A program made the translations under genes and the position numbers. From Heptranchias perlo (taxonomy: Eukaryota), in contig NC_090346.1 in assembly GCF_035084215.1 (NCBI RefSeq), forward strand, positions 48,546,001 through 48,610,000: 64,000 bases of DNA. Direction: 5' to 3'. The notes beneath the pieces are model-generated. The model made no database searches. It worked only from the letters and a program-made list of their open reading frames with translations, and was not told the origin of the DNA. Of the stretch, positions 1-64,000 are shown one piece after another (the stretch's first letter is position 1; every line of letters starts with the position of its first letter).

Positions 1-214
1 CTACTCCTTGTGGTAGCAAGTTCCACATTCTAATCAACAGAATGTGGTTATTAACAATAGAAGACTGACAAAATATAGCAATTAAGACAGCAGCCACTTC
101 TAGCCTTACCAGACTGTGGACTATTCCATACGCATAGTACAATTCACTGTTCCTTGCCTGTGCTCAAATTCTGTATCATTTCTGGCCAACATCAAATCAA
201 TGACACGTGTTGCT

Positions 215-400
215 CCTTCATCATCGCTGGGTCACAATCCTGAAACTCCCTAACAGCACTATGGGAGCACCTTCCACACACAGACTACAGCGGTTCAAGA
301 AGGCAGCGGCTCACCACCACCTTCTCAAGGGCCAACTAGGGATGGGCAATAAACACCGGTCTTGCCAGCAATGCCCACATCCCAATAAATGAATTTTTTT
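215..400 (+). mobile_element. 3' fragment of LINE family A (local label; CR1/L2-group non-LTR element)
   Basis: Same 3' end (GCGGTTCAAGAAGGC...GGGCAATAAA...CCCACATCCC) as the long copies. Confidence 0.8.
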
Positions 401-1179
401 TTTAAAAAGGCAGCCCCCGAGAGGGGCCTGAATTTAGTGCAGACACGAAGGGCCTCTTCCTCTGCTAAACCTTCTATGTTTTCCTCTGGGTAGGTGACAC
501 TACCACAACAGTTATGACAAGGAGTCCCCCACTACATTTAACTGCTGAGATATCTTAGGGAGACGGGGGGTGATTGCAATGAAATTAGTGATGATTGCTG
601 TGGTGGTGCTGTGCGTTGGAACATCAGCTAACACTATCTCGCAGAACCAGGTTTGTTGCCTCAGTCTGCAAGGATCCTGACCTGAGCCGAGCTGGAGAGT
701 CCTCTCTCGGCAGCTCACCCCAGCCACCAATAAACAGTGGCTCCATTGGTGTCCTGAGAGCAGTGCTATGATGGGATTGATTTACAAACAACATTAACAT
801 TGGAAACCAGTTACTTTAATATCCATCCAACTCGTGTTTTTCAAATCTCACCTATTTGTGGGTTCTGAAAGGCGACTGCTCTGTCCACTTTCAATCTCGG
901 AGGGAGCTCTGATAGCTCCCATGACCGGAACTCCTGGGCAGCGATAACGTTGATCAGATACTCCATTACTGTGTCACTGAGAAACAAAATTCAGGGATTA
1001 GATATTCACAACAACTTGCATTTATATTGTGCAGAAAATAATGTAGAAAACATCCAAAGTGTGCCCGGTGGGGGAAGAGAAAATTAAAATAGATAAAGGT
1101 ATGGGCGTCGAGTCACGGTGAGAGGTTGGAGTTACGATAGTTCGATGTGTAAGTTTGCAGTTTTTGTGTTTTTTCTAAA

Positions 1180-1320
1180 TTAGTTCATGGGATGTGGGCG
1201 TCGCTGGCGAGGCCGGCATTTATTGCCCATCCCCAATTGCCCTTGAGAAGGTGGTGGTGAGCCGCCTTCTTGAACCGCTGCAGTCTGTGTGGTGAAGGTT
1301 CTCCCACAGTGCTGTTAGGA
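1180..1320 (-). mobile_element. 3' fragment of LINE family A
   Basis: Reverse complement of the family A tail. Confidence 0.8.
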
Positions 1321-1558
1321 ATCATCTGCTACAAGTGACTGGCCAAAGGGTTTTGTACCAGTTGGTTCTGAACTGTCCTCCTAACAAAAGAGGATGGTGA
1401 TGGAGCATCAATTGAGGCTTTTGTTAAAACTTGAGAGAACATGATAACGTCAAGATCAGTGATTTAACAAACAACAGTTTGTGTAAAATCCTACCCTTCA
1501 AAATGGCTGACATGGTGTGAAATGCAGTGGCTGCCTGTGGAACTGGCCCAATACTCAC

Positions 1559-1615
1559 ACGTAGTCTCGCATACACTCCACCGTGTAGATCATGTTGTCC
1601 CTGGTAGATGTCACA
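1559..1615 (-). CDS. UQCRC2: UQCRC2 coding exon 5 (VTSTRDNMIYTVECMRDYV); gene continues beyond the window start
   Basis: 57-nt exon, ttgcag acceptor, gtgagt donor, phase consistent with exon 4. Confidence 0.93.
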
Positions 1616-2294
1616 CTGCAAAAGCAGAACAAGCTGGTAATTTCTGGATGAAATAAACTGAAGTCAGCTGAAGCTCAGAGATGACTTTATAAACACACAC
1701 TTAAACGTTTCTAGCAATGAATCAACCTGCCGCATATCAACACAGGGAAATTCAAAAGATTTACGGAGGTACAGAAAAATATTATTCAGCATTAAAATAG
1801 GCATAGTTTTATTTTCTGTGACAAGATGGGTTGGACACTGAAACATGCAATTTCGACGAGCTGCAAATTTACAATTAAAGGGGTATTAAACTTGTCCTGC
1901 ATTGGATACTCAGTAAGATTTCCATGAATCAAATATTCATTTCAAAACTGACTAATGTCATAATAGAACTAGGACTATCTTCACAAATTGGACGTGATCT
2001 ATAAAACTAAAAACTGGTGGGACACTGCTGGGATCAGTCTCCTCTGTGTGCTGCCTGTAAGGGTCCTGTGTGAGATGGGTTTGGCCATTCTCAGCCAGTT
2101 CCTGGTGGGCATGGGCCCACAGCAAAAAGAAATGTCCACTTTTGTTACTTAACTGGCAATTTCACTCAAACAGGCTATAAGAATAGCTGATGTAGGGAAG
2201 AACTCTGGAAATATAATGCATTACTGACGTTCGCAGAGCACAGGAAGTTTTACTTCTGCATCTGGCCCATTTTCTATCTGACCTTAAGACTAGA

Positions 2295-2760
2295 AAGAAA
2301 GAACTTGCATTTATATAGCGCCTTTCACAACCGCAGAACGTTCCAAAGTGCTTTACAGTCAATGAAGTACTTTTTGAGGTGTAGTCACTGTTGTAATGTG
2401 GTAAATGTGGCAGCCAAATTGCGCACAGCAAGATCCACAAACAGAAATAATAATGACCAGATAATCTGGTTTTTTTTTAAAAAGTGATGTTGGTTGATGG
2501 ATAAATATTGGTCAGGATACTGGGAGAACTCCCCTACTCTTCTTCAAAATAGTGCCATGGAGTCTATTTACCTGAGAGGGCAGACAGGGCCTCGGTTTAA
2601 CGTCTCATCTGAAAGATGGCATCTCCGACAGTGCAGCACTCCCTCAGTACTGCACTGGGGTGTCAGCCTAGATTTTGTGCTCAAGTCACTGGAGTGGGAC
2701 TTGAACCCATGACCTTCTGCCTCAGAGGCGAGAGTGTGCTACTCACTGAGCCACGGCTGC
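2295..2760 (-). mobile_element. tRNA-derived Deu-domain SINE (SacSINE1/AmnSINE1-like)
   Basis: tRNA head with A box (TGGCTCAGT) and B box (GGTTCAAGTCC), then the GCAGTACTGAGGGAGTGCTGCACTGTCGGAG core; many copies in the window. Confidence 0.8.
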
Positions 2761-2842
2761 CTGACCCTCTCCCCTGCACTGATATTTTTCACCCTGGCGA
2801 TTACCGAAATTCAGTAGAAAACGAGAAACTAAGTATACTTAC

Positions 2843-2907
2843 CTCAGACTGCCACCAACAGCTTCTATGCCACGAGTTATTCTGAATGACGAAGCTCCCT
2901 TTGTGGT
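2843..2907 (-). CDS. UQCRC2: UQCRC2 coding exon 4 (TTKGASSFRITRGIEAVGGSLS)
   Basis: 65-nt AG/GT exon, near identical to the vertebrate UQCRC2 peptide. Confidence 0.96.
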
Positions 2908-3309
2908 CTGTAAAACAAAACAGGCTCTGGTTAAATTTGAATGATCAAGATCGATACCAAACTGAGTTCTGTACTCTAAATTCAATCTCTACTAAAATGT
3001 TATAGTTTACGTTGAAATGTTGCATTGCAAGTGTGTTAATACAAAACCCACGGTTACCATCGATAGATGTTGATAACATACTTTGGATATCGGTAATTTA
3101 ATCAGTAAAGAATCAATTAATCTTCACATATGGATAAAATATTGGCAATGAAAGCTTTGCAGACAAATGTCTTTAACGAACACTCGAGCCTCATTTAATG
3201 GCTTGGGGAAACGAGTTCTTAAAATGTTTTCTTGCGGTGCTCTCAACCCTCTTGGTCTATTACAATAGTTGTTTATAGTCATGGATGGACTGTGCTAGAT
3301 GCTTTCCAT

Positions 3310-4860
3310 CCAGCTCCCTCCACGTGATATCAAGAAACGGCTGAGTGCACTGGATACAGCAAAGGCTATGGGCCCGGACAACCGGACATCCCGGCTGTGG
3401 TGCTGAAGACTTGTGCTCCAGAACTAGCTGCACCTCCAGCCAAGCTGTTCCAGTACAGCTACAACACTGGCATCTACCCGACAATGTGGAAAATTGCCCA
3501 GGTATATCCTGTCCACAAAAAGCAGGACAAATCCAATCCGGCCAATTACCGCCCCATCAGTCTACTCTCAATCATCAGCAAAGTGATGGAAGGTGTCGTC
3601 GACAGTGCTATCAAGTGGCACTTACTCACAAATAACCTGTTCACCGATGCTCAGTTTGGGTTCCGCCAGGACCACTCGGCTCCAGACCTCATTACAGCCT
3701 TGGTCCAAACATGGACAAAAGAGCTGAATTCCAGAGGTGAGGTGAGAGTGACTGTCCTTGACATCAAGGCAGCATTTGACCGAGTCTGGCACCGAGGAGC
3801 CCTAGTAAAATTGAAGTCAATGGGAATCAGGGGGAAAACTCTCCAGTGGCTGGAGTCATACCTAGCACAAAGGAAGATGGTAGTGGTTGTTGGAGGCCAA
3901 TCATCTCAGCCCCAGGACTTTGCTGCAGGAGTTCCTCAGGGCAGTGTCCTAGACCCAACCATCTTCAGCTGCTTCAACAATGACCTTCCCTCCATCATAA
4001 GGTCAGAAATGGGGATGCTCGCTGATGATTGCACAGTGTTCAGTTCCATTCACAACCCCTCAAATAATGAAGCAGTCCGTGCCCGCATGCAGCAAGACCT
4101 GGACAACATCCAGGTTTGGGCTCATAAGTGGCAAGTAACATTCGCGCCAGACAAGTGCCAGGCAATGACATTCAATGGCATTACCTTCACCGAATCCCCC
4201 ACCATCAACATCCTAGGGGTCACCATTGACCAGAAACTTAACTGGACCAGCATATAAATACTGTGGCTACAAAAGCAGGTCAGAGGCTGGGTATTCTGTG
4301 GTGAGTGACTCACCTCCTGACTCCCCAAAGCCTTTCCACCATCTACAAGGCACAAGTCAGGAGTGTGATGGAATACTCTCCACTTGCCTGGATGAGTGCA
4401 GCTCCAACAACACTCAAGGAGCTCGACACCATCCAGGACAAAGCAGCCCGCTTGATTGGCACCACCCTAAACATTCACTCCCTTCACCACCGGCGCACAT
4501 TGGCTGCAGTGTGTACCATCCACAGGATGCACTGCAGCAACTCGCCAAGGCTTCTTCGACAGTGCCTCCCAAACCCGCGACCTCTACCACCTACAAGGAC
4601 AAGAGCAGCAGGCACATGGGAACAACACCACCTGCACGTTCCCCTCCAAGTCACACACCATCCTGACTTGGAAATATATCGGCATTCCTTCATCGTCACT
4701 GGGTCAAAATCCTGGAACTCCCTTCCTAACAGCACTGTGGGAGAACCTTCACCACACGGACTGCAGCGGTTCAAGGCGGCGGCTCACCACCACCTTCTCA
4801 AGGGCAATTAATGCCGGCCTCTCCAGCGACGCCCACATCCCATGAACGAATAAAAAAAAA
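3310..4860 (+). mobile_element. 5'-truncated LINE family A copy (RT domain, frameshifted)
   Basis: NYRPISLL, GVPQGSVL and ADD RT motifs; A-rich tail at 4850-4860. Confidence 0.92.
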
Positions 4861-5387
4861 CTCAGCGGCCCTGGATGTAAATCCTAGCAAATCATATCGT
4901 GCTGTATACATGACGACTCTGCGCGAAGTAGTAAAATATTAACATTGTAGATTGTCCAGGCCAAACTCACCATTTAAATGCAGGACTATGGGGAAAGTGC
5001 AGGGGAGAAGGACTAATTGGACAGCTCTTTCAAAGAGCCGACACAGGCACGATGAGCCGAATGGCCTCCTTCTGTGCTGTATGATTTTATGAACTACTTT
5101 AAGGGATGCAAGAACGGCAGCTGGAGAGTTCATTACTCAGCGCGGTGTACTGAGATCACACTTTACTGAGGGAACTACAGCTAGCTACAGTGTGCTACGT
5201 ATAGGATGATGCATAGCCAGGGCCGTGTTTCAAGGCAGTAATGCAACAAAACTGTTTGTGAAGTTCACCAACATATCCTGATCCTAAAATGTATTGTTGC
5301 CTGAAAATATGTTCCTCCGTGTTACTGTATACAGAAGCCTAATTTTACAAAATCATTCGTAGCATTGAGAGAAATCAGCAAGGAATT

Positions 5388-5602
5388 CTGCTCAACATCC
5401 AGTGACTCCTGCTCCTGCTCAACATCCAGTGACTCCTGCTCCTGCTCAACATCCAGTGACTCCTGCTCCTGCTCAACATCCAGTGACTCCTGCTCCTGCT
5501 CAACATCCAGTGACTCCTGCTCCTGCTCAACATCCAGTGACTCCTGCTCCTGCTCAACATCCAGTGACTCCTGCTCCTGCTCAACATCCAGTGACTCCTG
5601 CT
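5388..5602. repeat. 27-bp minisatellite (CTGCTCAACATCCAGTGACTCCTGCTC) x8
   Basis: Perfect tandem copies, in UQCRC2 intron 3. Confidence 0.97.
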
Positions 5603-6178
5603 GGAAAGTTTGCATGTATGGGCATCAGGCAAGGCCATGATCAGACTTTGCTGTGATGCACAACAGAGTTGAATAGCCTGCCAACATTCACTGTCCAGAA
5701 TCACACATGAAGAATGGTCACTTAGGCAATGTACCAGAGAACTGCGGGCACCAGTGGAACCCCAGCAAGAATAAAAGTCATCAGGAGAGATGGGGAGGGA
5801 AGGTGAGAAAATTGGGAGGGGGAAATGTGCTCGCTCATGACATCAAATAACTACAACAGACTTTACCCACACACGAATGTAATTGCGAACCATTCACTTC
5901 AATTAGACTGTTTAAAACAAACTACTGCACTCAGGATGGTGAGAGCAAACACAGCTAATTCTCTAACATTTAAAGCAAATGGCATCTTAAGAAAGAAATC
6001 TTGAAAAGCATCGCATAGGTGAAGAGCTGTTTAAAGTGCTAAGTTACATCGAGTTACATTGAAACTACAGCACAGAAACAGGCCATTCGCCCCATCTGGT
6101 CTATGCCAGCGTTTATGCTCCACACGAGCCTCCTTCCTCCCTCCTTCCCTACTAAAGATTCTTTTAAACTATACTTAC

Positions 6179-6328
6179 CAGGTTTGCTGCCAAACGAAGG
6201 GCATGAGTGATGCCCAAATTACTGGCATTCTCATACCTGCTGCCCGCCTTTATAAAGACTCCAATCTTTGAGGTTGGTGAGTAGTTCTCCAAGGAGGCAA
6301 TGACCAACCCATTCGGTAATTTGGACAC
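6179..6328 (-). CDS. UQCRC2: UQCRC2 coding exon 3 ([50 protein letters not shown])
   Basis: 150-nt AG/GT exon; [13 protein letters not shown] and IKAGSRYE are M16-family cytochrome bc1 core protein 2 motifs. Confidence 0.96.
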
Positions 6329-6580
6329 CTGTAGGAGAAAAATTGAGTTCCTGTAAAGACTTGATTATCCGTATTAAATTAAAAATCTTGAGTATACACC
6401 AACTCAATTTCCTGTTGACAGAAAAGGTGAGACCAAAAATCATGACAACATTTAATAATGAAAATGTCTATATAATAAGCTATAGTGGGAATTCCCCTAT
6501 GTAAACAGCTCCCTGTAATACGGTAGTTGCAGGCTGTGGCCACTAGGTGATGCTATAGTTCCACTGTATCTTCTGACACA

Positions 6581-6754
6581 AATGTTAGGAGTCTTACAAC
6601 ACCAGGTTATAGTCCAACATCTTTACTTAAAATCACAAGCTCAGGTGACGAAGGAGGAAGCCTCCGAAAGCTTGTGATTTTAAATAAAGCTGTTGGACTA
6701 TAACCTGGTGTTGTAAGACTCCTTACATTTGTCCATCACCGGCATCTCCACATC
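6581..6754. mobile_element. Penelope-like hairpin insertion with 13-bp target duplication
   Basis: Inverted arms ACAACACCAGGTTATAGTCCAAC/GTTGGACTATAACCTGGTGTTGT; ATCTTCTGACACA at 6568-6580 and 6755-6767. Confidence 0.75.
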
Positions 6755-6842
6755 ATCTTCTGACACACTCAGAGAAAGACCACAGTAGGATTGCAGTCTC
6801 ATTTATTAACTGGACAGTGAAGTAAAAAACTTATCTCCAGGG

Positions 6843-7152
6843 ATCTGAGCACATAATCTAGGCTGGAACTGAGAGAGTGCTGCACTGTCAGAGGTGCTGT
6901 CTTTCGGATTACACTGAGGCCCTATCTGCCTATTTAAAAAAGAGCAGGGGGAGATCTCCCAATGTCCTGGCCAACATTTATCCACCAACCAACACACAGA
7001 ATATCTGGTCATTTATCGCACTGCTGTTTGAGAGAGCTTGCGGTGAGCAAATTGGCTGCTGCATTTCCCTACATTACAACAGCGACTACACTTCAAAAGA
7101 AATTCACTTGATGTGAAGCACTTTGGACCATCTTGAGGACATGAAAGGTGCA
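6843..7152 (+). mobile_element. Deu-domain SINE, decayed
   Basis: Similar to 2295-2760 in the opposite orientation. Confidence 0.7.
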
Positions 7153-7867
7153 CTTAAATCATCAGGACAGGCAGATGGGTGCCTCGGTTTAGCTCAATGC
7201 AAGGTATTTCTTCTAATGATTTATTGTAATTGCTTGTCCTCGCTAATTTGTCTCCCTCCCCGCCTGCCTCTCCTGAAAGCACCGATTCCTCACTGGGTAG
7301 AGTTCCGCAGGGTCCACGCCCGCTCTGGTCCCTCGCCCAAGTGGCCAATCTTCACATGCAAGCCTTGACAGTGAGGGAGCTGAAAAGCCATAGCTGTGTC
7401 CCTACTCCCATGTTGGCTGATGTCAGCTAACTCAGCACAGACGAAGGACCGAACCTGGGACCTTCTGGTCCACAGGTCTCAGCTTCTCACCGGATCAATT
7501 AACTGAGACCTCAGGAAGAGCCCTTTTTTGAAATTTAACTGCCTAAACCATCTTAAGATTTTTTTTCTTCAGGATCTAGTGAGCAGCAATTCAAAAAGGT
7601 ACAAATGCTCAAATCATGCAAAGCTTCTTAAAGAGCAAACTGAATGCCGATTAGGATCGTAGCAACAAAGAAAGCACAGGCCACAAGCAACCTCAGTGGC
7701 ATGCAGCACACTGCTACAATATACTCTAGAGCACCTACACGGACATCTTCTGAGGGAATTCTGCTCGTAGTGGCACGAGCCTCGATGCCTTTGAGGGGCT
7801 TGCTCAAAAAGAGGGTTAAGGTGGAATCACACTTTTGTAAAACAAGACGCAACTAATGTTCACTGAC

Positions 7868-7957
7868 CTGCAACTCCTGAGGTGGTAGGTTTAATTTTTC
7901 TGCGGCCGCCGTAAACTCATACTTAGGTGCAGCTTTAGCCGAGTAAAGCCTCGTCGT
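7868..7957 (-). CDS. UQCRC2: UQCRC2 coding exon 2 (TTRLYSAKAAPKYEFTAAAEKLNLPPQELQ)
   Basis: tttcag acceptor, gtcagt donor, 90 nt in frame; resembles the vertebrate core protein 2 N-terminus. Confidence 0.85.
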
Positions 7958-9510
7958 CTGAAATCAAAAATTCACTTAAGTGTCAATAGTCGTTTGAAAG
8001 GTTTCTGAAAAGCAAGGACATCCCTTCTGGATATTTCAATGAGGGTTTTGCTCCATTTGTTTTTAAATGTATGTTTTTAAAAGAGTGGGAGAAACAAAAA
8101 ATAAAGCCCCACTTCACACCTCATCATTAAAGATGATTCCCAGTCCAAAAGCTGGGGCAAACCAATCGTTTACTGATTACAACCCATGGTTATTAGACTT
8201 CTATCAGCTATTAGTAATGGTACAATACAGAACACAAACTGTTCTTCAAAAGAGCCCTGGTATTGCTGCTATTTTGTTCATCTCCTGCTACTTTCCCTGG
8301 CCCACACCCAAATACACTGGAAAGTGGGTGACCGTCCTGCTCAGGTCTCACCACTGATGTTCTGAGCAAAAGCTGCCCGAGGGATGGCCAGGGATAGCTC
8401 TCAATCTGGCCTCTGTCAGCTCCTCTTTACAGTACAGGCTTCAACGCAGGAACTCAATGTAGTGCATACCAGTATTCCATGATACGATACAGTGCTCCAC
8501 TACGTTACACCACAACTAGGAGTTTTAAACTAGTCAGGTCTTCATCTTAAATGTATTTTTAAAGCAATATTAGCACATGATTTTCACCTATCAGTTAGTT
8601 ACAAGTCATCATCAAAGATCCACTATCCTTAAAAAAGAAAACAGAATCATAGAAATTAGTGCAGCAGGAGGCCATTCAGCCCATCATTCCTGTGCTGGTG
8701 CTAGCTCTTCAACTCAGGCTATCTAGTCCAATCCCCTTTCCCAGTATCCTTTATATTATAGTCTACCCCTGACAATTTAAAGTCTTGTTTTGCATGAAAA
8801 TAATTCAAATTACCTATGAGATGAGGAGAAATGTTTTTATACAGCAAAATATGATCTTGAATGCGCTGCCTGAAAGAGCGGTGGAAGCACATTGAATAGT
8901 AACTTTCAAAAGGGAATTGGATAAATACTTGAAAAGGGAAAAAAAAATGAAGGCTTATGGGGAAAGAGCAGAGGAGCGGGACAAAGTGGATAGCTCCTGC
9001 AGCGAATGATTTGGTATAGCACTATAACCTCTGCAATGTCAAAATCCTACACAGGTACTAGTTGCATTTATATATAGCATTGCACATTTTTAAAAAAAAA
9101 AATCAGAAGAGATTATACGAATAAGATTCCGGGCTTCTGACTGATTTAATTGAACAGTTGCTGAGAGGCTGAGACCCGAATTCACCCAACGGTGGGATGA
9201 CCTTCAGTAACCTCACAAGCGCCAGCCCCTCAAACTGACCCACTCCAGGTCTCCCTGTCACGGTGGTTCCCAAGGCATTTAGTACCTGGACTGTAGATAT
9301 TTCGGATTATCGGCTCAGGACGGAGCCCCGTCGGGAAGGACGATGAGCCCCCGAGCCCGTCACCGTAACCAAACACCGGGCTAGGCCGCACCGGTACCTC
9401 AGCGGGGTTACCGTTCATTTTCCGTTCGCCGCTCTACAGTCACGGGACCGCGCGCTTCTGATCGAGCAGCAACTAGTCCTCTCGGTGGGGATGCGGAAAG
9501 GGCCACTTAC

Positions 9511-9555
9511 GGAGAGATTTGCGAGCGCAGAATTCACTCTCCTCACCGACCTCAT
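9511..9555 (-). CDS. UQCRC2: UQCRC2 coding exon 1 (mitochondrial presequence MRSVRRVNSALANLS)
   Basis: ATG at 9555, Arg/Ser-rich presequence-like peptide, donor GTAAGT at 9510, CpG-rich context; phase 0 into the next exon. Confidence 0.85.
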
Positions 9556-9581
9556 ATTGGCGTCGCCTCTTCCGACTCTGG

Positions 9582-9767
9582 GACACACACAATATGGCTG
9601 CTCACTAGCGACCGCCACTGAGACACACACAATATGGCTGCTCACTAGCGACCGCCACTGAGACACACACACAATATGGCTGCTCACTAGCGACCGCCAC
9701 TGAGACACACACAATATGGCTGCTCACTAGCGACCGCCACTGAGACACACACAATATGGCGGCGGCC
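9582..9767. repeat. 40-42-bp minisatellite x4.5 just upstream of the UQCRC2 ATG
   Basis: GACACACACAATATGGCTGCTCACTAGCGACCGCCACTGA units at 9582, 9622, 9662, 9704 and a partial unit at 9744. Confidence 0.97.
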
Positions 9768-9994
9768 GCCCTTTCCACCCGTCAATCACATGCAAGAAAC
9801 GTTTAAAGGTTCTCGTGAGCTGAGCTCTGCTTAAATACTGTTTTATGTTGGATGATGTGTACAAGATATTGTATATTGTAATGTGTGTATATTGCACTGC
9901 ATTTTATTGCATCATTTGTTGTGTATTATGTTTCTATTAGATTACATTGTGTTATAATATTGTCTCTTATATTGTGTATATATTGAGTTAAGCA

Positions 9995-10190
9995 AAAAAC
10001 TGCAGATGCTGGAAGTCTAAAACAAAAATAGAAAAGGCTTGAAACACTCAGCAGGTCAGTCAGCATCTGTGGAAAGAACAGATGAGCTAATATTTTAAGT
10101 ATATACTCTTCTATAGAACTGGCTAGTACTGATGAAGGGTCTATACCTGACGTTTACTGAACTATTCTCTCCACAGATACTAACTTACTT
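9995..10190. mobile_element. Decayed Penelope-like inverted-repeat element (second family)
   Basis: CAGCATCTGTGGA / TCCACAGATAC inverted arms with CTGATGAAGGGTC; related to 60185-60420. Confidence 0.55.
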
Positions 10191-10889
10191 GCAATTCCTG
10201 TCTACAAACCTTATTTCCTGTCCTCATAACTTCTGGGTACACTTTTGATTCAACATTTAACATTGTAAATTGCTATCTCAACATTTCCCATTCAATTTTC
10301 CTATGTTAACTGTCACAGGGTTGTTGCTGGTTCTGGCCATTGGGTGACTGTGGGATGATTTTCTCTCCATTTTTCTTCCTTCTAAACCAAAAAACCCAAA
10401 ACAAGTGTCAAATTTAAATGTTATTATTTCGGTCCAGGATGAACTCGAGTCCCTGCGGTTCCCACCGGTCGCGGAAAGCTCAGTCACCATCTTGTATAGA
10501 AAACTATTTAAATCCATCAATTGATCATAGATAATGCCATGGCAATTTACTAGTGATTTATGAAGAACACATTGGTCTACGGATAATATGCTAATTGGCA
10601 AGGTGGACATAGAACCCTAAAACTAGAGTGGTCGTAAGTTACTAAACCTAAACACAAATTCTTCAGCCTTGCATTCCTTATAAATCTCGTAGAGAAATTG
10701 AACTTTTATAGAGAATTTCTATTACAGATTATCTATAAAGCAAGTATGAAGAACGATCAATCCTTGGAATTGACTCCCGGATACAGTAGTGAGCCGATGA
10801 ACATCATAATCCTTTAAACATCACTTGGATGCAGCATTGGGGAGACTTTAGAGTCATTCTGGATGAAATGAGCTCAGCTTGGCCGAATG

Positions 10890-11450
10890 GCCTACCTCGC
10901 CTGTAATTGATACAGCCCAGCGGAGGTGGCGCTGTATGCCCCCCCGCCACCTTTGATTGCCGGCGAGTGAGTTCTTGTCCAATTGTGTCTCCTTGGTGTG
11001 TGGTTCATTAAGCGAGCGCGGTGGGCGGTGTGTGATTCAGGCGGGTCGGGTCCTCCGTGAAGCGGCAGCCGAGGGGACAGCGGGTTATTTACCGGCAGCA
11101 AGTTTATGGGGCTTGGATCTATTATATAAAGGAGATGGTAAGGGAGGGGCTCGGTGAAACGGAGGGAGGTCACGAAGCCGGCAGGACGCGTGTGAGGGCC
11201 GCAGGCTCCGTCTCGCACTCTTCCCCGAGCAGGCCGCGGAGTAGAGCGCGTTATATGCAGAGGCCGCATGCGGGCTGGTGAGGCGGGCCGCGTGGTTTCG
11301 TTGCGGGCCCCGGAGCTGAATTGCACCGGTTAACGCTTCAACAGTCGCTTGGCAGCGGCGGCCTTGCCGATTCAGGCTTCTGAGTGTCCCCGGGAGTTCA
11401 TCCTACACGGTCCGCCTCTGTGGCCCGGAGCGCGCGATGTGTCGAATGGG
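10890..11450 (+). promoter_or_regulatory. CpG island promoter/first exon of SNU13
   Basis: GC/CpG-rich stretch with GC boxes surrounding the ATG-only first coding exon. Confidence 0.7.
11135..11137 (+). CDS. SNU13: SNU13 coding exon 1 (initiator ATG only)
   Basis: GAGATG|GTAAGG donor in the CpG island; joining to exon 2 gives [12 protein letters not shown]. Confidence 0.8.
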
Positions 11451-12629
11451 GTTAAAATATAGAGAATTGCATCCAATCTACATTCCGAATTCCGAGCACC
11501 CCCTCTCCCCCGGGGCCACTTGGATCTTTGGCTAAATGTTCCTGTTCACTTTTTGGCATTTCCTTTTGTGTACTTTTAATAGCTTAAAATAGTTATTTAG
11601 CCAAATCATGCATGCTTTTGTATCCAAAAGTCAAGTCTAACTACGTACGATCACCGGTGATGCTACATTTAGAATATTATTTGGACTGTCCCTCTTTGAA
11701 AACACGTGTTACAAAGTTTCGAGACCTCCAGGGATGCTTTAGGGATTGAGTTATACGCGCCTGGTTTAACCGAACTTGCTTCTATTAGAGAAGAAGGCAT
11801 TGTAAGTGTCACTCTGAGGGCTTTTGAGGTTCTGTGTAGTTTAAGGGTTTTAGAATGTTGCTGTGTTTTCAGTGCTTTTTTTTTGCAATAATGTCACTTT
11901 CTGAATACAAAATCTGGTATTTCCAGCTGTGTTTTGGAGATCTGATTCAGTAACCAATGCCTCAGCCCTCAGAGCAGGCTACTTGATAGTTTGAAACTTT
12001 AGATCCATTGCACAACTACAAATGGGCAATTTCTACTTTTGAATAGAGATTGTGCTTTTAAGCCTTGTTAAAGCAGCTGCAAGTATAGCTAATTGGACTT
12101 GTAAGAATCTTACTGCACTGGAGTGTCAGCCTGGCTGTATCGAGGGAATGTGTTCTACCTGAGGTGATGTCTTTTGGATGAGACATACAACTGAAGCCCT
12201 GTCTGCCCCCTTGGGTTGACAAAGATCCTATGAGACTATTTGAAGGAGAGCAGGGGAATTGTCCCTACTGTCTTGGCCAACATTTATCCCTGAAACATGT
12301 GTACTGTACATGGTGAAAGAGAACCTTTTCAAATGTTATAATATGGAAGCAGAGGATGAAAAGTGTCCTGATTTTGTATTTCTAGTTTAGAGGCTCATCT
12401 CAACTGCTGTTACCAGTTCATAGTTACAAATATGCACTTCCCTAGTGAGTGAAGTCTTGGCTACAATCTCAGGGATTTAATCATATATTGTGGTGAAACA
12501 TATTTAGGTCTTGCACACATTTCTGGTTGAGTTGCAATATAGTTGGAATGTTGTTTCTTTTGTATTAATGTACTTTTTAAACAAGACTCTTAAATATTGA
12601 GCTGTTCTAAATTGCTTTTTCTTTTGTAG

Positions 12630-12750
12630 ACTGAGCAAGACGTTAATCCAAAAGCATATCCTCTTGCTGATGCTCAGCTGACAAAAACAATACTGGATCT
12701 TGTGCAGCAAGCAGGAAACTATAAGCAACTTCGAAAGGGTGCTAATGAAG
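12630..12750 (+). CDS. SNU13: SNU13 coding exon 2 ([40 protein letters not shown])
   Basis: 121-nt AG/GT exon; L7Ae-family 15.5K protein sequence. Confidence 0.97.
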
Positions 12751-13262
12751 GTACTTTGTTTTGCTTCCTGAGTGGTATGACAGTAAATTGGATCAGTCAG
12801 GCCACTTGTATCTGCAGTAGAAGTTTATTAAGTTGGAAGTGATCTTGCCTGCTCATTATACAGTTACTTACCTATCCCAAGATGCTGTACAACTAATAAA
12901 TTACTTTTAAGTGGCAGCCAGTTTGTGCACAGCAATTAGGAAATGAGCTGAATGACCAGTTGATGTGTGTTCAGTGATATTAGTTGAAGATAATTGTTGA
13001 CCAGGATATGGGAGACATGGATAGCAAATTTAATGTTTATTCAGATCAGCTTCCTTCTGCAAAGGGGCAGAATGTAGGACAAGACAAGAGGTTGAGTGTA
13101 GGAAGTGCTGGGCCTGATCAAATCAAATGCCTTCTGTTCCAGTGATTTGGCAAAAGTAAATTCATATGTATTTGTACAGACTCAAGATTTCAATCAAAAT
13201 TGAAAGCAGTCAGGGATGGAGAATTGCAGTTAGCATGGAGTGGGCCTGGGCCTGTACTAGGT

Positions 13263-13331
13263 GGGAGATGATGACAAGTTGCACTCTTTACTCACCTCTG
13301 AAAAGAGGATGGAATTGATTTGATGTCTCTT
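13263..13331 (+). promoter_or_regulatory. Candidate box C/D kink-turn hairpin overlapping the branch point and pyrimidine tract of SNU13 intron 2
   Basis: Box C ATGATGA 13268-13274, D-like TTGA 13320-13323, inner stems CAAgTT/AATTG and CTCTTT/AAAGAG, loop containing ACTCAC. Confidence 0.6.
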
Positions 13332-13336
13332 TGCAG

Positions 13337-13599
13337 CCACCAAGACATTGAACAGAGGAATTGCTGAATTCATCGTGATGGCAGCGGATGCTGAACCTTT
13401 GGAGATTATTCTTCATTTACCTCTTCTCTGTGAAGACAAGAACGTGCCTTACGTTTTTGTAAGGTCCAAACAAGCACTGGGCCGTGCGTGCGGTGTGTGT
13501 CGGCCAGTTATTGCATCCTCCGTCACAATAAAGGAAGGCTCGCAACTGAAGCCACAGATTCAGTCTGTGCAACAAGCAGTTGAGCGTCTACTGGTTTGA
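13337..13599 (+). CDS. SNU13: SNU13 coding exon 3 ([42 protein letters not shown]...AVERLLV*)
   Basis: ttgcag acceptor; total CDS 3+121+263=387 nt = 128 aa, matching 15.5K/Snu13. Confidence 0.97.
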
Positions 13600-13751
13600 A
13601 TGTCCCTGACAGGCTGTGAGATATTCAAAGGCTGAACAGGAAATGGCTCCCAGCAGTCAGATGTGTACATTCCACTTTTTTTCTAAATTGCTTTAGAACA
13701 TTGTGGTAGGATTGCTCTAATAGCACATTTGTAATGTACTTTAATTTCTTA

Positions 13752-13757
13752 AATAAA
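13752..13757 (+). terminator. Probable SNU13 polyadenylation signal
   Basis: AATAAA ~150 nt after the stop codon. Confidence 0.55.
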
Positions 13758-14686
13758 AAGTGCTTATCCTGAACCTGCCTTTGAAACTTGCCTTTCAAAT
13801 GCAGGACTGCCACTTTACAGCATGGTACTCCTGCTCCTCTGTTCTTAACTGACTTCAGATGGTAGCCTAGTTTACTAGAGGATAGAGTTTTCTAATCCAA
13901 ATAGTAAATATTCATTCTTCCCATAACATACCAAGCTTTTTCCATCTGGCCTTTGACCTGTTAAGCCCAAACACTTCTATACTAATACTAGCTTTTACAG
14001 CTGCAATCAGACAAGAAAGCAGGGCTCAACAGAATGGCTGGAGTGGAAAATGCTAGTTGTGGTAATGGCTCCACACTAGTGATTGAAGCACAGCTAGGTA
14101 CCTACATTAGCATCAGTGTTTGTTTGGTTTTAACATAATGCAAGTTAAAGTAGAACCTGTATTTGTATAATGTCTGCTTTCCTTAAGATGTCCCAAAGCA
14201 CTTTACAACCCAATTGCTTTAGAAATGGAGGTGCTAATTTGTGCACAGCAAGTTCCCAGAAACTATTCACCAGTGTCCTCGTTTAAGATGGCAGAACAAG
14301 ATGAAGGAAGCGATATCTACATCCTAATAGCTAGTCCTGGAGGAAAGCCAGCTGGTGAAGGTGAGGGACATGAACTTTCATTTATATACTGCAGTAGAAA
14401 AACATCCCATAATCAAAAAAAATGGAAACAGGAAGGGTGACCAAAGAGAGGGATAAGAGGCAGCATGGTAATGGAGGTAATTCCAGCACATGTGGCCTAA
14501 GTAGTCCAGCTGTGCCTTTGGCAAGAGACCACGAACACTTACCTCCAGACTCAACTATTCCAAAGGCACAGATGAGGGTTTCATTAGCCAATGAGCTTGC
14601 TGCTGGGAGTTGAAAGCTTAGCTCAGGGTTAAATAGATTGCAAACATCTATAGACAATTAACAATGAAACTAAATTTAAATACAAG

Positions 14687-14692
14687 TTTATT
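14687..14692 (-). terminator. Possible distal polyadenylation signal of the Kelch gene
   Basis: AATAAA on the - strand in AT-rich UTR-like sequence ~2.1 kb past the stop; another candidate lies near 16230. Confidence 0.35.
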
Positions 14693-16837
14693 ATACATTT
14701 GTCTAATGTGTTAAATGATTTAACAGCTTTGTTATAACTTGGATATACTGGAGGTATGAAGCATTCTTGCACATTTGAACAGAAGCAGTGGTTTTCTTTT
14801 TTTAAAAAACCCATAGGGTTATACATCAAGGTTTCTGCTATAAAATCCTTATTGCATAGTTCATGATATAGTCCTTTAAGCACGGCATCATTTGAGTGCA
14901 ATAAAATCTGAAGCCTTTAAAATGTGAATTTACAGTATTTGAAATTTTGAAACTGGTCAAGCCTCAACACTGCTCAAATTGTCAACCCTTCCATAAGTGA
15001 GAATAAAGTACCATTTCAGTTAGCTGACACTATACAGTACCACAAAACAGGGGTTGGAGAGAATTACACAGCAGCAATTCTTGTAACAAAGCCATAAAAA
15101 CCCCCCAATTCAAAGATTTTCCCCTGAAGGTACAAGCTCCTTACAGTTCCACAGGGCACTAGTCATTCAGTACCTCATGCCAACAGCCCATTACTCGTGT
15201 GTGACAAGTAGCCTATCCTGCTGTGGCCAACTGAGAGTTTGGCTGTCAATCAATTGGCCACATAAGCTTCCAGAAGAGGCCACTGGATAAAGAGCAGTCT
15301 AATCCTTTCCTAACCTAAGGGTATTAGGAACAACTGGGGCATTCCTAACTACTGCCCCAGGGATCAAACCCAACCCATTCTTGGTCAGTGTGGCCCAGAA
15401 ATAAAGTGTGATGTCACCTATTGGCAAAATGATTTTTCTCCCATCCTTGGATAACAGAACAGTTTGGATCCTCAGTCTTTATGCAAAAGTTTGCTTAGTC
15501 ACCAATAAGGTGAGAAAGCAATCTCACCACTTCACCAGCAAGATACTCTGGCCAAGTAACACCCAGTATTTGCCATGGGCACTTACTGCAAACAGTTTGC
15601 AATGTATAATTGCACATCTCACTGTCACAAGAGGAACCAAACACCCAATAGGCAAACTGGCTTTTCTTAGTACTTCTGAAACCTATTTACATATGGGGTA
15701 CTGAAGCTTTTCCTGAACTGATAGAAAAGGTTTTAAAGGTTCTGTTGTACAGGCAGTGAGTTTTTAAACCCAAGCTGTAAACTTGCAGTAGTCTAAATGG
15801 TGTAGGTTCACCCTCATTAAAACAATTAAACTAACACTTGGGAACATATTCAATATCTGCAAGTACCAAAAACATGTAGAATACCAGCCTTCTGAATCTG
15901 GACGTTACTGCAGGAAGGAATTTGTACACATATCCTGAATGCTTTTAAAATGGAAGTTTGACTCATCAGATACAACGAAAGAACCACCTCCATCTTGTAT
16001 AGCATCTTCCACATCACAGCTCATTCATTATTTTTATGAAGTGTTACAGTCACTTGCCAGTAGGTTCGTATTCGATGAGGAGCAGGATAGAGGGACTGGA
16101 ACACAATAAATCTCAATGTGGAGGAGGTAAACAGCCCCGATAACTCATGAAGTTAGCGGGAAGGAGGGCAGTTGAAAAAAAAGAAAGCCCCTTGTAGAGA
16201 ATGACTGCACCAAAAGAATAATTTACTTTATTACAAGAGAAACCCCCTATACCTAAACCAGAATGTTGGCACCACCATGAAAATATGGGCAGCTCTTCTC
16301 AATGGAGGCAAAGAGTTGTAGCATATTGTCCAATAACTAGTACCATTAAAAGATTATTTTAGAGACTTGCGTGATACATACTTAGACCCATGGGCGCTCT
16401 TTTGAAACACGGAGGGATTTTTAAACTTTGCCGCCTGGGTAGTAATCTGGAGAGACCGGCTGCCCGCCCCTTTGTCCAGAGAGAGACCGTCCCACCTGCC
16501 CCCTTATCCAGGGAGAAACCAGCTGTCTGCCCCCGTCCAGAAAGACAGTCTTGTCCTGCCCGCCCTTGTCCAGGGAGAGACCGCTTGCTTTTCATCCCAT
16601 TGAAACTGTTGGAATGAAATCTGGGCAGTTTTATAAAAGGGTTTGTGTTCTGTTCCAACTGGTTACTGCCTAGGTTGCAATGTTGAAAATGAATCCTCAA
16701 TGCACTTCTATAAACCCGTACCTGGTAGAACTGAGGAGATTTCACACACTCTTATTCTGCCAATTGCTGTCGACAGCCGTTACACAAGGTTGCTGACAAT
16801 GGCACATCTCCAGAGCACGAGATGGGAGATTTTCACA

Positions 16838-16997
16838 TCAATCCACACAATCTTCTTGATCAGCTGGTTGGCTGGGCCAGGTATCTTTCTGTATCTGTAC
16901 AGAGACACAACTTAACCAACTCCGGCTGGTGAGCATCTCCCCAAATATCTCCCATTTGCCTATTTCTTCACTGTACTGCTCAATGGTGTCATGGTAT
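16838..16997 (-). CDS. Kelch-like gene last coding exon (YHDTIEQYSEEIGKWEIFGEMLTSRSWLSCVSV...CVD*)
   Basis: tttcag acceptor, phase 2 matches the previous exon; total CDS 1797 nt = 598 aa. Confidence 0.88.
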
Positions 16998-17404
16998 CTG
17001 AAAACAAGAATTATTGACAATCAACGATAAGGGAGAGATTACTGGGCTTTGTTTACACTTTGCACTAAAGAAAACCTGGAATAGAATTAGCACAGTCTAA
17101 AGAATTCAGCAGCTAACCAGACAGCTTAAGCAGTTTAAGAAAAACACAGTCACAGCCTTGGTTACAATCACAGTTGCTATGGGACAGGTAGTGCAGTGAA
17201 TTGAGAGGCAGCAGAGGTTTTATTACATGATCTTCAAGAATGATAGTTAAGTAAAACTAGACTTGAAAAGATCAGCTCAATTGTCTTCACTACACTCATG
17301 TTCACTGATCCCACCTCCCAAAAGTACCAATTAGTGCCCCAAGGGCATTTGAACATTGCAGCCCCCTAGCAACATCTCCATCCTGTTTCTATGGCACATT
17401 TACA

Positions 17405-17690
17405 AGAACAACTCTCATTTATATAGCACCTTTAATGTAGTAAAACGTCCCAAGGCACTTCACAGAAGTGTAATCAAACAAAAAAAATTGACACTGAGCC
17501 AAAGGAGGCGATATTAGGTCAGGCGACCAAAAGTTTGGCCAAAGAGGTAGGTTTTAAGGAGCAACTTAAAAAGGAGGGGAGAGAGGTGAAGAGGTTTAGG
17601 GAGGGAATTCCAGAGCTTAGGGCTTAGGCAGCTGAAGGCCCGGCTGCCAATGGTGGAGCGAAGGAAGTCGGGCACGAGAGGCCAGAACTG
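17405..17690 (-). mobile_element. L2-like LINE 3' fragment
   Basis: Shared with 24785-25220 and 53200-53440 (GGRAFSCLGPKLWNSIP-type C-terminus). Confidence 0.65.
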
Positions 17691-18654
17691 CCAAGTGAGC
17701 TACATGTTTATGTGCTCTCAACTGTAATTTTTAAAATATTGGATACTTTTCAGAAGAGTATTAATTTTGCAAGGGCATCTTGTTCTGCCCAAATTTTACT
17801 GTTGGGTCAAATATCCATTCCATTGAAAGGCCAAAGTACTTTTGCTTCAAGCCATACTATTTATTGAACACCAAAGCTTGGCTCTGCGACTGCAAAATTG
17901 GCAACGCAATTGGTGCAGGCCAGCCCTAGTGTTGGGATGTGGCACATTTCCAAGAGGTCCAAACCTTTTGGATTTCACCATAATTGTTTGCAGTGTTACT
18001 TGGCACCATAATCTAAGAATAGTTCCTCCTATGGGATACCGTTAAAAGTTATTTTTTCCCGTGAAAGAAATGTAGTCTCAAAAAGGATCCAATACCCTGA
18101 CTGCCTGGAGTTGGTCATACCCTGACCATCAAGTTTCTATCGTGTATTTTCCAAGTTTCACCTCCTGGTGTACCGAAGGCTTCTTCAAATCAAAGAGTTG
18201 TTCCTTCAGTTGAGTAATATGATGAGTGCCTCAGATTGACAAAGTAACATCTGCGACTTTCTGGCTGGAGCTGCCCATTCACTTTTAGATTCAGTTGGAA
18301 CTCCTCCAATATCATCAACAACCTTTGTGGATCCAAGTTTCCATGACAACACATGAAATCAAATTTCAACAACTGACCAAGTACACAATCGGACTTATAT
18401 GCAGTCACTTTACAAGCAGTCAATCCCATTTCTTCCCACCTGATTGGTCCTCCTCTTCTCTCCCTCAAGAGCATGTAACCCGAACTGGTTTTAGCAACTG
18501 CAAAATATAGCCGGTGGAACAGGATCTGGTAGCTTTGGAACTGGCTTGCTGGCACCTATCTCAAGAATGCTGCAGCTGTCGTCCCTTTCTTGCATTTATC
18601 GAACATCTCCACATAGGTCAAAGTCAGCTGCCAAGTAAGTGCTTTCTCCAAGAG

Positions 18655-19190
18655 TTTACATAGAATGTGCAGCACAGGAACAGGTCATTCAGCGGAACAG
18701 GCCATTCAGCCAAACAGGTCCGTGCTGGTGTTTATGCTCCACGAGCCTCCTCCCACCTTATTTCATCTCACCCTATCAGCATATCCTTCTATTCCTTTCT
18801 CCCTCGTGTTTATCTGGCTTCCCCTTAAATGCATTTGTGCTATTCACCTCAACTACTTCTTGTGATAGTGAGTTCCACATTCCATCCACTCTGTGTAAAG
18901 AAGTTTCTCCTAAATTCCCCATTGGATTTATTAGTGACGCTCTTATATTTATCACCTCTAGTTCTGGTCTCCCCCACAAGTGGAAACATCTTCTTTACAA
19001 CTACCCTATCAAACCCTTTCACAATCTTAAAGACCTCTATCAGGTCACCTATCAGGTCTTCTCTTTTCTAGAGAAGAGCCCCAGCCCTGCTCAATCTTTC
19101 CTGATAATTATAATCTCTCAGTTCTGGCATCATCCTAGTAAACCTTTTTTGCACCTTCTCCAGAGCCTCTTTCCTTTTTATAATAGGATA
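18655..19190 (-). mobile_element. Decayed CR1 3' fragment
   Basis: RV..MWNSL..EVVE-type C-terminus and CR1-like 3' UTR. Confidence 0.7.
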
Positions 19191-19710
19191 TGCTTCTGCT
19201 GCAACAACTTGCATTTATATAGAGTCTTCAACGTAATAAATTGTCCCAAGGCGCTTCACAGGAGCGTAATCAGACACAAACTGACACCGAGCCAAAGAAT
19301 GACACATTAGGACACGGCTTCTCACCTCTCTCTCTTCCTGGGTTTTTAGTCTGACTGGATTTCCAAACACTTTGTGCAGAAGTCAACCTTCATTCTCATG
19401 CACTATATTGCTTGGTTGGCTGGGTCTGATGATGTGGACTTCACATCTATCCAGCATAAGTTTCTAAAGCAATGACTTTTTTTAAAAAGCTATTGGGGAT
19501 AACAAGCTCATTACTTGCCGACTAGGACAGATCTAATTAACAAGCACCAACTTAAAGTAAAAGAAGTCCAAGAACTTGGCACTTCCAAAAATGTACCCCT
19601 CTTACTACATACAATCATGCCAATATAAACAAACCAGCAAATTGTAAAACAAATCCTTAATGTGCAAGGGTCTATTCAAAAGTACAAATTCCCTTACAGC
19701 ATTGTTTAGA

Positions 19711-22700
19711 CGGTAGCATAGTGGTTATGTTACTGGACTCGTAATCCAGAGGCCTGGACTAATCATCCGGAGTCATGAATTCAAATTCCACCACGGCAGC
19801 TGGGGAATTTAAGATTCAATTAATTAAATAAAATCTGGAATTAAAATACTAGTATCAGTAATGGTGGCCATGAAACTACTGGATTGTCATAAAAACCCAT
19901 CTGGTTCACTAATGCCCTTTAGGGAAGGAAACCTGCCGTCCTTACCCAGTCTGGCCGATTTGTGACTCCAAACCCACAGCAACGTGGTTGATTCTTAATT
20001 GCCCTCTGAAATGGCCTAGCAAGCCACTCAGTTGTAAAATCTCGCTTAAAAAAAAAGTCAAAGAATAAAACCGGACAGACCACCCGGCATCGGACCACTA
20101 GACAAGACAAACCAAGCCCAGTCGACCCGACAAAGTCCTCTTCACTAACAGCTGGGGACTTGTGCTAAAATTGGGAGAGCTGTCCCACAGACTAGTCAAG
20201 CAACAGCCTGACATAGCCATACTCACAAAATCATACCTTTCAGCCAACGTCCCAGACTCTTCCATCACCATCTCTGGGTATATACAGTCAGGAGGGAGCG
20301 GCCCTGGGAGTCCTCAACATTGACTCTGAACCTCATGAAATCTCATGGCATCAGGTCAAACATGGGCAAGGAAACCTCCTGCTGATTACCACCTACCACC
20401 CTCCCTCAGATGATGAGTCAGTCCTCCTCCATGTTAAGCACCACTTGGAGGAAGCACTGAGGGTAGCAAGGGCACAGAATGTACTCTGGGTGGGGGACTT
20501 CAATGTCCATCACCAAAAGTGACTCGGTAGCACCACTACTGACCGAGTTGGCCGAGTCCTGAAGGACATAGCTGCCAGACTGGGCCTGCGGCAGGTGGTG
20601 AGCGAACCAACACGAGGGAAAAACTTACTTGACCTCGTCCTCACCAATCTACCTGTCGCAAATGCTTCTGTCCATGACAGTATTGGTAGGAGTGACCATT
20701 GCACTGTCCTCATGGAGACGAAGTCCCGTCTTTGAACTGAGGATACCATCCAACGTGTTGTGTGACACTATCACCGTACTAAATGGGATAGATTCAGAAT
20801 AGATCTAGCAGCTCAAAACTGGGCAACCATGAGGCACCGTGGGCCATCAGCAGCAGCAGCAGAATTGTATTCCAGCACAATCTGTAACCTCATGGCCCGG
20901 CATATTACTCACTCTACCATTAGCCAGGGGATCAACCCTGGTTCAATGAGGAGTGTAGAAGAGCATGCCAGGAGCAGCACCAGGTGTACCTAAAAATGAG
21001 GTGCCAACCTGGTGAAGCTACAACTCAGGACTATATGCATGCTAAATAGCGGAAACAACATGCTATGGACAGAGCGAAGCGATTCCACAACCAACGGATC
21101 AGATCAAAGCTCTGCAGTCCTACCACATCCAGTCATGAATGATGGTGGACAATTAAACAACTAACTGGAGGAAGAGGCTCTGTAAACATCCCCATCCTCA
21201 ATGATGGCGGAGTCCAGCACGTGAGTGCAAAAGACAAGGCTGAAGCATTTGCAACCATCTTCAGCCAGAAGTGCCAAGTGGATGATCCATCTCAGCCTTC
21301 TCCCGATATCCCCACCATCGCAGAAGCCAGTCTTCAGCCAATTCGATTCACTCCACGGTGATATCAAGAAACGGCTGAGTGCACTGGATACAGCAAAGGC
21401 TATGGGCCCCGACAACATCCCAGCTATAGTGCTGAAGACTTGTGCTCCAGAACTAGCTGCGCCTCCAGCCAAGCTGTTCCAGTACAGCTACAACACTGGC
21501 ATCTACCAGACAATGTGGAAAATTGCCCAGGTATGTCCTGTCCACAAAAAGCAGGACAAATCCAATCCGGCCAATTACCGCCCCATCAGCCTACTCTCAA
21601 TCATCAGCAAAGTGATGGAAGGTGTCATCGACAGTGCTATCAAGCGGCACTTACTCACCAATAACCTGCTCACCGATGCTCAGTTTGGGTTCCGCCAGGG
21701 CCACTCGGCTCCAGATCTCATTACAGCCTTGGTCCAAACATGGACAAAAGAGCTGAATTCCAGAGGTGAGGTGAGAGTGACTGCCCTTGACATCAAGGCA
21801 GCATTTGACAGAGTGTGGCACCAAGGATCCCTAGTAAAATTGAAGTCAATGGGAATCAGGGGGAAAACTCTCCAGTGGCTGGAGTCATACCTAGCACAAA
21901 GGAAGATGGTAGTGGTTGTTGGAGGCCAATCATCTCAACCCCAGGGCATTGCTGCAGGAGTTCCTCAGGGCAGTGTCCTGGGCCCGACCATCTTCAGCTG
22001 CTTCATCAATGACCTTCCCTCCATCATAAGATCAGAAATGGGGATGTTCGCTGACGATTGCACGGTGTTCAGTTCCATTCGCAACCCCTCAAATAACGAA
22101 GCAGTCAGAGCCCACATGCAGCAAGACCTGGACAACATCCAGGCTTGGGCTGATAAGTGGCAAGTAACTTTCGCGTCAGACAAGTGCCAGGCAATGACCA
22201 TCTCCAACAAGAGAGCGTCTAACCACCTCCCCTTGACATTCAACGGCATTACCATCGCTGAATCCCCCACCATCAACATCCTGGGGGTCACCATTGACCA
22301 GAAGCTTAACTGGACCAGCCATATAAATACCGTGGCTGCAAGAGCAGGTCAGAGGCTGGGTATTCTGCGGCGAGTGACTCACCTCCTGACTCCCCAAAGC
22401 CTTTCCACCATCTACAAGGCACAAGTCAGGAGGGTGATGGAATACTCTCCACTTGCCTGGGTGAGTGCAGCTCCAGCAACACTCAAGAAGCTCAACACCA
22501 TCCAGGACAAAGCAGCCCGCTTGATTGGCACCTCATCCACCACCCTAAACATTCACTCCCTTCACCACCGGCACACCGTGGCTACAGTGTACACCATCCA
22601 CAGGATGCACTGCAGCAACTAGTCAAGGCTTCTTCGACAGCACCTCCCAAACCCGCGACCTCTACCACCTAGGACAACAGCAGCAGGCACATGGGAACAA

Positions 22701-22948
22701 CAGCACCTGCACGTTCCCCTCCAAGTCACACACCGTCCCAACTTGGAAATATATCGCCGTTCCTTCATCGTCGCTGGGTCAAAATCCTGGAACTCCCTTC
22801 CTAACAGCACTGTGGGAGAACCTTCACCACATGGACTGCAGCAGTTCAAGAAGGCGGCTCACCACCACCTTCTCAAGGGCAATTAGGGGTGGGCAATAAA
22901 TGCCGGCGTCGCCAGCGACGGCCACATCCCATGAACAAATAAAAAAAA
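19711..22948 (+). mobile_element. Near full-length LINE family A: tRNA-like head, APE endonuclease + RT (stops/frameshifts), A tail
   Basis: PDIAILT.SYL, GDFNVHH, PTRGKNLLDLVLTN and SDH endonuclease motifs at 20140-20710; RT ORF 21225-22622 with FADD. Confidence 0.92.
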
Positions 22949-23510
22949 TTAAAATGTTATTATGAAACTATGGGCTGAGTCTTGGGTCACGTTATGTTGC
23001 TGCTGAAGAGAAATGGTTTTAAACCAACGGAAAAATTTACAGGGCTATGGGGAAAGAGCAGGGGAGTGGGAATAATTGGATAACTCTTTCAAACAGCCAG
23101 CACAGGCAAGATGGGCTGAATGGCCTCCTTCTGTGCAGCAGCTTGGAATGATCCCATTTCAGTATTGTCAGACACACACTAAGCAAGTCTTCCAAGTTTA
23201 CAAAGGGGGAGTGGAAATCTGGAACTCTCTCCCCCAAAAAGCTGTTGAGGCTGGGGGTCAATTGAAAATTTCAAAACCGAGATTGATAGATTTTTGTTAG
23301 GCAATAGTATTAATGGTTACAGAACCAAGGCAGATAGATGGAGTTAAGATACAGATCAGCCATGATCTAATTGAATAGCGGAACAGGCTCGAGAGGCTGA
23401 ACGGTCTATTCCTGTTCCTATGTTCACCAGGTTTATCTCAGTCCACTGTACAGTTTAAAAATGGACATTTTTAAAAAAGCGTCTTATCACCGCTAACTGC
23501 TTGTACCTAC

Positions 23511-23676
23511 CGATCCCATCCTTCTTCGCCTCCCAACACGTATATCTTGCCATCGATCACTGCCACCCCCGGCCGGTAGCGTCTCTCGTTCATGGGGGCG
23601 CACATCCTCCATGTGTTGGTCTTGGGGTTGTACTGCTCCACCTTGTCAGTGTTCTCTGTCGAGGCGTGCCAGCCAC
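23511..23676 (-). CDS. Kelch-like gene coding exon 7 (GWHASTENTDKVEQYNP...IYVLGGEEGWDR)
   Basis: 166-nt exon, phase 1 to 2, kelch repeat. Confidence 0.93.
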
Positions 23677-24784
23677 CTGGGGAGGAGATCCACCAATTTA
23701 CACACTCTGCAGATTCATTGCCACTTCCTAAACACGCATACCCTGTTCCCCACTGTCCCCATCCCCCCACTTACCGTTCTGTTAGTTTTCCACCGGGCAC
23801 CATTTGTGCCAAGTCCCACTCTACAATGTGGAGATCCGATTGCATAGAAGACGTGAAGGCAAGGAGCAGCTTCCCAGTGTGTTTACTGAACCCGGCTCCC
23901 TTAACCTGATGGCCCGTTCTTAAAATCTACAGTTCCATTCCTCTGGAGTGGTTCTCCAATAAGGATATTTATACGAAGCGAATGACCCAACAACTTCACC
24001 ACACAGACTGCAGCGGTTCAAGAAGGCAGCCCACCACCACCTTCTCAAGGGCAACAGTGGACAGGCAATAAATGCCGGCCTTGCCAGCAACACCCACATC
24101 CAGAGAATGAATAAAAAACACACACCTCCTGCAGACTGCAACCAACCAACACCACTTACAAAATGCACAAATATAGCAGGTACTGCACAGGAGGAGGCCA
24201 TTAGGCCCATCATGCTTGTGCCAGCTCTTTGAAAGAGCTATCCAATTAGTCCCATTTCCCTGCTCTTTCCCCGTAGCCCTGTAAATTTTTTCCTTCAAGT
24301 ATTTATCCAATTCCCTTTTGAAAGTTACTATTGAATCTGCTTCCAACACCCTTTCAGGCAGTGCATTCCAGATCATTACAACTCACTGCGTAAAAAAATG
24401 TTTCCTCATGGCGCCTCTGGCTCTTTTGCCGATTACCTTAAATCATTACCAGATTCATCCCCCCCCCCCCAAACATTTCTATCTCCGTCTTTTAAGTAGA
24501 CAGGCAACATTAAATTTCTTTCCAAATCTTTCATCAGCTGGTCATAAAGGGACTGCTCCATTTACACAAGGGGCCTCCACAGTAACCACTCCACAAGATT
24601 ATAATGCAACTAATCTTAATTACGGTGGGACAAAGTGTAGACAGCAATCAGATGTGTACAAATTCAGATTACAAGCCACTGAATGCAGAGGGTTTAGATA
24701 GGTTGGTTGTACGCTGATTTTTCTTGTTCATACTTAAATGCACTTCCTGCATTCATATTTATGAATTTAAATTCAATTCCAACA

Positions 24785-25220
24785 GCTTGCAGTTATAAAG
24801 CACCTTTAATGTAGTAAAACATCCCAAGGCACTTCACAAGAGCATTAACAGACAAAAATTGACACTGAACCACATAAGGACACGCTTGGTCAAAGAGGTA
24901 GGTTTTAAGGAGAGTCTTGGAGGAGAGAGAGGCAGAGAGGTTTAGGGAGGGAATTCCAGAGCTTAGGGTCCAGGCAGCTGAAGGCATGGCCGCCAATGGT
25001 GGAGCGATTAAAATTGGGAATGTGCAGAATTGGAGGAGCGCAGAGATGTCAGAGGGATGTAGGGCTGGAGTAGGCTACACAGAAAGGGAGGGGACGAGGC
25101 CATGGAGGGATCTGAACACAAGGGTGAGAATTTTTTTTTAAAAAGCAAGGCATTGCTCGACCAGGAGCCAATGTAGGTCAGCAAGCACAGGGGGTGATGG
25201 GTGAACGGAACATGGTGCGA
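24785..25220 (-). mobile_element. L2-like LINE 3' fragment
   Basis: Similar to 17405-17690. Confidence 0.65.
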
Positions 25221-25316
25221 GTTCAAAAGTACTTCATTGGCCGTAGAGCACTTTGGGACGTCCAGGGGTCGTGAAAGGCGCTGTTTAAATGCAAGTCTTT
25301 CTTTCTCACTTCTTAC

Positions 25317-25463
25317 CAATGACGTAAATCTTTCCTTGGAGGACACAGGCAGCAGACCCTGAGCGCGGTATCTGCATGGGAGCCACCTCAGACCAGGCGT
25401 TAGCTTTAGGATTGTATACCTGAACCAGGTCCATCCCATCACCGTCCTCCAGCACAGCTCCTC
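25317..25463 (-). CDS. Kelch-like gene coding exon 6 (GAVLEDGDGMDLVQVYNPKANAWSEVAPMQIPRSGSAACVLQGKIYVIG)
   Basis: 147-nt phase-1 exon read by hand (not in the ORF track in this frame); ttgcag acceptor, gtaaga donor. Confidence 0.92.
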
Positions 25464-26324
25464 CTGCAAAGTCAAACCTTAAAATTAGCGTTACAGGTCA
25501 CCTACTTCTAAAAAGAAAATTCATTGCATAAAGCACTTTGGAGAGGCATTTATAAAGGCCACTTCTACAAATTTGAATAATTTTTGCCATTTTTCTCATC
25601 CCCCGACCCCCAACAACCTCTAAGGCGGGCTGGTTGGTGCCATTCACCACTGTAGGCACTGATGCTATTCCTGCGTCATCCATTAGTGGTGCTCTAGAGC
25701 ATTCCCTCGCTCCACAGCCTCAGCCTCCAATGGCTGCTCAATGCTAAAGTCGACAACTTGGCCAAGATCAGCAACTCAATTCCATTAGGAGAATGAGAGC
25801 TCAAATGTGTCCTTGTCTGTTGACCAAGGGCATAAATGCAACCGGAAGACCACGGGCAGATGGAAACATCAAACATAAGATGCCGGATGTCCAAGCTCCC
25901 CCATGTTGTCGCTTTGCATTCAACTCTCCACACTATCTCCACTCTGTCCAGAAGGGGCAAAACTTGATCAACAACTTAACAATAACCAACACTAGTCAAC
26001 CGCAAAAAAAGGGATGAGCCAGGAAATTGGTCCTTCTGGTCCCCTGACGGAATTCACCCCAAACATCCTCCAATCAGAAGAGAGAAACAGTAGATTACGT
26101 TTGTGGGATCTTGTGTGTAAATTGGCTGCTGCATTTCCTACATTACAACGGTGACTGTACTTCAAAAGTATTTCATTGGCTACTAAGTGCATTGAGATGT
26201 CCTGAGGTCATGAAAGGCACTATATAAATCAGAGTCTTTCTTTTAACTACCTCACAACGCAGTTATATTTATCACTGCTGAGTCAAACAGGTGGCCGGGA
26301 TTATTTTGCTATCTTTATCTTTAC

Positions 26325-26501
26325 CTGCTACATACAACAGTCCATGGAGAGCCACCACAGCCGGGCTAGTCACTGCCATTTTCATGGATTCCAAGAAGTG
26401 CCAGGTGTTTGTTTGTGGATTGTAACACTCCACAGAATCCAGTCTGGATGAGCCTTCCCATCCTCCGACAGCAAAAACAAAGCCATCCAACATGGCAAGG
26501 C
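26325..26501 (-). CDS. Kelch-like gene coding exon 5 (LAMLDGFVFAVGGWEGSSRLDSVECYNP...LYVAG)
   Basis: 177-nt phase-1 exon, kelch repeat. Confidence 0.93.
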
Positions 26502-26668
26502 CTGCCAGAGGGGGAAAAGATAATCAGTGCAATTCCTCGTACCAAACAGGGCGCTGTACAAACTGCGCAAGCTTTATTACCAACGGAAGTACACTGACTG
26601 ATATTGTTGGTTTATACACTGGACTCTCACCTCCATTAGCTAGGTTCAAAACTAGCCCAGCTGGGTAT

Positions 26669-27060
26669 GGTAGCATAGTATATTACTGGACTAGTAATCT
26701 AGAGAGTGTGTGAATTCAAATCCCATCGTAGCAGTTTGAGAATGTAAATTTGTTTTTATAAAAATATCTGGAAATAAAAAAAACTGATATCAGTAAGTGA
26801 CCATGAAGCTGTCGGATTGTCGTAAAATCCCAACTGGTTCACTAATGTCCTTTAAAGAAAGAAACTTGCCGTCCTTACTTGGCCTATATGTAACTCCAGT
26901 CCCACACCAACGTGGCTGACTCTTAACTGCCCTCTGAAGTGGCCCAGCAAGTATCTCAGTTGTATCAAACCCACTACCAGCAGTTTAAGGCAGCGGCCCA
27001 CCACCACCTTCTCAGGGCATCTAGGGATGGGTCAATAAGCAATGCCTAAATCTTGGGAAT
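26669..27060 (+). mobile_element. tRNA-headed SINE sharing both the 5' region and 3' tail with LINE family A
   Basis: Collinear with 19712-20035, then joins CCACCACCACCTTCTCAGGGCA..GGGATGGG of the LINE tail. Confidence 0.8.
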
Positions 27061-28808
27061 TAATTTTAAAAAGCCCAATAGAATGAAAGTCTCCCAAGGG
27101 TAGCTGGCCACGAGGATCCGACATTAAAGGGAGTTTGTGCAGTCACAGCCCAGTGGCCCAAAGTGCAAACCTAGAATGAGTTGGCAAACCAGAGAGGCCA
27201 AGGCACTGCAGATGTGGAAATGGCAATGTTGCAGCAGGGGTGTTCATGAGGCATAGTACAGGGAGCTTTATTCCATTTAGTTGCACCACACTCGTAAGTG
27301 CGAGTGATCAATGCACAACTAAAATACAAAGCGTTCTATTCTCCAGCCCAAACATAACCTCACCTCGACCCTAAAGTTCTTGCAAGCATAACAAAAACAA
27401 ATGGGGATGAGATTAAGTGGACAGCTGTTTCAGAGAACCAGAATAGGCTTGATGGGCCCAATGCCCTGTAAAATTCTATGATTCTATTTCAGGTAGAGGC
27501 CGAGCACTGGGTTTACAGCTCCTGGAAAATTTATTCAAAACTACTTTTTTTTTTTGAAAAAGAAAAGGCATTTGTTACTAAAATCTGCTCTCAATATTTC
27601 CTCTGGTTCAGTCTCACTATTGTGAACAGGTTTGAGGTCAGTGGGCCAAGGTTTGCAAAGGTCCGTTTGTTGTCTCACTGGTGCATTAATCCCAAAATCA
27701 GAACATCCAGATCTGTCAGTATCAGCAACTTGAGGTGTGTGCAAATACACAGTAGCACAGATTTAAACTGGAGTCTTCCCCTGCCCAAGACTCTAAGTGA
27801 AACACAGACAAAGAACTTGGAGACAACCTGTGCAATGAGCTAGTGTCGCGGTACCCGTTTTCCACCAACGAAGGGAGCTCTGTCCTCAGACACCATCGGA
27901 GCCGATCTTGTAACACGTCTAAAGATCAAATCACGTTCTGGGGAAACCCCAGCAAGAGAATAATTGCTCACTGTAGAAACCAGCTTGCATTGGTTGTTGA
28001 GAATTTAGCTTCATTGACCTGTAGGTTGCCCATCACACCACATGCTGGCTCTCTCAAAGAGTTAACCCCATTCCCCCGCACTCTCCGTGGCCTTAAAGTT
28101 TTTCTAAATTCAAATATTTATCCACTTTCCTTTTAAAAGCTATTGTGGATTCTGCTTCCGCCACTGTTTCTGCTGGGACATCAGCCAGCTATCATCAGAG
28201 CCCGTGACTGTCCTCCTCACCTCTAACGTGGGGACATGAACCCACATTAGAGGGACTGTCCACGGTCGCTCTTTCATTGACCTGTTCTGTACTCCGGCTC
28301 CGTCACCCCTTGCAGATTCGTGGAGGCCGCTGTCTAATTCAAGGATTAGCTCATCCACCTTTTGATGGCATTTCCTCTATCCAGTCGAAGCCATGGGCAC
28401 TCTGGAGGTCACCGGGTCACTTAACCCCCGCCTGGCACCCAGTGTTCGCAGGTAGCACTGTCTAGGCTCATTAATCGGTAACTGGTTTTAAAGACCTGAC
28501 CCAGTCACCTTGGTACCACATCCACGTCCTAAAGATCCCTGGTGTCTACAATCATTCCCAACCTCTGGCCTTCGCTCGCGAGGCTACTGCCCTCATCTCA
28601 GATGTTTATCCATGCCTGTCCTGCAGGAGGCACCATTCAGCTCACACTAGATGTACACACACGATGGAAAAAAGCTGGAGTATTGAGCAGTCCTGGGAAT
28701 CAATTCGTTTTCTGGGTGGGAATCCAAGCCAGGGAACTTTAAAAGTTTTAAGAAATACTATAATGTGCCCTAAAGAGGGATACAGTGATTTTTGATAAAC
28801 GTGATTAC

Positions 28809-28937
28809 CTAGTTCAGAACGTGCCACGTTCATTGGTGCCATCTCATGCCACATATCAAAACACGGGTCATAGCGCCACATCTCTTTGCTCGCAGAACCA
28901 TCAGGAAACTCCCCTCCGGCCAAGTAAAGGGTAGAAC
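28809..28937 (-). CDS. Kelch-like gene coding exon 4 (STLYLAGGEFPDGSASKEMWRYDPCFDMWHEMAPMNVARSEL)
   Basis: 129-nt phase-1 exon, kelch repeat. Confidence 0.93.
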
Positions 28938-30409
28938 CTAAGCAAGGGAATTGACTGTTATTGTCCAATTACCCAGCATTTCAGACAATGTCACCCAGTG
29001 ACCCCCTGCTACCCAACGACCCCTACTCCCCAATGACCCAGCATTTCAGACAATGACATCCAGCTACCCCTCTCGGGATAAACTTACAGGCCCAAGCAAG
29101 CCTTGTGGTAATTACATAGCAAGTTCCAAAAAAGGTGTTGGAAAATGCCATATTGTGGTCAGGGGTCAGCACGTCTCCTGAAGCTGCTCTCACCACGAGT
29201 GTTGGATCTGTGCTTCGCTCTAAACATTTCACTTGTGTTCATGACAAAAAGGGGCAGTTTCTATAGCGAGAAGTTTCCTGAGAACCGAAACCTACAGCCT
29301 TTATGGGACACCATACCACAAGTTAACAATTACCCTTTAGTTATAGCATAATGTTCTGGAAACCACACGAGAGTGCTATCAACTGAACTAAGCTGGCAAT
29401 GGATGATATAGGATTATAAGCCTGCAGATTTTCAGTATCTGAGGAGGCATAATAAGGCAACTAACTTCACAACTCTGTTTCACAACAGCCCAGTACTTGA
29501 GTACATCAACAGGATGCACCAATTAAAAACAAGTCAATTTGCTTTCCTCGTTTACCGAGGTTCTATCCTCACTCTCTAGTACTTTGCTAAGTGACTATTC
29601 TTCATGTGTGAGCCAAGGTGAGTATTACAGGATACCTGACTGTGGGGGTAGAGGGTGAGGAAGGGGTGGAGAGTCTCCGTTCCAGATTGCGCCCCTGGTT
29701 TTATATGGAAGTGTCTTTAGAGAATCGACGCGCACATGCCATTCCAAAATATTAAGTGAACAGGAATGTGAGCAGCTGTTTTATTAAGCCTGCCCTCAAT
29801 TTAACATCTGTCACTTAGTTTTTATTGGCCCATTTCATCCATTCTTTCCTCTACAGTATCTATAAATAGATCCAATTATTTAACAGACTGAGCGGAAAGC
29901 AGAGACTACAGATTAAAAATGCTCAGGGACATCCTTCAAACTTAAATACTCAATGATTTACAGTTAGGAGGCTCATGTTTGTCAGAACTAAAAACAATGG
30001 GAAGGCAAATAAAGGCTTCAAGCTCCCGGTGACACTTTGCAGCAGGAATAATCTTTTAAGAATGGACGTGTGGGACCATACCCCAAAACAAGGTGCAGTC
30101 CACAGGACAAGAGGGGAGAAAGAGAACACTTGGGGTGGGAAGAGCAGTGACTATTTTTCTTCTGCATGAATTTGACAAACAAACAATGACTTTCACAATT
30201 ACATCGAAGTTGTCCATTTAATATGGTGCCTATCTTGACCCCATATCTATATAACATCATTGTAGAGGGCATCAACTCCCTCAGCGTCCTTTAAAAGGTG
30301 CGCTGAAACCCCAAGACAAAACAAACATTCAAAACTCATCTTGACTGAACATACACACACTTACTGTGAAAAAGACACTGTTGTGGGTAACGGTGCACGT
30401 CAACCATAC

Positions 30410-30556
30410 CTGATGCGACCAGTCCGTGTTTACTAACAGCAAATGGCAAACAGGCAAGGCACTTCCACTGACGGCCGACGGGATCGAAACTTTCCACACT
30501 GCGGAGAACCACTTTGTCATCTTCCCCTCCAACCGCAATTATCACTTCAGTTGTAC
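30410..30556 (-). CDS. Kelch-like gene coding exon 3 (kelch repeat 1, EVIIAVGGEDDKVVLRSVESFDP)
   Basis: 147-nt phase-1 exon with the GG..F..W kelch pattern. Confidence 0.93.
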
Positions 30557-30621
30557 CTGGAACAGAAAATGGCAGGTGCCATTCTGTGAAGCTTGAAAGT
30601 TCAACCTCCTACAGCTGGTAG

Positions 30622-31062
30622 GAAAGAACTTGCATTTATGTAGCACCTTTCACGACCACAGGATGTCACAAAACACTTCACAGCCAATTAAGTACTTTTT
30701 TTGAAGTGTAGTCACCGTTGTAATGTAGGAAATACAGCAGCCAATTTGCGCACAGCAAGATCCCACAAACGGCAATGTGATAATAACCAGGTAATCTGCT
30801 TTAGTGATGTTGATTGAGGGATAAATATTGGCCAGAACACCAGGGAGAACTCCCCTGCTCTTCTTCAAAATAGTGGCTGTGGGATCTTTTACGTCCACTT
30901 GAGGGGGCAAACAGGGCCACAGTTTAAAGTCTCATCTGAACAATGGCACCTCCGACAGTGCAGCCGGGAGCGTCAGCCTAGATTATGTGCTCAAGTCTCG
31001 AGTGGGACTTGAGCCCACGACCTTTTGACTCAGAGGCGAGAGTTCTACCCACAGACACGGCT
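30622..31062 (-). mobile_element. Deu-domain SINE
   Basis: Similar to 2295-2760. Confidence 0.8.
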
Positions 31063-32202
31063 GGTACGTTCCCTTTCACTGAGGTTTATCCGTATATATC
31101 AAGATGCGTTCACTGTCAAAATGGGGAGGGCAAGGGGGGAAAAAAAAAGATTAAGAGACAAATACAAGGAGTGTCCATTAACACTCTTCCCCACACAGCA
31201 CAAGTACCACAGACCATTCCAGGCTGCATGGGAAGGCAGTCAGTGCTTGTAAGAGGGGACACACACAGGATGGATGTGAATCCTCCTGCATAATTCACAC
31301 AGTGCTGACAAGTACATTTGGGCCAGTTACTTGGTGTTTATTTTAAGAACTGATGCACCAAATTGGACACACTTTGACCATCGCACAGATAGGCTCTACA
31401 TCTGATGAGTTGAAGGACAGCGGGTTGTAAATTTAACTTTGACATCCAGGAGCTTACAATTTATCTATCTTTGGCCTGGGCAGGGTAAATCGCATAGGAG
31501 TCTCAAGTTTGCACCCAAGGTGCTCATCTCCCTCAGAAGAAACACAGTAACACAGGAAGAAACCACAATTACAAACTGTAACCTGCTCAGTCAGAGGGAG
31601 CGGCCTGGTTATGCCCAGCAGATACCATTTGTTCCGTACTTTGAGTTCTCGTGTCGGGCAATACAAAAGAGGTCAAAATACTTGGGTGGGGGTGTTCAAG
31701 GAAGGAGGCAGCAGAAAAAAAAAGTTATCTAGATGCAGAAAAAAAAAGTTTTCTAGAATAAAACATTTAAAAAGGGCAAGAAAAATGTTCGATAATAACT
31801 CAGCTACGTTTTAAAAATTCCATTAGTCTCTGGATCGTGAACGCACCACAGTGATTTCTATGGCAACACCTCAGCATAACACGTACCTTCTCACAGCCAC
31901 TATTTCAAAGAAGAGCACGGGAATTCTCCCCGGTGTCCTGGGCCAATATTTGTCTCTCAACCAACATCACAAAGAACAGATCATCTGGTCACTTATCACA
32001 TTGTTGTTTGTGGAATCTTGCTGGGCACAAATTGGCTGCCACATTTCCCTACATTACAACAGTGATTATACTTCAAAAGTACTTCTTTGGCTGTAAAGTT
32101 CTTTGGGATATCCCAAGGTCGTGAAAGGCACTACAGAAATGCAAGTCTTCCTTAAATAAGCATCAGGTGACAGAAACATGGTCTGATAGCTGCTGTACTC
32201 AC

Positions 32203-32389
32203 CAGTCGACCGGCGAGGGCGGGTTCGGGAGCTGAAGAGTTCCCCTCGTCTGTCTTGTAACAAGAGGTAGTCCTTGGCTTCGGAAATCAATCGCTGGCAA
32301 GGAAGAGACTCCTGGATGATGCTCTGTGACTCGATGATGTCATGGATGTAATAAGGACTAATTAAGGGCAGTCGAATGTGCTCCAAAAT
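32203..32389 (-). CDS. Kelch-like gene coding exon 2 (ILEHIRLPLISP...RTRPRRSTG)
   Basis: 187-nt AG/GT exon; end of BACK and the RTRPR linker. Confidence 0.93.
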
Positions 32390-34214
32390 CTGAAAGGAGT
32401 TTTTTTTTAAAAAAAGAAAAAAAAGTTACTGCAGTTTCCTATACAAATAAACAAAATCCCAGGCCAAATTGGCACTGAACACACTCCCCATTGCTAGCTT
32501 GAAAGTGGTGGATCAAGTTTGTTGGAAAAAAAATGATACAACAAACAGCTAAAATGGCTGTAACAGGCCGAGAGGGGTTCCAGTGCCAACTCTGGAGGAG
32601 GTAAGAGCAGCAGGCAGTGTTACTCATTGATTTCAATGGAATGAGGGTGTGATATTACCAAAATCAACAATTTTAAATCCATCAGTTGCTACATGATGAT
32701 CAGTCAGGCTGCCAGGTGTACAATTTAAAATTGGGTAATGAAAAATTGCTGGACTGAGAATTTCTGAAGCATTGACCATCTCCATTACAATTTCAAAATC
32801 CTGTAATTTACTGGGTTCTCTTAATGTCACTTAGAAACACGATGCCTGATGTGCTGGTGGTGACTACCTCACTATCTGCCTCAGTGATCTGATACGGTGA
32901 TCAGATTGTCACAATATCTGATACTATCACCATTTCCTTCTGTTGAGGGGTGAGAGAACACTGACTGATGTATTGGAGGGGACGTGGAAGGAAAGTGATG
33001 GGAGGAAAGAACCTAGTAAATTAAAAGAGGATTTAGAAATTGTACTAAAAACCACAGACACTGGAGATTCCTCTGTTATGAAATACAAGCCCAGACATTA
33101 ATGTCGAAGAGACATAGAAGTACATTAGAACTGGTCACAAGAATGATTCCCAGCTTAAAACCCCTTGGTTACTCAGAGAGGTTTAACAATTTGGTTCTTT
33201 TCATTTTAGAGATGTGTAGATTCCCAGGTGATTTGACGGATATATAAAACAGTTAAAGGGCTAGACTGCGTTCTTATTGATAGGATAGGTGAAAACCAGA
33301 GGACATGTGTGCAAGTAATGCATGGGTAGGGCTAGGTTAGATATCAGGCAATTATTCTTTTTCCAGATTTTCGTATGCCTATTTTTAAATAGGATTTTTA
33401 AAAACATTTTGCACACATGAAACAAAAGCTTTTGAACAATAAACTTGTTGAAATCCAAAACTATGCAATCTCTTATCACAAAGAGAGATTTGCCATTTAT
33501 GAAAGATGCAATCATTTGTAACTTTTTATTTTGTTTTTACAGGACTCATGGATACTGGTAATTTAGTCAGAGTTTGAATGCTTTGATGCGGAAACATTAT
33601 TAAGTTGTATGTCAGCACAATCCAGCTGCACATAGGCTAATAGTCAATTAACTCTCCTCTGGTAATTTGATTAGTCTACCTGCAAACTGATTACACTAGT
33701 GTACAGGTTTATACTTTGAAGCCATCGGGTCTGTAACCCAACACAGGCCCGAGCTGTAACAAAAGTGAACAGTTTTAAAGTTAGAGCACGATTTGAAGGC
33801 GTTCAGCAACTTAAATCACAGCAACAACTCTCCGCAAGATTCTTCTTTTACATCCATCCTCTTCCGAGACGTCTGCCATGTTGAAACGTTTAAAAGGATT
33901 ACTATAGAAATCACGAACACAGGAGGAGGGTCACACTTAGTCTATTGTGCCCCAGTGGATCGAGTAACCTTTAATATTTAAACACCACATTTAATAAATT
34001 TAAGGCTGGGATCACCATCAGTTGCGGCTTCAGCACACTGTATATTTATTAGAGTAAAATCTACTCAACTGATGCACAACTGCAAAGAAAAGTTGCCACT
34101 GATAAAAGGAATAACAGGCTGCGATACTCGGCACCCACCCCACGCACTGAAGGTCAGACAGCAAGTAGGCCACACACAGTTCAGCTGCACAGATTATAGC
34201 CTGCAATAGGTTTT

Positions 34215-34810
34215 TTAAAAAATTTGTTCATGGGATGTGGGCGTCACTGGCGAGGCCAGCATTTATTGCCCATCCCTAATTGCCCTCGAGAAGGTGGTGG
34301 TGAGCCGCCTTCTTGAATCGCTGCATTCCGTGTGGTGAAGGTTCTCCCACAGTGCTGTTAGGAAGGGAGTTCCAGGATTTTGACCCAGCGACGATGAAGG
34401 AACAGCGATATATTTCCAAGTCGGGATGGTGTGCGACTTGGAGGGGAACGTGCAGGTGGTGTTGTTCCCATGTGCCTGCTGCCTTTGTTCTTCCAGGTGG
34501 TAGAGGTCGCGGGTTTGGGAGGTGCTGTCGAAGAAGCCTTGGCGAGTTGCTGCAGTGCATCCTGTGGATGGTACACACTGCAGCCACAGTGTGCCGGTGG
34601 TGAAGGGAGTGAATGTTTAGGGTGGTGGATGGGGTGCCAATCAAGCGGGCTGCTTTATCTTGGATGGTGTCGAGCTTCTTGAGTGTTGTTGGAGCTGCAC
34701 TCATCCAGGCAAGTGGAGAGTATTCCATCACATTCCTGACTTGTGCCTTGTTGATGGTGGAAAGGCTTTGGGGAGTCAGGAGGCGAGTCACTCGCTGCAG
34801 AATACCCAGG
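34215..34810 (-). mobile_element. 5'-truncated LINE family A copy
   Basis: ORF 34276-34818 matches the RT C-terminal region; family A tail. Confidence 0.9.
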
Positions 34811-34979
34811 TGCCACATTTACTCTATTATTCAACGAGGTCAACTCATGAACACGCTGGCTGTTCAACTGATACACGCTTCATGTCTTCAACCACGTTTT
34901 ACCGTGCACACATCAGGATATTACACAAATGCACCCATGTGGAGGGAAAGTTACATTCACTGGGAAGGTTTTCGATATT

Positions 34980-35420
34980 TGTTCTCTGACGTGGGCAGCA
35001 CTGGCAAGGCCGTATTTACTGCCCAGCCCTAGGTGCCCTGAAGGTGGTGGTTGTGGGATATCTTTTGTAACGATTGCTTTACAACCTGGTGGTTTGCTAG
35101 GCCACTTTAGAGGGCACCAAGCATCACATTGGACTGGAGTCACGTATAGGCTAGGCCGGGTAAGGGTGGCAGATTCTCTTCCCTAAAGGGCATCTGTAAA
35201 CAATTTTACAACACCAAGTTATAGTCCAGCAATTTTATTTTAAATTCACAAGCTTTCGGAGGCTACCTCCTTCCTCAGGTGAACGATGTGGAAAACATCT
35301 TCCCTAAAGGGCATCAGTGAACCAGTTGGGTTTTTACGACAATCCAACAGCTTCATGGTCCTTTTTTTTTTGCTGGTTCCAGCCCACAAGTTACCAGATT
35401 TATTGGATTAAATTTCAACC
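34980..35420 (-). mobile_element. Second family-A-related SINE, interrupted by a Penelope-like fragment (35195-35297)
   Basis: Reverse complement of the 26669-27060 structure; 18-bp direct repeat TCTTCCCTAAAGGGCATC at 35177 and 35298. Confidence 0.75.
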
Positions 35421-36146
35421 TATTTGAAGTATCACACAATCGATTGCAGCATGGCACAATATATTTGTGGCCTGACAACCTTCAGCTAGTGTGAATAGCT
35501 TATAACCTGACATTTGAAGAAAAACAGTTCAAAGCGAATCCTAAGAAGAGATTTCTGCAGATGTCCGCGGGAACCTGGAAACGCACTGCACTAAGGCACG
35601 AGATCGATGAAAGGGCAGGCAACTGAGATTAAAAAACTGACAGAACTAGTGAAATGGCAGAGCAGGATCAATGAACTTTTCCTGCTGTTGGAAGTTAATC
35701 TACAAACAACTCATTCTACGGGATCAAAATACTGAAATATGACATTTCCAGCACCGTGAATGGCACAGAATTAATTTAATTTACAGCACAGAATCAGGCC
35801 ATTTGGCCCAACCAGTCCGTGTTGGTATTTATCCTCCACTTGAGCAGTAATCCTGGGCCCGTGTTCTCTCATCCCTTTATTCCCCTTTTCCTTCAATCAC
35901 CTATCTAACCTATTAAACGCTGACATGGTCTCTGCTTCAATCACTAACTCCACATTGCACAGACTCACAACCTTCTTTATAAAAAGTTTCTCCTGCTCTC
36001 TGTCCTAAATCTTTTACATTTAATCTTGTATCCATGCCCCCTCAACCACTGTTTCTATTGACCCCGGCCCAACTCTCTGTAAATTTGAAATACCTCTATT
36101 GAGTTACCAGATGTGAAGAGAGCAGAACACAAGAACATCCTTTTAC

Positions 36147-36830
36147 CTTCTCAAAGTTCTGTTTTCTCGACTGATCCTTTTCCAACCAGAGCATGACAGC
36201 CTCGAAGACCATTTCCTCCGTCGTGATGCTCAGGTCATCGCTGGCAATAATCTCTGTCAGCTTCTCCGCAGAGAGCGAGAGGAACTCCTCCTGCGCGTGA
36301 ACCACACTGAAATGATGCAGGATGTAATCCAGGCTCTTGGTCTGCAGCTCCACGCAGGAATGGGCCTCTGCGAAGCAGTGGATGCCCACGCAGTTGGTTT
36401 CGTCCATTTGCCTCTCCATGAACTTGCAGCACGCTTCACGCACAGGCATGACATCCAACAGGTTGGCAGCTGCCAGCAGCGCCTGGACGTTGGCTCTGGT
36501 GACCAGCACGCGGGCAGTGTAGGAGTAGGACACCAACAGTCCCACCATCTGCGGCTCCACGCCGTTTATGGCCACCCGCTCCTGCCGGGACTCCACCAGG
36601 TCCGTGGAAAACATGGCCCGAAAGTAGGAGCTGAAGGAGGCGAGGACAATGCGATGGCACGGGAATTCCTGACCATCGCAGCACAAAATAACGTCGCAGA
36701 AAGCATTGTTCAATCGGAGGCTGTTGAGTCCGTCCAGAACCTTGCCAGAATGCTCTGATTCGAGAAACATGTAGTCCTCACAATCCAAGTGGTTACCAGT
36801 GTCCTCAGTGACCAAGTCCATATTATCCAT
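36147..36830 (-). CDS. Kelch-like (BTB-BACK-Kelch) protein, first coding exon (BTB + BACK)
   Basis: FCDVILCCDGQEFPCHRIVLASFSSYFRAMF BTB motif; NCVGIHCFAEAH and EEMVFEAVMLW BACK motifs; acceptor at 36845, donor gtaaaa at 36146. Confidence 0.93.
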
Positions 36831-37074
36831 CTCCCAAAAATATCCCTGTCGAATCAAACGGGAAACATTAATATATAAAAAGATGACAGATCTCCCTGTG
36901 GCAATGCTCACTAAGCTGGAGGATACGGTGTTAACACATCACAGACTCTTACAGCACAGACGGAGGCCGTTTGGCCCATCGTGCCCGACCTTTGAAAGAG
37001 CGCGCGTTTCATGTGATGCACAATGCATTATTCTAAGGGGTGACTGCATAACCTGGCATAAAACCTGAACTCAC

Positions 37075-37465
37075 TGGTAGCCCTCTTGCCTCAGAGTCAG
37101 AAAATCGTGGGTTCAAACCGCGCTCCAGGGCACACAATCCAGGCTGACACTCCAGTTCAGTACTGAGGGAGTGCTGCACTGTCGGAGATGCCGTCTTTCA
37201 GATGAGACGTTAAACCGAGGACCTGTCTTCCCTCTCAGGTGGGTGTAAAAAATCCTATGGCACTATTCAAAGAAGAGCAGGAGAGTTCACTACGATGTCC
37301 AGGCCAATATTTATCCCTCAACCAACATCACAAACAAATTATCTGACCATTATCTCATGGCTGTTTGGGCGCAAATTGGCTGCCATGTTAAAAGTACTTC
37401 ATTGGCTGTAAAGTTCTCCAGGTCATCCAGAGGTCGTGAAAGGCGTTATAAGTGCAAGTTTATTT
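37075..37465 (+). mobile_element. Deu-domain SINE
   Basis: tRNA B box GGTTCAAAC plus Deu core. Confidence 0.8.
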
Positions 37466-40400
37466 TTTCTTTACCTCTTTAAGGCCACAAGCTCTAATTC
37501 ATGCAACATCCCACTCAGCAGCTGCTGAGGAAATTTCTTTTTTTAAGAACAAAAATGTCAGTGTTTGATACACAAAGTATCTCCCACCTCCCTGATTGAA
37601 TAATCCACCAGCATACACTGGCCAGGCTCGCAACATGAAGAATGGTCACATGGACAAAGTTGGGTCGGGTACCGGAGAGTTATCAGCCCCAGTTGAACTG
37701 TACCCCATGAGCTACCTTTGGGAAAAATATTGGGAGGCACAGTAAAAGCAACTTGTTCTTCTGTAAAAAGGCAACAACAAAAAAAAAACATCTCTTGGGC
37801 TGACAGCCAAGGGCAAGCTGTTCAACTTCATAATACAACTGGTTACAAGCAACCGTTGTACATGAAACGGTTGCTATTGACTCTGCATGCTCCAGGGGAC
37901 CTCGAGGGTTAAAGGTTCTCCAATAAACGTACAATTAACTTGGTAGATAAACGCTTGCGTCAGAACTCGAGACAGTAAACAGGTTGTACGTGTGATCTCT
38001 CTTCTAATTACTCATGTGGCGACCGAATGAAATACCAACGAACAATCTTTTAACACTGTCAACGTGAGACACACCTTTGGATATATTGGTACGGACGAAA
38101 GTGCACCCATCCAAATAAATCAAGGAACATAAGCTTGGATCAGGATTATGGTTTTAAAATTGGTGTTAGCATTACCAGTTTCTAATGGCAGTGAATAGGG
38201 GGCAGCTGTGGTATTGCTGACTGCCCCATAACAGCAGGAATGGGTGGTGGTTTGGTATATCCAATTTCTATGGTCTAAAGAAGCATGCATCCATCTGGAG
38301 CCAACTCTCGTTGAACAGGAACATCTCATTATAGTCACTGCAGACGACTAGAGCCAACAACTTTCTGGGCATTTAACCTTTGTCTGAGTGAAACTATTTT
38401 CTATGGGTTACAATACATTAGGGAAAAGAATATTCTATTTAATTGTGGGGTTCAGAAAGGATGATGTACACCTTCACAACACAATCGCACCAGAGTCCAA
38501 TCGGGCACTGCTTCAAGACTTGGACAAGCAAACTCCCCAACTCAAGACATCCAAATCCCGGGTCATTGCTGCTGACCAACATTTCCTGAAGCAGCACCGT
38601 TAACACGTCTCTTTGCAGCTGGTCGAAGGGCAACGATGGTAGAAGTTGGACATGTCTCAGTCGCTCCTCTTAATTACCATTCGTTGTTTTAGAATGACAG
38701 GTTAGGGGCCGGCCAAGAGCAGCCATTTTATGTAGAAAAATTCCTCCCATGTTATCGTTCACTTCTGCTGATCAACGTCATGCACAAGGGCAGTGGAGTA
38801 AGGGGTAAATTTTCACCCACAGCTGCCTGATTCAGGCACGGGTGCTACCAGAGTCGTGGCTGACATCGAGGAACTGGATTGCTTCTGCAGCTGGAGCTCC
38901 AAACAGAGAATTATATATATTTTCTCCCTCCCCCACCTGACTCTGATGTCTTAAAGACAGTCTCTGATGCCCAGGAGCCATTTCCTCCGACTGACATGGG
39001 GACTGATCTAATGGGATATCATCTGCACCCTCCTGGTGTAAATTTTAAAATTCATTCTTGGGATGTGGGGGTTGCTGGCAAGGCCGGCCTTCATTGTCCA
39101 GAGAAGGTGGTGGCGGGCCGCCTTCTTGAACCACTGCAGTCCGTGTGGTTTTGCAGCAGTTAGTTACAACTGAATGGATTGCCAAACCAATTCACAGGTC
39201 AGTTACGAGTCAACAATACTCACTGCTCAGGCTGACAGTAAGAAAGAACAGCCATTGGGTGAGGTACTGGAAGAGACAGCACTCATGGAACTGAATCCCA
39301 GCACAACCCAGCACAGATACAGATTTGGCACTGCCAGTTTATGGAGCCCCCCCTCCCCCATGTCAATAAGGGGCCTGCCTGCCTTAGCCTGGAATTGGCT
39401 ATCAGACCAGCAGATCCTTCCCTGTCTAATGCTAGAAGCTTCTGAACAGAGGTTGGAGGCAGGAACCAGAGTTAAGTATTGCTCTCACTCAACTTCTGCT
39501 GAATTTTAAACACCCTCGAAACAGAATCTTTCACTTTTTCCTATTTTTTTTGGATACAAAGGGAAATCTGGACAGCAACAAAAGAAAACTGTCTTTTCTT
39601 CTGACAGTGTTATCGGTCCAACAGATTCAACATATACCAGTCCTGGACTCGCAGTACCCAACATCTAGAAACCAGAACTGAAAAGCTACACAACAGACAC
39701 ATCCTGCAACTTGCCACACTTATCACAGCTATAGTGCAAATAATGTCATTGGAGGTCAATATTCCCAAAATTAAAGAAAGTTACAGATCAGAGAGCAAAC
39801 CCAGAAAACAAATCTGAAAATTGCTGGTGAGGAAGACAAAAAATTCATGGCGAAAATACAACAGAAGGGAGAGGGATTCAAAGATGGGAAAGGAATGGGA
39901 GAGCATTTGAAAGCTGCTTTTATACAATTATTATTGGAGTAATACCTACTGACAGGAAGAAGTTTGCCAACATCACAAGAATTGAACTGATATCAATCCA
40001 GACAGCCCAAGTAACCCAGAGCTTCATAAGTTAACTTACAAGCTTCTAGACACCAACCTTGCTGCAGTATCGGCTGTTAATGCTCGTCTGTATCAATATG
40101 GCAGTAAGATTACTGAGCAGAGCTCTCTCCAACCCTATCCCGTCAGATACAGTTTCTTTAAAAGGGACAGCATTCTTAGTAAGGGGAGGGAGAGAGAGAA
40201 ATAAGAACAGCGTTGTTATTTTCCACCACAATGATAGCTTTCTAACAGAATGAGGCAATTCAAAATAAAACTACAATCACTGTAGCATCTGGCAAACAAA
40301 ACACATTAAAAAAGAAAAGTATCTGATCAAATTTAAAACAATGGCACTTTCACATGGTGAGAGGAAGAGAAGAAACATTATCTAACTACACTGCGTCAAT

Positions 40401-40589
40401 AAATACAATGCATTACTGATGAATTCTGCTGAACTCCGTTACTAGTACACCCAGTTTAGGTAATGGACATTCAGACATGCATAAAAATGCAGCTTTTGCA
40501 ACGCAGTGCAATGTGCAACCAGCTCAGTAAGGTGGTGGAACCGTTGACAAAGGGCTCAGTACAACAGGTAAGATCCACCTGAGTTGATG

Positions 40590-41290
40590 CGCGTCGGGTG
40601 CACGTTAAAACGGGTGCAATTACCCAGCAGAGCGACATTGCTCGCTCGCCGGCCCAAACCCCCGCGCATTTCACCCGACAGAGCGGCTCTCGCACAGGCT
40701 GATCAATGGACACCTTCTTAAAAAGAAAACTATTTTTTTGTTTGGTTTTGCAACGATAAGTACAAGTTGGGGTGTCGCTCATTTGATTTGCAACACGATG
40801 GATCGAAGAAAGCCGCCCCGGGACTCGGCGCGGCCACAGTCGGTCCCCGGGAGCTGTCAATCACCCGGCCCCGGGACTCGGTGCCCGGGAGCTGTCAATC
40901 ACCCGGCCCCGGGACTCGGTGCCCGGGAGCTGTCAATCACCCGGCCCCGGGACTCGGTGCCCGGGAGCTGTCAATCACCCGGCCCCGGGACTCGGTGCCC
41001 GGGAGCTGTCAATCACCCGGCCCCGGGACTCGGTGCCCGGGAGCTGTCAATCACCCGGCCCCGGGACTCGGTGCCCGGGAGCTGTCAATCACCCGGCCCC
41101 AGCGCCGCACGCACCCACCTGGCTGCTCCTTGCAACAGGACTCTGTCCGGAGGCGGAAATCACCGTCCACTTCTTATTTCCGCCAATTTAGCCCCGCCCA
41201 TTCACACACAGTCCCAGAGCCCGTCTACAGGGGGAGCTCTGCAATAACCCCCCTCCCCCCACTACACAGCACTGCGGCTAAAAGTGACTG
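40590..41290 (-). promoter_or_regulatory. CpG-rich probable promoter and non-coding first exon of the Kelch gene
   Basis: CpG-rich; GC box and ETS-like CGGAA motifs at 41150-41200; CAG|GTGGGT donor on the - strand near 41115; the first coding exon has an upstream acceptor that needs a 5' exon. Confidence 0.55.
40846..41100. repeat. 38-bp GC-rich minisatellite x6.7
   Basis: CCCGGGAGCTGTCAATCACCCGGCCCCGGGACTCGGTG perfect tandem units. Confidence 0.97.
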
Positions 41291-42221
41291 AATAGGAACA
41301 ATCTGCAGTGAAATGCAAGGTTAATAGAATAGAATTACAACACAGGCACAGATCCTTCAGCCCAACCAGTCCGTGTTGGTGTTTATCCTCCTCACGAGCA
41401 GTAATCCTAATCCCAGCATTTTGGGAGGTAGTGAAAGGCGCTATATAAATGCAAGTCTTTCTTTCATGTACCCGCCCTGTTCCCATATACTTTCATCCCC
41501 CTTTCCTTCAACCACCTATCTAACCTGTTCTTAAATGTTGACACAGCCTCTGCTTCAATCACTAACTCCGGTAATGCATTCCACAACCCTCTGTGTAAAG
41601 AAGTTTCTCCTACTTTCTGTCCTAAATCTCTTACAACATCATCAATTTGCATTAACATAGCACCTTTAATGTATTAAAATGTCCCAAGGCACTTCACAGG
41701 AGCAAAATCAAACATAATTTCACATTTAGCCTTATATCTATGTCCTCACATTCTAGACCCATCAGGAGAAATAATTTCCATTACTTTGCCTCATCCCTTC
41801 ATAATTTTAAATACTTCCATCAAACCAACCCACAATCTCCTCTATTCTAATGAAAACAGCTCCAATTTTCCAAGTCTTTCTTCCTATCTGTATTCCCTCC
41901 TCCCAGGCAGTAACCCCGTGAATCTGCACTGTACCCTCTCTATTGCCTCAACATTATTAACAGTTACTGCTGATATTTTCCAAACTGCCAGTGATAAAGA
42001 TAGTTATGTGCGACACGGCATCAATACAATGAAATTGGACAAATGGAGTATTTAAAACAGAAAATGTCAGAAATGCTAAGGAGGCCAATCAGCAAGTTGA
42101 AGGGAAAGAAATTAAGTCATTATATAATACTGTATATTAATGTAAAAAGTCATATTTTCAAATGAAAACTTACAAATTGAATGTTTAAAAAATAATTTTT
42201 ACGTTTATATGTAAACATACC

Positions 42222-44430
42222 ATAGAATCACAGGAAGTTTTGGCACAGAAGGAGGCCATTCAGCCCATTGTGTACATGCTGGCCGAAAAAGATCTATCCA
42301 GCTTAATCCCACTTTCCAGCACTAGGTCCTTAGCCCTTCAAGTGCACATCCAAGTACTTTTCAAATGAGTTGAGGGTTTCTGCCTCTCCCACCCTCTCAG
42401 GCAGTGAGTTTCAAACCCCCACCATCGTCTGGGTGAAAATATTTCTCCTCAGCTCCCCTCTAATCCTTCTACCAATTACTTTAAATCTATGCCCCCTGGT
42501 CACTGACCACTCTGCTAAGGGAAATAGTTCCTCCCTATCCACTCTATCTAGTCCTGTCATAATTTTATATACCTCAATTAAATCTCTCCTCAGCCTCCTT
42601 TGTTCCAAAGAAAATAACCCCAACCTATCCAATCTTTTCTCACAGCTAAAATTCTCCAGTCTTGGCAACATCCTCGTAAATCTCCTCTGTACCCTCTCTA
42701 GTGCAATCATATCTTTCCTGTAATGTGGTGACTAGAACTGTACGCAGTACTCTAGCTGTGGCCTAACCAATGTTTTATGTAGTTCTAGCATAACCTCCCT
42801 GCTCTTATATTCTATGCCTCGGCTAATAAAGGAAAATATCCCGTATGCCTTTTTAACCATCTTATCTACCTGTCCTGCTACCTTCAGGGATCTGTGGACA
42901 TGCACTCCAAGGTCCCTTTGTTCCTCTACACCTCTCAGTATCCTCCCATTTATTGTGTACTCCCTTGCCTTGTTTTCCCTCCCCAAATGTATTACCTCAC
43001 ACTTCTCGGGATTGAATTCCATTTGCCACTTTTCTGCCCACCTGACCAGTCCATTGATATCTTCCTGCAGTCTACAGCTTTCCTCCTCACTATCAACCAC
43101 ACGGCCAATTTTTGTATCATCTGAAAACTTCTTGATCAAGCCCCCCACATTCAAGTCCAAATCATTAATATATACCACAAAAAGCAAGGGACCTAGTACT
43201 GAGCCTTGCGGGACCCCACTGGAAACAGCCTTCCAGTCGCAAAAACACCAGTCAACCATTACCCTTTGCTTCCTGCCACTGAACCAATTTTGGAACCAAC
43301 TAGCCACTTTCCCTTGGATCCCATGGGCTTTTACTTTTTTGACCAGTCTGCCATGTGGGACCTTGTCAAAAGCCTTGCTAAAATCCATGTACACTTCATT
43401 GAACGCGTTACCCTCATCAACCCTCCTTGTTACCAGCTCAAAAAATTCAATCAAGTTAGTCACAACCATCCCTTAACAATGATGTGGAGATGCCAGTGAT
43501 GGACTGGGGTGGACAAATGTAAGGAATCTTACAACACCAGGTTATAGTCCAACAATTTTATTTTAAAATCACAAGCTTTCGGAGATTATCCCCTTCGTCA
43601 GGTGAATTTCACTCATTTACCTGACGAAGGGGATAATCTCCGAAAGCTTGTGATTTTAAAATAAAATTGTTGGACTATAACCTGGTGTTGTAAGATTCCT
43701 TACATTTTTCCCTTAACAAATCCACGCTGACTTGATTAACCCGTGCCTTTCCAAATGATGATTTATGCTGTCACTGAGAATCGATTCCAATAATTTGCCC
43801 ACCACCGAGGTTAGACTGACTGGCCTATAATTACTCGGTCTATCTCTTTCTCCCTTTTTAAACAATGGTACAACATTAGCAGTCCTCCAATCCTCTGGCA
43901 CCATGCCTGTAGCCAGGGAGGATTGGAAAATGATGGTCAGAGCCTCCACTATTTCCTCCATTGCTTCTCTTAGCAGCCTGGGATACATTTCATCCGGGCC
44001 TGGCAATTTATCTACTTTCAAAGATGCTAAACCCTTTAATGCTTCCTCTCTCACTATGTTTATCCCATCCAATATTTCACACTCCTCAACTACAATCTCT
44101 GCATTGTCCCCCTCTTTTGTGAAGACAGATACAAAGTATTCATTAAGAACCATACCCACATCTTCTGCCTTCACACAGAGGTTACCTTTTTGGTCTCTAA
44201 TAGGCCCTACTCTTTCCTTAATTATCCTCTTGCTCTTTATGTATTTATAAAACATTTTTGGGTTTTCCTTAATTTTACTTGCCAGTATTTTTTCATGCCA
44301 TCTCTTTGCTTTCCTAATTTCCTTTTTAATTTCACCCCTGCACTTTTTATACACCTCTAGGCTTTCTGCAGTATTGAGCTCTCGGTGTCTAACAAAGCTT
44401 CCCTTTTTTGCCTTATCTTACCCTGTATGC
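42222..44430 (-). mobile_element. 5'-truncated CR1 LINE (RT, disrupted)
   Basis: ORFs 43713-44354, 42732-43469 and 42411-42710 with YMDFSKAFDKVPH, GVPQGSVLGP and FSDD motifs. Confidence 0.93.
43480..43708. mobile_element. Penelope-like perfect hairpin insertion with hammerhead cores, 11-bp target duplication
   Basis: 89-bp perfect inverted arms 43515-43603 / 43619-43707; TCCCTTAACAA at 43469 and 43709. Confidence 0.8.
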
Positions 44431-45209
44431 TCCTTTACAATTTGCAGAATCATAGATTGCTTCAATTTCACCAGGTTAGTTATTTGTAATTTAATGAACA
44501 CATATTTACATAAAGATATCTACAAGTACTATATGTGGTGAGTGAAGTATAAAAAGATGAGTATCATGTACCAAATAATTACTACATGACTGTGGTTAAC
44601 ATTACTTTTAAATATATAACATTCTTAAATATAAATGTGCACCTCTATAAACATATGTTAATTATATACAATTAAGCTTATACTCCCTGTATAATGCTGA
44701 AAACTGAATCATTAAGCTAAGCCTTCATTTGTATTGAGGGACAGAAAAATGTGTTAAACAGTACTAAATTAACTCACATGCAGCCAGTAATTGTTTAAGT
44801 AAAAAAATCATTTTAAGTCGGTGTGAGCTTCGGGAACATTAATTAGTTTATCTTTTTCCAAGGCAAGCTTAAGTTTGGGGGTGCAGTTTACATGCAGTGG
44901 AACATGTAAAAAGTCACATTTTCAAGTGAAAACTTACAAATTGAATATTTTAAAAATAAATTTTACATTTATATGTAAACATATCCTTTACAATTTGCAG
45001 AAACACAGATTGCTTCAATGTATTTCATTTAATTTCATGTACATCAATATGGTGGTAATTTTCTGCCATGCAAGCCACAGTCTTTAATGACTGGTAAAAT
45101 GCCTATGCTAAAATGGTGTAGCAGTTATAACCAATTTGCATTAGGGTTAGGGCCAATACATTTATCGTGTGGCAAAGTCAGCATTAATCCCTGACATTAT
45201 GCTTTCAAA

Positions 45210-48200
45210 TTTTTTTATTATTCATTCATGGGATGTGGGCGTCGCTGGCGAGGCTGGCATTTATTGCCCATCCCTAATTGCCCTTGAGAAGGTGGTGGTG
45301 AGTCGCCTTCTTAAACCGCTGCAGTCCGTGTAGTGAAGGTTCTCCCACAGTGCTGTTAGGTAGGGAGTTCCAGGATTTTGACCCAGCGACGCTGAAGGAA
45401 CGGCGATATATTTCCAAGTCGGGATGGTGTGTGACTTGGGTTTGGGAGGTGCTGTCGAAGAAGCCTTGATGAGTTGCTGCAGTGCATCTTGTAGATGGTA
45501 CACACTGCAGCCTGTGTTGATGGTGGGGGACTCGGCAATGGTAATGTCAAGGGAGGGGTGGTTAGACTCTCGTTGGAGATGGTCATTGCCTGGCACTTGT
45601 CTGGCGTGAATGTTACTTGCCATTCAGTTATGAGCCCCAGCCTGGATGTTGTCCAGGTCTTGCTGCATGCGGGCACGGACTGCTTCATTATCTGAGGGGT
45701 TGCGAATGGTGTGCTGGTGGTGGAGGGAGTGAATGTTTAGACTCTCGTTGGAGATGGTCATTGCCTGGCACTTGTCTGGCGCGAATGTTACTTGCCATTC
45801 AGTTATGAGCCCCAGCCTGGATGTTGTCCAGGTCTTGCTGCATGCGGGCACGGACTGCTTCATTATCTGAGGGGTTGCGAATGGTGTGCTGGTGGTGGAG
45901 GGAGTGAATGTTTAAGGTGGTGGATGGGGTGCCAATCAAGCGGGCTGCTTTGTCCTGGATGGTGTCGAGCTTCTTGAGTGTTGTTGGAACTGCACTCATC
46001 CAGGCAAGTGGAGAGTATTCCATCACACTCCTGACTTGTGCTTTGTAGATGGTGGAAAGGCTTTGGGGAGTCAGGAGGTGAGTCATTTGCCGCAGAATAC
46101 CCAGCCTCTGACCTGCTCTTGTAGCCACAGTATTTATGTGGCTGGTCCAGTTTAGTTTCTGGTCAATGGTGACCCCCAGGATGTTGATGGTGGGGGATTC
46201 GGCGATGGTAATGTCAAGGGGGGGGGGTGGTTAGACTCTCGTTGGAGATGGTCATTGCCTGGCACTTGTCTGGCGCGAATGTTACTTGCCATTCAGTTAT
46301 GAGCCCCAGCCTGGATGTTGTCCAGGTCTTGCTGCATACGGGCACGGACTGCTTCATTATCTGAGGGGTTGCAAATGGAACTGAACTCTGTGCAATCATC
46401 AGCGAACATCCCCATTTCTGACCTTATGATGGAGGGAAGGTCATTGATGAAGCAGCTGAAGATGGTTGGGCCTAGGACACTGCCCTGAGGAACTCCTGCA
46501 GCAATGTCCTGAGGCTGAGATGATTGGCCTCCAACAACCACAACCATCTTCCTTTGTGCTAGGTATGACTCCAGCCACTGGAGAGTTTTCCCCCTGATTC
46601 CCATTGACTTCAGTTTTACTAGGGCTCCTTGATGCCACACTCAGTCAAATGCTGCCTTGATGTCAAGGGCAGTCATTCTCACCTCACTTCTGGAATTCAG
46701 CTCTTTTGTCCATGTTTGGACCAAGGCTGTAATGAGGTCTGGAGCCGAGTGGTCCTGGCGGAACCCAAACTGAGCATCGGTGAACAGGTTATTGGTGAGT
46801 AAGTGGCGCTTGATAGCACTGTCGACGACACCTTCCATCACGTAGAATGATGGGGCGGTAATTGGCCGGATTGGATTTGTCCTGCTTTTTGTGGACAGGA
46901 CAATATTCCGGGCTACAGAATCTTCAGGCGAGACAGAGGGGGAGGTATAAGAGGAGGGGGGGTCGCAATATTAATTAAAGAATCAATTACTGCCATAAGG
47001 AGGGATGATATATTAGCAGGTTCCTCTAATGAGGCCATATGGGTGGAGCTTAAAAACAAAAAGGGGGCAAGCACTTTGATGGGAGTGTACTATAGGCCCC
47101 CAAACAGTCAGGGGGAGATCGAGGAACAGATATGTAGGCAAATCTCAGAAAATTGTGCAAATAATAGGGTAATAATCGTGGGGGATTTCAACTTCCCCAA
47201 TATTAACTGGGATACTCAGAGTGTAAAAGGCTTAGAGGGTACAAAATTCTTAACGTGCATCCAGGAGAGCTTTTTGAGCCAGCATGTAGAAAGTCCTACA
47301 AGAGAGGGGGCGGTACTGGACCTAATTCTAGGGAATGTGGCCGGCCAAGTGGAAGAAGTGCTAGTAGGTGAGCACTTTGGTGACAGTGACCATAATTCGG
47401 TGAGATTTAAGGTGGTCATGGAAAAGGACAGGGAGGGGCCGGAAATAAAGGTTCTAAATTGGGGGAAGGCCGATTTTAATAGGATAAGGCAGGATCTGGC
47501 CAAAATGGACTGGGATCAGCTGCTTGTAGGAAAATCCGCATCGGAGCAATGGGAGTCTTTCAGAAGGGAGATTGAGACCATACAATGGCAACATGTTCCC
47601 GTAAAGGTCAAGGGTGGTTCCAAGAACTCCAGGGAACCTTGGATGTCAGGGGATATACGAGAATGGATTAGGAAAAAAAGGAGGGCTTTTGGCAGATACA
47701 AAAGGCTAAAGACGGAGGAAGCCCTAGAGGAGTACAAAAAGTGCAGGGGGATACTTAAAAAAGAAATTAGGAGATCAAGGAGGGGCCATGAAATAACACT
47801 GGCGAGCAAAATAAAGGAAAATCCTAAGATGTTTTATAAGTATATTAAGGGTAAGAGGATGACTAGGGAAAAAATAGGGCCCATTAGGGACAAAAATGGC
47901 AATCTGTGTGTGGAGCCGGCAGATGTAGGAGGGGTTCTAAATGAATTTTTTGCATCTGTTTTCACTCTGGAGAAGGACGATGTAGACATAGAAATACGGC
48001 AGGGGGACTGTGATATACTCGAACATATTAACATCGAGCGGGAGGAGGTATTGGCGGTTTTAGCAGGCCTAAAAATGGATAAATCCCCAGGCCTGGACGA
48101 AATGTATCCCAGGCTACTGTGTGAGGCAAAGGAGGAGATTGCGGGGGCTCTGACACATATATTCAGAACCTCTCTGGCCACAGGGGATGTGCCAGAGGAC

Positions 48201-50045
48201 TGGAGAACCGCTAATGTAGTACCATTATTCAAGAAGGGGAGTAGGGAAAAACCGGGGAACTACAGGCCAGTGAGCCTAACATCAGTGGTAGGAAAAATAT
48301 TGGAAAAAATTCTGAAGGACAAAATTAGTCTCCACTTGGAGAAGCAAGGATTAATCAGGGATAGTCAACATGGCTTTGTCAAGGGAAGATCATGTCTGAC
48401 TAATTTGATTGAATTTTTTGAGGGGGTGACTAGGCGTGTGGATGAGGGTAACGCAGTGGATGTGGTATACATGGATTTCAGTAAGGCCTTCGATAAAGTC
48501 CCCCACTGGAGACTGGTCAAGAAGGTACGAGCCCATGGAATCCAGGGTGCCTTGGCACTTTGGATACAAAACTGGCTTAGTGGCAGAAGGCAGAGGGTGA
48601 TGGTCGAAGGTTGTTTTTGTGACTGGAAGCCTGTGGCCAGTGGGGTACCACAGGGATCGGTGCTGGGTCCCTTGCTGTTTGTGGTCTACATTAATGACTT
48701 GGATATGAATGTAAAAGGTATGATCAGTAAGTTCGCTGATGATACAAAGATTGGTAGGGTGGTAAATAGTGAGGAGGATAGCCTCAGTCTGCAGGACGAT
48801 ATAGATGGGTTGGTCAGATGGGCGGAACAGTGGCAAATGGAATTTAACCCGGAAAAGTGCGAGGTGATGCACTTTGGAGGGACTAACAAGGCAAGGGAAT
48901 ACACAATGAATGGGAGGACCCTAGGCAAGACAGAGGGTCAGAGGGATCTTGGTGTGCAAGTTCACAGATCCCTGAAGGCGGCGGAACAGGTAGATAAGGT
49001 GGTAAAGAAGGCATATGGGATACTTGCCTTTATTAGCCGAGGCATAGAATATAAGAGCAAGGAGGTTATGATGGAGCTGTATAAAACACTGGTTAGGCCA
49101 CAGCTGGAGTACTGTGTGCAGTTCTGGTCGCCACACTACAGGAAGGATGTGATCGCTTTGGAGAGGGTGCAGAGGAGATTCACCAGGATGTTACCAGGGC
49201 TGGAGCGCTTCAGCTATGAAGAGAGACTGGGAAGATTGGGTTTGTTTTCCTTGGAGCAGAGGAGGCTGAGGGGGGACATGATTGAGGTGTACAAAATTAT
49301 GAGGGGCACAGATAGGATGGATACTAAGGAGCTTTTTCCATTCGTTGAGGGTTCTATAACAAGGGGACATAGATTCAAGGTAAAAGGCGGGAGGTTTAGA
49401 GGGGATTTGAGAAAGAACTTTTTCACCCAGAGGGTGGTTGGAGTCTGGAACTCACTGCCTGAAAGGGTTGTGGAGGCAGGAACCCTCACAACATTCAAGA
49501 AGCATTTGGATGAGCACTTGAAATGCCATAGCATACAAGGCTACGGACCAAATGCTGGAATATGGGATTAGAGTAGACAGGGCTGATGGCCGGCGCGGAC
49601 ACGATGGGCCGAAGGGCCTCTATCCGTGCTGTATGACTCTATGACTCTATGACATACCTGGGCAATTTTCCACTTTGTCGGGTAGATGCCAGTGTTGTAG
49701 CTGTACTGGAACAGCTTGGCTAGAGGTGCGGCTGGTTCTGGAGCACAAGTGTTCAGCACTACAGCTGGGATGTTGTCGGGGCCCATAGCCTTTGCTGTAT
49801 CCAGTGCACTCAGCCGTTTCTTGATATCACGTGGGGTGAATCGAATTGGCTGAAGACTGACTTCTGTGATGGTGGGGATCTCGAGAGGAGGCCGAGATGG
49901 ATCATCCACTCGGCACTTCTGGCTGAAGATGGTTGCAAACGCTTCAGCCTTGTCTTTTGCACTCTGCCATCATTGAGGATAGGGATGTTCACAGAGCCTC
50001 CTCCTCCTGTTAGTTGTTTAATTGTTCACCACCATTCACGACTGA
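45210..50045 (-). mobile_element. LINE family A copy, internally rearranged and split by a CR1 insertion
   Basis: RT sequence continues across 46902/49651 (..AQVC|PVHKKQDK..). Confidence 0.9.
46903..49650 (+). mobile_element. Young CR1 LINE, 5'-truncated within the endonuclease, otherwise uninterrupted ORF2
   Basis: Open frame from the junction to the stop at 49571 (YYRPP, GDFN, SDH, FADD); (TATGACTC)n tail; GACA on both sides. Confidence 0.96.
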
Positions 50046-50559
50046 GCAATGTTTGACCGGGGTGAAAATCTATTAAGATTTTCAGACTGTCATTACGTTT
50101 TAGCTTAAAGCCATTGATTTAAAGTCCCCAGTGATTATTAGCTTACAATGACTATAATTGTCACAACCTCTCTTACTTTGCTTTCCCCTTGTTTACCCTG
50201 CGTCACCTTTATCATGACTCATTTCCAGTCTTAATCCTTCTGCACATCTCTTGTTCTGTTTCATGTTTATCCTTTTGATAACCGTTGTGTCATCCCTTAC
50301 CAATAGTCCACTCCACCACCCAGTTTAGGTAGGACCTAACTTTGAAATATTCTGCCCTCTCGACTCCATCTTGTACACACAGCCATATGTCTATAAAGAA
50401 AAAACTTGGATTTATACAGCACCATTCATGGCCTCAGGATTTTTTTTTATTCGTTCACGGGATGTGGGCGTCGCTGGCGAGGCCGGCATTTATTGCCCAT
50501 CCTTAATTGCCCACGAGAAGGTGGTGGTGAGCCGCTTTCTTGAACCGCTGCAATCCGTG

Positions 50560-51025
50560 TAGGATGTCCCAAAGCGCTTTACAGCCAATGAAGTACTTTC
50601 TGAAGTGTAGTCACTGTTGTAATGTAGGGAAACGCTGCAGCCAATTTGCGCACAGCAAGATCCCACAAACAGCAGTGAGATAAATGACCAGATAATCTGT
50701 TTTGGTGATGTTGGTTGAGGGATAAATGTTTGCCAGGAACTCGCCTGCTATGTGCCAGCTCTTTGAAAGAGCTATCCAATTAGTCCCACTCCCCTGCTCT
50801 TTCTTGAATCTAGACTTAATGTTGTCCAGGAGACCAGGGAGAATTCTGCTGCTCTTCTTCAAAATAGTGCAGTGGGATCTTTCACATCCACCTGGTTTAA
50901 GGTCTCATCCAAAAGACTGCACCTCCCACAGTGCAGCACTCCCTCAGTACTGTGCAGTCAGCCTGGGTTTTGTGCTCAAATCTCTGGAACCCATGACCTT
51001 GTGACTCAGAGGTGAGAGTGCCACT
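50560..51025 (-). mobile_element. Deu-domain SINE with a CR1 fragment inside
   Basis: Similar to 2295-2760. Confidence 0.7.
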
Positions 51026-51345
51026 AATGTCAATATACTCCTTAGCTGTCACCAAATTCCTGTAGTTTATTCCTAAATGCAACATTTCTGTCACCCTCAT
51101 CTTACCCATTTTTCAAATTAATAGTTTGTTAATTTTTTATAGAAAAATGCAAAGGAGCTGCCCCATTGAATCACTGGGGAAGTGCACCGGCTGGTGTTTT
51201 ATTAAACCATGCATCAAAAAGTTAATTTTTAATCAGAATGCTTGGCACATTCTGCTGGCTTGGTTCTTGAAGATCCAGGCGACTGGGTGAATGCTCAGAC
51301 CGGGAGCTCACAAAACCCGTGACATATCGAGCAGATCCCCCGCTA

Positions 51346-51515
51346 ATGGCCGAGCACCCGATCTCCATCGGATCCGGTGAGATCGAGCAGGTTCTGCGGG
51401 ACACCGAGCTGCTCCCGGTGCTGGAGAGAGCGCTCGCCAACTTCTCGAGTGAAGGCGGCGGCGGCGGCGTGGAGCAGCCGGTCCGCAGCACCGTCCCGGT
51501 GGCGAAATACAACGG
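51346..51515 (+). CDS. CRYM: CRYM (mu-crystallin / ketimine reductase) exon 1
   Basis: LERALANFSS..GGVEQPVRSTVPVAKYNG, donor gtgaga, CpG-rich. Confidence 0.93.
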
Positions 51516-51709
51516 GTGAGAATGTTTAACCGGCGATTGCGGTAAAGCAGCCCGGGGCCGAGAGGAGTCCGGGAGCCCGGGGCCGAGAGGAGTCCGGGAG
51601 CCCGGGGCCAACTTCATCCCGCACCCCGGTCTCTTCACAAGAAACGCTCACTCCGTGCAACACCTTTGCTGGCAGTCGTGCAATAGATCGGGGCGGGGCT
51701 GAGGGACAA

Positions 51710-52000
51710 ACTCTCACAGGTCTCACACTCACTGTCTCACACTCACTCACCCACCTCACTCTCACACTCACCTCACTCTCTCACACTCATTTGCCTCACT
51801 CACTTACACTCACACGCTTCACTCCCTATCTCACTCTCCTATACCTCACTCCACTCACACTCTCTCCACTCACATTCACTTTCTCACACTCACTCCACTC
51901 ACACTCATTCACTCTTGCATTTCACTCACTATCACGCTCTCTCATACTCACTCCTCACTCACTCTCACTCCTCACTCACTCTCACTCCTCACTCACTCTC
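51710..52000. repeat. C/A/T low-complexity (CTCA/CACT)-like simple repeat in CRYM intron 1
   Basis: Nearly G-free tract. Confidence 0.9.
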
Positions 52001-52199
52001 AGGGTAGAGTGGGTCACACGTGACTCGACATTTCACGTGTAATCAGTGATTTGACACGGCCCAGTTCCCTGCAACAAATGCTACAGGTTTTTTTATACTT
52101 CATGTCCAGGCGCGAGTGAAAGTTGCTGTAATTTTTGTAACTAGTCGAATATTTTCTGCTTTGTGTAAATACTCACCTTGTTTCCTCTTTTTCCGTTGA

Positions 52200-52409
<210 letters not shown>

Positions 52410-52885
52410 TAACAGCTGTGGGTTTGGGGCCCCCACTCCCTCACTGTATGGGTTGTGGGAGCCCATAATCCCTCTCGCCATCTGGGACTAACCCCCCCGA
52501 ACTGCTGGTGTAAGGATGGTTAAGGCCATAGAAGGAGCGTTCCCATTACAGCCTGTCAGACTGTTAATCAGCCTGCGAATCCTTCCATTATTTCACACTA
52601 TTCTCCAAGGGAAGAGCGTAAAGATACAACAGCACCCTGTCGGACTGTGACTCAGCCTCCGTTTGGTACAGCGATGGAGACGAGTCTAAATCAAAGTGAA
52701 CTTCATTTTTCTTGGGCTCCGAGGTTGACTAGCGACAGACCGGAGGGGTTTGGGGGTTAATGGGATGTGAAGCAAGGCTTTTTCCACAAAAACTTTGGAT
52801 GGATAATTGGAGTGTAAATAATGGAGGCCGAGCTGTGTATAATTTGTTTAAGGGTGGTTCATTTATCGCTGTATTGTTTCTGTAG

Positions 52886-52948
52886 GTGATGGATGGACGA
52901 GTGATCACTGAAAGGAGAACGGCCTTGGTTTCTGCCATAGCAACTAAG
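52886..52948 (+). CDS. CRYM: CRYM exon 3 (VMDGRVITERRTALVSAIATK)
   Basis: 63-nt AG/GT exon with the conserved IT..RTA motif. Confidence 0.95.
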
Positions 52949-53438
52949 GTAATGAAAAATTGCCACTATGTGGAAAATCCTCACCACTAAATCACAAGGG
53001 GCATTCCTTCCCATGAGTGGCCCATTTTCTGCCCATATCTCCTGAGGACATCTTGCTCTGAGCTATGGATCCATGGCAGCAGATAATGACCATCTTCCAA
53101 TGCCTCACCTAAGTGGTCATTCGTGTGTGAGCTTAGTTAATGTTGACAGGCTGTTTGACAACAAAGACATCACATCCAAGCCCATTTCTAACCTCACCTT
53201 ACACATCCTTATCGAATTTAAAATTCTCATCCTTGTGTTCAATTCCCTCCATGACCTCCCCCCTCCCTATCTCTGTAACCTCCTCCAGCCCTACAATCCT
53301 CCGAGATCTCTGCGCTCCTCCAATCCTTGTCTCTTGCGCATCCCCAATTTTCTTCGCCCCTCCATTGGTGGCCGTGCCTTCAGCTGCCTCGGCCCTAAGC
53401 TCTGGAATTCCATCCCTAAACCTCTCCGCCTCCTCCTT

Positions 53439-54875
53439 CCGACAATGTGGATAATTGCCCAGGTATGTCCTGTCCAGAAAAAGCAGGACAAATCCAATCT
53501 GGCCAATTACCGCCCCATCAGTCTACTCTCAATCATCAGCAAAGTGATGGAAGGTGTCGTCGACAGTGCTATCAAGCGGCACTTACTCACCAATAACCTG
53601 CTCACCGATGCTCAGTTTGGGTTCCGCCAGGACCACTCGGCTCCAAACCTCATTACAGCCTTGGTCCAAACATGGACAAAAGAGCTCAATTCCAGAGGTG
53701 AGGTGAGAGTGACTGCCCTTGACATTAAGGCAGCATTTGACCGAGTGTGGCACCAAGGAGCCCTAGTAAAATTGAAGTCAATGGGAATCAGGGGGAAAAC
53801 TCTCCAGTAGCACAAAGGAAGATGGTAGTGGTTATTGGAGGCCAATCATCTCAGCCCCAGGGCATTGCTGCAGGAGTTCCTCAGGACAGTGTCTTAGGCC
53901 CAACCATCTTCAGCTGCTTCATCAATGACCTTCCCTCCATCATAAGGTCAGAAATGGGGATGTTCGCTGATGACTGCACAGTGTTCAGTTCCATTCGCAA
54001 CTCCTCAAATAATGAAGCAGTCCGAGCCCGCATGCAGCAAGACCTGGACAACATCCAGGCTTGGGCTCATAAGTGGCAAGTAACATTCGCGCCAGATAAG
54101 TGCCAGGCAATGACCATCTCCAACAAGAGAGAGTCTAACCACCTCCCCTTGACATTCAACGGCATTACCATCGCTGAATCCCCCACCATCAACATTCTGG
54201 GGGTCACCATTGACCAGAAACTTAACTGGACCAGCCATATAAATACTGTGGCTACGAGAGCAGGTCAGAGGCTGGGTATTCTGCGGCGAGTGACTCACCT
54301 CCTGACTCCCCAAAGCCTTTCCACCATCCACAAGGCACAAGTCAGGAGTGTGATGGAATACTCCCCACTTGCTTGGATGAGTGCAGCTCCAACAACACTC
54401 AAGAAGCTCGACAACACCATCCAGGACAAAGCAGCCCGCTTGATTGGCATCCCATCCACCACCCTAAACATTCACTCCCTTCACCACTGGCGCACTGTGG
54501 CTGCCAGTGTGTACCATCCACAGGATGCACTGCAGCAACTCGCCAAGGCTTCTTTGACAGCTCCTCCCAAACCCGCGACCTCTACCACTTAGAAGGACAA
54601 GAGCAGTAGGTACATGGGAACAACACCACCTGCACGTTCCCCTCCAAGTCACACACCATCCCGACTTGGAAATATATCGCCGTTCCTTCATCGTCGCTGG
54701 GTCAAAATCCTGGAACTCCCTTCCTAACAGCACTGTGGGAGAACCTTCACCACACGGACTGCAGCGGTTCAAGAAAGCGGCTCACCACCACCTTCTCAAG
54801 GGCAATTAGGGATGGGCAATAAATGCTGGCCTCGCCAGCGACGCCCACATCCCATGAACGAATAATAAAAAAAAA
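53439..54875 (+). mobile_element. 5'-truncated LINE family A copy inserted in an L2-like fragment (53200-55010)
   Basis: RT motifs and A tail; the L2-like sequence resumes at GCTCCTTAAAACCTACC. Confidence 0.9.
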
Positions 54876-55414
54876 TGCTCCTTAAAACCTACCTGACCTA
54901 TTATCTCCTGATGTGGCTTGGTGTCATATTTTGTCCGATAATCGCTCCTGTGAAGTGCCTTGGGACATTTTACTACATTAAAGGCACTATATAAGTGAAA
55001 GTTGTTGTTCTAGTTGTTACAAGGATGCCAACCAGGAGCAGCAAACCTGACTGAAATTCCTGCTCCCTAGCTCAGTGGTGCCGAGGGCAATTCCCCATCC
55101 CCAATAGCACCAGGGCAGAGATCATTTAACTCAACACAGACCAGAGGTTAAACCTGGACCTTCCTCCTCTCTGTAGGCTAAGTGGGGCCGTGACTCACTG
55201 AGCCATTGAAGGAGTCCCTTAAGTTATCATTTCAGTTTATAAACTATAACCAGTGGCTCCCCTAGATAATAAACACAGCAGAGTATAGTCAGGGCTCCAG
55301 TCTCAACTGGGGGCTCTGACAGTATGTATGCAGTTTGTCAACTGACCCTTTTTTCAGGTGAGACATTAAGCTGAGGCCTCGTCTACCTGTTCAGGTGGAC
55401 ATTAAGGATCCCAC

Positions 55415-55760
55415 AACATAAGAACATAAGAAATAGGAGCAGGAGTAGGCCATTCGGCCCTTCGAGCCTACTCCGCCATTCAATCAGATCATGGCTGATC
55501 TTCGACCTCAACTCCACTTTCCCGCCCGATCCCCGTATCCCTTGATTCCCCTGGAGTCCAAAAATCTATCCATCTCAGCCTTGAATATACTCAACGACTC
55601 AGCATCCACAGCCCTCTGAGGTAGAGAATTTCAAAGATTCACAACCCTCTGAGTGAAGAAATTTCTCCTCATCTCTGTCTTAAATGGCCGACCCCTTATC
55701 CTGAGACTATGCCCTCTAGTTCTAGACTCTCCAGACAGAGGAAACATCCTCCCAGCATCT
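55415..55760 (-). mobile_element. CR1 3' fragment nested in a Deu SINE
   Basis: (CATAAGAA)n tail; SINE core sequence on both flanks. Confidence 0.75.
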
Positions 55761-56088
55761 CAACGCTGCTCAAAGAAGAGCAAGGGAGCTTCTTCCGGTG
55801 CCCTGGGCTAACATCCCTCCCTCAACCTGATCGTTCATCTCATTGCTGCCTGTGGGATCTTGCTGTGTGCAAAATGGCTGCCGTGTTTCCCTAGATAACA
55901 GTCACTCCGATTCAAAGTATTTTTGCGGAATGCTTCATTCCATACAGCTGCAGGAACAGATGCAGGACTGGGACAGATGACTATAGTTCATAAAGCCAGC
56001 CCCAAAGGTTGTCAGATATCATACACTCTGCTACCTCATCGAGAGGAACACTGAAGCTGTTTTCTTCAATTCAGATTCCGTGTCTTAA

Positions 56089-56253
<165 letters not shown>

Positions 56254-57364
56254 TGAAAAGAGGAGCAATTTTATGATTGCTTGTGTGAATTTGGATTAAG
56301 TTACTTACACAATTTAATTCCCTTTACCTTTAACACATTAATATATTAGTGCAAATTCTTCGCTCCACTACTTTAACACAACCCATTTAAGGTAAAAGGG
56401 CCCACTGCATGAAAATAGCATAGACGGAAATTAATGCAAACTAAAATTGGAACAGGCGGAGGGAATTAAACCCAGCGATTGTTCTTTTTCTTTGTGTAAG
56501 GTGACACTCTACCTTGAATTTATTTTCTCCCTTTTCTGAAATACCAGAGGCAGGAAGGGGGAGGGGTGGACAATCTGCTGCCTATCATTCACCTGTGTTC
56601 TGGTTCCTAGGGGCTGTCTGAGAGGAGGCAGGGATTCCCCATAGGAATGCCCCTCCTCCTCTGTCAGTTGCCTCCTGATACCAGCACATCCAAGTGTTGA
56701 CGCCTCTGTTATTTGGAGGGTCACGAGTGAGGAGGGGGTTCCACCCATATCCGGGTTTGGACGGGACAGTCTGTTTTGGGGTGAAAGTTTCTAATGTGTG
56801 AGCAGAACCCCCAAAAGTCTAATTTTTAAAAACCAGGGTCTTTCGTCCTCAGGATGTGAAGATGGTAAAAATTACAATTTTCACCAGCATCGAATTAAAC
56901 ACCAGGTTTTGAGCCACAAACCAATAACCACCCCTTGTACTCGGTAAAAGGCTAACAACTGTATGAGTGGAGAATCCAGTCCCACCTCCTCTCCCCACCC
57001 CCAAAGCTCTGTTTGGGGGGGGTCTCTTGTTCAATATTTCTTTTTTCTAAAAATGTTTATTTTTCTAAAGAACTTTTTGACATTTTTGAGTTGCACAGTA
57101 CCAGCATTCAGTATTTCACAAGCAAATGTAAAAAGGAATCCATGAACCAGCACACAAGAAGGCTTTTCAACCCATCGTATCTGTGCTGGAATTTTATAGG
57201 AGAGATCTAAAACTAACCCCACTGCCCTGGATTCTCCCCACAGCCCTGCATCTTCCTCTGCTTCAAATATTTATCCAATTTTCCCTTAAAAAAAAATGCA
57301 ATGGTCTCTGCCTCAATCACTTCCTGGGACAAAGCATTCCATGCTTCAACAGCCCTGTGTGTGT

Positions 57365-57695
57365 GTCAGCCGTGCTCAGTGGGTAACGCTCTCATCTCTG
57401 AGGTAGAAGGTCGTGGGTTCTAAGCCCTGCTGTAGAAACTCGAGCACATAATCTAGGCTGACACCCCAGAGCAGTACTGAAGGAACGCTGCACTGTCAGA
57501 GCTGCTATTTTTCGGATGAGACGTTAAACCGAGGCCCCGTACTGTCCTCCCGGGTGGAAATTAAAGATCCCATGTTACTACTGCAAAGAAGAGCAGGGGG
57601 GAGTTCTCCCCGGCGTCCTGGACAATATTTATCCCTTAACCAGTATCACTAAAACAGATGGTCTGGTCATTTATCACATTGCTGTTTGTGAGATC
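57365..57695 (+). mobile_element. Deu-domain SINE
   Basis: tRNA head plus Deu core. Confidence 0.8.
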
Positions 57696-57868
57696 ACAAG
57701 TAGAAATAATCTATCCATAGTCACTCTGTCAAAACCCGTCATAATTTTAACGGGCTTGGTTAAATCTCCTCTTGGCTTCTTTGCTCCAGTGGAAATAATC
57801 CCAGTATCTCGATCATTTATTTATGTGCTTTATTTTCAATTATAATAACTTGTGTTTCATTGATTTGA

Positions 57869-58066
<198 letters not shown>

Positions 58067-58419
58067 TAACAACCTCCCCAGACCAGAGGCTTTAGAAGTT
58101 GTTGGGAAATATTTACCGTAGTGTTTCTGTTTGGAGTCAGTGTGCTGAGAATTTATACAACAAGTTTTGGGGGATGTTTTCAAAAGCTTAACTTAAGGAA
58201 ACTTTACAGAATCTTGGGGGACGGGGCTTATGGGTCTCAAAGGCATAAAACCACAGCAGGAAAGCATTGGGGCATCGATCTCGCCCGTGATTGGTTCAAT
58301 CCCAGGGTTCAGTGTGTTCCAATCCCACCGTTTCTCATTTTTGTTCCTTTCCCGCTTTTTCTCTTGCCCTTTCATATCTTCAGGATGTTCCAATATGCTT
58401 TGCATCCAATCAAGTATTT

Positions 58420-58730
58420 ATGCAGTATGTAATCACTGTTGTTATATAGGAAAACACAGGAGCAAAATTTGCGCACAGCAAGATCCCACAAACAGTAAAT
58501 GAAATGAGTTGCAAGCTAATCTGTGGTTCGCTGAGGGGTGAATGGACGGAACAACTCGCTGCTCCTCTTGAAATGTGCCCTGGGGTCTCGAACATCCATC
58601 TGAACCACAAGGCATTAGTTTAACGGCACCTCTGACAGTGCAGCACTCCCTCAGTACTGCACTGGGAGTGTCAGCCTGGATTATGTGCTCAAGTCTCTGG
58701 ACTGGGGCTCGAACCCACGACCTTCTGAAG
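58420..58730 (-). mobile_element. Deu-domain SINE, decayed
   Basis: Similar to 2295-2760. Confidence 0.7.
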
Positions 58731-58790
58731 GTCTATGGGGGAGGGGGAAAGCTCATAAAAAAAGCTGTTTGTTGGCAAGCCTTAGAATGA

Positions 58791-59003
<213 letters not shown>

Positions 59004-59792
59004 TGATATTATCGCTGAGCTCGTCACTTATTCTTAATCCTCTGGCTGATCTGAAGGCTGCAGGACACTGAATTCAGTTAATTGTTTCCATCCTTCCCCT
59101 TGCAGCCCTCTGCTTGGTGACCTCCAGCCGAGGTCACGCAGAGTCCAACCTCCTCTTTGCTCCACTCTGTTGCCGTGGAAATCATTTTTTAAAACTATTA
59201 ACTTTCTGATACTGAAACATCCCATAGCTTTATTCGCCCATCATATTCCGCAGAAACTAACACAAGAGCTCACTTGATGCCTCGGTGAGTTGCTGAATCG
59301 CACGGACCAGGAAGCTCGCAGGTTTAATTCCTGGTTCAAGCCTGATTGGGGGCTGCAATCATCGAGTTGTGATTGGCCTTAGAGCCCCTGCATTGGGGGA
59401 AGGGGAAAATCAGTCCCCTCCTGATCACTAGTCAGTGACACACTGCCTCCCCACCCCACCGCTGGAAAGTGCATGTGTGTTGGTGTCCAGTGAGAATATG
59501 TCATGATGCCCACCATAGTCGAATAGCCTCAACTGTTGAAGCTCACACGTGAAGACTGGCCACTTGAGCGAGGAAGGGGAGGAAATTGTCAAAGTGGGGA
59601 AAAAAATGAGTGCGGTAATGTTCAAATGAGAACTTCGAGTCAGATTGTAAAATATGTTACCAAACTCGCACTGACTAAATGGAATCCTGATTGTATCCAA
59701 GTACTGAACTGCCCTTCAATTGCCACTTGTTGGATTTAACTGCTCTTTTAATTAAAGCCATAAACAATCAGTAATTGAAAAGAATTTGTTGA

Positions 59793-60047
<255 letters not shown>

Positions 60048-60184
60048 TGAAAAAATAGTAACTTTGAGACACATTTTATTCAGGTGTAGAATTTGCTTAA
60101 TTGTCACGGTTTGGCATCAAAGGATAAATAATTCAGGCAAACGCACGATAACCTGCTGTTCAATCCAGCAGCTATAGCACAAAA

Positions 60185-60420
60185 TAAAAACAGAAAGTAC
60201 TGAAAAACACTCAGCAGGTCAGGCAGAGAAACAGTTAATGTTTCAGGTCGATGACCTTTCGTCAGAGCTCTCCATTCCTGTTCACTGTCACTAATCTCAG
60301 CTTTAGTTTGTTGTTCTGGTGTTTTTGTTTCTGATGAAAGGTCATCGACCCGAAACATTAACTCTGTTTCTCTCTCCATAGATGCTACCTGACCTGCTGA
60401 GTATTTTCCAGCATTTTCTT
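60185..60420. mobile_element. Penelope-like inverted-repeat element (second family) with hammerhead cores
   Basis: CTGATGA-aaggtcatcgaccc-GAAA at 60331-60355 and a mirror copy on the - strand at 60241-60265. Confidence 0.7.
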
Positions 60421-61049
60421 TTGTCCACTTGAACTGTGTGTTTTATGGGTCAGTTACGCTAAAGTTTTTGCATCGTACAAACCAGAAACTGAATTACGTT
60501 GACCCACAGATGCAGTATAACTCTGGTCTTGTTTCCACTTTGACTGCTCTCTGGGATACCATTTCACAGGCACTATTCGCCCTCCAAATTGTGTGTGGTT
60601 TTTTTTGTGCGTGTGAGCGTCAGCAGGTTGTCCAACTGCTGGGGCATCTCAGCCAAGCCTACCCGCTCCTCACCTGGCCTCCGTGTACTTCCAGCAGGGG
60701 TCGCTGGTGACCAGGGGTGAGGATCCTGGCTGATTCACGGGCACTGAGGACATTTGGAGCAGTGAACTCAACACAGACTGAGGGGGGAATTGAACCCGGG
60801 ACCATCCTGCTTTGAGTCAGTGAATAAACCCACTGGGACATCGGGGAAAGACAGGACTGCGGCGAAGCCATCTTTTAAACTTTTAGAAAGATCCAGCAAG
60901 TCTGCTTTGCCTTTGTAGTGTTGGCATTACCTTGATGAGCACAAGAATGGACATACCCAGTGCACAGAATCTGTGTAAAACCAGTCAGTCCTGTGTCTTA
61001 AATGAAGCTTTGAGCGCTGAAGTGTTTTTGTGTTGTTTGTTTCTTCCAG

Positions 61050-61126
61050 GAATGGCCATTGAAGATGCGGTGGCAGCAAAGCTGGTTTATGACAGATGGG
61101 AAGTCAAAAATAAACAGAAATCATAA
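61050..61126 (+). CDS. CRYM: CRYM exon 8 (GMAIEDAVAAKLVYDRWEVKNKQKS*)
   Basis: Completes FKSLGMAIED; total CDS 951 nt = 316 aa. Confidence 0.95.
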
Positions 61127-63259
61127 TGTAAAAATATTCTTTTCATTTCTACTGAAGGTCATTTAACTGAATCAAATGGTGTCGAATCAGAATAATGGGA
61201 CACCTGACAGAAATTAATGATGCATTTCATTCAAACAGTCTGTGAAAACACAAACCTTGTGATAACAAGACTCTTCAATCTTGTACAACTAAAGTATCAT
61301 TTGTTGAACATCAACCCAAGTGTTACCAGTGTTTGAAACGTGTTTGGTTTCATCACCTTATAGAATCATATAGCACAGAAGGAGGCCATTTGGCCCATCG
61401 TGCTGTGCCTCTTTGAAAGAGCTGTCCAATTAGTCCCACCCTCCTCGCTTTCTCCCTATAGCCCTGCAAATTTCTCCTTTTCAAGTATATCTACATACAC
61501 GGACTGCAGTGGTTCAAGAAGGCGGCTCACCACCACCTTCTCCAGGGCAATTAGGGATGGGCAATAAATGCTGGCCTTGCCAGCGACGCCCACATCCCAT
61601 GAACGAATAAAAAAATACATACCTTGTGTCAAAACATTTAAAGCTATTTTTGGTGGGATATTATTGGCTAGGACACTGGGAGAACTATCTGCCCCAAAGC
61701 CTGTGATGTGGGTCTGAGCGCCACCATCTCCTGGGCCAGACCGGAGACTGTCGCTAACTGAGCCAAACTGCCACACCTTGATCTTGTGCTGTATGTAGAC
61801 TGCAAGTTATTATTGAGACTATCAGCTGATTTTGCATTTGCCTTGATCAAACAGAAATAAAAAAGCCTTAAATCCCTGTGTTTTGTGTTAGTCCTTTCTT
61901 GATTGGTGTGAGGGATTATTTTAACAGGGTCTTTGTTAGTTTGCGATTGATCCAATCTAGCAGCGATTGGAAGAGGCTTTGATGAGGTGGAATGATGGAA
62001 GTTGTGAGGTGGGGACGGGTTTGTAGATGAGGGCGTAGTGGTGGAGGAAAATAGGAAGATGTGGAGAGGAATGTTCACACTTCCCATGACAGAGATATTG
62101 GGATTAATCAAGGATTATGTGGCATAACTGGAAACGATTCCCTTGGGAAGCACAATCTCCCAGCGTAACGGCAGTGGGAGATTGGCAAAACCCCAGAGGT
62201 TTTTTTTTACTGTTTACGCCATTTCTCCTGAGATTCTGCCAGACAACGTCCATGGAATTTCCAGGTTTCTATTTTTCCTTTTGATTTATTATTGTCCTTA
62301 ACTAGACTGCCTGAGACTATGTGGCCATTAGCAGCATTGTGTTTTGCATCATTGAGCATGAATTAATCAAGTCCCCTGTAAAATTCTACACAGCACAGAA
62401 AACCATTTATTAATGGAAGAGGAATGGTGAGAGATATGAAGACAGATCGGCAGCGCACACACCTGCATGAGAGCCAGTCAGGTCTATAAATCCCGCATCC
62501 CATATAAACATCACCTCTCCATCCCAGGAGAGGCTGAGCCTGTAAGGGCATGTCCCACACAGAACAAGGGTAGCTCAGGGTCAGTCATGCTAGGGTCCAG
62601 GTTAGGCTCTGCATCTTCAGGAGAGAATAACTTTCCTCACATCAGAAAACCAATGGCACTAACAACAGAGATTAGAATTACATTACAGCATAGTAACAGG
62701 CCATTCGGCCCAACTGTTCTATGCCAGCATTTATGCTCCACACGAACCTCCTCCCATCCCTCTTCATCTAACCCTCTCGGCATATCCTTCTATTCCTTTC
62801 TCCCTCCTGTGTTTATCCAGCTTCCCCTTAAATGCATCTGTGCTATTTGCCTCAATCACTCCTTGCAGCAAGTTTCACATTCCCACCACTCTCTGGGTAA
62901 AGAAGTTTCTCCTGAAATCTCTATTGGATTTATTGGTGATTGTCTTCTATTTATATTGGAGGACTGTTAATTTGATGCAGTTAATGCAGTGCACTACATC
63001 AAAAATAGCTATTTTACAATTTGTTGGCATTGAATCACCTTTAATGCACATGGTGATTTGTATCTGTCCACAGTTACACATTAGTGTTACAAAACAAACT
63101 GACTAACTGAAGAACAGCTTAAAGGAGGGAGGAATTCCCAATAACAGTTAACGACCTATAGTTACAGAGCAATTTTAATAAATTTTAAGGATTAAATAGC
63201 ACGAGTAGAACAAACATTTAAAAGGATCAGGTGTGTTGTACAAGTACAGAAACAGAAAT

Positions 63260-63835
63260 ATAGAATCATAGAAGTTTACAACATGGAAACAGGCCCTTCG
63301 GCCCAACATGTCCATGTCGCCCAGTTTATACCACTAAGCTAGTCCCAATTGCCTGCACTTGGCCCATATCCCTCTATACCCATCTTACCCATGTAACTGT
63401 CCAAATGCTTTTTAAAAGACAAAATTGTACCCGCCTCTACTGCTGCCTCTGGCAGCTCGTTCCAGACACTCACCACCCTTTGAGTGAAAAAATTGCCCCT
63501 CTGGACCCTTTTGTATCTCTCCCCTCTCACCTTAAATCTATGCCCCCTCGTTATAGACTCCCCTACCTTTGGGAAAAGATTTTGACTATCTACCTTATCT
63601 ATGCCCCTCATTATTTTATAGACTTCTATAAGATCATCCCTAAACCTCCTACTCTCCAGGGAAAAAAGTCTCAGTCTATCCAACCTCTCCCTATAAGTCA
63701 AATCATCAAGTCCCGGTAGCATCCTAGTAAATGTTTTCTGCACTCTTTCTAGTCTAATAATATCCTTTCTATAATAGGGTGACCAGAACTGTACACAGTA
63801 TTCCAAGTGTGGCCTTACTAATGTCTTGTACAACT
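63260..63835 (-). mobile_element. CR1 3' fragment
   Basis: ORF YKTLVRPHLEYCVQFWSP...GYGPSAGNWD and (CTATGATT)-type tail. Confidence 0.92.
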
Positions 63836-64000
63836 CCTGTATTCAATGTTCTGACCAATGAAACCAAGCATGCTGAATGCCTTCTTCAGAAGGTCCATCA
63901 GGATTTCAGGCATAGTTCCTTCGTCAGAACCTTTCTGGTCTTTGAGGTGAGGGTTGTCAGCATTGGAGGATAGAACTCTTCCCATTTCAGGCAGCCAATG

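Follow-up and report, generated by a model that had tools for sequence, protein, structure and literature searches.

A tRNA-like head at the 5′ end of elasmobranch Zenon LINEs and its possible use by RNA polymerase III

Introduction

Retrotransposons are usually divided into LINEs, which are protein-coding and rely on Pol II (RNA polymerase II) for their transcription, and SINEs, which are non-coding and rely on Pol III (RNA polymerase III). An element in a 64,000-nt stretch of the 3.25 Gb genome of Heptranchias perlo (this whole stretch is hereafter referred to as the window) raises the question of whether an autonomous LINE can itself start with a promoter of the SINE type. A sequence-only reading of the window had described a tRNA-like head with an A box and a degenerate B box, continuing directly into an endonuclease, a reverse transcriptase (RT) and an A-rich tail, and had proposed an autonomous family that captured a SINE or tRNA promoter. 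Here we ask which family the element belongs to, whether the head is the genuine 5′ end of that family and where it derives from, whether the coding region is under selection and how it could be translated, and which polymerase is likely to make the RNA.

The Window Element and Its Family

The element is a decayed, near-full-length LINE on the plus strand at 19710-22948 (3,239 nt). Its single ORF (20038-22886), broken in this copy, comprises a basic leader, an APE endonuclease domain (approximately 20147-20699) and an RT domain (approximately 21549-22295), the two domains being mapped over from an intact copy, where they match PF03372 plus PF14529 and PF00078 (E 1e-37) respectively. The ORF is followed by a 3′ UTR (22887-22948) with a possible stem-loop, an AATAAA (22895-22900) and a short A tail. 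As the sequence-only reading had it, the head thus leads into endonuclease, RT and A tail with no room for an ORF1, and in the window copy no separate SINE tail stands between head and ORF. The GGGT at the 5′ end of the family is lost in this copy, so that the true start lies ~4 nt further upstream, and no target-site duplication of at least 6 nt was found around it. The window copy, 94.9% identical to the intact copy L099, carries frameshifts and stops and is dead. A Kelch-repeat exon (PF01344, E 1e-15) lies ~600 nt downstream on the minus strand (23510-23770), and the element is therefore probably antisense in or beside a kelch-family gene.

Elasmobranch Zenon, a member of the CR1 group, has been described as lacking ORF1 and carrying a poly-A tail, the latter being unique to Zenon among CR1-group elements, and is represented by seven shark and ray consensuses of 2,886-3,314 letters from five species (SquAca_Zenon-1 to -3, and CarCar_, RhiTyp_, ScyCan_ and HypSab_Zenon-1) (Stuart et al., 2026; PMC13343379). 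By eye, the first 400 nt of our element match these consensuses nearly letter for letter. Our element likewise has APE and RT in a single ORF, no ORF1, and a short A tail on the retrieved copies with complete 3′ ends, and elasmobranch Zenon as published is the same in being ~3.3 kb long with one APE-RT ORF, no ORF1 and a poly-A tail, with no sequence difference in the portions compared. Judged by these features and the sequence match, the window element belongs to the elasmobranch Zenon family. Apart from one H. perlo protein, homologues of its ORF are 28-42% identical and largely unnamed, with crustacean names among them, in line with the published grouping as far as it is given in PMC13343379, and the ORF is 25% identical to that of a young CR1-like LINE in the window. 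That NCBI protein, named “aldo-keto reductase 1B1-like” (P0085), includes 213 aa with 93% identity to the LINE ORF, and its gene model is probably an annotation chimera.

Since the family is Zenon, the missing ORF1 and the poly-A tail were already known. What is new here, relative to the published passages, is the tRNA-type head, the loss of T-runs and the AUG-less ORF. The word “tRNA” has no match in the main text and readable supplement of PMC13343379 (for the consensus sequences, their first 400 letters), and a tRNA head, Pol III boxes, T-run depletion, a missing AUG and a 5′ rod go unmentioned in the available passages of that paper. A whale shark preprint (10.1101/443036), in the part available, gives counts of CR1-Zenon and nothing more, and PMC5499810 and PMC1513397, in their available parts, describe other shark repeats. 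In the freely accessible literature covered, including text of PMC7245038, PMC11481361, PMC12193147 and 10.1101/788562, we found no report of a tRNA-headed autonomous LINE; short head motifs likewise had no match in the main texts searched or in a hagfish SINE supplement.

Besides this element, the window holds long 5′-truncated Zenon copies at 3315-4859, 34222-34809, 45212-46902 with 49651-50044, and 53441-54877, and short Zenon tails at 214-394, 1169-1321, 23994-24118, 39039-39149, 50441-50578 and 61497-61615. Another dispersed repeat family occurs at 17401-17672, 19202-19314, 24780-25134, 41640-41724, 53220-53436 and 54878-55012, and presumably resembles the tail of Deu-type SINEs and L2.

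The Head as the 5′ End of the Family

A query composed of head and endonuclease retrieved 39 other matches, every one of which starts within 5 nt of one base. As such a query selects for the junction itself, we used two junction-blind samples: the 29 copies closest to the endonuclease alone, and the first 30, in genome order, of the 5,745 sites that exactly match a 17-mer located where the endonuclease begins. Pooled, with one duplicate dropped and collinear pieces chained, these gave 58 copies, of which 33 start at family positions 1-30 and the other 25 are 5′-truncated. None of the 58 carries an alternative 5′ UTR or an ORF1, and their upstream flanks share no common alternative 5′ end, containing only scattered matches at differing offsets that resemble other repeats. 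An older subfamily, whose copies are ~80% identical to one another, shares head, body and junction, and in DNA runs of organisms C and D a sharp boundary falls at the same base (628 and 461 loose ends, respectively). The head is the real 5′ end of the family.

The count of headed full-length copies that the sequence-only reading had called for came out in its favor, and it bears on the possibility that SINE insertions, by chance or recurrently, or template switches placed heads ahead of LINEs that were truncated and headless. As this explanation would have it, there are short elements bearing this head, but the junction is constant within each subfamily, no full-length headless form is present in the 58 copies, and the same arrangement is found in the available parts of the consensuses from five other species. 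We regard this explanation as hardly credible, and for H. perlo a chance adjacency of SINE and LINE is ruled out by the constant junction and the 0/58 headless full-length copies, short of both samples having missed some distinct autonomous master without a head.

Origin and Conservation of the Head

The head (19710-19800) holds a Pol III type-2 A box, TAGCATAGTGG, at 19714-19724 (~+9 to +19 from the family's 5′ end), which agrees at 11/11 positions with the consensus TRGYnnARBGG as quoted in PMC7279448, and a B box at 19778-19788, which is degenerate here through two private changes from the family's AGTTCAAATCC. ARAGORN calls no tRNA in the head, and the Rfam tRNA model matches it weakly, scoring 16.9 bits on the window head and 18.8 on an intact copy against a gathering score of 29. 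Nevertheless, a tRNA-Gln(CTG) gene of H. perlo (L255) can be aligned with the head of the intact copy from end to end, scoring 58.9, compared with 47.7 for the best of 2,000 shuffles, and the A box of the head occupies the same position as in the aligned tRNA. By this alignment the head derives from tRNA-Gln, its anticodon arm being present twice (19733-19749 and 19754-19770), and the earlier description of a tRNA-like head with both boxes is borne out. Because of the duplication, the distance between the boxes is long, the B box lying ~50 nt beyond the A box rather than at the usual spacing of 30-40. With a CpG o/e of 0.50 and a GC content of 0.43, the head does not qualify as a CpG island. 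Matches to a tRNA-Gln(TTG) anticodon-arm motif recur by the dozen at ~3.1-kb spacing on contig G000:C38 (~2.5-8.9 Mb), which suggests tandem tRNA gene arrays, and contig C1377 has a dense cluster of the CTG form.

Between old and young subfamilies, 1/30 columns differ in the 5′ end with the A box and 0/12 in the B box, compared with 5/19, 20/56 and 10/45 in neighboring segments, just 3-7 old copies covering this region. Within their first 400 nt, all seven elasmobranch consensuses open with an A box and then a motif resembling a B box; the B box is perfect in 3/7, and it is kept across sharks and rays though the spacer preceding it differs. The first 400 nt of the hagfish and coelacanth Zenons, inspected by eye, have no such head and contain runs of four T. 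The head appears to be ancestral to sharks and rays, which split ~250-300 million years ago. Among more distant relatives, ARAGORN gave one doubtful match among 30 of 80 metagenome loci, which says little, because the same tool overlooks the Zenon head.

The tRNA-derived head with A and B boxes is what is found in SINE2 elements, but those are also short, non-coding and dependent on a partner LINE, a description that suits only the short derivatives of this family and not the 3.3-kb element.

Coding Capacity and Recent Activity

An intact ORF of 973 codons, stop to stop, is present in 3 of the 20 copies retrieved whole, with 98.5-98.8% mutual identity, and on an intact copy PF03372 covers aa 43-243 and PF00078 aa 528-776. 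In the endonuclease region, pN/pS is 0.06 between young and middle-aged copies (5 synonymous changes, 1 non-synonymous) and 0.22 and 0.24 in comparison with the old subfamily, while private changes give 0.47-0.70. These ratios support purifying selection on the Zenon ORF and, with the intact copies, an autonomous lineage. The basic leader that precedes the endonuclease likewise has the look of coding sequence: its pN/pS is 0.19 on few sites, and its net length changes are multiples of three in 75/100 changed copies, most of these changes being due to a tandem unit of 15 nt and a single shared difference of 3 nt. A search that used an old RT fragment to look for a diverged second family retrieved nothing but young copies of Zenon itself.

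The autonomy proposed by the sequence-only reading is upheld, as is the head as true 5′ end. The capture of a SINE is just one possible route, since the short forms mostly look like deletion products of the LINE (see below), and the head may stem directly from a tRNA-Gln transcript. Recent activity had been deduced from “near-identical” 3′ copies in the window; the long copies there are 90-94% identical and do not bear this out, but the 98.5-98.8% identical copies outside the window do support it.

Translation of an ORF Without an Early AUG

In intact copies, the first AUG of the ORF occurs at codon 248-250, after the endonuclease. A mini-ORF, ATG-GCC-TAG, precedes the ORF in its phase (20011-20037, with a second stop, TAA, at 20035-20037), its ATG lying nine codons before the ORF. 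Most of 134 copies have this upstream ATG stopped at codon 3, codon 9 or both, and ~10/134 have it open into the ORF. The stop at codon 9 is present in 15/15 copies at least 98.5% identical to L093, a selection that favors the subfamily of L093, and we reject the upstream ATG as the normal start of the young lineage, while it is open in a minority of copies. In 6/7 elasmobranch consensuses, as far as these were available, the leader contains a +1-frame ATG (equivalent to window ~20066) that opens a short overlapping ORF; the equivalent site in H. perlo reads ATA in old and young subfamilies alike. Given the ~10/134 open upstream ATGs and the published +1-frame ATG, AUG-based routes could also be used. 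In L099, ACG at codon 4 is the one near-cognate codon ahead of the endonuclease that is plausible as a start; as a universal start it was rejected, many middle-aged copies reading AAA there. The best database homologue, an unnamed protein with 38% identity, begins MATKK where the ORF reads LATKS, and this one homologue suggests that an old start codon may have been lost at the fusion point.

The conserved non-coding body preceding the mini-ORF (19882-20010), which matches no Rfam family, is a candidate translation-initiation element or Pol II promoter. The pre-ORF body is about as conserved between old and young subfamilies as the endonuclease (8/117 vs. 40/732 columns differ), and it appears near-invariant by eye in the available parts of the published shark and ray consensuses. 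From this we infer an IRES-like role for it; among LINEs, R2 elements offer a parallel for AUG-independent translation. With E cutoffs of 5 for the window and 10 for an intact copy, Rfam gave no match to an IGR-type IRES or an HDV-like ribozyme. A small hairpin can be drawn at 20011-20037, the loop of which could, speculatively, pair with the GCT codon just 3′ of it. The first base of the loop is T in 32 copies, C in 12, G in 6 and A in 5 with no matching change downstream, and we rejected this pseudoknot as anything but a lead.

A Predicted 5′ RNA Rod and the Distribution of Truncations

The first 389 nt of the intact copy L099 fold with z = -3.96, none of 100 shuffles being as stable, and the first 195 nt are predicted to form a long rod, closed in window coordinates by pairing of 19711-19750 with 19834-19881. 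Seven of the nine rod pairs that vary between subfamilies stay paired, and the CarCar consensus, by eye in the part available, has two double changes in the closing helix. Truncations at positions 31-468 cluster just outside the rod, with 10/21 copies ending at 196-250 (binomial P 9e-5 for a bin picked after seeing the data), which fits RT stalling at a real hairpin as modeled by the fold. The possible 3′ stem-loop, folded in the tail of the intact copy, is no more stable than shuffles (z = -0.51).

Short Forms Probably Derived From the LINE

Two old short forms are present in the window. The one at 26663-27072 (plus strand) consists of head and body joined directly to the 3′ tail of the LINE, as in a SINE-like derivative, and the other (34968-35400, minus strand) is 5′-truncated and interrupted by another repeat. 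A 17-mer of the body matches exactly at 11,960 sites, and among the first 30 of these, 18/30 continue into the ORF and 12/30 jump to the 3′ tail. The short-form junctions vary, several retaining the first bases of the young or of the old ORF, and organisms A, C and D have similar joints. The best reading is that the short forms arose repeatedly by deletion from the headed LINE and did not donate its head.

Depletion of T-Runs

Sense-strand runs of four T (T4), which could act as Pol III terminators, are absent from the window copy, which has 20 A4 runs, and from the four long 5′-truncated Zenon pieces in the window (4.6 kb). T4 runs become denser the older the copies are: per kb of coding sequence there are 0.00 in 46,241 nt from young copies, 0.10 in middle-aged and 0.46 in old ones, removal of duplicate loci being approximate in these counts, and 4.5 in a young CR1 of the window used as control. 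The check for T4 runs suggested with the sequence-only reading was favorable in young and middle-aged copies, but not in the head of the old subfamily (see below). None of the T4 sites in older copies recurs beyond a minority of copies, and the best-matching segment is T4-free in 18 of the 20 copies retrieved whole. In intact copies, the absence of T4 has P 0.006-0.02 under base-frequency nulls but falls short of significance (P ~0.08) under a null that preserves the codon usage of the element itself; 5-6 T3 runs are observed where 17 are expected (observed/expected 0.29-0.36). In a control set of 80 related metagenome loci, 59 of which have at least 1.5 kb matched, 0/59 related LINE regions are T4-free and the lowest observed/expected ratio for T3 is 0.58, the controls being mostly T-richer.

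The young CR1-like control LINE (46903-49570, plus strand) is a very young 5′-truncated copy with an 889-codon open frame, situated inside a minus-strand Zenon copy, and has 39 other matches that share ~99.8% identity across 600 nt. It is 73-76% identical to an older CR1-like LINE copy at 42243-44417 (minus strand).

The head of the old subfamily differs in this respect. With three young copies set aside, T4 or longer occurs at ~+115 in 8/9 old LINE copies scored (8/10 if L218 is included), whereas T3 was retained at a control site in 9/11; at ~+115, T4 or longer is found in 1/58 young heads and is absent from the published heads in the part available. This T-run would cut Pol III transcripts of the old subfamily unless it was leaky. 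Four T followed by A's form a weak Pol III terminator, and for this reason the T-run lowers a Pol III reading without refuting it. A possible RNA run (X6) was uninformative, yielding contigs of uncertain type with a 3′-heavy, DNA-like profile, and the raw-read run X23 yielded sparse diverged matches only.

Which Polymerase Transcribes Zenon?

On several indirect signs that converge, we consider it probable, with moderate confidence, that Pol III makes a ~3.3-kb Zenon RNA from the tRNA-type head and that the ORF is translated independently of AUG and cap. LINEs are stated to be Pol II-transcribed in the available text of PMC5786205, and the AATAAA and A tail at the 3′ end are as in Pol II LINEs, although they fit either polymerase. 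Zenon could accordingly be a Pol II LINE with a tRNA-derived 5′ UTR, the head having been gained once and kept for RNA structure or for a Pol II promoter in the body; its poverty in T-runs would then stem from biased codon use or from avoiding U-rich signals, with re-initiation after the mini-ORF accounting for translation. Besides the AATAAA and A tail, the T4-T6 in the head of the old subfamily, the conservation of the ATG-GCC-TAG mini-ORF and the P of ~0.08 obtained with the element's own codon usage speak for this explanation, as does the position of the A box within the predicted rod, since structure could account for part of its conservation. It does not readily explain why the B box is kept in the published shark and ray sequences despite a differing spacer, or why related LINEs have no comparable loss of T3 and T4 runs, and the head is no CpG island. 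On balance we think a purely Pol II origin of the RNA rather unlikely, but it is a serious alternative.

Pol III RNA is generally poorly translated, and the two polymerases might therefore share the work, Pol III at the head producing the short forms and perhaps some full-length template, and capped Pol II transcripts or host read-through producing the protein. The short forms are indeed common (12/30 of the body-selected copies), and many copies lie in host-gene introns, the window copy adjoining a Kelch exon. However, copies begin sharply at the head, and the master lineage whose ORF is under selection is also the one that has lost its T-runs, most simply explained by a single RNA serving as both message and template. 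Such a dual use strikes us as improbable.

Under the Pol III reading that we prefer, TFIIIC would bind the A and B boxes and Pol III would initiate at the first G, selection against Pol III terminators having removed the T-runs, and the transcript would continue into the flank up to a T-run. The conserved body would load ribosomes at about codons 2-4 of the ORF, and the ORF protein would bind the 3′ end and prime reverse transcription at the A tract. Stalling of the RT at the 5′ rod would produce the truncation cluster, and repeated internal deletions would give rise to short SINE-like forms that retain promoter and tail. Taken to its full extent, namely that thousands of shark and ray copies carry a Pol III-made 973-codon message, translated free of cap and AUG in an IRES-like manner, pre-dating the shark-ray split and giving rise to SINEs by deletion, the proposal is quite possible but put forward tentatively. 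If true, an autonomous LINE on a tRNA promoter would break the division between Pol II LINEs and Pol III SINEs, provide a natural long Pol III message with cap- and AUG-independent translation in a vertebrate, and offer a one-step route from LINE to SINE; if Pol II is used instead, a so far unremarked tRNA-derived 5′ UTR on a known family remains. Because intact natural copies exist (e.g., L093 and L099), the steps are directly testable.

Comparison With Known Systems

AUG-independent LINEs and the IGR IRES of dicistroviruses share with Zenon an AUG-less ORF after a conserved, probably structured RNA, although in the text available IGR-type IRESs are raised for LINEs as a possibility only (PMC3894237). 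Unlike the IGR IRES described there, the Zenon body has no Rfam match, and the likeness is confined to a 3-4 bp loop pairing without covariation.

The tRNA head, A and B boxes, conserved body and LINE-type tail are shared with SINE2 elements, including the shark HE1/HER1, SacSINE1 and the CmiSINEs with their partner L2-2_CM (PMC3747384, PMC5499810). Those SINEs, in the descriptions available, are non-coding and have only the tail in common with the partner LINE, whereas here the Zenon LINE itself bears head and body. Lepidopteran Zenon likewise yields short derivatives, Persaeus, from its 5′ and 3′ ends. Persaeus, which bears Zenon's 5′ end, is stated in the available passages to have neither tRNA homology nor a Pol III promoter (PMC6740152), while the deletion products here are SINE-like from the start. 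Similarly, bipartite non-autonomous LINEs have been proposed as SINE precursors and are also short, combining the two end portions (5′ and 3′) of a LINE (Kojima, 2018; PMC5786205). In that model, as far as the source was available, the LINE is Pol II-transcribed and a tRNA head is added after the deletion, whereas here the autonomous element is already headed.
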